The notes: generated by a model from the sequence alone, not told the origin. A stretch of DNA of 64,000 nucleotides from Squalus acanthias (GCA_030390025.1 CM059432.1:19470001-19534000); one strand, 5' to 3'. Numbered from the stretch's first letter, positions 1 through 64,000 are shown. A program made the numbers and translations.

Positions 1-1185
1 AAAGGAAGGTGGGGTCAACCTCTGTAAAGACAGTTTGGATATTGGAGTTAATGAAAACTGTCTGGGGAACCGCATGACCTCGCTTGGGATTAAATCGGCC
101 CCTATCAGACATTAACATCCTAACAATAGATCCACGGAAGAGCAGCCCTCACCCAATTTACAGAACCCATCCAAACATGCATAAAACAGATCACTTCTGC
201 CCACTCTTTAGAAATCCCAGGCCCAGTCAAGAAACTCACAACGTGAGAACAATCAACTACACTTAAGCAGCAGATCGACAGGATGGAGCTATCCCTGAAA
301 CCACTTCGCACATTCACAAACAGGTTACTGTTAACGAGCCCTCCAAAATCTTACAATAAACCGGGACTGATTAGGAGGCCCCAATTAGTATAATTGAGGG
401 CCTGTTTTCTCAAGAAGTCAGTTCAGCAGTTACAACAAGTTCTCTACAAGTTCAAGGGTGGAGCAGTTACACAGTTACAACAGAAAGGAGTTCTCGAGTA
501 CAACCGTACACAGTTCAACAGAAACAAGTTCAACAAGCAAACAGCAAGGAGTTCAGCAAGCAGCAAGGAAGCAGCTCTCCAGTACAACCGTTCAGCAGTT
601 ACGTGTCCAGCCAGGAGGTCGACAGCTCGAAAACAAGACCGTTCAACAAAGGAGGCCAACAGCTCCAGAAGTAGGCCGACACGCAAGAAGAGACCAGAGC
701 GACCGCCTCAGTGACCATCGGACACCTCGCGGCAACAAGGGCCTTACGAATCTTTTTACTTAAAAAGACTCTAAACCCTACCTCTGACCAAGGAAAAGTG
801 GGTACTCACCCGATAAATCCAATCCAGCGAACCCCGAAACCGCGAACCAACTCAACTGTCAAGGATTCGTTTGGTGAGCATTATCCCTGGTCCTCTACAG
901 CCCAACTTAGCTAGTAAAGTGGGATTGGGAGGGGTGAGGTATTCTTCTAATGTGATTTCCCTCGTATGTACCGCAGTGTTCCCCATTTTATTAGAGTGTT
1001 AAGATTGTTGTGTTATGTTTTACTCTCTTGAATAAAGATCAAAGTTCTTGCATCAAAACCAGTTGTCTGCTGCACTTTTTGTCACAACCCCCAAATAAGT
1101 CCAAGGTCTAGAACCAAGGGTGTGGGAGCGATTCAAACCGCTCAGAAGTCAGAGGTGAAGCTGGCACACACCGCCACCCCCTACA
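1..1185 (+). mobile_element. probable LTR (solo or 3' LTR) of an LTR retrotransposon/ERV, 5' end outside window
   Basis: Ends ...ccgccaccccctaCA at 1185; TATA-like agtataa ~388, donor-like tggtgagc ~873, AATAAA 1031-1036; degenerate CAG/CAA-rich repeats 417-600. Family not identified. Confidence 0.45.
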
Positions 1186-1751
1186 ACTGCCATCTCACAT
1201 ACGACTGATGTGATTCAACAGTTGTCTGCACTGCAACGGAGCTAAGTGCCACCAGCTGCAGTATCTGCAGAGGCAACGTACACAGGCCACGGGCACAGCA
1301 GAAGCACGTCTTATGAAAGCTTATGATGCTGCTATGGATACTAAACATCACTACCATTGTTAGTGATGGCAGGGGGCAATTATAAAGGTCAGATTCAGAG
1401 CACTCATAGATAACCAGGGTTCTCTGCTTTCAGAGAACAGTGGGCATCAGTTGTGAAAAGTAGATGACCTGTTCCAGTGCCTCATATACACACCCACTTA
1501 GTTGACTAATTTATACATGCACGGCTAATCCTGAAAAAAATCTTCCTTTCACACAAATATAAAATGAAGTAAAATTTCAACGAATTCTAATGTCACAAAA
1601 TATCAAACTAAACTTGAATACTTGTATCACCCATTTTATTTTGGTGTCTGAAATATCCAAAACAGATTGAACAGGAAACTACACGCTGGGAGACATGGCC
1701 AATGATACGGTTACTTGTGTAGAAACGCAACTAGCTTATTGTGTCAACATA

Positions 1752-1995
1752 TCAGCAACAATAAGAGACAACATCACCTGCAGGGTCCCCTCCAAGACAC
1801 AGACCATCCTGACTTGGGCATACATCGTCTTTCCTTCATTGTTGCTGAGTCAAAATCCTGGAATTCCTCACCTAACATCATTGTAGGAGCACCAGCACCA
1901 CAAGGACTGCAGTGGTTCAAGAAGGAGACCCACCATCACCTTCTCAGGATAACTTGGGATGTGCAATCAATGTGGCCGTACCAGTGTCGTCCACA
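1752..1995 (+). mobile_element. 3' end fragment of a CR1/L2-group LINE (family with SLHHRR...SKSWNSLP C-terminus)
   Basis: Translates to HHLQGPLQ..HPDL..SFIVAESKSWNS; homologous to 7376-7825 and 29722-30155. Confidence 0.7.
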
Positions 1996-2824
1996 TTCGG
2001 AGAACAATTTAAAACAAAAATCAAGTCTCAGCAAACAGATTCAACTTTCCAAAAAGAAACTGGCACAAGGCCAGCTCGTTCATACAGCAAGTGGACTATT
2101 TCCATATCACAAATTACTTCACTTGATGTCCTTTAAGTGGAAACAGCAACCATAAAACAACATATTACAATTATTGAAATTACTTTTTAATTCCAGCATA
2201 AACCCAACTTGAGCATGGCTAATTTGTTCATTCACCAGGAATCAAGTGTGCTCAACCATTCGAATTCTTTTGTGGAAAGACTGTACAGTTACAATAATTT
2301 TCCAAGAAATTGCATGATCTCATCAAGGTAATACTTTCAGCGTAATGGCTGTATAATGGGACTGGAATTTTAATGCTTGGGGAAAGATTTGCATTGTTCA
2401 GTATTCATGGTTTTAAGGTCTGACCATGCACTGATATATTCAGAATAAAAACTCAGGCATTATGCATTTTTCACGGATAACTTTATTAGATGCTGAAAAA
2501 GTCATCTTGCTGCATTAAATGAAGAGGAATAAGCCATTGCAGACAATAAATGTATTCCGTATTCATATCTTAACACCATCTACCTGTCTTCTCACTATAT
2601 CTCTCAATGCCTTCTCTCTCTAGATGCACCAGTTACCCGTGGAACCCACTTATACGGTCTGCTCCAGTGATCACTCCTGACAACAAGACTACTCTTTCTT
2701 GTTCTGGCACCCCCTTGAATTCAAACACTTCACCGTAGTGACATTGTAGATTGGCCCATCAGTGTAGGTAGGAATGGTTGTAGGTGGAAAGCATAGGCGG
2801 AATCATACTGTTTACAATAGTACT

Positions 2825-3055
2825 TCAGTTTTCTTGAAGGCTGGGATTTCTCTATGCAGAGGGCGGTGGAAGCAGAGTCTTTGAATATTTTTACGGCAGA
2901 GGTAGATAGATTCTTGGTAAGCAAGGGGGTGAAAAGTTATCGGGGGTAGGCGGGAATGTGGAGAAATCAGATCAGCCATGATCTTATTGAATGGCGGAGC
3001 AGGCCCGAAGGGCCGAATGGCCTACTCTTGCTCCTAATTCGTATGTTCGTATGTT
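2825..3055 (+). mobile_element. CR1 LINE 3' end
   Basis: WDFSMQRAVEAESLNIF-type C-terminus, conserved 3'UTR hairpin (ggagcagg...ggccgaatggcctactc), (gtatgttc)n tail. Confidence 0.85.
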
Positions 3056-3179
3056 AGCGCACTGTTTAGATTTTGTTATGGTTTAATACATTGGTTAACA
3101 TATATTATTGTGCACTTATTTTTGCATCAAATCCTGTGTGTACTTTAATAAAGTTTACTACCTGGTTAATACCTTCATT

Positions 3180-3322
3180 GAATCAAGGCCCCGTCTGCCC
3201 TCTCAGGCGGACGAAAAAGATCCCATGGCACTATCTGAAGAAGAGCAGGGGGGAGTTCTCCCCGGTGTCCTGGCCAATATTTATCCCTCAATCAACAACA
3301 CTAAAACTGATTATCTGGTCAC
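3180..3322 (+). mobile_element. DeuSINE (SacSINE1-like) internal fragment
   Basis: aaagatcccatggcac...ccccggtgtcctggccaatatttatccctcaa, as in the full copy at 27653-28125. Confidence 0.75.
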
Positions 3323-4430
3323 AAGTTTTTACCTGAAGTTTTGACCTCTCTCCAACGCCTCGGGTTAAAGTGGATATTTTTGACGAGCTGGGGTACTGCG
3401 AGCTGAATTAGGATTATGCAGTCTGAGCGTGTGTCGTGTGTCAAATTTCCCAGGCCGCATCAGTACTGCTCCATCAGCTGTACTGAGGGATCTTTTGTCT
3501 TTAGCTTCCAGCAGTTTCTACTTGAAAATTTTTCAAACTTATTTGAAGAAAAGCTGGAAGGCAATTTCTGAAGCTTACCGAGGTAAAATTCAGATTTAGT
3601 GTTTTAAACAGCGCGGCTATGTGTATATTTGTATGTCTATTTGTTAGAGCAAGTAAAAATGATAGTTTTCTGTTTGCACGCTGTTGTAGCCTGAATTTTG
3701 TATTCTATAAACTTTAGAAAGTGAGAGAGAGAAAGAGAAAGGCTGAGGTCAGGGGTCAAGTAGAGACGAGAGAGTGAGAAATACTTAAGGGGAGAAAGAT
3801 GTATTTGTCTTCATTTAATATTGCTTTAATTTTCATAGAACAAAAACATTTGAATTTGGAAGCTAACCAAGTATCTCCCCTGTGTTTTATTGGCAGTTAG
3901 CAAAGGTCATTGCTAATAGCTTACACCTGTGGTACTGAGGTTCAAATTGAGACAGCGCAGTAGAGAAACAAAGAGAAGAATAGAAATAGAGAGAATAGCA
4001 GACAGACAGCTTTTTGGCCTCATTATAAATCGATTTCTTTTTTAAAATTCAAGTTGAAAGCAAACAAAATGTCTTGGGGGGAAACAGATTGGAAGGGAAG
4101 GTAGGAGGATGAGGGGAGGAGGGAGCTTGAGGGTGAAGGGGTGTCTGCCATCTCACCACCTGCCCCTTGGGAGGAGTAATGCGAGAATAGGAGGAGTAAT
4201 GGGCACGTAATGTTGAGGTGAGTGATAGCGGAGCATGGGGAAGGGATAAAGGGGTTGAGCAGATAGATAAGGGAAGAGGTAGTGGTGGTCATGGGAGGGA
4301 GGGTGTGGTAGGAAAGGGAATGGGCAGTGACCAGATTAAGGAGTTAGGGACATGAATGGAACAAGGGATGGGGTCAAGCCCGAGTGATTGAGCGAGGTGA
4401 TAGGAAGGGAGCCACTGAGGGCCGTACATA

Positions 4431-4884
4431 AAAGAAAAGAAAGAAAGACTTGCATTTATATGGCGCCTTTCACGACCACCGGACGTCCCAAAGCGCTTTA
4501 CAGCCAATGAAGTACTTTTTTTAAAAAGTGTAGTCAATGTTGTAATGTAGGGAATGCGGCAGCCAATTAGCGCTCAGCAAGCTCCCACAAATAGCAACAT
4601 CATTAGTTTTAAGTGATGTTGATTGCGGGATAAATATTGGCCAGGACACCGGAGATAACTCCCCTGCTCTTCTTTGAAATAGTGCCATGGGACCTTTTAC
4701 GTCCACCTGAGCTTTGGTTTAACATCTCATCCGAAAGACGGCACCTCCGACAGTGCAGCACTCCCTCAGCACTGCACTGGAGTGTCAGCCTAGATTTTTG
4801 TGCTCAAGTCTCTGGAGTGGGACTTGAACCCACAACCTTCTGACTCAGAGGCGAGGGTGCTACCCACTGAGCCAGGGCTGACAC
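4431..4884 (-). mobile_element. DeuSINE (SacSINE1-like tRNA-derived SINE), near full length
   Basis: Minus strand: tRNA-like head with A box (tggctcagtggg) and B box (ggttcaagtcc), Deu core, L2-like tail ending in (tttc)n. Confidence 0.85.
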
Positions 4885-5384
4885 GTCCCGCAATCCCCAC
4901 TCTAAATGCACGGGGGTGGGGGTGGAAGAGGGAGGTGTAATAACAGCTCCCAGCTTCTGGTGACTCCTTTCCTCAAAACCCTACAACACTATCCCACCAC
5001 CTCCCACATAAAAGGAAAGAAAAAGGCAGACAGAGAGAGAAGCAAAAGAGTTGAAGGGAGAGAAGCGGAAGAGAAGAAAAAGTGAATACCAGAACCGGAG
5101 GAGGAGAGAGAAACAGCAACACAAATACAGCACAGACAGGCAAGACAGAGAAACTATATTCTACAACTTACTTATGCACAATCACATCGGAGATCAACTA
5201 GTAATCTTTCTGCATATACTCCCTGCCAAATTTTCCCATTATAAATTCCTATGTCCATATTTCAAATGGAAACTGCCTCTGTAAACTTGACATACTGTAA
5301 TTACACCTTCCCTTCAATGGAGGCATTGTAGTGTTATCACTGGTAGGAATCATAGAAATTCTTAGCACAGAAGGAGGCCATTCA

Positions 5385-5905
5385 GTGTACAGTTCTAGTC
5401 ATCACATTACAGGAAAGATGTGATTGCACTAGAGAGGGTACAGAGGAGATTTACAAGGATGTTGCCAGGAATGGAGAATTTTAGCTATGAGGAGAGATTG
5501 GATAGGCTGGGGTTGTTTTCTTTGGAACAGAGGAGACTGAGGGGAGATTTAATTGAGGTGCATAAAATTATGAAGGGCCCAGATAGAGTGGATAGGAAGG
5601 ACCTATTTCCCTTAGCAGAGAGGTCAATAACCAGGGGGCATAGATTTAAAGTAATTGGTAGAAGGATTAGAAGGTAATTGAGGAGAAATCTTTTCACCCA
5701 GAGGCTGGTGGGGTCTGGAACTCACTGCCTGAAAGGGTGGTAGAGCCAGAAACCCTCATTGCATTTGATGTGCCGTAACCTACAAGCCTATGGACCAAGA
5801 TCTGGAAACTGGGATTAGGCTGGATAGCTCTTTTTCGGCCGGCACGGACACGATGGGCTGAATGGCCTCCTTCTGTGCCGTAAATTTCTCTGATTCAATG
5901 ATTCT
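5385..5905 (+). mobile_element. CR1 LINE 3' fragment
   Basis: ORF 5420-5677 LERVQRRFTRMLPG...RLGLFSLEQRRLRGDLIEV; CR1 3'UTR and tgattc-type tail. Confidence 0.9.
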
Positions 5906-6018
5906 ATAATTCCCACCAGTGGTGTCACTGCAATGCCTCCATTGAAGGGAGGGTAACAAGTTTGCATAGATGTTTGCATTAGAAATGTGGACATGGGAAT
6001 TTATAATAAGGATATAAA

Positions 6019-7872
6019 AATCATAGAACCATAGAATGGTTACAGCACAGAAGGAGGCCATTTGGCCCGTTGAGCCCAAGCGGCTCTCTGCAAGAGCACT
6101 TCAGCTAGTCCCACTCCCCTGCTCTTTTCCATTAGCCCTGCAATTTTTTTTCCTTCAGGTACTTATCCAATTCCCTTTTGAAAGCCATGATTGAATCTGC
6201 CTCCACCACCCTTTCAGGCAGTGCATTCCAGATCCTAACCACTCGCTGCGTAAAAAAGTTTTTCCTCATGTCGCCTTTGGTTCTTCTGCCAATCACCTTA
6301 AATCTGTGTCCTCTGGTTCTCAACCTTTCCGCCATTGGGAACAGTTTCTCCCTATCTACTCTGTCCAGGCCCCTCATGATTTAGAACACCTCTATCTAAC
6401 CCCAGCTTCTCCAGTCTATCCATGTAACTGAAGTCCCTCATCCCTGGAACCATTCTTGTAAATCTTTTCTGCACCCTCTCTAAGGCCTTCACATCATTCC
6501 TAAAGTGGGGTGCCCAGAATTGGACACAATACTCCAGTTGAGGCCGAACCAGTGTTTTATAAAGGTTCATCATAATTTCCTTACTTTTGTATTCTATGCC
6601 TCTATTTATAAAGCCCAGTATCCCGTATGCTTTTTAAACCACTTTTTCAACCTGCCTTCAACGATTTGTGCACATATACCCCCAGGTCTCTCTGTTTGTG
6701 CACTCTCTTTAGGATTGTACCCTTTAGTTTATATTTCCTCTCCTCGTTCTTCTTACCAAAATGTATCACTTCACACTTTTCTGCATTAAATTTCATCTGC
6801 CATGTATTCGTCCATTTCACCAGCCTGTCTATGTCTTCTTGAAATCTATCCCTATCCTTCTCACTGTTCACTATACTTCCAAGTATTGTTTCATCTGCAG
6901 ATTTTGAAATTGTGCCCTGTACACCCAAGTCCAAGTCATTAATAAATATCAAGAAAAGCAGTAGCCCTAGTACCGACCCCTGGGGAACACCAGTGTATAC
7001 CTTGCTCCAGTCAGAAAAACAACCGTTCACCACTACTCCCTGTTTCCTGTCACTTAGTCAATTTCGTATCCATGCTGCCACTGTCCCTTTTATTCCATGG
7101 GCTTCAACTTTGATGGCAAGCCTATTATGTGGCACTTTATCAAATGCTTTTTGGAAGTCCATGTACACCACATCAAAAGCATTGCTCTCATCAACCCTCT
7201 CTGTTACCTCATCAAAAAACTCGATCAAGTAAGTTAAACACGATTTGCCTTTAACAAATCCGTGCTGGCTTTCCTTAATTAATCCATACTTGTCCAAGCG
7301 ATTGTTAATTTTGTCCCTGATTATCGTTTCTAAAAGTTTTCCAACTACCGAGGTTAAACTGACTGGCCTGTAGTTTTTTAAAATTTGTTTATGGGATGTG
7401 GGCATCGCTGGCAAAGCCAGCATTTATTGCCCATCCCTAATTGCCCTTGAGAAAGTGGTGGTGAGCCGCCTTCTTGAACCGCTGCAGTCCGTGTGGTGAA
7501 GGTACTCTCACAGTGCTGTTAGGTAGGGAGTTCCAGGATTTTTACCCAGCGACGATGAAGGATCGGCAATATACTTCTAAGTCAGGATGGTGTGTGACTT
7601 GGAGGGGAACTTGGAGGTGGTGGTGTTCCCATGCGCCTGCTGCCCTTGTCCTTCTAGGTGGAAGAGGTCGCGGGTTTGCGTGGTGCTGCCGAAGAAGCCT
7701 TGGCGAGTTGTTACAGTGCATATTGTAGATGGTACGCACTGCAGTCACGGTACGCCGGTGGTGGAGGGAGTGGATGTTTAAGGTGGTGGATGGGGTGCCA
7801 ATCAAGCGGGCTGCTTTGTCCTGGATTGTTGCTGGGTTTATCCTTACACTCTTTTTTGAACAAGGGTGTAAA
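6019..7872 (-). mobile_element. CR1 LINE, 5'-truncated RT region, interrupted at 7376-7825
   Basis: ORFs with [46 protein letters not shown], (F)ADET; frameshifted. Confidence 0.92.
7376..7825 (-). mobile_element. CR1/L2-group LINE 3' fragment inserted in CR1
   Basis: ORF 7542-7805 IGTPSTTLNIHSLHHRRTV...SFIVAG; splits the CR1 immediately before NYRPVS. Confidence 0.8.
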
Positions 7873-8537
7873 ATAAGGACAAAATGTATAACTTTAACAT
7901 GGGGACTCAGTTATGTCTGTGCACCCCTATCTAGTTTTAACAGACCAAACACAGATTGGGTGATTGCTTTGCTGAACATCTCAGTTCAGTCAACAAACGT
8001 GACCCTGTGCATTCGATCACTTGTCACTTGAATTCATCCAGTTCCCGCTCTGACCTCTCTGTCCTTGGCCTCCTACATTGTTCCAGTGCAAGCTCGAGAA
8101 ACAGCACCTCATCTTTCTCTTGGGCACTTTGCAGTCTTCCGGCCTTAAAATCGAGTTCAACAACTTTAGATCTTAACCACCGCTTCCATTTTCTAGGACA
8201 GCAGGTGCTGGTAATGGAGGATGGCTGCACCAGAGCTACTGAGAATGGAGGAAATGCGGGCTGATACTTCAGGTGAGAATCCCTTGTCGGTACATAGCCG
8301 ACGGGGTGATCCACATCCCTGGAGTCTACTCACCTTTCTCTGCAACATTCCCAGGCCACGGGATCCTTCTCTTTTGCCATGCTTCCCTGCCCCCTTTGAT
8401 ATTCTGCTGTAAACATTTACGCCTCCTCTGGACTCATCTTCTGTTTCTTTACTTGTCCCATTACCTCCCCCTTTTGCCTTGCACCATCAGCCCTTTTGTC
8501 ATTTTATCACTCCTGCCTATCCCTTTGTTCTTTCCTA

Positions 8538-8962
8538 CCATAGAAACATAGAAAAATAGGAGCAGGAGTAGGCTATTCGGCCCTTCGAGCCTGCTCCGCC
8601 ATTCAATATGATCATGGCTGATCCTCTATCTCAATACCATATTCCCGCTCTCTCCCCATACCCCTTGATGCCTTTTGAGCCTAGAAATCTATCTATCTCC
8701 TTCTTAAGTATATTCAGTGACTTGGCCTCCACAGCCTTCTGTGGTAGAGAATTCCACAGGTTCACCACCCCCTGGGTGAAGAAATTTCTCCTCATCTCAG
8801 TCCTAAATGTCCTACCCCGTATCTTGAGACTGTGACACCTTGTTCTAGAACCCCCAGCCAGGGGAAACATCCTCCCTGCATCCAGTCTGTCTAGCCGTGT
8901 CAGAATTTTATACCTTTCAATGAGATCCCCTCTCATTCTTCTAAACTCCAGTGAATACAGGC
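8538..8962 (-). mobile_element. CR1 LINE 3' fragment
   Basis: ORF 8631-8936 MRGDLIE..RRNFFTQGVVNLWNSLP; (tttctatg)n tail. Confidence 0.9.
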
Positions 8963-8967
8963 CTAGT

Positions 8968-9146
8968 TATTAAATATATTCAAGAATGAGTTAGATATAT
9001 TTCTTAAAGCTAAAGGTATCAAGGAATATGGGGAGAAGGCAGGTACAGGGTACTGAGTTTGGATGATCAGCCATGATCTCATCGAATGGTGGAGCAGGCT
9101 CGAGGGGCCGAATGGCCTACTCCTGCTCCTATCTTCTATGTTTCTA
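8968..9146 (+). mobile_element. CR1 LINE 3' end
   Basis: Near-identical to 31220-31399 and the reverse complement of 42045-42225. Confidence 0.88.
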
Positions 9147-9224
9147 TTAGTCGACCCAATCTCTCCGCCCCACTTTTCCCGGGCTCTGTACTTGTTTAAA
9201 AACTGTTCATCTCTAACACCTTCC

Positions 9225-9261
9225 AGTTCTGATGAAAGGTCGTCGACCTGAAACACTAACT
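9225..9261 (+). ncRNA. minimal type-I hammerhead ribozyme motif (Penelope family B), stem III mutated
   Basis: agtt-CTGATGA-a-aggt cgtcg acct-GAAA-cact-aact. Confidence 0.6.
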
Positions 9262-9542
9262 CTGTTACTCTGTCCACAGATGCTACCTGACCTGCAAAGT
9301 GTTTGCAGAATGTTCTGTTTTTATTTCAGATTTCCAGCATCAGCACGGGCCCCTTGACATATCTCAACAGGCCCGTGCCAGTATTGACACATCCAGAGGA
9401 GCCTCTAGAAATCGTAACACTTTCCTGGGGACCCCCCCAGCCTAACTACTGTAATGATGCGGAGATGCCGGTGTTGGACTGGGGTGGACAAAAGTGAGAA
9501 GTCGCACAACACCAGGTTATAGTCCAACAGCTTTATTTGAAA

Positions 9543-9579
9543 TCACAAGCTTTCGGAGCGCTGCTCCTTCGTCAGGTGA
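9543..9579 (-). ncRNA. minimal type-I hammerhead ribozyme motif (family A), intact core
   Basis: Reverse complement: tcac-CTGACGA-a-ggagc agc gctcc-GAAA-gctt-gtga. Confidence 0.8.
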
Positions 9580-10271
9580 AGTGAAGAAATACATATGGGC
9601 ACAGCATATATAGTCAGAGAACACTGCCAGATGATTACAGTTAATCTTTCTAACTGCCCTTTATCACACCTCGGCAGAGAGACAATCACGGCAATCAAAG
9701 GTGTGGATGGTGTCCAACCAGGTCAGTCAGGAAAACATTACATCAAAGACGATAGCAAAATACAACAAAGACAATGAGGTGGGGTCACAAGGGGTCAAAT
9801 GTAGCAGCTGCTGGGGTCTGTATGGAAAACACATTTTTTTTTAACTTTTTTTTGCTGGAAATTACAGCAGGCCGCATTTGTGTAGAGAGAACAAGCCAGC
9901 GACGACTTGGATCTGGATGACTCTACGTCAGGTGGGGTCGAGTTGTCGCTGGCTTGTTCTCTCTGCACAAATGCGGCCTGCTGTAATTTCCAGCAAAAAA
10001 AGTTAAAAAAAAATTGTTTTCCATACAGACCCCAGCAGCTGCTACATTTGACCCCTTGTGACCCCACCTCATTGTCTTTGTTGTATTTTGCTATCGTCTT
10101 TGATGTAATGTCTTCCTGACTGACCTGGTTGGATTTGATTGCCGTGATTGTCTCTCTGCCGAGGTGTGATAAAGGGCAGTTAGAAAGATTAACTGTAGTC
10201 ATCTGGCATTGTTCTCTGCACAGGCATTGTTCTCTGTCTATATATGCTGTGCCCATTTGTATTTCTTCACT

Positions 10272-10308
10272 TCACCTGACGAAGGAGCAGCGCTCCCAAA
10301 GCTTGTGA
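10272..10308 (+). ncRNA. hammerhead motif (family A) with core mutation GAAA>CAAA
   Basis: tcac-CTGACGA-a-ggagcagcgctcc-cAAA-gctt-gtga. Confidence 0.65.
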
Positions 10309-10372
10309 TTTCAAATAAAGCTGTTGGACTATAACCTGGTGTTGTGCGACTTCTCACTTTTAACTACTGTAA

Positions 10373-11020
10373 AACAGACAATGCTGGAAATGCTCAGCGG
10401 GTCAGGCAGCAGCTGTGGAGAGAGAAACAGAGTTAACGTTTCAGGTCGATGACCCTTCGTCAGAACTGGAAAAATTTAGAGATGTAACAGGTTTTAAGCA
10501 AGTGTAGGGGCAGGAGGAGGGGGGAGGGGAGGAAAAAACAAAAGGTCTGTGATAGGATGGAAGGTGGTAGAGATTAAATGACAAAAGAGATGAATGTGCA
10601 AGGCAAAAGGAGATGGTAATGGGACAAGTTAAGAAACAAAAGATGAGTCTAGAAGAGGTGTAAATGGTGATGGCAGAATCATCAACAGCTGCCATGTGAA
10701 AAAAATAAAGGCAAACGTTTCGGACTGAAATTGTTGAACTCTATGTTCAGTTCAGAAGGCTGTAAATTGTCTAATCGAAAGATGAGGTGCTGTTCCTCGA
10801 GCTTACATTGAGCTTCGTTGGAACAGTGTAAGAGGCCAAGGATAGAGAGGCCAGAGTGGGAGTGGAGCGGAGAATTAAAGTGACAGGCGACCAGAAGGTC
10901 GGGGTCACTCTTACGGACTGAACAGAGGTGTTCCGCAAAGCGGTCACCCAATCTGCGTTTGGTCTCCCCAATGTAGAGGAGACCGCATCGTGAGCAGTGA
11001 ATACAGCATACTAAATTGCA
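10373..11020 (-). mobile_element. Penelope-like element family B, 5'-truncated (GIY-YIG domain + pLTR)
   Basis: ORF 10682-11053 NLVCCIHCSRCGLLYIGETKRRLGDRFAEH...CKLEEQHLIFRL...LNIEF; hammerhead at 10431-10467. Confidence 0.9.
10431..10467 (-). ncRNA. minimal type-I hammerhead ribozyme motif (family B), intact
   Basis: Reverse complement: agtt-CTGACGA-a-gggt catcg acct-GAAA-cgtt-aact, with palindromic aacgtt stem III. Confidence 0.8.
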
Positions 11021-11979
11021 AAAAGTGTTTGCAGTAGTGCTTCTGAAAAACAATGTTGGCTATTTTATATTCGTAAACAGCATCAGAATTAATCTCTTTG
11101 TAAATTAACAAATGCAAATGGCAGAATTTGGATGACCTCGTGGATCTCCAGAATCCCTTTGTAGATGCTCTAGGGTCTGAGGACCTCAGTTTGAAAACCT
11201 ATGCTTTAAAGTAGTGTATCAACAGAGTTGAGGGGGTGGGTGGTAGTCCATGATAGATTAATCATACATGGACTCTGGGTGGAGCAGGCTTGAGAAGCAG
11301 ATGGCCCTTTTTCACTTTTCTCCAGTCTTTGTTATGATCTGATGAGGATCTCACCTGAAAACTTCACCTTGATGTGCCCGCATTTCAGTGTTCCTGCTGC
11401 AAAATCTGAATCTTTTATTTGTTGAGAAGCTGTGTAAGATAAATATGTGAAAAATGCATAAAACATTAAGGGGGCGGGGGGGAAATTCAGTTGGTTAACG
11501 CCTCCAGTTAGCACCTGCCAGGGGCGCTAATGGGGCGCTGATGCAGTAGCGCCAGCATGAGGCAAATCCAGCGACGCATGCCAAATCCGGCCCTACCATA
11601 GCCCTGCCGCTATGAGTTACCACCGGGGACCTCAGTGCCAGGCAGATTGTGACGTCGGTGAGTGTACAACGCTCACTGGGCGCACAATCTGCAAGATTCA
11701 TTGTCACCCCCTGCCTTAGCGCCTCACCCCGACAGTGACAGGGAGGCGAGGCATCAAACAGGTGGATGCCGGCTCCATGGGTGCTATTTAAAGGGATTAT
11801 GAGTAATGAGTCACAGCTGTCATGTTAATACTGTTTCACTGCTACCTTGTCAGTTTGACATTAAATTAAACTGTTGCACAGTCATTTAAAGGTTGTTTAG
11901 TATCAGGAGTGTTGTGGCTACTAACAATTAGTTACATTTATTCTCACAACATATCGAAGTGGTACACTTGGTTACATTA

Positions 11980-13143
11980 ATGGCGGCTGTACTGGCAGTC
12001 GACCTCGCCCTCCAGGATCTATGGTGGAGGGAGCGGAGGCAGCGAAGGCAGCGAGAAATGTGGCGAGAGGGAGAAGGGCCATGAGGGATCTCGCCAGGAG
12101 GCCTTAACCTCCGAGGGTATTCCAAGAGCACTTCTCCTAACTCCAATAAAGCAAGGAGCAGTGTATTAGAAGGCTCAGCTTCAGCAAGGAGGTGGTCACA
12201 GAACTCTGCCACCTACTGCAACCAGACCTCGAGCCACAGACCAGGGCTCTCACGGCTCTCACAGTAGCAGTCAAGGTCATCTTTGCCCTCAATTTCTTCG
12301 CCAGCGGATCCTTCCAGTCTGCAACAGAAGATATTACTAACATCTCGCAGTTTGCCGTCCATCGCTGCATCCGGGAGGTCACAGAGGCTCTCTACAGTAG
12401 GAGAAGGGATTACATTTCCTTCCCCATCACCAGAGAGAAGCAGGATGAACATGCATGTGGCTTTGCCAGGATAGCGGGCTTCCCCATGGTGCAGGGCGTC
12501 ATCGACTGCACCCACGTGACTTTGCGGGCACCGCATAACAATCCTGAGATCTTCCGTAACCGCAAAGGCTGCCACTCACTTAATGTACAGTTGGTGTGCG
12601 ACCACAGATAGCGAATCCTCAATGTCAATGCCCGCTATCCTGGCAGCAGCCACGATACCTTCATCCTGCGCCAGACCGGTGTGCCAGCACATTTCCAGCC
12701 ACCATGTCAAGCTCGCGGCTGGCTGGTCGGAGACAAGGGTTGTCCACTCTCCACCTGGCTCATGACTCCCCTCCGCAACCCCAACACTCCTGCCCAGCAC
12801 TCATAGAATGAGAGCTATGTGGCCACCAGGAACATAATTCAGCAGATCATCGGGGTGCTCAAGCAAAGTTTCCGCTGCCTTGACCACTCAGGAGGAGCCC
12901 TCCAGTACTCAGCTGAGCGGGTGTCCCATTTCGTTGTGGTGTGCTGCATGCTTCACAACTTGGCCATCATGAGGGCCCAGCCCTTGTCACCAGGGATTGC
13001 GGGACCACCTCAGGAGGAGGAAGAGGGAGAGGAGGAGGAGGAGAAGGAGGAGGAGGGTCAGGAGTGAGGGAGGAGGCAGCCACTCAATCGGCCTTCCGGA
13101 AGGGCAGTCTGTGACCACCTCATCAGACTACGGTTCCAATAAA
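11980..13143 (+). pseudogene. Harbinger DDE transposase (HARBI1-like), disrupted by stops and frameshifts
   Basis: ALNFFASGSFQ, GFPMVQGVIDCTH, NRKGCHSLNVQLVCD, YPGSSHD, GWLVGDKG, TRNIIQQIIGVLK.FRCL, CCMLHNLA; in-frame stops at ~12138, 12609, 12805. Confidence 0.92.
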
Positions 13144-13539
13144 TTAAGCCCCAGATCCCCATTGCTCACCACATCCTCATGATTCCATCCCTGTCGCAGG
13201 CCATATCACAGCACAAAGCTGAAATGAGAGACACCACAAAATAATCCAAACTGAATTAATAAATTTATCAATAATCAGTGAACACATATTTACAACAACA
13301 ATATTATTTATTCATCCTTATGCAATCCCTTAGTGCCACTCGTTACTGTGCCTTTGCCTACTCTAGTGGTCCTATGAAGTGTTGGTCCAGTGGTTGCAGC
13401 ACGGCTGGTGGAAGACCGCTGAGTGTCCATGTGGGAGACTTCAGACGGCCTTGCATCTACAGCCTGGAAGACCCGACTGTAGACTGCGCCACCTCAGCAT
13501 GGGTGGCAGCAGTCTGGACTGGCTGGATGACAGGCAGCG

Positions 13540-14789
13540 TCAAGGGCAATGGCGGAGTGCCAGTGGTGGGAGCAGGAATGCTGTCATCCTGAGAGAGGCA
13601 GAGCTCTGTGCAATGTTGGAGGCGGACTCCTCCACGCTCCTTACCATTGCCGAGAGGCGCTCGGGCACCCTTGCCATTGCACCTATCATCTCCGTGTGCA
13701 TGCCCAGCACCCTTCTTCTAAATGCCTCCTCATTGAGGTCCTCATCTGAGTTGTGTGCAGCAGAACTCGTGCACAAACTCGCCCGCCGTGGAACTGGCCC
13801 CCGAGCTACCCTTTTCCCCCTGGCCTTGCTGCAGCCCGCTCGTCCCTGGTGTATCACCCTGTGCAAATCCCACTACTATACTAGCCTCTAAAGAACACAT
13901 AGTGCCAGTATCTGAGCTGGTGCCTGCGGGTGAGAGATGCAGTGACGCGGCGTCTTCTTCCTCCTCCTCTTCTCCCGCCTCGCTCTCTACGGTACCCTCA
14001 GGGATAGGCTGCTCAGGTGCTTGCTCATTATCTGAAAGCATAAAGGTACAAGATTCAGGTTAAGGTGAAGGGAGGGGGCAGGAAGGGAGAAATGCATGCA
14101 TACAGCATGATTAGCTGGAAAGTGCGAAATGCTTGTGGGGCGAGGGGAACGTGGGATGTGAGAAGAAGGAGTAGGGATGAACATATTGTTGTTATCCCCA
14201 AGGGGGTCAATGTCACTGGTGGCCATGGCGCCCAATAATATGCAGCACTTGAGTGTTTGGGTGTCAGCTTGTCCCCCGCCTGTGCGCTCCTGCTCCCTTC
14301 TGTTGTGAGCCACCTTGGCCTGCAAGAGAAAGGAAAGTGTGTGAGTGAGTGTGGAGCAATGTGTCCGGGTGATGTGCCTGCCAAAGTTGAATAGCTGTGA
14401 TTCTGTGCAAGGTGTGGGATGTGGGTGTGAGTGTTGGTAGGTTGAGATTGTTGATGGGTGAGTGCTGGCAGTCTGGTGCTTTGAGCAGTTTGTGCAGACT
14501 GTGGTTCAGATGGTGGTATGTAGCATTTGTTGAAGCATTGACTCACCCTGACCACCCGAGTGAGGTTGTTAAATTTCTTCCTGCACTGTGTGTGGGTCCT
14601 GGGGACCACAGTGCTGCCCGAGACGTGCTGGGCTACCTCCCACCACATGGCGCGGAAGACTTGCGGCGAGGGCCTCCTGCCACTTGTCGGGTAGAGCACC
14701 GCCCTCCGTCTTTCTACTGCGAACACCAACACCTCCAATGCTTGGTCACAGAATCTGCGGACTCTCTCCCTGGGGCGTGGATCTGCCAT
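13540..14789 (-). pseudogene. Harbinger Myb/SANT (trihelix) DNA-binding protein gene, 3 exons, decayed
   Basis: Exon 1 14789-14547 MADPRPRERVRRF...WWEVA...QCRKKFNNL then gtgagt donor; acceptor ttgcag then exon 2 from 14319 AKVAHNRREQERTGGG; acceptor tttcag then exon 3 from 14031 (acidic tract, coiled-coil-like C-terminus); 3' end uncertain. Confidence 0.85.
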
Positions 14790-15834
14790 AATTACGGCCG
14801 CTTGAGTCGTCCGGCTCCTTCTCCTTGACCTGCTGCTGCTGGCTGAGACGGCTGCACAGCCAGCAATAATGAGAGTGAGGTTCTGCAGCATCAATGAACC
14901 TCCCCTTTAAGAACTGGAAAGAGCCTGTGGCAATGATGACTTGTGATTAGACTGCACCTGATATTGGTCAGTGCTTTGAATTTAACGCCACTGAGCTAGG
15001 CCATTAGCGCTTGATTTAGCGCTCCAATCCTTTCTTTGTGCAATGAGACTTAATTTTGCGTGCAGTCTGAAGCATTAGCACCTGGCGCTAATTCTCAAAC
15101 TTTTCAAAAGTTACCGCCCATTCCTGGGCTATAATGAATTTCTTCCCTAGAGTTCTATGCAATATATGACAACTAGACAAAGGAGAGGCGGGAGGGGAAA
15201 CAGCAGGAGCTGAGTATTTTGCACTTGAAATGCTTTCCTGTTGACTATCATGTTATGAAGTTAAACAATCAGACTTATCTTGGTGAAACAGAATTGAATT
15301 CTGTGGAAAGAAAACCACGTTAAAAATCGCTTAGCAAGTCTGACTGGCGCAGGTGAGAAATCTTGTTTCTAACTGTAGTATCGTTTGAAGAGACAGGTGG
15401 CTGTTTTATGTTTGGCAACATGCCCATCTGTCAATAAGTAAGACAAATGAGGCTATTTCTGAAATTACAGGATAACATTGCATTTGCCAAGTAATCGTAG
15501 TTCTTCAAAGTTCACAGCAATCCAATTCTATCAACAGAGCCAGTCTGGCACCACCGTCTCTGCTTGTTGAGCCACAGCTATTTCCTGAAATGAACAAAAC
15601 AGTCAAACAGTTTCATCCCCTCTGTGCCCCAAGCAAATAAAGGATGTCAGACAGTGAGAAGACAGCTCCTTGTAATATTGAAATACTGGGAGTGAGATTC
15701 TCTCCTCTATGCTTATGGCAAGTGCTATCAATATCTAGCAGATACTTAATGCAGTGCAGTGTCTGTTTGATATTATTTTATTTTTTCCATTATTATTTTT
15801 TATTCCCCGTTTTTTCTGTGAAGCTCCGATAGTA

Positions 15835-16095
15835 CCAATGCCACCTATAGTGCTACACTGAGCCTTGAAGAACAGGAAGGTCCCAGGTTCCACCCCCAGT
15901 CTATGCTGAGTTAGCTGATCTAAACTAGCCAGTGGTAAAGGAGCTACAGATGAGCCTAGTGCCAGGGAGGGGAATAGATCAGTCATGATTCCTACTCCTG
16001 GCCATTATCCAGTGGCTTCTACTGGATAGTGCGCTGGATAGTGTGCATGTGTGGATGTCGACTAAAGACTGGATTGGGCTTGGCTATGATGCCAC
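15835..16095 (+). mobile_element. AmnSINE2-like ancient SINE
   Basis: ggaaggtcccaggttc..tgctgagttagctgatct..atccagtg..gtgtggatgtcg..gggcttggctatgatgcc; family name from recall; second copy at 28762-28948 (-). Confidence 0.6.
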
Positions 16096-16098
16096 ATT

Positions 16099-16428
16099 GG
16101 GCAACATGGTGGCATAGTGGTTAGCACTGTTACCTCACAGCGCCAGGGACCCGGGTTCGAATCCGGCCTCGGATGAATGTCTGTGTGGAGTTTGCACATT
16201 CTCCCCGTGTCTGCGTGGGTTTCCTCCGGATGCTCCGGTTTCCTCCGGATGCTCCGGTTTCCTCCCACAGTCCAAAGATGTGCGGGTTAGGTTGATTTGG
16301 CTATGATAAATTGACCCTTAGTGTTAGGGGGATTAAATACGTGGGGTTACGGGGATAGGGTGGGATATGTGTCGGTGCAGGCTCGATGGGCCGAAATGGC
16401 CTCTATCTGCACTGTGGGGATTCTGTGA
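16099..16428 (+). mobile_element. V-SINE, HE1-like (elasmobranch)
   Basis: tRNA head (tggcatagtgg / ggttcgaatcc), V-domain tgtgtggagtttgcacattctccccgtgtctgcgtgggtttcctccgg with a 19-bp internal duplication, CR1-derived tail. Confidence 0.88.
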
Positions 16429-16507
16429 AATAATTTCCCAATTATTGTTATGCCTATTTCTGTCACATCTATCTGCTATGCACTTGTCACAACTAAATGT
16501 ACTTAAA

Positions 16508-16960
16508 AACATAAGAAATAGGAGCAGGATTAGGCCATACGGCCCCTTGAGCCTGCTCCGCCATTCAGTAAGATCATGGCTGATCTTCGACCTCAACTCC
16601 ACTTTCCGCCCTATTGCCATATCCCTTGATTCCTTTAGTGTCCAAAAATCTATCGATCTCAATCTTGAACATACTCAATGACTCAGCATCCACAGATCTC
16701 TGGGGTAGAGAATTCCAATGATTCACAACCCTCTGAGTGAAGAAATTTCTCCTCATCTCAGTCCTCTGACTGGTCGATCCCTTATCCTGAGACTATCACC
16801 CCTAGTTCTAGACTCTCCAGCCAGAGGAAACAGCCTCTCAGTATCTGTCAATCCCCCTCAGAATCTTGTATTTTTCAATGAGATCACCTCTTATTCTTCA
16901 AAAATCCAAAGATTATAGGCCCATTCTACTCAAGCTCTCTTCATAGGACAGCCCTCTCAT
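16508..16960 (-). mobile_element. CR1 LINE 3' fragment
   Basis: MRRNFFTQRVVNHWNSLPQ; CR1 3'UTR. Confidence 0.88.
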
Positions 16961-18336
16961 TACCAATTCATTCTAATTACTTCTGATCAAGACCTCCAAT
17001 TTCGTCTTCCAACGTAGGTGGCATTGTTGTTTACTTATCTCTGAGCGCTCCCAGCTGTGTTTCATAGCTAGCTGGCGCAGTTTTCTACCACCTTGGAGTT
17101 AGTACAATTGGGACAAGATCGCCTGCCTCCTCCATACTGGCAGCACTGCAGTCTTCTCTGTCTCAGCCTGGATCCCTTCTGCCTGAAACTCCAGTGCAAA
17201 CTTGAATGCCTGTGTTGTTAGTTGTTGCTGAGAGTGACGCAGTCAAGGTGGTGGGTTGTAGAGTTTCATTGGGAAAACCTCTGGAATAAATACTCACAAA
17301 CAGACCTCACCTACCACTGCCATGACTGCAGTGGAGAGGGATGAAGAAACAAATAGGATGAGGGAGAGGTGGAGGCAAGGAAGGAGAGTGGCAGAGGAGA
17401 GTGAAAGGGTAAGTGGGGCGGGAGGTGAGGGGAACAGAGGAGTGGTGGGGGAGAGGAAGGGAAAAGGGAGGCTGGGGAGGATGGAAGAGGGGAGACTAAG
17501 GGAATGCTGAGAAAGGGGAATTCAGATCAGCACAGATAGAAGGATTGAGGCACGAGACAGCTGGCCATCGGAGGAGCTCAAATGTAGCCAGTGGAGTGAG
17601 CGAGGGGGGTGCTGTTAAACGGGAAATGAAGCGGGGTAGGGGTAGCCTGTGAGGGTGAACTGCAGCCAGTGGGGGACTGGGGCAGGGAGGAAGACACTGG
17701 CAGCCAGCGGGTGGGTTGAAACAGGAAATGCAGCCAACAAGGGAGCGGTTGGCGGAGGTTGTGGGGGGGGGGGGGAGCAGTTGGTAGGCGAATTGCAGCC
17801 AGCAGTGAACGCATGGGGATTGAGCCAGTGTAGGAGGGTGGGGAGGGGGGAATTAACTCAATTCTTGACTTGCTGCTCAGTGGGGGTGGGTCCATAATTC
17901 CTGCTGAGCATAGGGGGAAGGGCGGGGTCTAGGTAACAGGGGAGGTGGGCATACTTGCTTATCAGCTGGTGAGCTTTTGTTTTGCTCAGATGCTGGGACT
18001 TACACTGGTGTTTCAAGAGCTCTTGATACTCACCAGCTACTTGGAATTGCTGCCTTCCATCCAGCTAAGAATTTTGAGGCTGTTCTTCCCCTTCCCTGTC
18101 TCTATTTGCAGGCAGCTAGCAGGGAAGGGGCAGCCAGCAACAGACCCAGCGGGGAGAGTAAAATAGTGGCCGGGTGGAGAGACGGTGGTCGGTCTTGCCA
18201 CCCCATTTCCACTGCTACCCCGCCTGATTGTCATTGCGACTGTGTTGAGGTCTATCCCACTATCAGGCATTGTAACTCCTCCCGGCCAGTTCCCAGTGCC
18301 AGCAAGATGATCCGCACTCAATAGATAATGAGAAGG

Positions 18337-18464
18337 TAGCAAAATACTGCGGATGCTGGAAATCTGAAATAACAACAGAAAACGCTGGATAAACTCAGCA
18401 GGCCAGGCAGCATCCGTGGAGAGAGAAAGAGAGTTAACGTTTCAGGTCGATGACCTTTCGTCAG
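18337..18464 (-). mobile_element. Penelope family B mini-insertion (hammerhead core + pLTR end only)
   Basis: Reverse complement starts ctgacgaaaggtcatcgacctgaaacgttaact; TSD agataatgagaagg at 18323-18336 and 18463-18476. Confidence 0.88.
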
Positions 18465-19361
18465 ATAATGAGAAGGGTTCTTTTGTTTATTTAAAAAATA
18501 GTAGCAGAAATGGTATCAATAAAATGCAAAAGGATGGTAGTCTGATAGTCTAATTTAACTTCTTTCTAAGTGTATATAGTAATAGCACTATGGAGGATTT
18601 TAATTGCCCAGTTATTCCATGGCCTGATAGAGGACAGTCACGTAATGAGGAGGGCAGGGCTGAAATATTTGCAGATATTATGGATGATTGCATTTAGCTC
18701 ACGGTAATGCCAAGCATGTGCGTAGTGTGCAGGGTCACGCTTTAAAGGCTGCAGAGCACGAGAGACCCGGGCGTCATTGCCTGTGAAACAGGGAAGATCC
18801 AGATCAGTGTTGCGGGGCTGTAGAGAAAGAAAATAGAGGGTTAAGATGTATAGTTAGCTCAGTGAAATACAAAATCAGAAATAAAACACTTGCCCTTCAT
18901 AACACACTTGGTATAGATCCATTTCGAGTGCTGTGCCCAGTTTTGGTCCCACTATCAGAACACGAACAGGGAACAGGGTGGTTTTTTACTAGGCAAACCT
19001 AGGGCTCGATTTTAACTTCCGGGTGGGAAGTGAGTGGCTAACATTGCCCAGGAGTGGGGAGACTCACCCGATTTTAAAATTGGGGAAAGGTCCCTGGCAC
19101 AAGGCAAGTGTTCTGGGAAGTTAAAAACACAGTCACGGGGGGTTGGGGGGTTGGGAAGCCCGGGGCAGGGGACCTACCTTACTGGACTTCTTCTGGGCCT
19201 GTGCATCCACAGCCTTTTGGGAGAAAGAGTTCCAGATTTCCGCTTAACTATTCAATTTTCTGGTATCACCTTTATGTCCAATGAGCTTTGTATAGAATTG
19301 ACCACAGCATCCCCTAGCGCTACTCACATCCTCTACAGTCCGTTTAGATGGTAAAAACCAT

Positions 19362-19890
19362 GGCCTAGAAATTCAAGCGTGCCCAAATATGGACGCACAA
19401 CAGGTGCGGGGAACGATCCCACACCTGAACAGATAGGCCTGAGGCCTTATCATCATCGAGCCGGCAAGCTGTGGACACCTAATGGGTGTCCCCAGGCAGC
19501 TCACAGAGGAAGAGGACTCGAAGATCAGGCCACTGCAACGCCAGCAGTGACCCTCAGGTAAGTCCTGAAAGGGGACCAGGAAGGAGGGCAGCAACAGCAA
19601 TTAGGGAGAGGGTTTGAAGTCGCGATAGAGGGTGGGAGTTGTAACCGGCAGCATGTATCCCATGTAGTTTGAATGTGGAGCCGGGTGGAACACTCCTACG
19701 CCTCCCAGATCCACATTCAGGTAAGTATATTTTAAACACTTACCTTATTGGTTGCGGTCTCTTTAAGGACCGCCTGTTAGGCCGCATGTAGGCCAGCTTT
19801 TCCTGATCGCAGCCGGCCTGGTGCCGGCTGTGATCAGGGAGCCCAATATTGCGAGAGGCCTTGAACAGGTGTTTGACCCTTTACATAATC
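19362..19890. mobile_element. Harbinger-type non-autonomous element fragment (a similar terminus gggctcgatttt starts at 19001)
   Basis: Starts ggcctagaaatt like the other Harbinger termini here; right end not resolved. Confidence 0.45.
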
Positions 19891-20363
19891 AAAAAAGGGT
19901 AAATGCCTGTTTCCTAAAAATCTGTTTCTTCAAGCATCCTTTTAACTCCTCTCCTCTCAAACTTTCTGTTCTTCCCTCCTGCTATGCATCTAAGAACAGG
20001 AGTAGACCATTTAGCCCCTCGAGTCTGTTCCGCCATTCAGTGAGAACATGGCTGATCTGCAACTGAACTCCATCTATTTTCTTCCTCTGCCCTGTGACGA
20101 GTTCAGATTGTAGGTTGTAAGACCCTTCCCACCCCCACTTCCATTAAACCAATTGATTTTTCTGCCTCTTCTAATCATTTTAAAGTATCAGAGCTACCAA
20201 CATTAAAAATATTAAATTATTTAGATTTAGATCCCTTAGTATTTGGAACAGTATTTGATGGGGTGAACACGAGGCAGTGCTGCAGAACAGTGTAAGAATC
20301 AAATTTTATTTTCCAAAGTGCTTTGAAAGCCCTCCGTAGAACCATTAGGGTCACAGAGTCATA

Positions 20364-21256
20364 GGGGTAGAAATTAGGTCGCGCCCCATTTGGGGCGCAA
20401 ATATCGTCTGGACGCAAATATTAGCGCCTGGCGCTAATTATCGGCACTGACAGGAAACTTCACTTTTACCGCCCCGGGAGGTGAGTGGAGCGCTAAAGCA
20501 GGCGCTGCACACCTGTCTTAAGGCGCAAAGGCCAAGGAGCGAGGCGCTAACTCAGAGCGCTGGCGAAGCTCATGTAATGTCAGTCAGCAATGGAACACAC
20601 ACACAATGGCACGGGCCAGTTCTTAAAGGGGATGGTTAATCTTGCTTTCCATCCACATCCTGTTCATTGCAGCCTTGAATCTCGGCCTGGAGAGACTTGC
20701 ACATCAAATGTGCTGGAAAGAACAATGGAGAGTACCAGGCAAAGAGCTCAGAGTGCAGCTCCCACAGTCTCTGCTAAATCGATACAAGGAATGGCAAATC
20801 AAAATGAACCTGCAAAGTGCTGCTCAGTACCCAAAACTCCTTCACACAACGTTGAATCTCTCCAGAAGTCTCTCCCTCTCTCTCTCAGAATGCGTAGTTC
20901 AAAAATGCCACCAACAATAAAAGACAGGAAGAGGCCCCCTTTAAATAGCGCCCCCCCCAGCCCCACAGCGATTGATAGCGTTCCAGTCTTCTGGTCGTTG
21001 GATGCGCCAGGCGGTAAGGCAGGGGGCGCCACTCAATTTCCGCTCTGGGGCGCCCCAAGGGCTTTGCACCATGGAATGACGTCATAATCTGCGCGCGCAG
21101 GTGGTCGCAGCGGTAAGTTTTAGCGCCGCCGCACAATCTCAAGTTAAGTTCTCGAGCGGCGCAAACATCGCTGCGCCCGGGCGTTAGCGGCTTTGCGCCC
21201 CATTAGCGCCCTCTTAAGGCGCTAACGGGAGGCGCAACCAAGTGAATTTTTACCCC
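20364..21256. mobile_element. non-autonomous Harbinger element (MITE)
   Basis: TIR ggggtagaaatt / aatttttacccc; 3-bp TSD ATA; gcgctaa repeats; homologous to 35480-36285. Confidence 0.88.
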
Positions 21257-21416
21257 ATACAGTCATAACGGCACAGAAGGAGGCCATTCGGCCCATCGAG
21301 TCCAAGCCGGCTCTCTGTAGAGCAATCCAGTCAGTCCCATTCCTCCACTCTATCCCCGTAGCCCTGCAAGTTTATTTCCCTCAAGTGCCCATCCAGTCTC
21401 CCCTTGAAAACATTGA

Positions 21417-22426
21417 GGGGGGAAAATTGAGTCGTGCCCCCTTTGGGGCGCTAACTTCGCCGGGGCGCTACTTTTAGCGCCCCCGCGGCCGAAATTCATC
21501 GGTAATGCTCCAAGAGGGAAGCGGGGTGCTACTGGAAACGCCCCGCCTCCCTCTTGGGGCACTGTGAGTGAATATCGTGGCGCTATGTGGCGCTGCGGCA
21601 CGACGCGCCGCGATATGGCATGCAATCCTCCCCTTCTTAAAGGGGAGGGGCCTAGCGCAGTGCGACCCAGGGCCCAGATGGGCCACCATAGAAACATAGA
21701 AGATAGGAGCAGGAGTAGGACATTCGGCCCCTCGAGCCTGCTCCGCCATTTAATGAGATCATGGCTGATCATCCAAATTCAGTACCCTGTCCCTGCTTTG
21801 TCCCTATATCACTTGATCCCTTTAGCCTTAAGAAATATATCTAACTCCTTCGAGAATATATTTAATAAATTGGCCTCAACTGCCTTCTGTGGTAGAGAAT
21901 TCCACAGGTTCACCACTCTCTGGGTGAAGAAATTCCTCCTCATCTCAGTCCTAAAAGGCTTACCCCTTTTCCAGGGATCGGAGTGCCGGCAAAAGAGAAG
22001 TGCCGGGCTCATGGAGCGCAGCCAGCACTCCGGGGGGCGGGGGGGGGGATTCAGAGGAGGCTGGGAACGGCAGAGGGGGCAGGTGCTGGCAGGCGGCCAG
22101 CAACAAAAATGGCCACCCGGCACCTCCCCTTTAATTTGCGCCGCCCCAACCGCAGGTAGGCCCCCCCTGACCCTGTCAGACATAGCGTCCGGCGATAATT
22201 CAGGAGGCGCTACCGAAGATCGTGGCCGGGGCGTGAGCGGGGCGCTGCGCACGGTGATGAGGTCATCGCCTGCAGCGCAGCGCCGCGGGGCGCTAACGGT
22301 TACCGCTGAATTTGCGCTGAATTTGCTGCATTGGCGGCGCCGTGCCCGGGCGCTAGTTGCTTTGCGCCCCATTAGCACCCCCTTAGGGTGCTAACGGGAG
22401 GTGCAAAGCAACCGAATTTTTAGGCC
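21417..22426. mobile_element. non-autonomous Harbinger element containing a CR1 3' fragment (21688-21966, -)
   Basis: Ends ggggggaaaatt / aatttttaggcc; TSD TGA at 21414-21416 and 22427-22429. Confidence 0.85.
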
Positions 22427-23249
22427 TGAGTGTCTCCGCTTCCACCACTTCCGTCGGCAGCGAATTCTAAGTCATCACCACTCGCTGCATAAAAAAGTTT
22501 TTCCTCACATCCCCCCTGTATCTCTTGCCCAAAACCTTAAATCTGTGTCCCCTAGTCCTTGTACCATCAACTAATGGGAACAGCCTTTCCCCGTCTAGCC
22601 TATCCAAACCCATCATAATCTTGTACACCTCTATCAAATCACCCCACAACCTTCTTTGCTCTAATGAAAACAAATCCAGCTTCTCCAACCTGTCCTTGTA
22701 GCTAAGATCCCCCATCCCCGGAACCATTCTGGTAAATCTCCTCTGCACCCTCTCAAGGGCCTTCACATCTTTCCTAAAGTGTGGTGACCAGAACTGGACG
22801 CAATACTCCAGTTGTGGCCTAACCAGCGCTTTATAAAGGTTCAGCATAACTTCTCTACTTTTGTACTCAATACCTCTATTTATGAAGCCCAAGATCCCAT
22901 ATGCTTTGTTAACCACTCTCTCAATACGTCCTGCCACCTTCAGGGACCTATGCACATTAACTCCCAGGTCTCTCTGTCCCTGCACACTCTATAAAACTGT
23001 GCCATTAAGTGTATATTGTCTCTCCCTATTCCTTCTGCCAAAATGCATCACCTCACACTTCTCTGTATTAAATTCCATCTGCCACTTGTCTGCCCATTCT
23101 ATGTCCTGTTGCAGTCGATTGGTATCATCATCACTGTTTGCCACACCCCCAAGTTTGGTGTCATTGGCAAATTTAGAAATTCTACTCTGTATTCCAATAT
23201 CCAGGTCATTTACATATATATCAAGAAAAGCTTCAAAACCCATTTTTGA

Positions 23250-24163
23250 ATTTTTCGTATTCTTTCTTAGTCTCCTCCTATCTGATATGGTACTACTTCC
23301 GCCTCTAGTACTATCTTCTCTAGTACTATCCAACACACTCACTCTTTTCTGCACCTTATTTCTCTTTTCTACTCCTATATGCTGGTGCCCATCCCCCTGC
23401 CAAGTGAGTTTAAACCCTCCCCAACAGCAAACCTCTCTGCGAGAATATTGGTCCTGGCTCTGTTGAGGTGTAACCCGTCCGGCTTGTACAGGTCTCACCT
23501 TCCCCATAAATGGTCCCAATGCCTCAGGAATCTAAAGCCCTCCCTCCTGCACCATCTCTCCAGCCACGCATTCTTCTGTTCTATCCTCCTATTCCTGTAC
23601 TCACTAGCACGTGACACCGGGAGTAATCCAGAGATTACTACCTTTGAGGTCCTGCTTTTTAATCTCTCTCCTAGCTCCCTAAACTCTGCCTGCAGGACCT
23701 CATCCCTCTTTCTGCCTATGTCGTTGGTACCGATATGGACAATGACCTCTGGCTGTTCAACTTCCCCCCTCAGAGTGTCCTACAGCCACTCAGTGACATC
23801 CTTGACCCTGGCACCAGGGAGGCAACATACCATCCTGGAGTCACGTCTACGGCCGCAGAAACACCTGTCTGCGCCCCCTAAGTATCGAACCCCTGCCACT
23901 ATTGCTCTTCCACTCTTCTTCCTCCCCCACTGTGCAGCTGAGCCGCCCGTGGTGCCGTGGACTTGATTCTGGCTGCACTCCCCAGAGGAACCATTGCCCT
24001 CGCCAGTACTCAGAACAGAATACTGGTTGGAGAGCGCGATGCACTCCGGGGACTCCTGCACTGCCTGCCTGGTCCTCCTCTTCTGTCTGGCGGTCACCCA
24101 TTCCCTCTCTGCCTGCACACTCTTAAGCTGCGGGGTGACCACCTCTAGAAACGTGCTATCCAC
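23250..24163 (-). pseudogene. CR1 ORF1 remnant with SGNH esterase-like domain
   Basis: LSNQYSVL, RAIVAG, CGRRRDSRMVCCLPGARVKDVT, VHIGTNDIG, GFKLTWQG. Confidence 0.85.
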
Positions 24164-24635
24164 AGGGTGACAAAGAGACTCGCTCTAAAATTAAGCAAAA
24201 GAATTGAGAGCACCAAAAGAGGTTGCAAAAGACCATGGAGAGAAGGAGCAGGGGAATAAAAGACACGGAAAGCAACAACAAAAGAAATGAAGATCGAGCA
24301 TTGAGAAAGGAAGAAGAAGCAGAGCTGGGAAACATCACAAGCAAGTCTACATAAGTTCATTCCCAACATTTATTTGAAAATAATTTAACAGAGAAACACA
24401 GAAGAAAGAGAAAGAAAAACTTGTATTTATTTTGGATTCTAGGGGAATCAAGGGATATGGGGATTGGGCGGGAAAGTGGGGTTGAGGTCTAAGATCAGCC
24501 ATGATCTTATTGAATGGTGGAGCAGGCTCGAGGGGCTGTATGGCCCACTCCTGCTCCTAACTCATATGTTCTTATGTTCTTATATAGTGGCGTTCATAAC
24601 CTCAGGACATCACAAAGCAATTCACAGTCAATGAA

Positions 24636-24723
24636 AGGGCATCGACCTGAAACGTTAATTCTGTTTCTCTCTCCACCGATGGTGCCTGATCTGCTGAGTA
24701 TTTCCAGCATTTTCTGTTTTTAT
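24636..24723 (+). mobile_element. Penelope family B mini-insertion starting inside the hammerhead core
   Basis: (atgaa)agggcatcgacctgaaacgttaatt...; TSD ttcacagtcaatgaa at 24621-24635 and 24724-24738. Confidence 0.85.
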
Positions 24724-24925
24724 TTCACAGTCAATGAAGTATTTTTGAAGTATATTCACTTCATATAGTCACTATAGTAACGTAGGGAAACCCGGCATCC
24801 AGTAAGCATAATCTCAGAAACAGCAATGAGATAAATGCCAGATGATCTGTTTTTGGTGATGTTGGTTGAGGAATAAACGTTGCCCAGAACAGTGGGAGAA
24901 CTCCCTTTACTCTTCTTTGAAAGGT

Positions 24926-25273
24926 TGTCTGTCTTTCCAGTTTTAAAAAAAAACACAAAAAAAAAACCCAAAAAAGGTTAAAAGCTCAACTGCAGACAGC
25001 AGGATTTGACACGTTGGACCCCTGTGACCCATCTCATTGTCTTGGCTGTGCTCTGGTGTGTCTTTGATGTAATGCCTCCCTGAAAGAGTGTATCTCTGCA
25101 GTTTCGGTGTTTATATACTGTGTAATATTGTAGATTCCCTCATTGTACCTCTACCTGACGAAGGGGCAACAGCTCCGAAAGCTTGTAACTTTAAATAAAT
25201 CTGTTGGACTATAACCTGGTGTTGTGCGACTTCTCATTTTTGCCCACCCCAGTCCAACACCGGCATCTCCGCA
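24926..25273 (+). mobile_element. solo Penelope pLTR (family A, subtype 2)
   Basis: Ends ...ccggcatctccgca; TSD tctttgaaaggt at 24914-24925 and 25274-25285; homologous to the reverse complement of 37063-37425. Confidence 0.9.
25152..25187 (+). ncRNA. minimal hammerhead ribozyme motif with covarying stems
   Basis: tac-CTGACGA-a-ggggc aaca gctcc-GAAA-gctt-gta (stem I tac/gta versus cac/gtg in other copies). Confidence 0.78.
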
Positions 25274-27652
25274 TCTTTGAAAGGTGTCGTGGGGATCTTT
25301 TGCTTCCATTCGAGGGGGCAGAGAGGGCCTTTGTTTAACTTCTCATGCAAAACACTGACACCTCCCGCAGCACAGCACTCCCTCAGCATTACACTGACTG
25401 ATGTGTCAGCCTCGATAATGTGCTCAAGTTCTCTGGAGTGGAGCTTGAACCCACAACCTTCTGACTAACAGTCAAGTCTGAAACTGGCTCAGACAAAGTT
25501 TTACAGCCTCTTTGAAGGAAAGATAAAGGAAATATTCACGATAATACAAAGCCTGACATTTCCAATGTAAGGAGCAGAGGTCTGAAAAACTTATCTTTGT
25601 GCAATGCCGCTTAGTCTATTCAGCAAGTGAGATCAGTAGAGGGGAAGGCATACAACAGCGAGGGTCAGGTGCCCTTTTTATGCTAAATATAAGCGGCATG
25701 GAGCTAAGTCGCATGGAGCAACTTATATTTCTATCGCACACCTCGTGTCGAGAGAGATCATTGAGTGCTTTCTGTGGTGGAGGAAAGCTTTGCTCCTTAA
25801 ACATGTCTGTATCAAATTCCTTGGGCCTTGTTTTATTTTCCTTGCATGTGCCTCCCCCCGTTGTGCCACTGCTACTTTCATGGGGCTGAGCCTCAGCACC
25901 TCCCCCAGCCCCCGCCCACTGCTCTGCCTGTGAGCTGAGTGACACGAATATCTCAAAGCCTCTTTCCATAGACTCCCTCGTAGCTTTAAAGCCGAGGAGA
26001 TTCCAGCAGTCTGAGTTCCCAGCGAAGCTGTCACTAGAGGCTCCTATGCTGGAGGCCTCCTCTCTGCAGTGTTCACAGAGCTGACCGCTTTTATGTTATG
26101 AGCTATTACAACTTTGTTGGGCATTGCTTCCTTCAGTTTGGTTATCGTTTCAAACATTTGCTTGTTTTGGCATTCATTATTTTTAAAGCCCACGCATGCA
26201 GTCGTTAGCCCTGCACAAAGTTCATCTTTGAGATAATTAATTCAGCTGCCTAAGAGTCCATACACTGTGACCTTTATTGTTTCTCCGTACCTCGGATTAA
26301 ACCGGCTGGATTACAGTTACTTTCCCATTTCATTTTTCTTTAGCATTTTAGCCAGCTGGCCACTCATCGGTTAGAACAACGACCCCCTTTGCAGTGAGCC
26401 CATGCTCACTGTTCCCCACTGGCTTTAACAATGGGGTGGGAATCAGATGTATTTTATATCTCCTCTTGCATCAATGGGGTGTTTTAAATCTGCATAACTC
26501 CGAGAAAACTCAGCGATTGCAAGTTCAAATTGGCAGCTTTATAGTGCGGAATGTTCCTGTTCATATTCAGATCTTGTCTATTTCGGTCCGGTTCGGCAAT
26601 TTCATTCACTAACGACCTTCAACCTCCAACTTAATCTCCAATTAAGATGACAGGCATTTGTGTGATTCCATTTTTGTTCTGCTTTGTAGTGTGTTAGTTT
26701 ATTTTTCTTTACTTTTTTTAAACAAGGGTTTTACAACACAGACCTGTTGTACCTTATCCTGTGTCCATGTTGCGATTTTGTTAGCGGATTTTTTGACAGT
26801 TTGGGTCAAGTGTGGGCACACACGCTGGCATAGCCATTAAATGAAATAAATCGCAAATTGAGTTGTGCAGCATACCCAGGGCTTAGTCCCTGAAAGTGAA
26901 CAGCAAGCTGATAGAGCAAGCTACACGGGCTATTTGTAGCCGATTAAATGGTGTCACCCGGATTAAACAGATGATGTGTGTCAAATAAATGAAAGGTGCT
27001 GGCTGCATAATTTATGCCGCAAGGTGACTGAGCCCTCCCTCAGCATCTGCAAAGCAAACACATTGCAGGAGAATGAATTCTCAGCTAAAAGTAATCCCTG
27101 GTATCATTTGTTGAAGTATGTGCTTAATCTCGGTGAGACAGAAGGAAAACCAACCACCTCTTGACATGAGTAATACAGGGAGATCTTATTTATTTAATTG
27201 TCTGTGCACAACAATCACAAGATCATTTGCAACTATGCAAGGACAGTATTTTTTTTTTTACATACCAGGACGCAACGCATAGATTCAGTTAGTGGCTGGA
27301 CAACACTTGTACGAGCAGGTGGGCAGAGGACACAGTTGTGTAGGTTTTTTGCCGAGAGCATTTTGATGAATTGGAAGTGCCGAGCTGCACGTCAATGCAG
27401 AAAATTGTCTCTGGATATCAACAACTTTAGCCACCTGGTGTGACTTTATTGGGCACAGACGAGGACCACTATTATTTTACAGAAAGACTCAAAAGGTCAG
27501 ACTTCAACATTTGGCAGCCAAAATGCATTGGCTCTGTCGATGTCACATCTGGTGAGAACATTGCTAATTATGCCACCCGAGTTAAAGAAGTCCTGCTTTG
27601 TGCCTCAATTTTCTCCCTCGTCTCCTGAAGCTTTTGTTGCTGGCTATACACA

Positions 27653-28125
27653 GTGTCAGCTGTGGCTCAGTGGGTAGCACCCTCGCCTCTGACTCAGAAG
27701 GTTGTGGGTTCAAATGCCCACTCCAGGGACCTGAGCACATAAAGCTAGGCTGACACTCCAGTGCAGTGCTGAAGGAGTGCTGCACTGTCAGAAGTGCCGT
27801 CTTTCAGATGAGACATTGAACCGAGGCCCCATCTGCTCTCTCAGATGGATGTAAAAGATCCCATGGCATTATTTCAAAGAAGAGCAGCGGAGTTATCCCC
27901 GGTGTCCTGGCCAATATTTATCCCTCAACCAACATAACAAAAACAGATTATCTGGTCATTAGCACATTGTTGTTTGTGGGACCTTGCTGTGCGCAAATTG
28001 GCTGCCGTGTTTCCCCCATTACAACAGTATCCACTTAAAAAAAAAAGGTACTTTATTGGCTGTAAAGCGCTTTGAGACGTCCAGTGGTCGTGAAAGGCGC
28101 TATATAAATGCAAGTCTTCCTTTTT
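27653..28125 (+). mobile_element. DeuSINE (SacSINE1-like), full length
   Basis: tRNA-like head with A/B boxes, Deu core, tail aaaggcgctatataaatgcaagtctt. Confidence 0.88.
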
Positions 28126-28267
28126 TTATAGTTCCATGCACTGGGCGCCTGCTTGTACCTTGTTCAAGTGGCTACTTTTCATGCAGTTGCCTAAGTTTAT
28201 AAATTCTGGCTATTGAGATCTCGAAGGATCACAGCTGATCTGTAGGGAGCATAACTTCAACATTAGA

Positions 28268-28762
28268 GGCAGGCCATTCAGGCGGCAATGTCAGGAAACA
28301 AAAGGTAGTGAAAATCTGGAATTATCTCCCCCAAAAAGCTGTTGAGGCTCGGTCAATTAAAAATTTCAAAACTGAAATTGACAGATTATTGTTAGGCAAG
28401 GGTATTAAGGGTTACAGAACCAAGGTGGGTAGATGGGGTTAAGATACAGATCAGCCATGATTTCATTGAATGGCGGAACATGAGGAAAACTTTTTTAAGC
28501 AGCGAGTGGTTAGGATCTGGAATGCACTGCCAGAGAGTACGGTGGAGGCAGATTCAATCGTTGCTTTCAAAACGGAATTGGATAAGTACCTGAAGGAAAA
28601 AAATGTGCAGGGCTACGGGGAAAGGGCGGGGGAGTGGGACCAGCTGGAATACTCTTGCAGAGAGCCGGCACGGGCTCGACGGGGCGAATGGCCTCCTTCT
28701 GTGCTGTAACCATTCTATGATTCTAACAGGCTCGAGGGGTTGAATGGCCTACTCCTGTTCCT
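28268..28762 (+). mobile_element. two nested CR1 3' fragments
   Basis: 3'UTR of the first copy is split at ~28478 by a second (NFFKQRVVRIWNALP) ending attctatgattcta ~28725. Confidence 0.8.
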
Positions 28763-28948
28763 ACCCTGATCCTATGCTGACCTGACATCCCCACTTCCAG
28801 CAGGAGCTGCCAGATAGCAGTCAGGAGTGGGGACACTGAGTTATTTTATTCCTTCATCGCAAAACCTGAAGTGCTGACACCAACCGTAATGCCTCTATTA
28901 TCACCCCAACTGAGATCAATTCATGCAGCATAGACCAGGGATAAAACC
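28762..28948 (-). mobile_element. AmnSINE2-like SINE, degenerate
   Basis: Reverse-complement similarity to 15870-16095. Confidence 0.5.
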
Positions 28949-29721
28949 GTTTGCTGCCTTGTTTTGCCTTTAAAAAAATACTTTCATCACTTCCCTGATA
29001 AGTTGGATCTGTGTTAATCTGCTTTGGGCCATTTACTTCTTACATGCCTCAGGAATACTTTAGCAATTTGGAGCTAGTTGCTGTGATAAAAAAAAGACAA
29101 GAAATGTTGGAAATCTGAATTGAAACAGCAAGTGCTGCAATTGTATCTGAATTTATACATACAGAGGTCATTGCAGTCAGGCATGTGACAAGGCATTGGA
29201 AAGGACAAAAAGAGGTGAATGGTTCCAAAATAGAGAAGGATGCAACAGATTGGGAACAGGAGTATCCAGCAGACAATCGGAGAGACATTTTCAGACCAGG
29301 GGGCTGAAGAGTGTCCAAGCTGGAGCTGTGATGCGAGGGAGTGATTCCACAATCCCATGCTTCCTGTGAGCGTGGCGCCCTGCTGGAGTCACAATCACAG
29401 CCTTGCAGCTCTATCTTTGACTTGCCCTCCCTTCAAAGGTGGCTTCCCTGCTGAGAGGCTCGGTTCATGCAATTTACTCTTTTGTTCTTGAAGTGCACGT
29501 TGAATTCATTTCAATTAGGCAATGCTAAAGCGCAACGCAGCTAGTTGCCGTTCTTTTATTACACACTGTTGTTTCGTAGGGAGTGCCAGCCACAATCCCT
29601 CCAATTATATTAAGCATTAGAAAATTTTGCTCGATTGAATGCTCTTTTGGGATACTAAATGGCCTAAACTTGCCAAGTGGATCGAAACTCAAAGTTAATC
29701 AGGACCCAGACAACTTTGTTT

Positions 29722-30155
29722 TAATTAATTCTCAGGATATGATGCATCGTTGGCAAAGCTGGCATTTATTGTCCATCTCTAGTTGCCCTTGAGAAGGTTG
29801 TTGTTGGCCTTCCTCTTGAACGCTGCAGTCCGTGTGGTGAAGGTACTCTCACAATGCTGTTAGGTAGGGAGTTCTAGGATTACGATCCAGCGATGATGAA
29901 GAAACAGCAATATACATCCAAGTTAGAATGGTGTGTGACTTGGAGAACTTGGAGGTAATGTTGGTCCCATGCGCCTGCTGTCCTTGTCCTTCTAGGTGGT
30001 GGAGCGAACGCGTTTGGGAGATGCTGCTGAAGAATCCTTGGCAACTTGCTGCAGTGTATCCTGTAGATAGTACAGACTGCAGCCACGGTACATCGGTAAT
30101 GGAGGGAGTGGATGTTTAAGTTGGTGGATGGAATGCCGATCAAGCAGACTGCTTT
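29722..30155 (-). mobile_element. CR1/L2-group LINE 3' fragment
   Basis: KAVCLIGIPSTNLNIHSLHYRCTVAAVCTIYRIHC; homologous to 7376-7825. Confidence 0.8.
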
Positions 30156-31171
30156 GTTCACATACAACATGACTGCACATCAAAGTAACTCATTGTACGT
30201 GAAGCACTTTGGGACCTCCTGAGGGACATGGTTTGCTTCGATTTTCATAGAACTTAGACACTTAGTGACCACGATTAAACCATCCAGATTTCAGGTTCAA
30301 TTCCATCATGCCCTATAAAAGCATTTCTCTGCCTTACCTATTCTTTGCTCCCAATAGCCAGTTTGCATGGCCATGCAGCAGTTTCTCTAGCTGCTTTCAT
30401 GGTTTGGCCAAAATAAGCAGAAAGAAAAGTGACTTCTAAAAAGGAAAAAACTAAAACGTGTAAATGACTAAAATGATTGGATTAAATAACAGCGATTAAC
30501 TGACATTTTTTGAGCTTCACGTAGATCAATCCCATCTTTCCTCATCTGCCAATCCTACATCTCAGTCAATATTCCAGTAATGCTAAATGTTCCTTAAATC
30601 GTTCAACAGGATCACTGCTGTGAAATTTCATTATTGCAAATTGATTGCTATATCCTGTACTCAATGGCGCTGGTCAAAGTGCTGGTCTGCATACTTCCCA
30701 TTGCAACTCAGTTGAGGGCCAGCAGGCCTGATTAAGGATAGCTCTGCATGTGCTATGGAAAACAAATTATTGCCACAGCAATATTATTGACACTAGAGGG
30801 CCTGACTGTACTGAACCAGGCATGTAATTAAGTGAGGAACTTATGAATGACAAAGGTCCATAGCAGAACAGTAACAAAGTTGAAAAGGTTGGGAGTAAGA
30901 CGATATCAGATAAGGCCACTCTTGAGTTTTAAAAGCCTGTAGGGTGTAGGGAAAACTGAGGGAGACAAGGATTTTCACACCTTTGAGGCTATGGGAAAGA
31001 ATGTCTTAGAGTCAGACTTTGGGATGAGTCTTGATTTCAATATAATGAGGATGCAAGTGGAGGAAGTCTGTGTACAATGGTGTGTTTTCAGCGTAGAAAA
31101 ATAATTTGCATTTATTTAGTACCTTATTATGTCTCTCAGGAATTAATGCCTCTGTTAAATAGCAGAGAGAG

Positions 31172-31399
31172 GTGAACCTGTGGAATTCTCTACCACAGAA
31201 GGTAGTTGAGGCCAAGTCATTAAATATATTCAAGAATGAGTTAGATATATTTCTTAAAGCTAAAGGTATCAAGGGATATGGGGAGAAGGCAGGTACAGGG
31301 TACTTAATTTGGATGATCAGCCATGATCTCATCGAATGGCGGAGCAGGCTCGAGGGGCCGAATGGCCTACTCCTGCTCCTATCTTCTATGTTTCTATGT
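31172..31399 (+). mobile_element. CR1 LINE 3' end
   Basis: NLWNSLPQKVVEAKSLNIFKNELD; (ttctatgt)n tail. Confidence 0.9.
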
Positions 31400-31511
31400 T
31401 GTGAGTCTGTTAAACATTTGTACAATACAATGCTCAGTTATATCAAGGCAAATTGGCCCCGGCGAAGAACAATGACACATGAAATATGATATAGACAAGT
31501 GTCAGTTAATA

Positions 31512-31775
31512 CACATGGAATAATACAGCACAGAAGGAGGCCATTCTGTCCATCGTGCCTGTGCCGGCTCTTTGAAAGAAGTATTCAATTAGTCCCACTC
31601 CCCTGCTCTTTCCCCATAGCCCAGCAAATTTTTCCTTTTCCAGAATTTATCCAATTCCCATTCAAAAGTTATTGTTGAATCTGCTTCCACCAGCTTTTCA
31701 GGCATTGCATTCCAGATCATAACAACTCGCTACGTAATTTTTTTTTCCCTCATGTCGCCTCTGTTTTTTTTGCCA
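31512..31775 (-). mobile_element. CR1 LINE 3' fragment
   Basis: Homologous to 6040-6290. Confidence 0.8.
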
Positions 31776-31843
31776 AAAATAGGGGACAGATGTTCTTTGT
31801 GAATAGCACTAAAATTGCTAAGGATGAACTTCAAAGAGATTCA

Positions 31844-32740
31844 GGCCTGAATTTTAATGGGGAAGGCAGGTTGTGAGCAGGGGTGGGGGGGTCTCCGACT
31901 CAGTCAGGAAACCCGGGAGAACGAGTTTCCCGCAGGCCCAGCCGAATTTAACGGCAGGGTCTGATTTGCATGGGAAGCCTCTGTTTCCCACCCGCAACCA
32001 GCCAGATTGAGAGACTGGCTGGCTACGGGAAGGTAGGCCTGTGGCACTAGGCCAAGAGAGGAGGGAGGGATCGCATGGGGGCCGGTGGGGTGGCCAGGAG
32101 CAGCACTGGGAGGGCTGGAGGAGCAGCACAGGGGTGAGGAGTGGGGGGGTGGTGTCAGGAACAATCGGGGGCTGGGAGCAGCATGGGGAGGGGGGGGGGT
32201 GTTAGGGAACGATCTGCAACTGGAGGAGCGAGGCGGGGGGGGTGGAGAGTCAGAGGAGCAGGGGTGCGGGGAGGCAACGATCAGGGGCTGGAGTGCCAGA
32301 TCGGGGGACGGAGTAGCACAGGGGGCCAGGATGAGCACGGGGGACCAGGAGGAGCGATGGGGGGCGGTAGGGGGAGGAGACCTCATGTGGGGGTCTCTGA
32401 TCGCGGGGGTGGGTTAGGTAGAGACACTGGATCTAGAAGGCAAGTGTAAAAGCACTTACCTCCTGGATGCAGCAGTCCTCGCCTTACTCTAGCTGGCGGG
32501 TTTCACGAGGCCTGCATAACCCGACCAGCTAAAGTTAACGTCAAAATGGAGGTTAAATCAGAGGCCTCCAGCCTCATTATAATATTTAAATGGACGACCC
32601 GCCTCCTAGCAGCGGGCTGGCTGTCCACCCCCATCCCGCCTCCGCTAAATGCAGAAGTGGGCAGGTTCTGGTCAGGATTCAGATTTTTAATACTTTAACT
32701 TCCCAAACCCACCCGGTTTTTTTTTAGGTTAAAATTCCCC
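31844..32740. mobile_element. Harbinger-type non-autonomous element with G-rich interior
   Basis: Ends ggcctgaatttt / aaaattcccc; another terminus ggccctgaaatt follows at 32765. Confidence 0.6.
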
Positions 32741-35479
32741 ACCCAGGGTCTCTCAGACATAATGGCCCTGAAATTGTGGAGTCCCTTCGCACTTGCGCAT
32801 GTGCAAAATCCGCAACGTGCGGCCCGTCAATGCACGTGTTGACAGGTCATCCGTGGGGGCTCCAAAGAAGCAATCACTGGTGCAGAGTTGAGCTATTTGG
32901 CCAGCAAATTGCCCACATAAGTCTTAGGGGTGATGCAAGTGGATATCGAAGGCTTAAATTAAACACTTACATATCCAAAATGATGCACATACGCTTTATT
33001 AAATGGGTTTATGCAAATATTGGCCCAGATTACAGTTTTAATGATGTGTGAAATTATCAAAAAATTAAATTTTTATTGAAACAGAAACCGAAAATGCTGG
33101 AAATACTCAGCCGGTCAGGCAGCAACAGAACTCTGAATGGCTTCCTTTCTGTGCTGTATGGTTCCATGATTTCCATGCTCTCACCCCCTTTTCTGAGGGG
33201 TTGCCTTTCTTCTGGCTCCCAGTGATTTACTTCCCTGGGTCTTTCTTTTTCTCTATTTATAACTTACAGTTCCCCACACTATGGCCTTGCCGTGTTCCCA
33301 GGAATGCACTTTTTCCCTATCCTGGCTTTCCTACCTTAACCTGCAATGCTTGCCCCCTGGCTCTGTGCTGTCCAAAATATATATGTACAGTACTTCACAA
33401 TTTTGGGGGGTTTCTTTTTGGTGGGTGACCTGCTCCATAAAAAAATGTACAAGCTGCGTGCCCTGCCTCTAACCCTGATCCTGATCCTGATCCTACTCAA
33501 CTGCACGCGAGCTTTGATTCCACTATTGGTTGGGAAGCTATTGACCTTTCTGCTCACGCTGCAGCAGCCTCAAGGGCAAAGCCATGGATGTATTCATGCA
33601 AAGTGTACGCCCATGCTTTTAGTAATATACTTAATTGCAGAAATATCAGGACTGATGAAACACAGTGGAGCTAATAACTACATTTATTTAATTGCACCTA
33701 CCGTTTTGCAATTGGTCCCATCACAAGGTTCGGAATTGTACATAACATCGTTCCAAAGAGGTGAATGATACTTAGCATAATCAATGAAACCTAAATGATC
33801 GCGAGCACAGCAACAAACTCGATTCTCAGAATAAAAGCACGGCATTAGCTGGGTTCAACTTAATAGAGTATAACAGAATTAAAGTGTCATAGCCTTAGCT
33901 GGGTTCTGTTTACCTCAGTGTAAGATTAACATTCAATTTCCCAGATTATTGTGTGCACTGTCAAGGCTGACTTTTGTAGTTTACAATGACAAAATAGGCT
34001 TCCAGCATTAAGTATGTCACTTGGGTAAATGTTAGTCTAAAAATACATGACCCTTTTTCTTCGATTAGCATTCTAACAGCGATATGGAACCAGCTCTAAA
34101 CTCCTCTGTGGTGTGCTGGTTCCAGGCTCTGGGGATTGATCTTCAGCAAGTCCTCTATAGTCATCTGTCTGTCTGGCTCAGTGTCAATTTTCCTTTTCAT
34201 TAATGCCGGTCTAACACTAACCACATAGTTGTATGTTATTCCCTAACCTATTACCCCCTGAAAAACCTTCTTGAAATATTCCTAAACTTTATTAAATCTT
34301 CTTTTCAGGTTTCCAGCAACCTAATTAGATGAACAATTGTCAACTGCAAATACCTGAATCTGCTATAGTTAATGCTGCATTTGCAAGTATCATTTTAAAT
34401 GATATAATTCAGCTTCACCCAACAGGGAAGAAATTCAACCCCCTTTCACCGTTTTTCTGGGCTGAAAACTTCAGGTTGGAGGGGCAGATTTTGGGTCGCG
34501 AGCGCTCGTACCCGATGGCTCCCAGAAGAGTGCCGTCTTCTGTTGCAACTCTGGCAGGATACTGGCGGAACCCCCTGTGAAACAGCAGAGACCGAGCTGC
34601 ACCAGTCCACTGTTTCTGAGAGTTTCCTTGCAAGGGGTGAAACCTCCATCCACCCCTTACCAGACAAATGATGGCAAGGGGACAAAGCCAGGGGCAGGGT
34701 CTGTCGACACTCAGAGCAACCACTCCCACTCCAGGAGCCAGCATATCAGTAGAGGATAGCATGCTGAGTGAGAAGAGACATATTGGCATTCTCTGGGCAT
34801 GACCATGTTCACTACAGATCTGCTAAATGTCACTCGTTAGGATTGAAAATCACTTATATCAGTTTAAGAATGTAAGCTATTTTGATGCGTGCCACTTCAG
34901 GCTTTTAGATGTAGCTCCATGTACTGGATTTAAATGGATTTACAACCTGTATCACTCTTGCTGCCTAGAAATGGTACTCTTCACAGTTCCGTAATGTTGA
35001 CCATTTTGTCTCCATTAGTGTTAACATGCCCTCCAGCATCCGCCTGGGTCTGGAGCTTACTGGTAGGACCTACATTATCCTCGAAAAAGCCTATTTGATT
35101 TGAAGAGACATATCTGGTTATTTTTATCAGGACCCGATTGTTATATGGCGAGAAAGCATTCAACACAGCGTAATGGTGAATGTATCATTTTGCCTTTGGC
35201 TGTACTTTAATGAATGGATGCATCGGCTCGAACTGGTTTTCTCTTTCTCTTGCCTGATCTGTTTCCTCATGCATGAGAAACATATCGCGTATGTGGAAAA
35301 GAACTGAGTTACAGTGGCCCAAGGGACGACCTTGTTGAAGTGTGGAAAATTTGAATTCCCATTAATTTTAAGCCACAAATGCAGGCAGCTCGGACAAAGG
35401 GTCTGACTGCTAAGTGTCTGTACATAATATGAATGTATTGCATTTATGGACACGGTAAAACTAAAAATGTAATCATAAG

Positions 35480-36285
35480 GGAGGAAAAATTGGATATCGC
35501 CCATTTTGGGGCGCTAATATCGGCCGGGCGCAAAGTTTAGCGCCCGACGCTAATTATCGCCTCCGACTGCAAAATTCGCCTCCATCGCTCCTGGAGGTGA
35601 TTTGAGCGCTAAATCAGGCGCTACACACCTCTCTTAAGGCGCAAACGTCGGGGAGCGAGGCGCTACCTCAGAACGCTACCGAAGCTCAGGCGATGTCAGC
35701 TACCATGGAAGCCAGACAGACTGGCGTCGTCCAGTTCTTAAAGGGTAGGGGCCATCTTGCTGGCCAGCCACACCCTGCTCATTGCAGCCTTGAATCTTGG
35801 CCTGGAGAGACCTCAAAAGCAATTGTGTTGGAAGCACTAATGGATATGCCCAGGGAAAGAGCTCGGTGCTTAGGAACCTCAAAAGTGGTGCTGAGGGCCA
35901 AAACTCCTTAGGACAGCATTAAATCTCTCCAGACGTCTCTCTCCCTCTCAACCTGCGTGTACCAAAAATTTTGCCGACAAGAAAAGTTAGGAAGCACCCG
36001 CCTTTAAATAGCGCTCCCCCAGCCCCTTCCCGACTTGAAAACGTTCCCCTCTACCTGTCATTCCTAGCGGCAGGCGCTAAGGTAGGGGGCGCGACTCACT
36101 TCTCAGTCCGGGGCGTTGCACGCTTGCATGACGTCATAAGCTGCGGGTGCAGGAGATTGTGCGGTAGTGTTTAGCGCCAGCGCAAAACAACAGGTCAGTT
36201 GCGCGAGCGGCGCTAAAATCGCCGCACTCGGGTGCTAATTTGCTAGTGCCCCCCCGGAGGCGCTAACCAACCGAATTTTTCCCCC
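35480..36285. mobile_element. non-autonomous Harbinger element (same family as 20364-21256)
   Basis: ggaggaaaaatt / aatttttccccc; collinear similarity with 20364-21256. Confidence 0.85.
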
Positions 36286-37152
36286 AATAAGTTTGTTAAA
36301 CCCAATTTCAATATGTTAATTAGATGGATCTCAAAGAGTTTCCTTAATAACTCACATTACTGTTAGCAAAGAATCAAGGCATTCTTGTATTCTTCCTCTG
36401 ATCTACGCAGCACCAGCTCTGACACAGAGAATTAAAAGATTCTGCACTACAATGCATCTATTGGAAAAGTTCCAATGCAATGATCTTTAAGCAGCCTAAG
36501 CTCTTCTTTGTCCCCAGTACTAACCCAACAAAACATTACACCTGCGAAAAGAAGGTTTCAGATAAGGGTATCGCAGAAACATGCAATGGCAATAGAAATA
36601 AATTCAGGTGATCACTTTGTAGAAGAACCCTATCTAATCTTGCCACCTTGTGTCCTTTAATCAAAAGTATCCATTCATAAACCATGGGACTTTGAGGCTT
36701 TGCCGCTTTTGTGTGATGACAGCACAAAAAGAATACAACAAACCATAATCCATATTTGGAGATATGCAATGACCTTATTTCAGAGAGTTGCTTTACTTCC
36801 AGCAGTGCTTCAACTTTTTCTTACTTGATCCCTGTCTGTGAAGACTGTTAGAAAACAAGCAAGGAAAACGCCTAACTGAAGTGAATGACATGAATGTAAG
36901 TGACGATCGAAAAATATCTCGCTCTTAGAATGAGAGAGAAAAAGAGACGGTGCTTAACAAGATAATATCAAGACTTGCAGCAGGTGTGTTTATAATGCCT
37001 TTTGTGATTCTGAATCAAAGTACTGCATCATGACAAACCCTCTAACTAAATCAATGATGGTCATGATGCGGAGATGCCGGCGTTGGACTGGGGTGGACAA
37101 AAATGAGAAGTCGCACAACACCAGGTTATAGTCCAACAGATTTATTTAAAAT

Positions 37153-37188
37153 TACAAGCTTTTGGAGCTGTCGCCCCTTCCTCAGGTA
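37153..37188 (-). ncRNA. hammerhead motif, core mutated (GAAA>AAAA)
   Basis: Reverse complement: tac-CTGAGGA-a-ggggcgacagctcc-aAAA-gctt-gta. Confidence 0.6.
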
Positions 37189-37434
37189 AAGTTACAATGA
37201 GTGAATCTACAATATTTCACAGTATATAAACACAGAAACTGCAGAGATACAATCTTTCAGGGAAGGTGTCCTTACATCAAAGACACACCAAGAGCACAGC
37301 CAAGACAATGAGATGTGTCACAGGGGGTCCAACGTGTCAAATCCTGCTGTCTGCAGTGTTTTTTGGGGGGGTTTTTGTGTTTGTTTTTTTGTGTTTTTTT
37401 TTTAAAAACTGGAAAGACAGACAACGATGTCGAG

Positions 37435-38380
37435 TCACGTTCTGTAGCGTGACATGAACCCGATATCCCTATTGAGGCCGTCCTCATGGGTGCGGAACTT
37501 GGCTGTCAGTTTCTGCTCAATGATTTTGCGTTGTCGTGTGTCTCGAAGGCCGCCTTGGAGAACGCTAACCCGCAGATCCGAGGCTGAATGTCCTTGACTG
37601 CTGAAGTGATCCCCGACTGGGAGGTAACAATCCTGCCTGGCGATTGTTGCGCGGTGTCCGTTCATATGTTGTCTCAGTGTCTGCATGGTCTCACCGATGT
37701 ACCATGCTCTGGGGCATCCTTTCCTGCAACGTATCAGGTAGACAACATTGGCCGAGTCATATGAGTATGTACCATGTACCTGGTGGGTAGTGTCCTCACG
37801 TGTGATGACGGTATCTGTGTTCATGATCTGGCATGTCTTGCAGAGGTTGCCGTGGCAGGGTTGTGTGGTGTCGTGGTCGCTGTTCTCCTGACAGCTGAGT
37901 AATTTGCTGCGAACGATGGTACTTTTGAGGTTAGGCAGCTGCTTGAAGGCGAGTAGTGGAGGCGTGGGGATGGCCTTAGCAAGGTGTTCGTCGTCATCGA
38001 TGACATGTTGAAGGCTGCGAAGAGCATGGCGTAGTTTCTCTGCTCTGGGGAAGTACTGGACGACGTAGGGTACTCTGTTGGTTGTGTCCCGTGTTCGCCT
38101 TCTGAGGAGGTTTATGCGGTTTTTCGCTGTGGCCCGTCGGAACTGTCGATCGATGAGTCGAGCGTCATATCCCGTTCTTACGAGGGCGTCTTTCAGTGTC
38201 CGTAGGTGTCCACCGCGTTCCTCCTCGTCTGAGCAGATCCTGTGTATTCGCAGGGCTTGTCCACAGGGGATGGCTTCTTTAACGTGGTTAGGGTGGAAGC
38301 TGGAGAAGTGGAGCATCGTGAGGTTGTCCGTGAGCTTGCGGTAGAGTGAAGTGCTGAGGCGTCCGTCTTTGATGAGGCGT
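37435..38380 (-). pseudogene. 5'-truncated Penelope ORF (RT thumb, Cys linker, GIY-YIG)
   Basis: IKDGRLSTSLYRK...PCHGNLCKTC...NVVYLIRC..WYIGET...GLNRD; closely similar to the intact ORF. Confidence 0.9.
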
Positions 38381-38926
38381 CCAAATTCGCACCCCAATAC
38401 GCCAACATCTTCATGCACAAGTTCGAGCAAGACTTCTTCGCTGCACAGGACCTCCAACCAACGTTGTACACCAGATACATCGACGACATCTTCTTCCTTT
38501 GGACCCACGGCAAAGGATCACTTTTTTTGCTGGAAATCACCGCATCTGTGTAGAGAGAACAAGCCAACGACGACTCGAGTCTCGCTACATGTAACCCCAC
38601 CTGATGTAGAGTCATCCAGACTCGAGTCGTCGTTGGCTTGTTCTCTCTACACAGATGCAGCCGGACCTGCTGTGATTTCCAGCAAAATAAGTTTTTTGTT
38701 TTCCATACAGACCCCAGCATCTGCCACATTTGACCCCTTGTGACCCCACCTCATTGTCTTTGATGTAATGTTTTCCTGACTGACCTGTTTGGACACCATC
38801 CACACCTTTGATTGCCGTGATTATCTCTCTGCCGAGGTGTGATAAAGGGCAGTTAGAAAGATTAACTGTAATCATCTGGCAGTGTTCTCTGTCTATATAT
38901 GCTGTGCCTATATGCATCTCTTCACT

Positions 38927-38963
38927 TCACCTGACAAAGGAGCAGCGCTCCGAAAGCTTGTGA
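38927..38963 (+). ncRNA. hammerhead motif, core mutated (CTGACGA>CTGACAA)
   Basis: tcac-CTGACaA-a-ggagcagcgctcc-GAAA-gctt-gtga. Confidence 0.6.
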
Positions 38964-39144
38964 TTTCAAATAAAGCTGTTGGACTATAACCTGGTGTTGT
39001 GCGACTTCTCACATTTGTCAACTGGTAGGGATTAGGACAAATCGAAAGGCTAACTCTCAGATAAAAGTATAGGGAGTAAACAAGGAATTTTAAGAAATTA
39101 ATCAATATTCATGGTTTTCCATGAGTCGCGAGGTCAAAATGCTG

Positions 39145-39302
39145 GACCTCCTTACCTATCAGCACTGTGGGAGTACCTTCACCACACGGACTGCAGCGGT
39201 TCAAGGCGGCGGCTCACCACCACCTTCTCAAGAGCAGTTAGGGATGGGCAATAAATGCTGGCCTTGCCAGCAACACCCACATCCCGTGAACGAATAAAAA
39301 AA
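39145..39302 (+). mobile_element. CR1/L2-group LINE 3' end
   Basis: Reverse complement of 7385-7530. Confidence 0.8.
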
Positions 39303-39953
39303 ACATTGATATATTGGGCAAGTTGGAAATGGACTTTATGCTGCATATTTCAGCAACATGCAAGCTATGTCTGTACTGCTTTAAATCCAAACACATTCAG
39401 GCTCAGGTCCACAGTGACTCAGATTAAGGCTGTCCAGATATTTCATTTTGGACCCTCAGCAGATGTCAGGAAAAGCTTTTCATCCATCTGTGTAGGCTGC
39501 CTTTGAATTAGGCCCTGCAGCAATGAAAGTGCTGCACTGAACATAATGTTGAAGCCAGATCCTTTCCACAACAGGTTTTGACAGAAAAAAACCTGAAAAT
39601 CTAAAATGAAAGCAGAAAATGCAAGTCAGTCAGCATCTGAAGAAAGATAAGTCAATGTTTTGTGTGAGACCCTTCATAAGAACTGGTATGGTCAGGCTAG
39701 AGAAGCCTCTTTATAAAATTAACAAATTACAAATGCAGCAAACTAAAGTGCTAAAACTACACTACAGGTCTGTCAGCAGTGTCAACCTGAAAAGTTAACC
39801 TGCCTATCCTCATGCATGGCCAAAGTATCGCACACTCTGCGCTGGGTTTAGTGTTGCTGTTTATACATATGCCGTGAAACCATGGCTGGCTAGTTTTCCA
39901 GCATTAGCACTAATGTCAAAGAGGTGAAAGGTTTCTCCCAGTAAAAAGCATAT

Positions 39954-40900
39954 GGGGCTAAAATTCGACAATGCTAAAAACTTGCCGGTGCCACCGCAGG
40001 CCTGTGTTAATGGCTGCCGATGGTGGCGCTGGTGGCTAATTAAATTGGCGCTGGTGGCTAATTAACATTAGCCCGACACTAAATGTATCGTGCAAGGCCA
40101 TTCTGGTGGCATTCGTCCCAGCTGGAGGCCCCAATGTAGCGTGGCTGTAGCGTCATTGCAGCTCTTAAAGTGAGGCTGTCATTTCAGAAAGCAGTTTGGT
40201 CTCTGAAAGGGGAACTGCCTTCTGAAATGAAAAAAATAAAAATCATGTAAAAATAGGCAGTTTTTAGCCCTTACAGCTCAACTACCTTCTGAAAAAAAAT
40301 TAACATTAAAAAGAATTCCCAAATGGGAGTCTTCAGCTCTTAAAGCTGAATTGCTTTCCGCATCTAAACAAAAAAGGGAAAAGTGCTTCAGCACCAACAT
40401 AAATGGCTCATTAAACCAGGAAAGGGGCACCCAGAGTCTCACAAGCAGCACTCCAGCTTTGTGCAGGGGGTCAACACTACAAGAGAGGTCCTCTACCCAC
40501 AGGGGCCAGGACGCCCTCCAGAAAGAAGAACAGGGGACCAGGTCGCATCCACCACCGGGCTCCAGTGCCCAAAGAAGCTTCATGGCCTCAGACCACTGGT
40601 CAAGGTCAGTGAATGCATCTTCAAAAGCCGTCTCCTCCCACCTGCACCGCACTGCTCAATGTACGATTCCCCTCCCACCCACCCAAATTACTCACCTGTA
40701 CCAAACATGAGGCACACCTCCCATTCCTAGCTGCAACTCATCCCCTTGGAGGAGACGGTGCTGTCCATTCTCAGCATGGGCACGGCTGAATCCTTGGCCA
40801 GTAGCGGGGCTGAAAGGATAAAAGGTACTGGTATCCGCATACGTTACCCTCCTTCTGGCATGCACCTCTTGCTTTCCCGCCCTCCCCTAACCATGCCACC
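39954..40900 (+). mobile_element. Harbinger remnant with degenerate Myb/SANT exons
   Basis: Terminus ggggctaaaattc; REVLYPQGPGRP...QCPKKLHGLRPLVK|gtcagt resembles exon 1 of the gene at 14789; LEETVLSIL exon-2-like piece. Confidence 0.6.
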
Positions 40901-41015
40901 CATGTGCCTTCCTCATTTCACACACCCAAGAAAAGGAGGAGTTGCTGTTGCTTTCCTGGATGGCCCTGGATTAACGGCAAGATTTGGCTGTAGATGGGGA
41001 GTGCGTGAGATGGTC

Positions 41016-41428
41016 AAAAAGAAAGACTTGCATTTACATAGCGCCTCTCACAACCTCAGGACGTCCTAAAGCACTTTGCAGCCAATGAAGTACTTTTGAA
41101 GTGTAGCCACTGTTGTAATGTAGGAAACGCGGCAGCCAATTTGCACACAGCAAGCTCCCACAAACAGCAATGCGATGATGACCAGATAATCTGTTTTTTA
41201 GTAATGTTGATTGAGGGATAAATATTGGCCCCTGCTCGTCTGCGCAATAGTACCATGGGATCTTTCACGTCCATGTGAGTGAGCAGACAGGGCCTTGGTT
41301 TAACATCTCATACGAAAGACAGGACTGGATCGTCGGCCCAGATTTTGTGCTCAAGTCTCTGGACTGGGACTTGAACCCGTAACCTTCTGACTCAGAGGTG
41401 AGAGTGCTACCAACTGAGCCATGGCTGG
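41016..41428 (-). mobile_element. DeuSINE (SacSINE1-like)
   Basis: Collinear with 4431-4884, with internal deletions. Confidence 0.85.
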
Positions 41429-42035
41429 CAGGGGGAAGCCAGGTTAGTGAAGTGCCAGGCTGTTAATATGCCATTAGTTACCTTGTCTGTGGGCTGTGCA
41501 CTTGAGTCTGTGGAGGAGATGATTGCACCATGGGTAGAAGACCATCTAGGATCTGAAGGGGACAAGAGCAAGGCAAATTGATGAAAATGTCAGGCCAAAA
41601 GAGAGGGAACTTGGAGTTGGAGGGCATTAGAGAGTATTTTGGAAAGTGTTTTTTCCAGGTTTGGAAAAAAGGGTGGAGGGGATGAGAAGGATCAGAGGGG
41701 TAAAGAACTAATTGGAAATAGCTCTTCTAGTGATCAAGCTGGCATGGTCGCATATGAAAGCAAGTTGGTTGTGTGTGGATGAGATAATCTTTGTGGATGG
41801 TGAGGTTGAGGGAAGGGAGGAAGGCAAAGCTATCAGGAGAGTGGACAGTGTATGTTCAGGTGTAGTTTAAAGTTTCCAAAGATGAAGACAAAGATTGAGT
41901 GAAACATTTTGGTAAGAAAGGCTATGAAGAGCCTGGGGGCATGATAGATGATTAGGATTTTAGAGGTGGGAAGTGTGGCCTAAAATGAGAAGTTCCTCAA
42001 TGTGAAATTCCATGGCCTAAAAATTCCCTACCTTA

Positions 42036-42667
42036 CATAGAAACATAGAAACATAGAAGATAGGAGCAGGAGTAGGCCATTTGGCCCCTCGAGCCTGCTC
42101 CGCCATTCGATGAGATCATGGCTGATCATCCAAACTCAGTACCCTGTACCTGCCTTCTCCCCATATCCCTTGATACCTTTAGCTTTAAGAAATATATCTA
42201 ACTCATTCTTGAATATATTTAATGACTTGGCCTCAACTACCTTCTGTGGTAGAGAATTCCACAGGTTCACCACTCTCTGGGTGAAGAAATTCTTCCTCAT
42301 TTCTGTCCTAAATGGCTTACCCGTTATCCTTAGATTATGACCCCTGGTTCTGGACTCTATGACCATCGGAAACATTCTTCCTGCATCTAGTTTGTCCAGA
42401 CCTGTCAGAATTTTATATGTTTCGATGAGATCCCCTCTCATTCTTCTATACTCCAGCGAGTATAAGCCCAATCGACCCAATCTCTCCTCATATGTCATTC
42501 CTGCCATCCCAGGTATCAGCCTTGTGAATCTTCGCTGAACTCCTTCCATGGCAAGAACATCCTTCCTCAGATAAGGCGACCAAAACTGCACACAGTACTC
42601 AAGGTGTGGTCTCACCAAGGCCCTGTACAACTGCAGCAGGACATCCCTGTTCCTATACTCAAACCCT
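42036..42667 (-). mobile_element. young CR1 3' fragment
   Basis: Open 164-aa ORF LVRPHLEYCVQFWSP...; (tttctatg)n tail. Confidence 0.92.
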
Positions 42668-42673
42668 AGCGCT

Positions 42674-42773
42674 ACTCTGTTTCTCTCTCCATGGATGCTG
42701 CCTGACCTGCTGAGTGTTTCCAGTATTTTCTGTTTTTATTTCAGATTTCCAGCGTCTGCAGAATTTTGCTTTT
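42674..42773 (+). mobile_element. Penelope family B pLTR end lacking the hammerhead
   Basis: actctgtttctctctcc..gatgctgcctgacctgctgag..tttcagatttccagc, i.e. the sequence downstream of the hammerhead in other copies. Confidence 0.8.
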
Positions 42774-42977
42774 GAAATCTTAACCCAGTTTGATGTATTA
42801 CTAATTTTGCACAGCCAACTGCATACCTGTCTCTATGCCTTTGTAACTGCTGCACGATACTACATATGCCATGGCTTATTCAAATGTTCTTTGATTAGAT
42901 TTTCTGATTGTAAAGCTTAAAATACCACTGGATAGCAAAAAAAAATTGCAGTTGCTATTTATTTCTAAAACCTCACA

Positions 42978-43040
42978 GCAATAAAGGGGAATAAAAGCAA
43001 TAAAGGGGGGGAAAAAAGCAATAAAGGGGGAAAAAAGCAA
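42978..43040 (+). repeat. short tandem repeat (aaaagcaataaaggggg-like, ~3 copies)
   Basis: Directly visible. Confidence 0.8.
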
Positions 43041-44209
43041 AAGAGACAGACAGGTAAAGATACATTTTAAAAATGTGGGGTGCTGGAGGGAGCATCTATT
43101 GGGAACTTTGTGTTGAGCTCAGTAGACGCCACAGGATTTTATGATGCTCTGCAGTGGGAGTGAAAATTCGTAAATTTATCCCACATTCTCAACTTTGGCA
43201 GTATATCTGCAATATCTTGGTAGCTTGAGATTTCCATTGCTCCGGTCATATTGTAAACAAAAACTAGCTTCCAACTGCACCATTATGCCAGTAAACTCAT
43301 GGACAAGAGAGTCACAAGATACTTATAGATTAAGGAAGGATATTTGGCCCACCTTAATTTATCCAAACAGGAAGATGCTAAAGCCCCCATTTGAGCATCC
43401 AATGGTTTCTTAAAGATTCCAGAGTGTTCACCTCCACTACACTTCCTGGAAGTCCACTCCATACATTGATCACTCTTTGTGAAGAAGAATTTCCCGATAT
43501 CAATCCTAAATTTACCTTTTACTAGTTTGAGTCTATGTCCTCTTGTTCTACACTTGCTATTTAACTTAAAGCAATATTTTGGATTTAATTTTCTCATTCT
43601 CGTAACTATCTTAGAAAAGATAGAGAGGGAAGAAGGGGAGGTGGAGCAGCTCTACTTATTAGGGATAACATAATGGCAGTAGAAAAAAAGTGACGCAGCT
43701 ATCAGCAAGACAAAAATAGAATCCATATGGACAGAGATAAAAGATAATAAAGGATCAATCACACTAATAGGCGTAGTCTACAGACCACCTAATAGTGGAA
43801 GGGAGGTGGAGGAAGAAATATGCAGACAAATTAGGGAAATGAGTAAAAAACATAGAATAATAATCATGGGGGATTTCAACTACCCCGATATTAATTGGAC
43901 AGAAGAGGTAGGTAAAGGGGATAAGGGAATGGAGTTTCTACAATGTGTACAGGACTCCTTTCTAACCCAATTTGTAAAAAGCCCAACAAGGGAGGATTCG
44001 CTATTGGATCTAGTAATGGGGAATGAGCCAGAGCAAATAAGAGAAGTAAAAGTAGGGGAACATCTAAGCAATAGTGACCATAATATAATACGCTTTAAGA
44101 TGATAATTGAGAAGAACACAAGTATGTTGAAAACCAGGTTAATAGATTGGAGAAAAGCTGATTTAGAGGGGCTGAGAATAGAACTTGGGAAAATAAAATG
44201 GGAAACAAT

Positions 44210-44973
44210 AGCCCAGAAATTTGACTCGGAGGCTTGCCGCGGGGGTAAGGATCACGCGCGATATCACATATCGCGTCTGCTGTCCTTGTTTGCCCCCACA
44301 GGAACTTCGGGTCCTGGGCCTCTCCCTAGTGCCGGCGCGCAGTGTGTGCGTGTCCCAGGGGCGCAGTTAGTGCGATGCGACCCCTGGGATCACGTGGGCC
44401 ATGGAGAGCCAATGGCAGCAGACCATCTTTCATTCATAGATTTGACAGGAGACCTGTCAAATCTGTGAATTGAAATCAGCCCCAAAAGAACAGCTAAACC
44501 TCAAATAATTATTTTTAAAAACCATCACATTAATAAAATAACTATAGTTAAATAAATTAACCACTTTAAACAAAAATTTAAATTTTTGAAAAAATTAAAA
44601 AAAAAATTAAAAGTTATAAAAATAAACTTACCTTTCTTTAAAGTCTCTAAAAAAGATAAACCTGTTGAAAAAAAATTAAAATTATACTTAATTAACTACT
44701 TACCTTTTTCAAAAGGGGTCTTACGCCTCCTTTTTACTTGTGTAGAATCTTCCATACTTACCCTCGCGTTGAAACCTGAAAAAAAAACTAAGTGTGCTGC
44801 GTGCGCGCAGCCTCTAGTGCGCACGTGGTTCACCTAGGAACCGCCCCCTTCGCCATACCGGAAGTGCCAGTTTCCCGCGCATGCGCAGTGCATGCAGGAA
44901 ACCGGCACTTCGGGAACGAATACGGGTGAGTACGCACTGAGTACTCACCCGTTCTCGGCCGAATTTTTGGGCC
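44210..44973. mobile_element. non-autonomous Harbinger element inserted in CR1 ORF2
   Basis: TIR agcccagaaatt / aatttttgggcc; TSD AAT at 44207-44209 and 44974-44976; removal restores WETI-LANNNVEQQWETFK. Confidence 0.88.
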
Positions 44974-45572
44974 AATATTAGCAAACAACAATGTAGAACA
45001 GCAATGGGAAACATTTAAAACAGTGTTCAACAGAGTGAAGGAACAATATTTTCCACTAAAAGGAAAGAACAAACGAAACACTAATGAGACTCCATGGATG
45101 AATAAAGCCATAAGGGAACAATTGAGGGTAAGGAAAGAGGCATACATTAAGTACATGGAAAGCATGATAAGGGAGAATATGAAGAGATTAGGAGAGAAGT
45201 CAAAAAAACAATTCGGAAGGCAAAGAGGAACTATGAAATTCAATTATCAGGGAACATAAAACAAAATAACAACACAACAACAGCAACTTGTATTTATATA
45301 GCACCTTTAATGTAGTAAAACGTCCAAAGGCGCTGCACAGGAGTATTTTAAGACAAAAATTTGTCACCGAGCCACATAAGGATAAATTAGCGCAGGTGAC
45401 CAAAAGCTTGGTCAAAGAGCTAGGTTTTAAGGAGCGTCTTAAAGGAGGAAAGAGAGGTAGGTAGCGAGGAGGAGAGGTTTAGGCAGGGAATTCCAGAGCT
45501 TAGGCCATCAAAGGTTGACAAATGTGAGAAGTCGCACAACACCAGGTTATAGTCCAACAGCTTTATTTGAAA

Positions 45573-45609
45573 TCACAAGCTTTCGGAGCGCTGCTCCTTC
45601 GTCAGGTGA
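45573..45609 (-). ncRNA. minimal hammerhead ribozyme motif, intact
   Basis: Reverse complement: tcac-CTGACGA-a-ggagcagcgctcc-GAAA-gctt-gtga. Confidence 0.8.
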
Positions 45610-45611
45610 AG

Positions 45612-45648
45612 TCACCTGACAAAGGAGCAGCGCTCCGAAAGCTTCTGA
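45612..45648 (+). ncRNA. hammerhead motif with two mutations
   Basis: tcac-CTGACaA-a-ggagcagcgctcc-GAAA-gctt-ctga. Confidence 0.6.
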
Positions 45649-48600
45649 TTTCAAATAAAGCTGTTGGACTATAACCTGGTGTTGTGCGACTTCTCACATT
45701 TGTCCACCCCAGTCCAACACCGGCATCTCCACATCACATCAAAGGTTGAGCGATTATAATCAGGGATGCTCAAGAGGGCAGAATTAGAGGAGCGCAGATA
45801 TCTCGGGTGGTGGGGGGGTGTTGTGGGGCTGAAGGAGATTACAGAGATAGGAAGGGGCGAGGTCATGGAGGGACTTGAAAACAAGGATGAGAATTTTGAA
45901 ATTGAGGCGCTGCTTAACTGGGAGCCAATGTAGGTTAGCGAGCACAGGGGAGATGGGCGAACGGGACTTGGTGCGAGTTAGGACGTGGGCAGCCGACTTT
46001 TGGATGACCTCAAGTTTACGTAGGGTAGAATGTGGGAGTCCAGCCAGGAGTGCATTGGAATAGTCAAGTCTAGAGGTAACAAAGGCATGGATGAGGATTT
46101 CAAAAGCGGATGAGCTGAGGCAAAGGCGGAGACGGGCGATGTTACGGAGGTGGAAGAAGGCGGTCTTTGTTATGCTGCGGATATGTGGTCGGAAGCTCAT
46201 TTCAGGGTCAAATATGACACCAAGGTTGCGAACAGTGTGGTTCAGCCTCAGACAGATGTTAGGGAGAGGGATGGAGTTAGTGGCTAGGGAACGGAGTTTG
46301 TGGCGGGGACTGAAAACAATGGCTTTGGTCTTCCCAATATTTAATTGGAGAAAATTTTTGCTCACCCAGAACTATATGTCGGACAAGCAGTCTGACAACT
46401 TAGACACCGTGGAGGGGTCGAGAGAAGAGATAGTGAGGTAGTGCTGGGTGCTGTCAGCGTACATGTGAAAACCGATGCTGTGTTTTCGGATGATGTTGCC
46501 AAGGGGCAACATGTAGATGAGAAATAGGAGGGTGCCAAGGATAGATCCTTGGGGGACACCAGAGGTAACGATGCGGGAGCGGGAAGAGAAGCCGTTGCAG
46601 GTGATTCTCTGGTTATGATTAGATAGATAAGAAATAGTAAAATATTTTACAGGCACATCAATAAAAAAAGGAAGGGTGGGATGGGAATAGGGCCATTAAG
46701 GGATAGACAGAATAATACCACAGGTAATAATAGAGAGATGGCAGAAATATTAAATAATTATTTTGCTTCAGTATTTACCAGGGAGATAGAACAGGTGGAC
46801 ATGACATTGGATGATGAGATTAGTAATGAGATAAGTATAATTAAAATAAAAAGAGGGGATATATTAAATAAACTAATCAAACTCAAAGAGGAGAAAACCC
46901 CTGGTCTGGATGGATTGCATCCATACATTTAAAAAGAATCTAGGGAAGAGATAGCAGAGGCATTACTACATATATTTAATAATTCGTTAGAAAAAGGTGT
47001 AGTGCCAGAGGACTGGTGGATAGCTAATTTAATACCTATATTCAAGAAAGGGGATAAAACATGTCCAGGGAATTATAGACCAGTCAGCTTAACATCGGTG
47101 GTAGGAAAAATAATGGAATCCCTACTAAAGGAGAAAATAGAAGAACATCTAGAAAATAAAAATATAATAAGGAATAGTCAGCATGGAGTTCAAAAGGGAA
47201 AGTCTTGCTTGACCAACCTCATTGAATTTTTTGAAGAGGTAACAGAGAGAGTAGACAATGGTAATGCAGTCGATGTAATTTATCTAGATTTTCAAAAGGC
47301 CTTCGATAAGGTACCACATAAAAGACTGATGAACAAGGTCAGAGAATGCGGAGTCAGGGGACAAGTAGCAGAATGGATAGCTAGCTGGCTTCAAGACAGA
47401 AAGCAGAGAGTAGGGGTAAAAGATAACCATTCACAGTGGCAGAAGGTGGGTAGTGGTGTTCCACAAGGATCAGTGCTGGGATCACTGTTGTTCACAATTT
47501 ACATTAACGATTTAGACTTTGGAATCAAAAACACAATTTCTAAATTTGCAGATGACACCAAATTGGGGGGATAGTCAATACTGAGGAGGACTGCAACAAA
47601 TTGCAGGAGGACATTAATAACTTGCAGAATGGGCATATAATTGGCAAATGAAATTCAACACAGATAAGTGTGAGGTATTACATTTTGATAGGAAGAATAG
47701 GGAGGTCACTTATTACTTGGAGGGTGCGAGTCTAGGTGGGGTAAAGGAACAGAGAGATCTCAGAGTACAAGTACACAAATCACTTAAAGTTGCGACACAG
47801 GTTAGCAAGGCCATTAAAAAAAGCAAACCAAGCACTAGGGTTTATTTCTAGAGGGATAGAATTGAAAAGTAGGGAAGTTATGCTAAACTTGTATCGAACC
47901 TTGGTTCGACCACACTTAGAGTACTGTGTACAGTTCTGGTTGCCATATTATAAAAAGGATATAAAGGCACTGGAGAGGGTGCAGAGAAGATTTACAAGGA
48001 TCATACCAGAAATGTGAGGGTATACGTATCAGAAAAGGATGATGAACAGGCGAGGTCTCTTTTCTCTTGAAAAAAGAAGGCTGAGGGGTGACTTAATAGA
48101 TGTCTTTAAAATTATGAAAGGTTTTGATAGAGTGGATACAGAGAGAATGTTTCCACTTGTGAGGAAGAGCATAACTAAAGGCCATCAATATAAGATAGTC
48201 ACCAAGAAATCCAATAGGGAATTCAGAAGAAACTTCTTTACCCAGAGAGTGGTGAGAATGTGGAACTCGCTACTACAGGGAGTCGTTGAAGTGAATAGTA
48301 TAGATGCATTTAAGGGGAGGCTAGACAAGCATATGAGGGAGAAGGGAATAGAGGATTATGCTGTTAGAGTTAGATGAGGAAAGACGGGAGCAGGCTCGTG
48401 TGGAGCATAAACGCTGGCATGGACTGGTTGGGCCGATGGCCTGTTTCTGTGCCGTATATCCTATGTAATCCTATGTAATATCTCTACAAGATCACCTCTC
48501 AGATGCCTCCTTGCCAGGCTAAAAAGCCCAAGTTTCTCCATAACTTATACCCTTGGGATCATCTTTGTGGCTTTTCTCTACACTCTCTTTTGCACTTGAA

Positions 48601-48855
48601 TGTCTTCCTTGCACCTCAGTTATCAGAAATGGATACAGCACTCAAAGTGTGGTCTGACCAGATGACTATACAGTTTGGTCACGACTTCCTAGGACTTGCA
48701 TTTACTATTTTGGCTATCCAGTTCAACATCTTATTGGATTTGGATATGTTCAGCAGCCATCAACAAATCAATCCAGAGCATCGGGTCCACCAAGACTCTT
48801 ACGTCTCTTTCCGCTCCAGTACAAGTGCCGTTTCTTTCCCTATGTGCGTTACAAA

Positions 48856-49540
48856 GGCCCGTATTTTGCGGCCCCTACGAGTGCGTACACGCCCATAAGG
48901 GCCGCGCAAGTTCCGGGTTTTCGCGCACAAAGCACATACGTAAAAACCCGGAACTTGCGATCTGTCAAGAATCTTCTTGACAGATCCAATGCATCCGCGG
49001 GCGGAGAGTTGGGCTATTCTGCCCAGCGAATGCCCGTGAAATTCTTACGCGTAAGAGTTTAAATGAAAAATTTTCAATCAGTTAAATATTTAAAAAAACC
49101 TGAGCAATAAGGTAAGGTCATTTTTAGCCCCTTTAAAACATTACAATTTATTTTTCAAAAAATTAAATTTTTGTTTTAAATATTTAATTAAATGGCATTT
49201 TAATCAATTTTAAATATGTAATTTTTTTTTAATTTATTTGATGTGCAGATGTATTTTTTGGGGTATTCCCATTCATGCTTAGGGGGTTTCCATACATACA
49301 GAATTCCCATAATTATGAATGGGGATCCCCCTTCTTTCATTCATTGGGCCGGCCCACGTGATCCCAGGGGCGCTTGCGAACCTGCCTGCGCCCCGGGATA
49401 CATGAGCCTCTACACATGTCTACGCATAGAGGCCCAGGAGCGCGAGTCGCCGTGGACCCCGAGGCCCCAGGTAGGCACGGATCTTCTTTGCGGATCGGAG
49501 GCATTTCCCCACGGAAAGCCTCTGACCGCAAATTCAGGCC
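48856..49540. mobile_element. non-autonomous Harbinger-type element related to 44210-44973 (opposite orientation)
   Basis: Ends ggcccgtattttgcgg / ccgcaaattcaggcc; shared ccctgggatcacgtgggcc block and AT-rich core. Confidence 0.75.
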
Positions 49541-49734
49541 ATTATATTTGTGTGCATTAAATATCACCTGCCATTTATCTGCCCACTTACATATCTCATC
49601 AAACTCATTCTGTAATTTCCAAGCTGCCTCCTCCCATTTCACTGCCCCATCTGTTTTGGACCCTGCAAATTTGACCACTTTGCATTGAGCATCTGAACCC
49701 ACGTCATTTTTGTAAATTAGAAACAGTAGTGGGC

Positions 49735-49898
49735 CAATGTTCCCTGTAAGATGCGCAGGCGCGCAGCAATCTGTGAAGGGACCGCGCGGGCCGTTCACAA
49801 GCTGTCCCGTTAAAGATACTGCGCGTGCGGCCATGCTGCAAATTTAAAGGTACCGCGCATTTAAATAAACAGGCGGCAATATTTAGAGGGAGAACATA
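49735..49898. mobile_element. short hAT-like MITE
   Basis: caatgttccctgtaa ... ttagagggagaacat imperfect TIR; right end overlapped by a CR1 tail. Confidence 0.5.
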
Positions 49899-50440
49899 AG
49901 AACATAAGACATAAGACCATAAGACGTAGGAGCAGGAGTTGGTCATTTGGCCCCTCGAGCCTGCTCCGCCATTCAATAAGATCATGGCTGATCTGATCTG
50001 ATCTTGGCCTCAACTCCACTTCCCTGCCCGCTCCCCATAACCCTCGACTCCCTTACCATTGTAGTGGTCCCAACACCGAACCCTAGGTCAGCTCACTCAG
50101 TAGTTTCCCCCCACTCCAACATAACTCCTCTAATGAGGATGTATTTTCTAACCTTCAGCCAGTTTCTTCTCCACTGCCCAGGTTTATCACCACGGCTTTC
50201 AATTTACATAGAATGATATAGAATTTTACAGCTCAGAAACAGGCCATTCAGCCCAACAGGTCTATGCCGGTGTTTATGCGCCACACGCGCCTCCTCCCAC
50301 CTTACTTCATCTCACCCTTTCAACATATCCTTCTATTCCTTTCTCTCTCATGTACTTATCGAGCTAGCTCTTAATTGCATCTGTGCTATTCGCCTCAACC
50401 ACTCCACGTGGTAGTGAGTTCCATATTCTCACCACTTTCT
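49893..50440 (-). mobile_element. two short CR1 3' ends (49893-50055, 50208-50440)
   Basis: (cttatgtt)n tail and CR1 3'UTR hairpins. Confidence 0.8.
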
Positions 50441-52565
50441 TAATTAATAGCCTTTCAAGTAGAACTTTGTCAAAAGTTTTTAGGGAGTCTAGGTGTACAA
50501 TGTCACAGGACTTCCAATAATCCACTTGGGTTGTCACTTCCTCAAAGAAGTAGAGAGGTTCATCAGGCAGGATCTCTTCCTTTCAAATCCATGTTGACTG
50601 CAGTTTATTGGTCTTTGATGTACAGCTGATCCTTAGTTTTACTTCTGATAACCAATTCCATTATTTTACATGGAATAGAAGCAAGAAAAATGGATCTGTT
50701 GTTGCCTGTATACGTTCTGTCTTTTTTTTAAATATCTGCACCACCTTAGCCTGTTTCCAATCTTCTGGTATCTCTCCAGTGTCCAATTTCAGTGCCTCAC
50801 AAATCTCTTCCTTAGTCTCTCAGCCCTCTGGGGTAAATACCATCTATCCTTGGGGATTCATTTGTTTGAGCCTGATTAGCCCAGAAATTCCATCTCATTT
50901 ATAACAAAGTCATCTGTTTGGAGAGAGCATGTTGCGCATGTATTCTCTTGTGAATACTTGGAGGAAGTGCTTATTCAGAATATTTAGTATTTTATGCTCA
51001 ATCTCTCGCTGTTGTGGCTGTTTTTACCGAATGCTTACCCTCAGCTGCTATGCTTTTTCACCAGGATTCTCTTTGTCGCTCCAATCATTCTTTCAATGCG
51101 TTTCTGCATTTTCTTGTATTCATCCCAGTGAGCCTCTGCTCCTTTCTCCCTTTAGGACTTGTACGGGCAGTTTATCCTTTTTATTTCACCATTAATCTGT
51201 TTACTAATCTATTCAGCGTCATTTCTTTTCAATCGGGCCTTGTTGGTTTTTGGGAATGTATTTATCCTGCTTTCTCAGCATTCTTGGAATTGTTTACTGC
51301 GTTGAGTATCAGAGACAAAAAGAAGTGGAATCACTTAGGAACAAATTTGTTAGATCGGTAGGAAAGTCTAGTTTTTCTAGATGGATGAGCCAAGATCGGC
51401 AAACTTGTCTTCCTCATCCTTATTTATCTGGGACTCCAACTCAATATGACCTTATATGTACCATGATGTACACAGATACATTACCTAGCAAATGGGTATT
51501 AATATTTTTAAAAAAATAACTGAAAGTCAGTCTCAGACCATACCATATGCAGTGCTCCAGAGAAGAGTCCCTCATTCCTTACCTCTTAAGTTCAATTAAG
51601 AGAGAAAAGGGCATTGTTCCAACATATTACACAGCCCACTGAACCTAGTTGCAATAAAGCTAAAATGTACGAGAGCTAAAATGAGCAGAATAACACTTCA
51701 TCACATTAGGAGTTTGAATCTGAACTAAATTTGTGCTTCACTGCTCAAGTTGCATTCATGCTTCATTTGGTTTTAGCAGTCTCGAAGAGTTTAAAATAGC
51801 TACAGTGTGATCCCATAAGAGACAGAGAGGGCTATTTTAGTCAGGGTTTATAATTTTTGCGTAATGAATCATATACAGACCTATTCTTTTAAAATGCAAA
51901 AAGAATTGATAATTGAGACTTAAATGATAGTCGGAAAGATGATTTATCCGTGACTGATAATTACAACAGTGAATGTTTTTAAAATAGATCAAATGATTAA
52001 ATATTCTGAATTAAGAATTCAACAGTATGTAAAAAATGGAAAGAAGGTAAATCAGAGAGCGCATATTATACTATAGACTGCATTAGGGTTCTGATGAAAG
52101 CTCGCACCCGGAAACATGAACTGTCTGAATATTAGATTTCCACCTTTTGGGTCTTCTCCTTTTTCTCTCTACGACATCCTGCTATGATGAGACTAACTCA
52201 ATCTCCAAATGGTTCAGGGCAGGTCTAGATTCTGGTCTGGTTTACCAAGTTCAAATGAAGTATTGGACTGAGACGGATACCAAGAAAATCAGCTGATTGA
52301 GTTCCTGGGAAAGAAGGTTTCCCCTCAGTGCACAACTGTAATTCAGTACAGCACACCTGTCAACAGTGGCCAAGTTGTAGGCACGAGAATTTTAGGCATT
52401 ATCCATATAGCCGACACATGTCAAAATCAAAAATGGCTAAAAGCAGCAAACTGCATATGTCACCTTGGCTCCAAGGAATTACCAAGTATAATACATGCAT
52501 GTTTTAATTCTTATCTTCTTTGCCTTGCCTTTATACTTTTCTCTGTTCTGTCCCTTTTTTCCAAG

Positions 52566-52995
52566 TGTCAGCCTTGGCTCAGTGGTAGCAGTCTCACCAC
52601 TGAGTTGCAAGGTGTGGGCTCCAGCTGCCTACAGATATTTGAGCAAGTAATCTAAGCTGACACTTCAGTGCAGTATGAGAGGGGTGAGAGGTGCTGTCTT
52701 TTGGATGAGATGTTAAGCCATACCTGCTTGCTTGGTTGGATGTAAAAGATGTCATGGTGTTATTCAGAGAAAAGCGGGGAAGTTCTTCTGGTGTTCTGGC
52801 CAACATTTATCCCCCAACCAACACTATCAAAACAGATTATCTGGTCATTTATCACATTGCTGTTTGTGGGTTCTAGCTGTGTGCAAATTGGCCGCTATGT
52901 TTCCCTACAATACTATAGTGATTATACTTATTGGTTGTGAAGCACTTTGAGGCATCATGAGGACACGAAAGGTGCTTTATAAATTGAAATTCTTT
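52566..52995 (+). mobile_element. DeuSINE, diverged
   Basis: Collinear with 27653-28125. Confidence 0.8.
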
Positions 52996-53773
52996 CTTTA
53001 CAACTTGCCTGCTGTTAGATTTCAAAGTTCCTTTCCCTGGCTAGAAAGTAAGAGATAGCAAAGGACAGTGATGGAGGAAAGAAGGGATATATTTGTAACA
53101 GAGAACCTTCAGTAGAATCATAAAATCATAGATTAGTACAGCACAGAAGAGGCCATTTGGCCCATTGAGTCTGTGCCGGCTCTTTCGAAGAGCAATCCAG
53201 TTAGTCGCACTCCCCCGCTCTTTTTTCTCCTTCAAGTATTTATCCAATTCGCTTTTGAAGGCTACTATTGAATCTGTATCCACTACCCGATCAGGCAGTG
53301 CACTCCAAACCCTAACCACTCGTTGCATTAAAAAGTTTTTCCTCATGTCACCTCAGGTTCTTTGCCAATCACCTTAAATCTGTGCTCTCTGGTTATCAAC
53401 TCTTCAGCCATTGGAAACAGTTTATCTTTATATACTCTATCTAAACCCTTCATGATTTTAAACACCTCTATCATACCTCCACTCAGCCTTCTCTGTTCTA
53501 AGGAGAACAACCCTAGCTTCTCCAGTCTATCCACGTAACTGTATTCCCTCATCCCTAGAACCGTTCTAGTAAATCTCTTCTGTACCCTCTCCAAAGCCTT
53601 CACGTCCTTCCTAAAGTGTGTTGCACAGAATGAGACACAATACACCAGCTGGGACTGAACTAGTGTTTTCTATAGGTTCAGCATAACTGCCTGGCTCTTT
53701 TTTACTCTGCCTCTTTTTATAAAATTGAGAGGTCGCACAACACCAGGTTATAGTCCAACAGTTTTATTTGAAA

Positions 53774-53811
53774 TCACAAGCTTTCGGAGCTATCGCTCCT
53801 TCCTCAGGTGA
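53774..53811 (-). ncRNA. minimal type-I hammerhead ribozyme motif (inverted arm)
   Basis: Reverse complement: tcac-CTGAGGA-a-ggagc gata gctcc-GAAA-gctt-gtga. Confidence 0.8.
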
Positions 53812-54149
53812 AGTAAATTGGATACAGAATCGTCAGAGCATATATAGATGGAAAAAAAAGCATGTGTACTTTACAATTGCAGACCAATAAATTAAATCAT
53901 CCTGACTATCTGCCGAGGTGTGATAAAGTTAATTAAGTCAGCCAGGAAGGTACCACATCAAAAGACATAGCAAGATACAACTGAGACAATGAGGTGAAGT
54001 CGCAGGGGTTCTAACGTGTCAAAAGCTGCCGTCTGTATGTAAAACGAAAAGCTTAAAAAAAAAAAAAATTTACTTTTTTACTGGGAAAATTTTTACTTTT
54101 TTACTGGGAATCACATCTGTGAACAAGCTAACGACGACTCGAGTCCGGA

Positions 54150-55745
54150 TCACGTCATGTATCGTGACATAAACCCAAGATCCCGATTGAGACCGTCTTC
54201 ATGAGTGCAGAACTTGGCTATCAGTTTCTGCTCGATGATTTTGCGTTGTCGTGTGTTTCTAAGGTTGCCTTGGAGAACGCTTACCCGCAGATCCGAGGCT
54301 GAATGTCCTTGACTGCTGAAGTGTTCCCCGACTGGGAGGTAACAATCCTGCCTGGCGATTGTTGCGCGGTGCTCGTTCATACGTTGTCTCAGTGTCTGCA
54401 TGGTCTCGCCGATGTACCATGCCGCGGTGCATTCTTTCCTGCAACGTATGAGGTAGACAACGTTGGCCGAGTCACATGAGTATGTACCATGTACCTGGTG
54501 GGTAGTGTCCTCACGTGTGATGGTGGTATCTGTGTTGATGATCTGGCATGTCTTGCAGAGTTTGCCATGGCAGGGTTGTGTGGTGTCGTGGTCGCTGTTA
54601 TCCTGAAAGCTGGGTAATTTGCTGCGAACGATGGTACTTCTGAGGTTAGGCGGCTGTTTGAAGGCAAGTAGTGGAGGCGTGGGGATGGCCTTAGCGAGGT
54701 GTTTGTCGTCATCGATGACATGTTGAAGGCTGCGAAGAACATGTCGTAGTTTCTCCGCTCCGGGGAAGTACTGGACGACGTAGGGTACCCTGTTGGTTGT
54801 GTCCCGTGTTTGCCTTCTGAGGAGGTCTATGCGATTTTTCGCTGTGGCCCGTCGGAACTGTCGATCGATGAGTCGAGCGTCATATCCCGTTCTTACGAGG
54901 GCGTTTTTCAGCGTCCGTAGGTGTCCATCGCGTTCCTCCTCGTCTGAGCAGATCCTGTGTATTCGCAGGGCTTGTCCATAGGGGATGGCTTCTTTAACAT
55001 GGTTAGGGTGGAAGCTGGAGAAGTGGAGCATCGTGAGGTTGTCCGTGGGCTTGCGGTAGAGTGAAGTGCTGAGGTGTCCGTCTTTGATGGAGATTCGTGT
55101 GTCCAGGAATGAGACCGATTCTGAGGAGTAGTCCATGGTGAGTTTGATGGTGGGATGGAACTTGTTTATGTTATCGTGTAGTCTTTTCAGTGATCCTTCG
55201 CCATGGGTCCAAAGGAAGAAAATGTCGTCGATGTATCTGGTGTACAGCGTTGGCTGGAGGTCCTGTGCAGCGAAGAAGTCTTGCTCGAACTTGTGCATGA
55301 AGATGTTGGCGTATTGGGGTGCGAATTTGGTCCCCATGGCTGTTCCGTGTGTTTGGGTAAAAAAATGGTTGTCGAAGGCGAAGACATTGTGGTCAAGGAT
55401 GAAGCGGATGAGTTGTAGGATGGCGTCTGGAGATTGGCTGTTGTTGATGTTGAGTACTGAGGCTGTTGCAGCGATGCCGTCATCGTGGGGGATACTGGTG
55501 TAGAGTGCCGATACGTCCATCGTGGCAAGGAGTGTTCCTGGTTCAACTGGTCCGTGGGTGCTGAGTTTCTGTAAGAAGTCTGTAGTGTCGCGACAGAAGC
55601 TGGGGGTTCCCTGTACGATGGGTTTCAGAATGCCCTCGACGTATCCAGAGAGGTTCTCACACAGGGTTCCATTGCCTGATACGATAGGACGTCCGGGTGT
55701 GTTGGCTTTGTGTATCTTTGGGAGGCAGTAGAAGTCTCCCACGCG
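54150..55745 (-). pseudogene. 5'-truncated inverted copy of the Penelope ORF (RT core to GIY-YIG), frame open
   Basis: 530 aa identical to the C-terminus of the intact ORF except T>A in HNVF(T/A)FD; no native start codon. Confidence 0.9.
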
Positions 55746-56160
55746 TAAAAAAGTAAAAATTTTCCCAGTAAAAAAGTAAATTTTTTTTTTTTTAAGCTTT
55801 TCGTTTTACATACAGACGGCAGCTTTTGACACGTTAGAACCCCTGCGACTTCACCTCATTGTCTCAGTTGTATCTTGCTATGTCTTTTGATGTGGTACCT
55901 TCCTGGCTGACTTAATTAACTTTATCACACCTCGGCAGATAGTCAGGATGATTTAATTTATTGGTCTGCAATTGTAAAGTACACATGCTTTTTTTTCCAT
56001 CTATATATGCTCTGACGATTCTGTATCCAATTTACTTCACCTGAGGAAGGAGCGATAGTTCCGAAAGCTTGTGATTTCAAATAAAACTGTTGGACTATAA
56101 CCTGGTGTTGTGCGACCTCTCAATTTTGTCCACCCCAGTCCAACACCGGCATCTCCGCAT
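55745..56160 (+). repeat. 5' pseudo-LTR of Penelope
   Basis: Direct repeat of 58886-59300; contains the hammerhead and AATAAA (~56080); ends at the ATG. Confidence 0.93.
56037..56074 (+). ncRNA. minimal type-I hammerhead ribozyme motif (5' pLTR)
   Basis: tcac-CTGAGGA-a-ggagc gata gttcc-GAAA-gctt-gtga; predicted cut after 56070. Confidence 0.8.
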
Positions 56161-56161
56161 C

Positions 56162-58840
56162 ATGACCACTATCGACACCACAAACTGCCGGCTCAAAGTG
56201 GAGAGAATCGCCAAGAAGATCGCGCATATCGACACCGACATCAAGTATCTACAGAGATGCAAGAAAGCAGACAAGATCCCGAAAGGACTACAGATCACGA
56301 ACCCACTCAAGTCGACATACAACACAGACTACGCTGAGAGACTCTGCCGTCGTACCTCTCGCACACTCCTCAACCATCTCGTACACCAGCTCTACAGCAA
56401 ACGCCACAACCTCGAAACCAAGATAGAGTCCATGCTCTCAGCCTGTGCTCAGGACACAGCAGACCAGTTACGAGACACCACCAAACAGACGAGGCAACGG
56501 AACTACGCTGCCTACATGCGCATCAAGAACAGGAAGCTTGAGAAACTCGGCATCACCACCAGCAGCAACCAAGCCTCCCCCGGTACCACGGCTGCAACCA
56601 CAGGGAAGTCCATCGTCAACTTGTCCGACCATACCCTTCAACCAGACGAAATCGAAGTTCTCGCCCTAGGGCTCAAGTTCTGCCCAACCACCAAAATGGA
56701 CCCCATCGGTCTCGCGGCAGACACGGAGGAATTCATCAGGAGAATGAGGCTCCGGGAATACTTCCACAAATCCCAAGATGTCAGCAACAAACCCAATGAG
56801 ACAATCAATGATCCAGAACAGCAGACAGAGGGACTCGCAGTGCAGCAACCGAAGAAAAAAGAGTCAAACTGGACCCCTCCGGAGGGTCGCTGCCCCAAGC
56901 TTGACATGTATGCTCAAGCTGTCAGGAAATGCATCAACGCCAGATTCATCAGCCGCACTCACAAGACAGTCCAGAATGTCACCCGAGCACAACGCAACGC
57001 CATCCACGCTCTCAAGACCAACCGCAACATTGTCATCAAACCAGCGGACAAAGGAGGAGCCATCGTCATACAGAACAGAACGGACTATTGTAAAGAAGCA
57101 TACCGACAACTGGACAACCAGGAACACTACAGACAGCTACCCGCAGATCCGACCAAAGAACACACCCGCCAACTCAATAGACTGATCAAGACCTTCGATC
57201 CAGACCTTCAAAACATCCTACGCGCTCTCATCCCACGTACTCCCCGCGTGGGAGACTTCTACTGCCTCCCAAAGATACACAAAGCCAACACACCCGGACG
57301 TCCTATCGTATCAGGCAATGGAACCCTGTGTGAGAACCTCTCTGGATACGTCGAGGGCATTCTGAAACCCATCGTACAGGGAACCCCCAGCTTCTGTCGC
57401 GACACTACAGACTTCTTACAGAAACTCAGCACCCACGGACCAGTTGAACCAGGAACACTCCTTGCCACGATGGACGTATCGGCACTCTACACCAGTATCC
57501 CCCACGATGACGGCATCGCTGCAACAGCCTCAGTACTCAACATCAACAACAGCCAATCTCCAGACGCCATCCTACAACTCATCCGCTTCATCCTTGACCA
57601 CAATGTCTTCACCTTCGACAACCATTTTTTTACCCAAACACACGGAACAGCCATGGGGACCAAATTCGCACCCCAATACGCCAACATCTTCATGCACAAG
57701 TTCGAGCAAGACTTCTTCGCTGCACAGGACCTCCAGCCAACGCTGTACACCAGATACATCGACGACATTTTCTTCCTTTGGACCCATGGCGAAGGATCAC
57801 TGAAAAGACTACACGATAACATAAACAAGTTCCATCCCACCATCAAACTCACCATGGACTACTCCTCAGAATCGGTCTCATTCCTGGACACACGAATCTC
57901 CATCAAAGACGGACACCTCAGCACTTCACTCTACCGCAAGCCCACGGACAACCTCACGATGCTCCACTTCTCCAGCTTCCACCCTAACCATGTTAAAGAA
58001 GCCATCCCCTATGGACAAGCCCTGCGAATACACAGGATCTGCTCAGACGAGGAGGAACGCGATGGACACCTACGGACGCTGAAAAACGCCCTCGTAAGAA
58101 CGGGATATGACGCTCGACTCATCGATCGACAGTTCCGACGGGCCACAGCGAAAAATCGCATAGACCTCCTCAGAAGGCAAACACGGGACACAACCAACAG
58201 GGTACCCTACGTCGTCCAGTACTTCCCCGGAGCGGAGAAACTACGACATGTTCTTCGCAGCCTTCAACATGTCATCGATGACGACAAACACCTCGCTAAG
58301 GCCATCCCCACGCCTCCACTACTTGCCTTCAAACAGCCGCCTAACCTCAGAAGTACCATCGTTCGCAGCAAATTACCCAGCTTTCAGGATAACAGCGACC
58401 ACGACACCACACAACCCTGCCATGGCAAACTCTGCAAGACATGCCAGATCATCAACACAGATACCACCATCACACGTGAGGACACTACCCACCAGGTACA
58501 TGGTACATACTCATGTGACTCGGCCAACGTTGTCTACCTCATACGTTGCAGGAAAGAATGCACCGCGGCATGGTACATCGGCGAGACCATGCAGACACTG
58601 AGACAACGTATGAACGAGCACCGCGCAACAATCGCCAGGCAGGATTGTTACCTCCCAGTCGGGGAACACTTCAGCAGTCAAGGACATTCAGCCTCGGATC
58701 TGCGGGTAAGCGTTCTCCAAGGCAACCTTAGAAACACACGACAACGCAAAATCATCGAGCAGAAACTGATAGCCAAGTTCTGCACTCATGAAGACGGTCT
58801 CAATCGGGATCTTGGGTTTATGTCACGATACATGACGTGA
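56162..58840 (+). CDS. Penelope-like (Neptune clade) polyprotein: reverse transcriptase + Cys-rich linker + GIY-YIG endonuclease, 892 aa
   Basis: First ATG at 56162; IKPADKGGAIV, LPKIHK..PGRPIVS, TMDVSALYTSIP, GTAMGTKFAP, RYIDD, FLD; PCHGKLCKTC linker; VVYLIRC..WYIGET..R..EH..HF..E..GLN; no stops. Confidence 0.96.
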   Translation: MTTIDTTNCRLKVERIAKKIAHIDTDIKYLQRCKKADKIPKGLQITNPLKSTYNTDYAERLCRRTSRTLLNHLVHQLYSKRHNLETKIESMLSACAQDTADQLRDTTKQTRQRNYAAYMRIKNRKLEKLGITTSSNQASPGTTAATTGKSIVNLSDHTLQPDEIEVLALGLKFCPTTKMDPIGLAADTEEFIRRMRLREYFHKSQDVSNKPNETINDPEQQTEGLAVQQPKKKESNWTPPEGRCPKLDMYAQAVRKCINARFISRTHKTVQNVTRAQRNAIHALKTNRNIVIKPADKGGAIVIQNRTDYCKEAYRQLDNQEHYRQLPADPTKEHTRQLNRLIKTFDPDLQNILRALIPRTPRVGDFYCLPKIHKANTPGRPIVSGNGTLCENLSGYVEGILKPIVQGTPSFCRDTTDFLQKLSTHGPVEPGTLLATMDVSALYTSIPHDDGIAATASVLNINNSQSPDAILQLIRFILDHNVFTFDNHFFTQTHGTAMGTKFAPQYANIFMHKFEQDFFAAQDLQPTLYTRYIDDIFFLWTHGEGSLKRLHDNINKFHPTIKLTMDYSSESVSFLDTRISIKDGHLSTSLYRKPTDNLTMLHFSSFHPNHVKEAIPYGQALRIHRICSDEEERDGHLRTLKNALVRTGYDARLIDRQFRRATAKNRIDLLRRQTRDTTNRVPYVVQYFPGAEKLRHVLRSLQHVIDDDKHLAKAIPTPPLLAFKQPPNLRSTIVRSKLPSFQDNSDHDTTQPCHGKLCKTCQIINTDTTITREDTTHQVHGTYSCDSANVVYLIRCRKECTAAWYIGETMQTLRQRMNEHRATIARQDCYLPVGEHFSSQGHSASDLRVSVLQGNLRNTRQRKIIEQKLIAKFCTHEDGLNRDLGFMSRYMT

Positions 58841-58885
58841 TCCGGACTCGAGTCGTCGTTAGCTTGTTCACAGATGTGATTCCCA

Positions 58886-59300
58886 GTAAAAAAGTAAAAA
58901 TTTTCCCAGTAAAAAAGTAAATTTTTTTTTTTTTAAGCTTTTCGTTTTACATACAGACGGCAGCTTTTGACACGTTAGAACCCCTGCGACTTCACCTCAT
59001 TGTCTCAGTTGTATCTTGCTATGTCTTTTGATGTGGTACCTTCCTGGCTGACTTAATTAACTTTATCACACCTCGGCAGATAGTCAGGATGATTTAATTT
59101 ATTGGTCTGCAATTGTAAAGTACACATGCTTTTTTTTCCATCTATATATGCTCTGACGATTCTGTATCCAATTTACTTCACCTGAGGAAGGAGCGATAGT
59201 TCCGAAAGCTTGTGATTTCAAATAAAACTGTTGGACTATAACCTGGTGTTGTGCGACCTCTCAATTTTGTCCACCCCAGTCCAACACCGGCATCTCCGCA
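58886..59300 (+). repeat. 3' pseudo-LTR of Penelope
   Basis: No difference seen from 55745-56160. Confidence 0.93.
59178..59215 (+). ncRNA. minimal type-I hammerhead ribozyme motif (3' pLTR)
   Basis: Identical to 56037-56074; predicted cut after 59211. Confidence 0.8.
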
Positions 59301-60268
59301 TCTTTTTATAAAGCCCAGGATCCCATATGCTTTATTAACTGCTTTGTTAACCTGTCCTGCCACCTTCAAAGATTTATGCACAATCACCCCCAAGTCTTTC
59401 TGTTCTTGCACACCCTTTAATATTGCACCATTTAGCACGCATTGTCTCTCCTCATTCTTCCTACCAAAACATATCACCTCACACTTTTCTGCGCTGAATT
59501 TCATCTGCCATATGTCCAACCATTCCACCAGCCTGTCTATGTCCTTTTGAAGTCTATTACTATCTTTCTCACTGTTTACTACACTTCCAAGTTTCGTGTC
59601 ATCCGCAAATTTAAAATTTGTGCCCTGTACCAAGTCCAAGTCATTAATATATATCAAAAACAGCAGTGGTCCTAGTAGTGAACCCTGCAGAACACCATTG
59701 TATACCTCCCTCCAGTCCAAAAAACAGCCATTCAGCACAAATCTGTTTTCTATCCTTTAGCCAATTTTGTATCCATGCTGCTACTGCCCCTGTTATCCTA
59801 CAGGCTCAATTTTACTAACAAGTCTAATATGTGGTACTTTATCAAATACCTTTTGAAAGTCCATATACACAATATCAACTGCACTGCCCTCATCCACCCT
59901 TTCTATTACCTCATCAAAAAACTTAATCAAGTTAGTCAAACACGATTTGCCCTTAACAAATCCATTCTACCACTATGAATGTTGGGATAGCTCATTTATA
60001 TAAGGCTCAATTGATTTTGCCAATTTGTTTCATATTCTCAAACTTCATTAGATCACCTTAAAGTCTCCTGTTTGAAAGAAAAAACAAACAAACCCAATGT
60101 CCTTAACTTGAGAGATCTAGCAGGTTTTATGACTCACTGAATCTGTTCAATCATGGAGGAGCAGCAATCAACAATGCAAATAAATACTGAACTATATAGG
60201 CAAAAAGAAAAAGTCCAAATCAAGGGAAGTCATGCTCAAAATATAGATCTCTCGTCAGCGTACACCTT

Positions 60269-60452
60269 GGATGTAATTTTGACTTGGGCGATAGTGTAAA
60301 ACAGGCGATAGCAAATTGTGCTAGCAAATTACTCTCCTGATTTTCATTTCCACTAAAGTCAATTCAAAATGAAAAGCAGGAGAGCAGTAAAATGGATTGC
60401 CGATTCCCTATTTCCCCTTTTACACTATCGCCCAAAGTCAAAATTACCCCCC
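60269..60452. mobile_element. palindromic MITE (Harbinger-like ends) inserted in an old CR1 (~60190-60920, +)
   Basis: gtaattttgact-tgggcgatagtgtaaaa / ttttacactatcgcccaaagtcaaaattac; flanking ctt duplication. Confidence 0.8.
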
Positions 60453-61139
60453 CTTGAGTTCTGTCTCCATTTTTGGTCACTGAGACATAATGTGCATTCA
60501 AGTAGAACTGGAGGCAGTCAAGAGAAGATCCATAAGGCTGATCAATGGCATTAGAGGACTGAGTTGTGAAGAAAGACTGAAGAAACTGCAGCCTTCCAAG
60601 GAGGTGCCTCAGAGGTAACCTTATAGAGATACACTAAAGAGAGTAAATTGTATAAACTACTTCAAACTAAACCTGGTCATTGCGACTAGGGGACACGGGC
60701 TCAAACTAATAAAAGGCAAATTAAGGACCGATGTCAGAAAGCTCTTCACACAAACTGTGATCAGCATATGGTATCGACTTCTGGATAGGATGGTGGAGGC
60801 AAAAACCTTAAAATTATTGAAGAAACAGTGGGATGTTGTGATAGGTGATCGTAGGGTCTTTCTGGATTCAGGAGCTAAGATTGGTCCAATGGTCTTCCTT
60901 ATCTATTATCCATCTTACAAATTTGGAATTAATTGCTAATGTGGAGTTCCAGTTCCCAAAAGTTATTTTCCTGTTGGTGGTGCGCCATCTTTAAAAAGTA
61001 CAGATTCTTGGTACAAGGAAATAGAATTTAAGATGTCATGTTTTTAGGTCATGCACAACTTCATGCAGGTTAATTAGCAGCTTTCCTTTGACTGATTTAA
61101 GGGTGGAGCCAAACAATTTACATCGAGATCCTTGTTTTA

Positions 61140-61546
61140 CATCCTTGTTTTCAAATCCCTCCATGGCCTCGCCCCTTCCTATCTCTGTAATCTCCTTCAG
61201 CCCCACAACGCCCCCCCCCCTCCCCCGAGATAACTGCATTCCTCTAATTCTGCCCTCTTGAGCATCCCTGATTATAATCGCTCCACCATTGGTGACCGTG
61301 CCTTCTGTTGCCTAGGCCCTAAGCTCTGGAATTCCCTGCGTAAATCTCTCCGCCTCGCTACCTCTCTTTGCTCCTTTAAGACGCTCCTTAAAACCTACCT
61401 CTTTGACCAAGCTTTTGGTCACCTGCCCTAATTTATCCTTATGTGGCTCGGTGTCAAATCTTTTGTCTTACAATACTCCTGTGCAGCGCCTTGGGACGTT
61501 TTACTACATTAAAGGTGCTATATAAATACAAGTTGTTGTTGTTGTT
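61140..61546 (+). mobile_element. L2 LINE 3' end, followed by a CR1 3'UTR (61548-61645)
   Basis: Reverse complement of 45280-45890 without the Penelope insert; (gtt)n tail. Confidence 0.9.
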
Positions 61547-62149
61547 GAGATGAGGTAAAAGATCAGCCATGATCTTATTGAATGGCGGAGCAGGCTCGAA
61601 GGGCCAAATGGCCTACTCCTGCTCCCATTTCTTATGTTCTTATGTAATTTACTGCAAAAAAATTGTGCTATAAAGAGACCGCTCATTCATCGGCCCCAAA
61701 GTAATTTGTCTGAAAAGTTAAATGTACTTCCCTGGCAGTGTTTAAACCTGGCTTGAGTTGATATAGCCATAATAGCTGACAAGTTTTGAAGTTAAATCTC
61801 TGTCTCCAAGACTCCGTCAAGTGCTGCTTGTCACTGCTGCAGGATTAGCAGACCTACAGAAACCCCATAGAGAGTGGGTTGACAGTTTGCAAGACATAAA
61901 TAAAGACAGTAGGAAATTTATGTGTGAACAACTAGAAGCTGTCAACAAGCTGGTAAAAAGGAAAAAGTAAACCAGTAAATTAGATCTTATGTCCTCTATT
62001 CCATCGCTGTTGTAGTTCTAAATGGAAAAGCAGAGTATAAACCTCAACTAACAAAATAAGTTAGAATATTAAAGAATAAGGTAGCATACACAACAATTAC
62101 TAGAGGCACTTAGTCAAATAGTTGCAGAAATCAAACAAATAAGATACAA

Positions 62150-63499
62150 GGCTCGATTTTAAACTCGGGTTCAAATTGGGCGGACGGGCAGGATGGAGTG
62201 GAAGTCCCCATGATGTTGTCATTGTGAGTTTCACTCCCAGGCCTTATTACCATTTCAATGCTGGCCTGTCCTCCCGATCACGTAGAGAATCGTGGCAGCC
62301 CGCCCACCTGCCGCGCACAACTTTCGCTGCGACTCCCGAGGCCTATTTAAAGCGAGGGTGCACCTCTTGAGGCGTGGTTGCATTCCCTATGTTGATTTTT
62401 GCTGGAAGAGCACTGGAAAAGATTGCGAGACCTTGCTGCATGAAAATTGGCTGCTACGTTTCCAAGTTATAACAGTGACTGCACTTCAAAAAGTACCTAA
62501 TTGGATGTAAAGTGCTTTGGGAAGTCCTGAGGTTGTGAAAGGTGCTATATAAATACAAGTTCCTTCGTCTAACCTAAGCAGAGTAAGACGCCCTGGTGAT
62601 CAGTGACCCAAGCAGAGCCATCAGCATCAGGGAAGATAAGGCTTACCAGAGCAGGGTGTGTGCATATTACTTGTAATCCTTCATTCATCTCAGAAAATGA
62701 AGTTCAAGTTGTATTCTCAAGACAATCACCTGCAAACATCCAGTTTCCAGCTGCTATCCTAACTCTTGTCCCTTTTCTCTTTCAAGAAGAACTTCGGTGG
62801 TGGGCAATCCTCCTGCGGATACACTGTCACGTGCTGCATTCCTCCCAGACACCAGATCAGATACTGACACTCCGCGCTGGTTAGATAGTGAGCCAGAGGA
62901 GCCTGCATGTATTGAAACACCCAGCACCATTGAGCAGCTGCAGGTACTGGTGGCGGAGATACCACAGGAGACGGCTTGCTGGAGGGTAAGGTCCTCTTCC
63001 AGCACTGCTAAGGCAGACAGAGATGAGGGCTTCAGGGACACAGCCATGAAAAGCAAACTTCTGGCATCACACAAGGAGCTTCATGAGGCAGTGGAAGGTC
63101 TGCCAAGGAGTTTCACCACTATGGCTGAAAGTGTGGAGGAGTCCGATTCCAGCTCGAGTGGTGTCATCTTGCATGGCATTAGCACTCTGCAGTTTACTTT
63201 GGAGAGTGTGGTCACCTCAAGGGATGCTGCGGCTGGGCCCTCACAACAGGAGTCCATGTTCATACGCTTGGCAGCTTTGGTGGAAGCTCTAACAGCTGCC
63301 ATGCAAATTCTGGCCTCCACACTTCAGGGACATCGGAGCATGACTTTTACATTTCAATGGGGCCCTTGCCTGCCTGTGGTGGCCACCTCTCCCATGACCA
63401 AAGACAGCACAGGTGGGAACGTGCAGGAAGCGTAGCAGGAAGTGCCGGACCGCCATTTTAACCTACCTCATTCCCGCCGGGCAAGGTTAAAATCAGCCC
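62150..63499 (+). mobile_element. Harbinger deletion derivative retaining a Myb-partner last-exon remnant (62797-63435) and a SINE tail (62440-62560)
   Basis: Ends ggctcgattttaa / ttaaaatcagccc; DEGFRDTAMKSKLLASHKEL..LPRSFTTMAESVEESDS aligns with DEDLNEEAFRRRVLGMHTEM..VPERLSAMVRSVEESAS. Confidence 0.65.
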
Positions 63500-63937
63500 T
63501 TTGGAACCTGAATGAGGGTTGAGTATTATTTGCAAGTGGTCAAAGCACTTAAATTATGATAGTAACAGAACCTCTGAACAGGATCAAATTACTGAAATAA
63601 AATCCATGGACTTTTGATAAAGATGGAGCCTTAACATTTCAGTGAAGTGTCTTTGGTGTCACATAGACGCTAAAGTGATGGATTGTGAACTTATTTTGGA
63701 TAGAGGATACTTAGGCATTTGGGCCCATGTCTAACAGATAAAGTCACATTACCTTTCAGTTTGTTACGATAGGACTTTAGTAAAATCTGCAACCACAGAT
63801 TAAGGAGAGACTTATTTTCCATTTCAATGAAAAGTAATGTAGAGAACTTTTGATTAAATGCATATTATCACTACACCTTCATCATTAGAAAGCGGAGAGG
63901 CACTAAAACCTTCACCACTAAATACAAATGAGGATAT

Positions 63938-64000
63938 TTTTTTTTAATTATTCGCTTATGGGATCTGGGCGTCGCTGGCAAGGCCAGCATTTATTGCCCA
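63938..64000 (-). mobile_element. 3' end of CR1/L2-group LINE running off the window
   Basis: Matches 7380-7432. Confidence 0.8.

Follow-up and report, generated by a model that had tools for sequence, protein, structure and literature searches.

Positions 53712-59312 of the window (the whole 64-kb stretch of Squalus acanthias DNA analysed, 64,000 nt, numbered from its first nucleotide) hold an intact canonical EN+ Penelope-like element (PLE), and the best explanation of the whole, priming and joining steps included, is with high probability one insertion of a Neptune-type PLE that belongs to a small, recent sub-lineage within a high-copy family. The unit has intact motifs, two classes of 3′ end 34 nt apart and a target duplication, in the layout given below. 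It is an ordinary element, all of whose structural features are described as typical for PLEs (in the relevant parts of PMC8557442 and PMC3846280), and target-primed reverse transcription in vitro with a full-length PLE, a Poseidon element, is already published (PMC11167929). What it supplies is a whole, motif-complete Neptune-type ORF, suited to testing what the Cys linker does in target choice, and a three-pLTR allele pattern that points to a cheap genome-wide test of the origin of PLE inverted repeats, which is left open by the passages concerned in the papers cited here. In the literature searched, judged from listings and with few subscription journals covered, neither an in vitro assay of a Neptune enzyme nor an allele-based test of PLE arm origin was found.

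Layout of the insertion and of its target

The features of the unit and its flanks are as follows.

53150-53711, minus strand: 3′ part of the host CR1-type LINE (75% to the copy at 6055-6612)
53712-53723, plus strand: left target-site duplication, TCTTTTTATAAA, its last 3 nt also matching the element's tail-less end
53721-55745, minus strand: inverted 5′-truncated copy (corresponding to 57245-59268), with ORF residues ~362-892, 3′ UTR and tail-less pLTR
53774-53811, minus strand: hammerhead motif of the inverted arm, with the ancestral C at 53789 (G-C pair, stem II)
55737-55745, plus strand: head-to-head junction, with a 1-nt overlap, or 5+1-nt microhomology with a 3-nt bulge
55745-56161, plus strand: pLTR1, the upstream partial-tandem copy, with a TATA-like box at 56002 (putative promoter)
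56037-56074, plus strand: hammerhead motif of pLTR1, with the derived T at 56059
56162-58840, plus strand: intact single ORF, ATG to TGA, 892 aa, without internal stop
58841-58885, plus strand: 3′ UTR stretch without counterpart in pLTR1
58886-59302, plus strand: pLTR2, equal to pLTR1
59178-59215, plus strand: hammerhead motif of pLTR2, with the derived T at 59200 and the predicted cut after 59211
59269-59302, plus strand: 34-nt tail, whose last base precedes the ATG in the tandem arrangement
59301-59312, plus strand: right target-site duplication, TCTTTTTATAAA, its first 2 nt also element-coded
59313-59900, minus strand: continuation of the host CR1-type LINE, an RT fragment (79% to 6601-7198)

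A first-pass annotation had described an uninterrupted 892-aa ORF, direct pLTRs without visible differences and an inverted arm of some 2 kb with three differences, and all of this holds up. The pLTRs are identical at 417/417 nt, and the arm, 2,025 bp that form the reverse complement of 57245-59268, has two substitutions in 2024 aligned columns (99.9% identity), at 55379 versus 57611 and at 53789 versus 59200, the third difference being 1 nt in the length of a homopolymer, a run of T at 54068. Only the inverted arm has the variant letter at 55379; shark homologues and a public sequencing run (X15) have that of the direct copy. The tail is an addition to that description: its 34 nt are in both direct pLTRs and missing from the inverted arm. 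The sense RNA can form a small hairpin at 57232-57253 (z -2.4, 4 of 200 shuffles equally good), and it is in the loop of this hairpin that the arm ends. Partial-tandem pLTRs, an inverted copy, a tail within the 30-40-nt range, RVT_1, a TERT-like RT, the GxKF, DKG and CCHH motifs and a hammerhead motif in the pLTR together make this a canonical EN+ PLE. With the typical PLE unit (Pen2a_Av of Adineta vaga, PMC3846280; Fig. 2 of PMC8557442) it shares the direct pLTR pair, the adjacent inverted 5′-truncated copy, the one-sided tail of 30-40 nt and the short target duplication; it differs in that the inverted arm is 2 kb long with 60% of the ORF, that the tail ends exactly before the ATG and that a difference between the arms can be polarised.

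The 12-nt direct repeat TCTTTTTATAAA flanks the whole unit, and the chance of such a repeat at a fixed pair of positions is ~7e-8, or ~6e-5 when only its 7 free letters are counted. Since 5 of the 12 letters are element-coded as well, the true stagger is 7-12 nt; of the perfect 12-bp duplication in an older CR1 that had been claimed, the repeat and the interrupted LINE stand, with this wider range for the stagger itself. On its minus strand the right flank encodes an RT fragment (PF00078, E 2.5e-9). Both flanks adjoin without a break in two other copies of the same type in the window (6055-7198 and 22456-23231), so that the element interrupts an older LINE, which we take to be a CR1 from the pattern of its 3′ end.

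Another feature new relative to the first-pass annotation is the minimal hammerhead motif that each of the three pLTRs carries. Like the minimal PLE hammerheads treated in PMC4209133, it has a CUGANGA core, an extra base before stem II, a G10.1-C11.1 pair, palindromic positions 15.2-16.2 and a short stem I, cleavage being a prediction here. Over ten pLTR copies of the window pairing is kept in 97.8% of 90 cells, with one compensatory pair, a covariation that 17 of 500 shuffles reach and that is inflated by kinship between the copies. The fold as a single strand is weak (z -1.0 and -2.0), and a search of Rfam found no hammerhead, its sole match being a chance-level snoRNA.

The encoded protein and its clade

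Motifs of the ORF, numbered by residue, are these.

RT motifs: GxKF (170), DKG (296), aspartates D438 and D534-D535
Cys linker: C753-x4-C758-x2-C761, with 23 aa on to C785
GIY-YIG nuclease motifs: VVY 790, YIG 805, R816, E866, N881
CCHH: C796, C800, H820, H836

An alignment of 101 sequences (the query and 100 of the 120 homologues listed) shows conservation of 90% or more for the residues of each set, GxKF, DKG, RT aspartates, Cys linker, GIY-YIG, CCHH and R/E/N, none of which the query lacks. Of 171 columns with 80% or more conservation in the 100 homologues, the query has the consensus residue at 160, and the departures, 11 of 11 and Q686 among them, are common to the three closest named shark proteins, partial gene models from Heptranchias perlo (92%), Scyliorhinus torazame (86%) and Mustelus asterias (82%). 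These closest proteins point to a shark as the host. The models of the shark relatives are mostly annotated as uncharacterized; their cluster has 54 members, of which the 40 inspected were all named and the 15 listed were all from H. perlo. The exact 892-aa protein is absent from the public protein collection searched, and a literature search on sharks, judged from its listings, found no description of the family.

The earlier pairing of a telomerase-related RT with a GIY-YIG nuclease is supported. For the predicted model (pLDDT 92.3, pTM 0.78), the ten top-ranked Foldseek matches are TERT structures without exception (best E 3e-9), with no PLE structure among the matches listed nor in a PDB sequence search (one match, E 0.89). 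A local Pfam scan of the 892-aa protein returned RVT_1 alone (E 1.4e-8) and did not call the GIY-YIG domain; the motifs of the latter are nonetheless present and conserved in the alignment, and some homologues carry PF01541.

By its sequence, the element very probably behaves like a Neptune element and is one. The Cys linker, offered at first as the mark of that clade, is indeed present, but it is common to Neptune and Nematis in the account of PMC8557442 (where Neptune is paraphyletic), so that the linker alone is no Neptune marker; what favours Neptune is the spacer from the linker to the next Cys, 23 aa here, where Fig. S2 of that paper, counted by eye, gives 25-27 for four Neptune rows and 7 for three from Nematis. 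Among the 101 aligned sequences, the spacer is 23-26 aa in 87 of the 88 that matched the pattern. There is no IFD, D438 to G495 being 57 aa compared with ~60 in DreriNep1 (Fig. S1, counted by eye).

Other placements were considered and rejected: Nematis, whose reduced linker has a spacer of ~7 aa as opposed to 23; Penelope/Poseidon, a clade without the Cys linker that is present here; Naiad/Chlamys, with an N-terminal EN bearing CxC and with an IFD, the EN here being C-terminal; and Hydra, with DKT and no CCHH, DKG and CCHH both being found here.

The Neptune EN+ PLEs of Fig. S2 of PMC8557442 (Neptune-1_Ac, DrerioNep1, Penelope1_XT and Neptune1_Nv) have the same order within the ORF, RT and then C-terminal GIY-YIG, and likewise a CX2-5CxxC linker with a long spacer, CCHH, DKG, GxKF, no IFD, pLTRs and a tail. 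The present case differs in its new host family and in its target, an AT-rich CR1 and not a (TA)n microsatellite. Neptune elements are reported to be widespread in vertebrates (bioRxiv 10.64898/2026.07.22.740005), with an active one in killifish (PMC12602865).

The family and the route of insertion

Four further insertions of the family lie in the 64-kb window, at 9451-10361, 24918-25278, 37058-39022 and 45513-45736, and two of them are older inverted units with target duplications of 12 and 13 nt. Of seven older pLTR ends in the window, four fall on the tail end or up to 7 nt past it and three on the tail-less position. The comparison with public sequencing runs was of contigs against 56162-61400 only, in 4 of the 21 runs listed, with organism codes B, D and E left out (word share 0.39-0.48). 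In run X1 the summed contig depth is 68,593 to 1,220,413 over the ORF and 14-18 in four unique-flank bins, which we read as a family of hundreds to thousands of copies, the summed depth itself being no copy number. Among the ends listed for the public runs, 59302 is followed by varied flanks (10 contigs, agreement 0.51), and so is 59263-59273; the tail and tail-less ends recur both there, as loose ends and joints, and among the older ends of the window.

Differences between this copy and the family were taken from the best-supported 40 of 53 variant rows, in which the non-copy letter is not always the majority one. Thirty-five of the 40 fall in the ORF, 20 synonymous and 15 non-synonymous, giving a pN/pS of 0.22 (p 0.003 against random transitions), and none of the 15 amino-acid changes relative to the family bulk is in a column at least 80% conserved. 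At the variant sites within reach, the inverted arm has this copy's letter in 26/26 and an older copy the bulk letter in 13/13, which places the changes in source elements before insertion. The source elements, then, descended under purifying selection, and the sub-lineage to which this copy belongs is recent and ~1% removed from the family bulk.

As for how such a unit could arise, the GIY-YIG domain would cut both strands of the AT-rich CR1 site, 7-12 nt apart, and the first nick would prime reverse transcription at the tail end, 59302, proceeding through the ORF into a second pLTR, for which multimeric RNA, circular RNA or a template jump may be the source. The other nick would prime at an internal site, 59268, 34 nt upstream, from which 2 kb would be copied up to a stop in the small hairpin, and the two cDNAs would be joined head to head at 55745 via microhomology. 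L1 twin priming likewise has cDNA synthesis started at both target nicks and the products joined through microhomology, with two segments that derive from one RNA and do not overlap. Here, in contrast, the segments overlap over 2 kb, and two template units are therefore needed.

The priming steps are carried over, by analogy, from the Poseidon element of Anolis, PAc (PMC11167929), for which cleavage and extension of both strands at AT-rich targets in vitro, RT initiation at two sites flanking the tail and a predicted dimer are described. PAc likewise has two classes of 3′ end bracketing the tail, an AT-rich target and a pLTR hammerhead; it differs in belonging to a clade without the Cys linker and in that its RT starts are 111-118 nt inside the ORF, not at the ATG, whereas the ends here are 1 and 35 nt upstream of the ATG.

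That the inverted and direct halves came from two RNA molecules, with an enzyme dimer priming at both nicks and at the two tail-bracketing sites, is to our mind an evenly balanced proposition. The stem II site of the hammerhead motif bears on it, T being found in both direct pLTRs, and C in the inverted arm and in 7/7 older pLTRs of the window. This T/T/C pattern, at one site and noticed post hoc, favours two RNA templates over fold-back on a single template, which predicts one state in the three pLTRs; chance reversion to the ancestral C at a lineage-derived site has a probability of at most 0.03-0.04. The inverted arm has the sub-lineage letters in loop and core and hence was not patched in from an older copy. 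Supposing that the T originated in one RNA only, a single circular or re-used molecule served as template for both direct pLTRs.

Fold-back is the possible, though doubtful, alternative: self-priming on one template (the first cDNA or an antisense RNA) would yield the inverted arm, and resolution by the endonuclease the tail-less end. Fold-back has been proposed for PLE inverted junctions (PMC3846280) and endonuclease resolution for the tail (PMC8557442), and the 99.85% identity of the arms, with the short palindrome and hairpin at the junction, is consistent with both. The obstacle of the T/T/C pattern would be removed if the direct pLTRs converted each other after a later mutation, and the pattern could also result from a later mutation with such conversion or from a polishing error. 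Should two-template priming by a dimer be true, high-copy shark families with co-active sub-lineages would separate it from self-priming.

Attention is also drawn to the older composite at 37058-39022, whose arms are of two pLTR types, with 78% mutual identity and each 95% identical to separate copies. A target duplication was sought for this composite and not found, and since it is without a clear one, the composite is a hint only for two templates and may represent two events.

Age, activity and assembly

The element had been called very young, which is right relative to its neighbours in the window and not in absolute terms, the identity of the arms allowing up to ~2 million generations. 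At the mutation rate reported for another shark, 7e-10 per bp per generation (PMC10587355), two arm substitutions correspond to ~6e5 generations (95% range 8e4 to 2.3e6) and one to 3e5, while zero post-insertion changes allow up to 1.2e6; the lower bound is zero if both arm differences stem from the templates or from RT error.

The further suggestion that this is a candidate active source found no support, and that the copy is a currently active source (master) element is unlikely. It does have a whole ORF with all catalytic motifs, an upstream pLTR with a TATA-like box and a CpG o/e of 0.88 (host CR1: 0.25-0.42); activity of partial tandems is possible according to PMC3846280, and family sequence across the ORF occurs in an RNA-like run, X8 (RNA by guess only). 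In that run, however, the two long contigs over the 5′ ORF, each of which takes all local depth, differ from the copy at 5/804 nt, which makes a sister lineage the dominant form in this run; as contigs drop rare variants, X8 is no proof of absence, and this copy may still be transcribed. An older broken copy is equally CpG-rich (o/e 0.91). An ORF of this size would stay free of nonsense changes for ~1e7 generations at the shark rate (4% of substitutions assumed nonsense), so that intactness says little, and near-identity with an open frame is a weak sign of activity in slowly mutating shark genomes. With its upstream pLTR and whole ORF the copy appears structurally competent, and nothing in its sequence marks it as the source of others. 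CpG content was rejected as a sign of youth, the older copy having 0.91 as compared with 0.97 over the matching part.

It is very improbable that the structure or the arm differences are an assembly or polishing artefact of near-identical repeats: such structures do trouble assemblies (PMC8557442), one difference is a homopolymer length and no compared contig spans the locus (the comparison having covered 56162-61400), but the target duplication is at both ends, the host element is contiguous, the ends coincide with the two 3′ positions usual in the family, the arms differ from each other and the window has no N.

A last observation is from run X15 (organism code C), a run of low depth with next to no unique-flank cover, whose match may be host DNA in a mixed sample and says nothing on fixation across species. 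In 7 of the 8 contigs listed, one overlapping variant contig being left out, it has the ORF at ~99.2%, with 18 differences in 2399 nt.

Other copies of the family in the window

Besides the intact main copy, several insertions belong to the same Neptune-type Penelope-like element (PLE) family:
9443-10372 and 45506-45749, palindromic insertions consisting of pLTR only
24918-25288, solo pLTR, direct, with tail
37058-39022, older composite

Each of the two palindromic insertions combines one tail end with one tail-less end, carries hammerhead motifs in both arms and is flanked by a target duplication, of 12 and 13 nt respectively. That of the solo pLTR is 10-11 nt, and a compensatory change in stem I is common to this pLTR and the composite. 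The composite has two distinct pLTR types, one in the tail arm and the other in the tail-less arm, with 78% mutual identity, and an inversion inside it, such that the equivalent of 57660-57801 is in sense orientation and that from 57901 on is antisense; no clear target duplication was found for it.

A possible DNA transposon remnant

12150-14906, DDE_Tnp_4 fragment (+) and Myb/SANT-like fragment (-), convergent

This pair resembles a decayed DNA transposon of the Harbinger type. At 62701-63435 lies an ORF of similar appearance, for which Pfam gave no match.

Target sites and related sequence in public data

In the public runs, 3′ ends of other family copies are joined to the CR1 site that also holds the main copy (contig junctions at 59263-59355), and to a repeat beginning at 61140, at its very start (junctions at 61140-61148), a hint that AT-rich sites within common repeats are preferred targets. 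Run X15, with a different organism code, contains the PLE ORF at about 99.2% over 56168-58785, at low depth, and has some derived letters of the main copy; in X1 and X5 the bulk of the family sequence lacks these letters. Two public shark gene models, P0015 and P0128, have pieces of the family's ORF fused to host genes (an epn2 isoform and a divergent protein kinase domain 2Ab isoform), fusions that are probably annotation read-through.

What the first reader, a model, noticed from the sequence alone, without database searches (positions are those of the whole stretch)
56037..59215. Twin minimal hammerhead ribozymes bracket the ORF and could release a 3141-nt unit RNA
Seen: identical CUGAGGA-stemII-GAAA-GCUU motifs closed by tcac/gtga in both pLTRs, exactly 3141 nt apart, with stem III reduced to the palindrome AAGCUU. 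Known: minimal type-I hammerheads occur in PLE pLTRs and are proposed to act as dimers through the palindrome. Inference: the two copies could pair in cis and cut after 56070 and 59211, giving a monomer with 5'UTR, ORF and 3'UTR that could circularise.
Basis: partly seen in the sequence, partly recalled or inferred. Interest (0 to 1): 0.72.

Follow-up and report, generated by a model that had tools for sequence, protein, structure and literature searches.

The report
Penelope retroelement with known twin hammerheads
The two predicted self-cutting RNA motifs are really there, but they are the standard duplicated ends of a young, intact Penelope-type jumping gene, and the idea that they would release a circular RNA is a published, still untested proposal that the insertion ends in this region neither prove nor require.

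Summary
Observation confirmed: identical minimal type-I hammerheads at 56037-56074 and 59178-59215, with predicted cuts after 56070 and 59211, 3141 nt apart, inside 417-nt identical pLTRs around an intact 892-aa RT + GIY-YIG ORF (Neptune/Nematis motifs). Stems hold in 79 of 81 cells across 9 window copies, with one compensatory pair. All of this is described for Penelope-like elements, including the cut-ligate-circle model (PMC4209133). The linear 3141-nt monomer cannot be the direct template: 9 of 9 copy 3' ends in the window lie +57-64 or +91-98 nt past the cut, 0 of 9 at it, and read-set contigs agree. That leaves uncut RNA (tandem transcript or template jumps; favoured, about 0.6) or a ligated circle (about 0.28). 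No informative RNA reads were available. Small extras: a TATA-like box would start the transcript just 5' of the ribozyme, and the two arms differ at three sites, hinting at two RNA templates. The scan noted similar cases before, in this and other genomes.

The parts
53712..53723 (+). Left target-site duplication (12 bp), in a CR1-like LINE
   Evidence: Same 12 letters at 59301-59312; both flanks align end to end with other uninterrupted LINE copies in the window at 6449-6752 and 22723-23031; right flank has an RVT_1 hit. The label CR1-like is recalled.
53721..55745 (-). Inverted, 5'-truncated arm (3' part of ORF plus pLTR), ending at the short site +57 nt after the predicted cut
   Evidence: 2025 columns, 99.85% identical to 57245-59268; 3 differences
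53774..53811 (-). Third hammerhead, stem II with G-C where the two direct copies have G.U
55745..56161 (+). 5' pLTR (partial upstream copy), 417 nt
   Evidence: 100% identical to 58886-59302
56002..56008 (+). TATA-like box 39 nt upstream of the hammerhead core; predicted transcription start near 56034
   Evidence: TATAWA 37-43 nt upstream of the core in 3 of 3 subfamily representatives examined; start site inferred from recalled TATA/initiator spacing, not measured
56037..56074 (+). Minimal type-I hammerhead, 5' copy; predicted cut after 56070
56080..56085 (+). AATAAA 10 nt after the predicted cut (twin at 59221-59226), possible poly(A) signal
   Evidence: invariant in 9 of 9 aligned rows; function untested
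56104..56236 (+). Predicted long hairpin across the pLTR-ORF junction; both copy-end sites fall inside it, the long one in an AC-rich loop
   Evidence: weak, z = -1.53, 13 of 200 shuffles fold as well; no covariation test possible
56162..58840 (+). Intact 892-aa ORF: RT (DKG, motifs A, B, YIDD), CX4CxxC linker, GIY-YIG endonuclease with CCHH
   Evidence: (RVT_1, E 1.4e-08)
58886..59302 (+). 3' pLTR including the 34-nt tail (59269-59302); ends at the long site +91
59178..59215 (+). Minimal type-I hammerhead, 3' copy; predicted cut after 59211
59301..59312 (+). Right target-site duplication (12 bp)

Best explanation
This is a very young, intact Penelope-like retroelement whose two identical hammerhead motifs come from its ordinary partial-tandem layout, and it was most likely copied into the genome from uncut RNA, with the element's enzyme likely starting at two fixed internal sites 57 and 91 bases downstream of the predicted ribozyme cut. 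Shown: the layout (inverted arm, pLTR, ORF, pLTR, tail, one TSD), the conserved pairing of the motif, and the two end sites. Inferred: the protein nicks both strands of an AT-rich target 12 bp apart and primes cDNA on both; one arm starts at the short site, the other at the long site; the more-than-unit length of the direct arm (3558 nt, 1.13 units) comes from a tandem transcript or from jumping back to the homologous 3' pLTR after running off the RNA's 5' end. The hammerhead is likely a real but slow ribozyme that needs a second copy and probably the element's protein; its cut would trim or uncap the transcript as a processing or control step rather than define the ends of what is inserted.
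For: 3' ends of 9 of 9 window copies lie at +57, +57, +60, +64 or +91, +91, +92, +93, +98; 0 of 9 at the cut. In contigs of public runs the best-supported downstream loose ends are at 56163-56169 and 56122-56129 (for example 68 and 54 contigs at 56163/56164 in X3; 62, 63 and 43 at 56163/56164/56122 in X1); none of the 24 rows shown of 435 is at 56070/56071 (same picture in 14 of 766 rows). This is the PLE tail, which PMC11167929 maps to two internal RT start sites; there ribozyme mutants did not affect insertion, cleavage needed protein, and no reads ended at the cut. Naiad PLEs lack canonical hammerheads yet have the same tandem, inverted and tail layout (PMC8557442 passages). The fold-back copy at 45513-45736 keeps both hammerheads whole and its arms begin 7 and about 4 nt upstream of the core, where the TATA-like box predicts the transcript start (one event). 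CUU is a poor triplet; minimal PLE hammerheads cleave weakly even as dimers. Pairing is kept in 79 of 81 cells, with one two-sided change in 2 rows.
Against: A circle explains the 1.13-unit arm with no jump, whereas a transcript starting near 56034 needs one or two jumps or a longer tandem donor, and no such donor could be looked for (no genome held). The two direct pLTRs share two states that the inverted arm lacks, as expected if one template pLTR was read twice. The anole data are in vitro and from another clade (Poseidon). The loose-end tables were cut to the best-supported rows, so minor ends at the cut are not excluded. An earlier AI note reports a fold-back starting at the cut in another genome (e1-9162017, unchecked).
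Confidence: 0.6

Rival explanations
1. Circle model (first reader; PMC4209133): the two hammerheads pair in cis, both cut, the 3141-nt unit is ligated (likely by a host RtcB-type ligase), and the RT starts at +91 and goes round 1.13 times, regenerating the pLTR and its promoter.
For: The cis double hammerhead is a nested structure in which the unit's two ends stay paired through stem I. The circle would hold one stem-III-less hammerhead and so would resist recutting (reasoning in PMC4209133). Direct pLTRs are 417/417 identical and share a G.U variant and a T13 run against G-C and T14 in the inverted arm. Related vertebrate retrozymes cleave better as dimers, are circularised by RtcB in vitro and are found as circles (PMC7229834 passages). 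The anole RT needs ORF sequence downstream of its start sites, which the 3' pLTR here lacks but a circle would have. [quoted passage not shown]
Against: No RNA evidence here: the one raw RNA run laid 0 reads. Ribozyme cutting was not needed for insertion in vitro. Hammerhead-less Naiads form the same layout. CUU triplet and a modelled 15.1 kcal/mol cost for the cis dimer. A tandem transcript or template jumps explain every point listed in favour.
Confidence: 0.28
2. The cut linear 3141-nt monomer is itself the template that is inserted.
For: It would contain the 91-nt 5' UTR, the ORF and the 3' UTR, with no upstream ATG.
Against: Copying starts 57-98 nt from its 5' end, so it would give only a stub; 0 of 9 window copies end at the cut; both arms here carry intact hammerheads with sequence on both sides of the cut.
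Confidence: 0.03
3. The motif is a non-cutting or vestigial structure, kept only as part of the protein-binding or promoter region.
For: Worst-class triplet; the segment after the cut is at least as conserved as the ribozyme; PMC4209133 does not rule out other functions.
Against: Core, stem II and stem I are kept with one compensatory and two one-sided changes while loop II varies; the anole PLE hammerhead cleaves with protein and responds to core mutations as expected.
Confidence: 0.09

Closest known systems
Minimal type-I hammerheads in pLTRs of metazoan Penelope-like elements (Cervera and de la Pena 2014, PMC4209133; parts 1-2 of 4 of the text read, plus a supplement search)
   Same: One motif per pLTR about 3 kb apart around an RT-EN ORF; short stem I, extra base before stem II, G10.1-C11.1 pair, palindromic positions 15.2-16.2, no stem III; found in Xena, Poseidon and Neptune elements of fishes; the same cut-ligate-circle model is proposed there.
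   Different: Stem II is 5 bp with a G.U; triplet CUU. Sharks were not named in the parts read or in the one supplement file searched (file 1 not searchable).
Neptune/Nematis-type EN+ PLEs with partial tandem, inverted arm and tail (PMC8557442 and PMC3846280, passages)
   Same: C-terminal GIY-YIG with CCHH, CX2-5CxxC linker, inverted 5'-truncated copy, 30-40-bp tail at one end only, TSD around the whole unit, TATA/Inr-like motifs in the pLTR (Adineta Pen2a).
   Different: No structural difference found; Neptune versus Nematis not separated (no tree built).
PAc, Poseidon element of Anolis carolinensis (PMC11167929; parts 1-2 of 4 read)
   Same: Two internal copy-end sites about 35 nt apart downstream of the hammerhead, AT-rich target, both strands extended.
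   Different: In PAc the ORF starts inside the hammerhead and the RT start sites lie in the ORF; here the hammerhead is 91 nt upstream of the ATG and the end sites lie in the 5' UTR and at the start codon. PAc's clade lacks the linker zinc finger.
Metazoan non-LTR retrozymes (PMC7229834 passages; bioRxiv 10.64898/2026.07.22.740005 part 1 and passages)
   Same: Tandem type-I hammerheads, dimer-dependent in vertebrates, related to pLTRs.
   Different: Non-coding 170-400-nt units with demonstrated circles; this is an autonomous 3141-nt unit for which no circle is shown.

Membership tests
EN+ Penelope-like element | Single ORF with RT and C-terminal GIY-YIG endonuclease | tested here: met
   892 aa; RVT_1 E 1.4e-08; DKG 295, YIDD 531-535, VVY 790 and WYIG 804. 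Pfam gave no GIY-YIG hit; that domain is called by motif.
EN+ Penelope-like element | CCHH motif, with two Cys between GIY and YIG | tested here: met
   Two Cys between VVY and YIG, His in RMNEH and GEHF; definition
EN+ Penelope-like element | Partial-tandem pLTRs, optional inverted arm, 30-40-bp tail, TSD | tested here: met
   417-nt pLTRs, 2025-nt inverted arm, 34-nt tail, 12-bp TSD
Neptune/Nematis clades | CX2-5CxxC linker between RT and EN | tested here: met
   CHGKLCKTC at residue 753
Neptune clade (versus Nematis) | RT phylogeny | not tested
   No named reference sequences were fetched; no tree built
Minimal type-I hammerhead | Core CUGANGA ... GAAA ... UH with stems I and II | tested here: met
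   97.5% of cells paired against 21-53% for slid controls; 14 of 500 shuffles as high (rows are related and the structure came from one of them)
Minimal type-I hammerhead | Palindromic stem III region allowing a dimer | tested here: met
   AGCU invariant in 9 of 9 rows; dimer modelled
Minimal type-I hammerhead | Self-cleavage | not testable with these tools
   Needs a bench assay; the only raw RNA run laid 0 reads
Rfam hammerhead families | Covariance-model match | tested here: not met
   No hammerhead family among 10 matches at E up to 10; a motif without stem III is expected to escape such models (inference)
Non-LTR retrozyme | Small non-coding tandem unit | tested here: not met
   Unit is 3141 nt and encodes an intact ORF
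Non-LTR retrozyme | Circular RNA in vivo | not testable with these tools
   Contigs cannot tell a circle from a tandem junction; no usable raw RNA reads

The most novel reading that the evidence does not exclude
One insertion, two RNAs: the palindromic hammerhead acts as a pairing module that brings two element RNAs (or circles) together on a dimeric protein; each primes one target strand, one at the short and one at the long start site. This would explain why the two arms differ at three sites (two of them with both direct pLTRs against the inverted arm) and why 4 of 4 double-ended insertions in the window pair one short end with one long end. In its strongest form the direct arm is a 1.13-turn copy of a 3141-nt protein-coding RNA circle.
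Probability: 0.15. Interest if true: 0.7.

Novelty: new member of a known kind. Interest (0 to 1): 0.25.

Why it matters
What the hammerhead does for Penelope-like elements, and how their pLTR is regenerated, are open questions (PMC2377424, PMC11167929). An intact, very young vertebrate Neptune-type copy with identical pLTRs is a convenient construct for testing them, and the end positions already rule out the simplest model (cut linear monomer as template). The motif, its position and the circle idea are themselves published, and the family is very abundant: 393 earlier notes in this genome fit the words hammerhead and Penelope.

Tried and rejected
Rfam scan: no hammerhead match. No own genome held, so no genome-wide end count. 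Metagenome scans: pattern scan 0 matches; protein scan 1 distant locus, L001, 28% over the endonuclease, not studied further. PDB sequence search: 0 matches. Raw RNA run X22: 0 reads laid, no test; raw DNA run X21: 42 reads from a distant relative. The RNA-labelled contig runs X8 and X10 are only guessed to be RNA, so they are not used as evidence of expression. The step in contig depth just after the cut site was considered as a footprint of cut RNAs and rejected: the upstream loose ends shown (56053, 56060) still read as hammerhead cores of subfamilies with another stem II. The junction hairpin is not significant against shuffles and could not be tested for covariation. Two 17-nt hits at E 0.6 were dropped before counting ends. 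Lunse et al. (dimer cleavage of PLE hammerheads) could not be read; it is known here only through the review PMC6765202 (passages). Paper searches for a demonstrated PLE circle listed none, but they cover only open-licence papers and I saw listings, not full texts, for most. Supplements of the bioRxiv preprint and file 1 of PMC4209133 were not seen and may list shark motifs.

Full report
Observation. At 56037-56074 there is UCAC, CUGAGGA, A, a five-pair stem II with a GAUA loop, GAAA, GCUU, GUGA, and the same 38 letters recur 3141 nt later. They lie in an exact 417-nt direct repeat, 55745-56161 and 58886-59302. The motif pattern has 6 matches in the window against 0.03 expected, 0 of 100 shuffles reaching 6. 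By hammerhead numbering (recalled) the cut falls after U56070 and U59211, triplet CUU. Rfam found no hammerhead family here.

What the locus is. Between the repeats lies an uninterrupted 892-aa ORF (56162-58840) with an RVT_1 hit, the RT motifs, a CX4CxxC linker and a GIY-YIG endonuclease with the CCHH motif. By the definitions in PMC8557442 (passages) this is an endonuclease-bearing Penelope-like element of Neptune/Nematis type; no tree was built. The insertion is larger than the finding: a 2025-nt inverted, 5'-truncated arm (53721-55745) abuts the 5' pLTR and carries a third hammerhead. One 12-bp target duplication (53712-53723, 59301-59312) flanks the whole, inside a LINE whose two halves align with uninterrupted copies elsewhere in the window. 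This is the standard layout (PMC8557442, PMC3846280; passages). That the host is a cartilaginous fish is my recall of such repeats plus earlier AI notes; I did not test it.

Is the ribozyme real? Nine window copies were aligned: the young 5' pLTR, the inverted arm and 7 older copies; the identical 3' pLTR was left out. Stems I and II pair in 79 of 81 cells; one stem I pair changes on both sides in 2 rows (C-G to U-A) and two stem II pairs change to G.U; slid controls give 21-53%, and 14 of 500 shuffles reach the observed value. The rows are related and few, so this is modest support, but it fits a conserved structure. AGCU, the part that would pair in a dimer, is invariant. The motif should be slow: no stem III as a monomer, CUU in the lowest triplet class (PMC8879150 passage), an isolated double hammerhead 4.9 kcal/mol above the best co-fold (-18.5 against -23.4), and a cis dimer 15.1 kcal/mol above the best fold of the 3269-nt RNA, against 5.3 for two separate folds (folds of this length are rough). 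Published minimal PLE hammerheads cleave weakly as dimers (PMC4209133); the anole one cleaves only with protein (PMC11167929).

What the ends say about the template. The direct arm ends 91 nt and the inverted arm 57 nt downstream of the predicted cut. All 9 copy ends in the window fall at +57, +57, +60, +64 or +91, +91, +92, +93, +98, none at the cut (offsets include microhomology). Four of 4 double-ended insertions pair one short and one long end; 3 of the 4 have a 12-13-bp TSD. Contigs from public runs of two coded organisms give the same picture: the best-supported downstream loose ends are at 56163-56169 and 56122-56129, and none of the 24 rows shown of 435 is at 56070/56071 (14 of 766 rows). 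This is the PLE tail, which PMC11167929 maps to two internal RT start sites. The template must have a whole unit upstream of a start site, so it is a tandem or read-through transcript, an RNA on which the RT jumps, or a circle.

Weighing uncut RNA against a circle. A TATA-like box lies 37-43 nt upstream of the core in 3 of 3 subfamily representatives (0.76% of random 16-nt windows hold one, but the three upstream regions are homologous, 56-61% identical in alignment, so not independent). It would start the transcript near 56034, just 5' of stem I, and an AATAAA follows the cut by 10 nt. If so, the 289 nt upstream of that start in the 5' pLTR were copied by a jump, from a longer tandem transcript, or round a circle; PMC2377424 notes that pLTR regeneration has no obvious mechanism (passages). 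For the circle: no jump is needed; the direct pLTRs share two states against the inverted arm; related retrozymes do form circles (PMC7229834 passages); and the model is in print (PMC4209133; review PMC6765202). For uncut RNA: in vitro insertion by the anole element is unaffected by ribozyme mutations and no reads end at its cut; Naiads have the same layout without canonical hammerheads; and the fold-back copy at 45513-45736 keeps both hammerheads whole, its arms beginning 7 and about 4 nt upstream of the core, as if the RT ran off an uncut 5' end (a single event). I put uncut RNA at about 0.6 and the circle at about 0.28. No RNA test was possible: the one raw RNA run laid 0 reads, and contigs cannot show ends or tell a circle from a tandem.

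A small extra. The arms differ at three sites in 2025 columns: 57611, a T run (13 against 14) and stem II position 59200. At the two sites where three copies can be compared, both direct pLTRs agree against the inverted arm, and the inverted arm's C is the state in 7 of 7 older window copies. Both letters appear to be present among family contigs (C in 209,400 of 622,084 summed depth in X3 and 12,370 of 13,916 in X8; not copy numbers). Random later mutation would hit the inverted arm both times in 1 of 9 cases and would have to restore the common state. The simplest reading is that the two arms were copied from two different RNA molecules; gene conversion is not excluded. This is one locus and a hint only.

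Verdict. Earlier notes of this scan reached similar readings on other DNA; they are unchecked and are not counted as support. Interest 0.25.

Noticed in passing
window 45513-45736: Fold-back mini-insertion with 13-bp TSD; two whole hammerheads head to head, arms starting 7 and about 4 nt upstream of the core, ends at +64 and +92.
   Followed up: partly
window 9453-10361: Older double-ended insertion of a sister subfamily: two inverted pLTR arms, 12-bp TSD, ends at +93 and +57.
   Followed up: partly
window 37058-39022: Composite older insertion: minus-strand ORF 3' part (94% identical to the young copy) with the pLTR of one subfamily at +98, and an opposite pLTR of a different subfamily ending at +60; no TSD found. 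The two arms are only 86% alike over 100 nt, a possible second case of arms from different RNAs, or two separate events.
   Followed up: partly
window 25142-25275: Single older pLTR of a third subfamily ending at +91, stem I changed.
   Followed up: partly
window 9229(+), 10463(-), 11339(+), 18464(-), 52091(+): Other CTGANGA-stem-GAAA motifs with a different stem II and downstream sequence; likely minimal hammerheads of a second, older PLE family.
   Followed up: no
window 55745-55794 and 58880-58935: A 23-nt tandem duplication followed by a T13 run at the start of the 3' UTR; the inversion junction falls at its start and reads as the palindrome ACGCGT.
   Followed up: no
window 53343-53720 and 59303-59900: The target is the 3' part of a CR1-like LINE RT region; an earlier AI note (e1-9922716) suggested a preference of this family for such LINE sites. 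Not tested.
   Followed up: no
window 60284-60435: Imperfect inverted repeat (33-nt arms, 82%) with weak, sub-threshold miRNA-model matches; probably a MITE-like element.
   Followed up: no
window 62797-63435: 212-aa plus-strand ORF, possibly part of a Harbinger-type element (recalled resemblance only).
   Followed up: no
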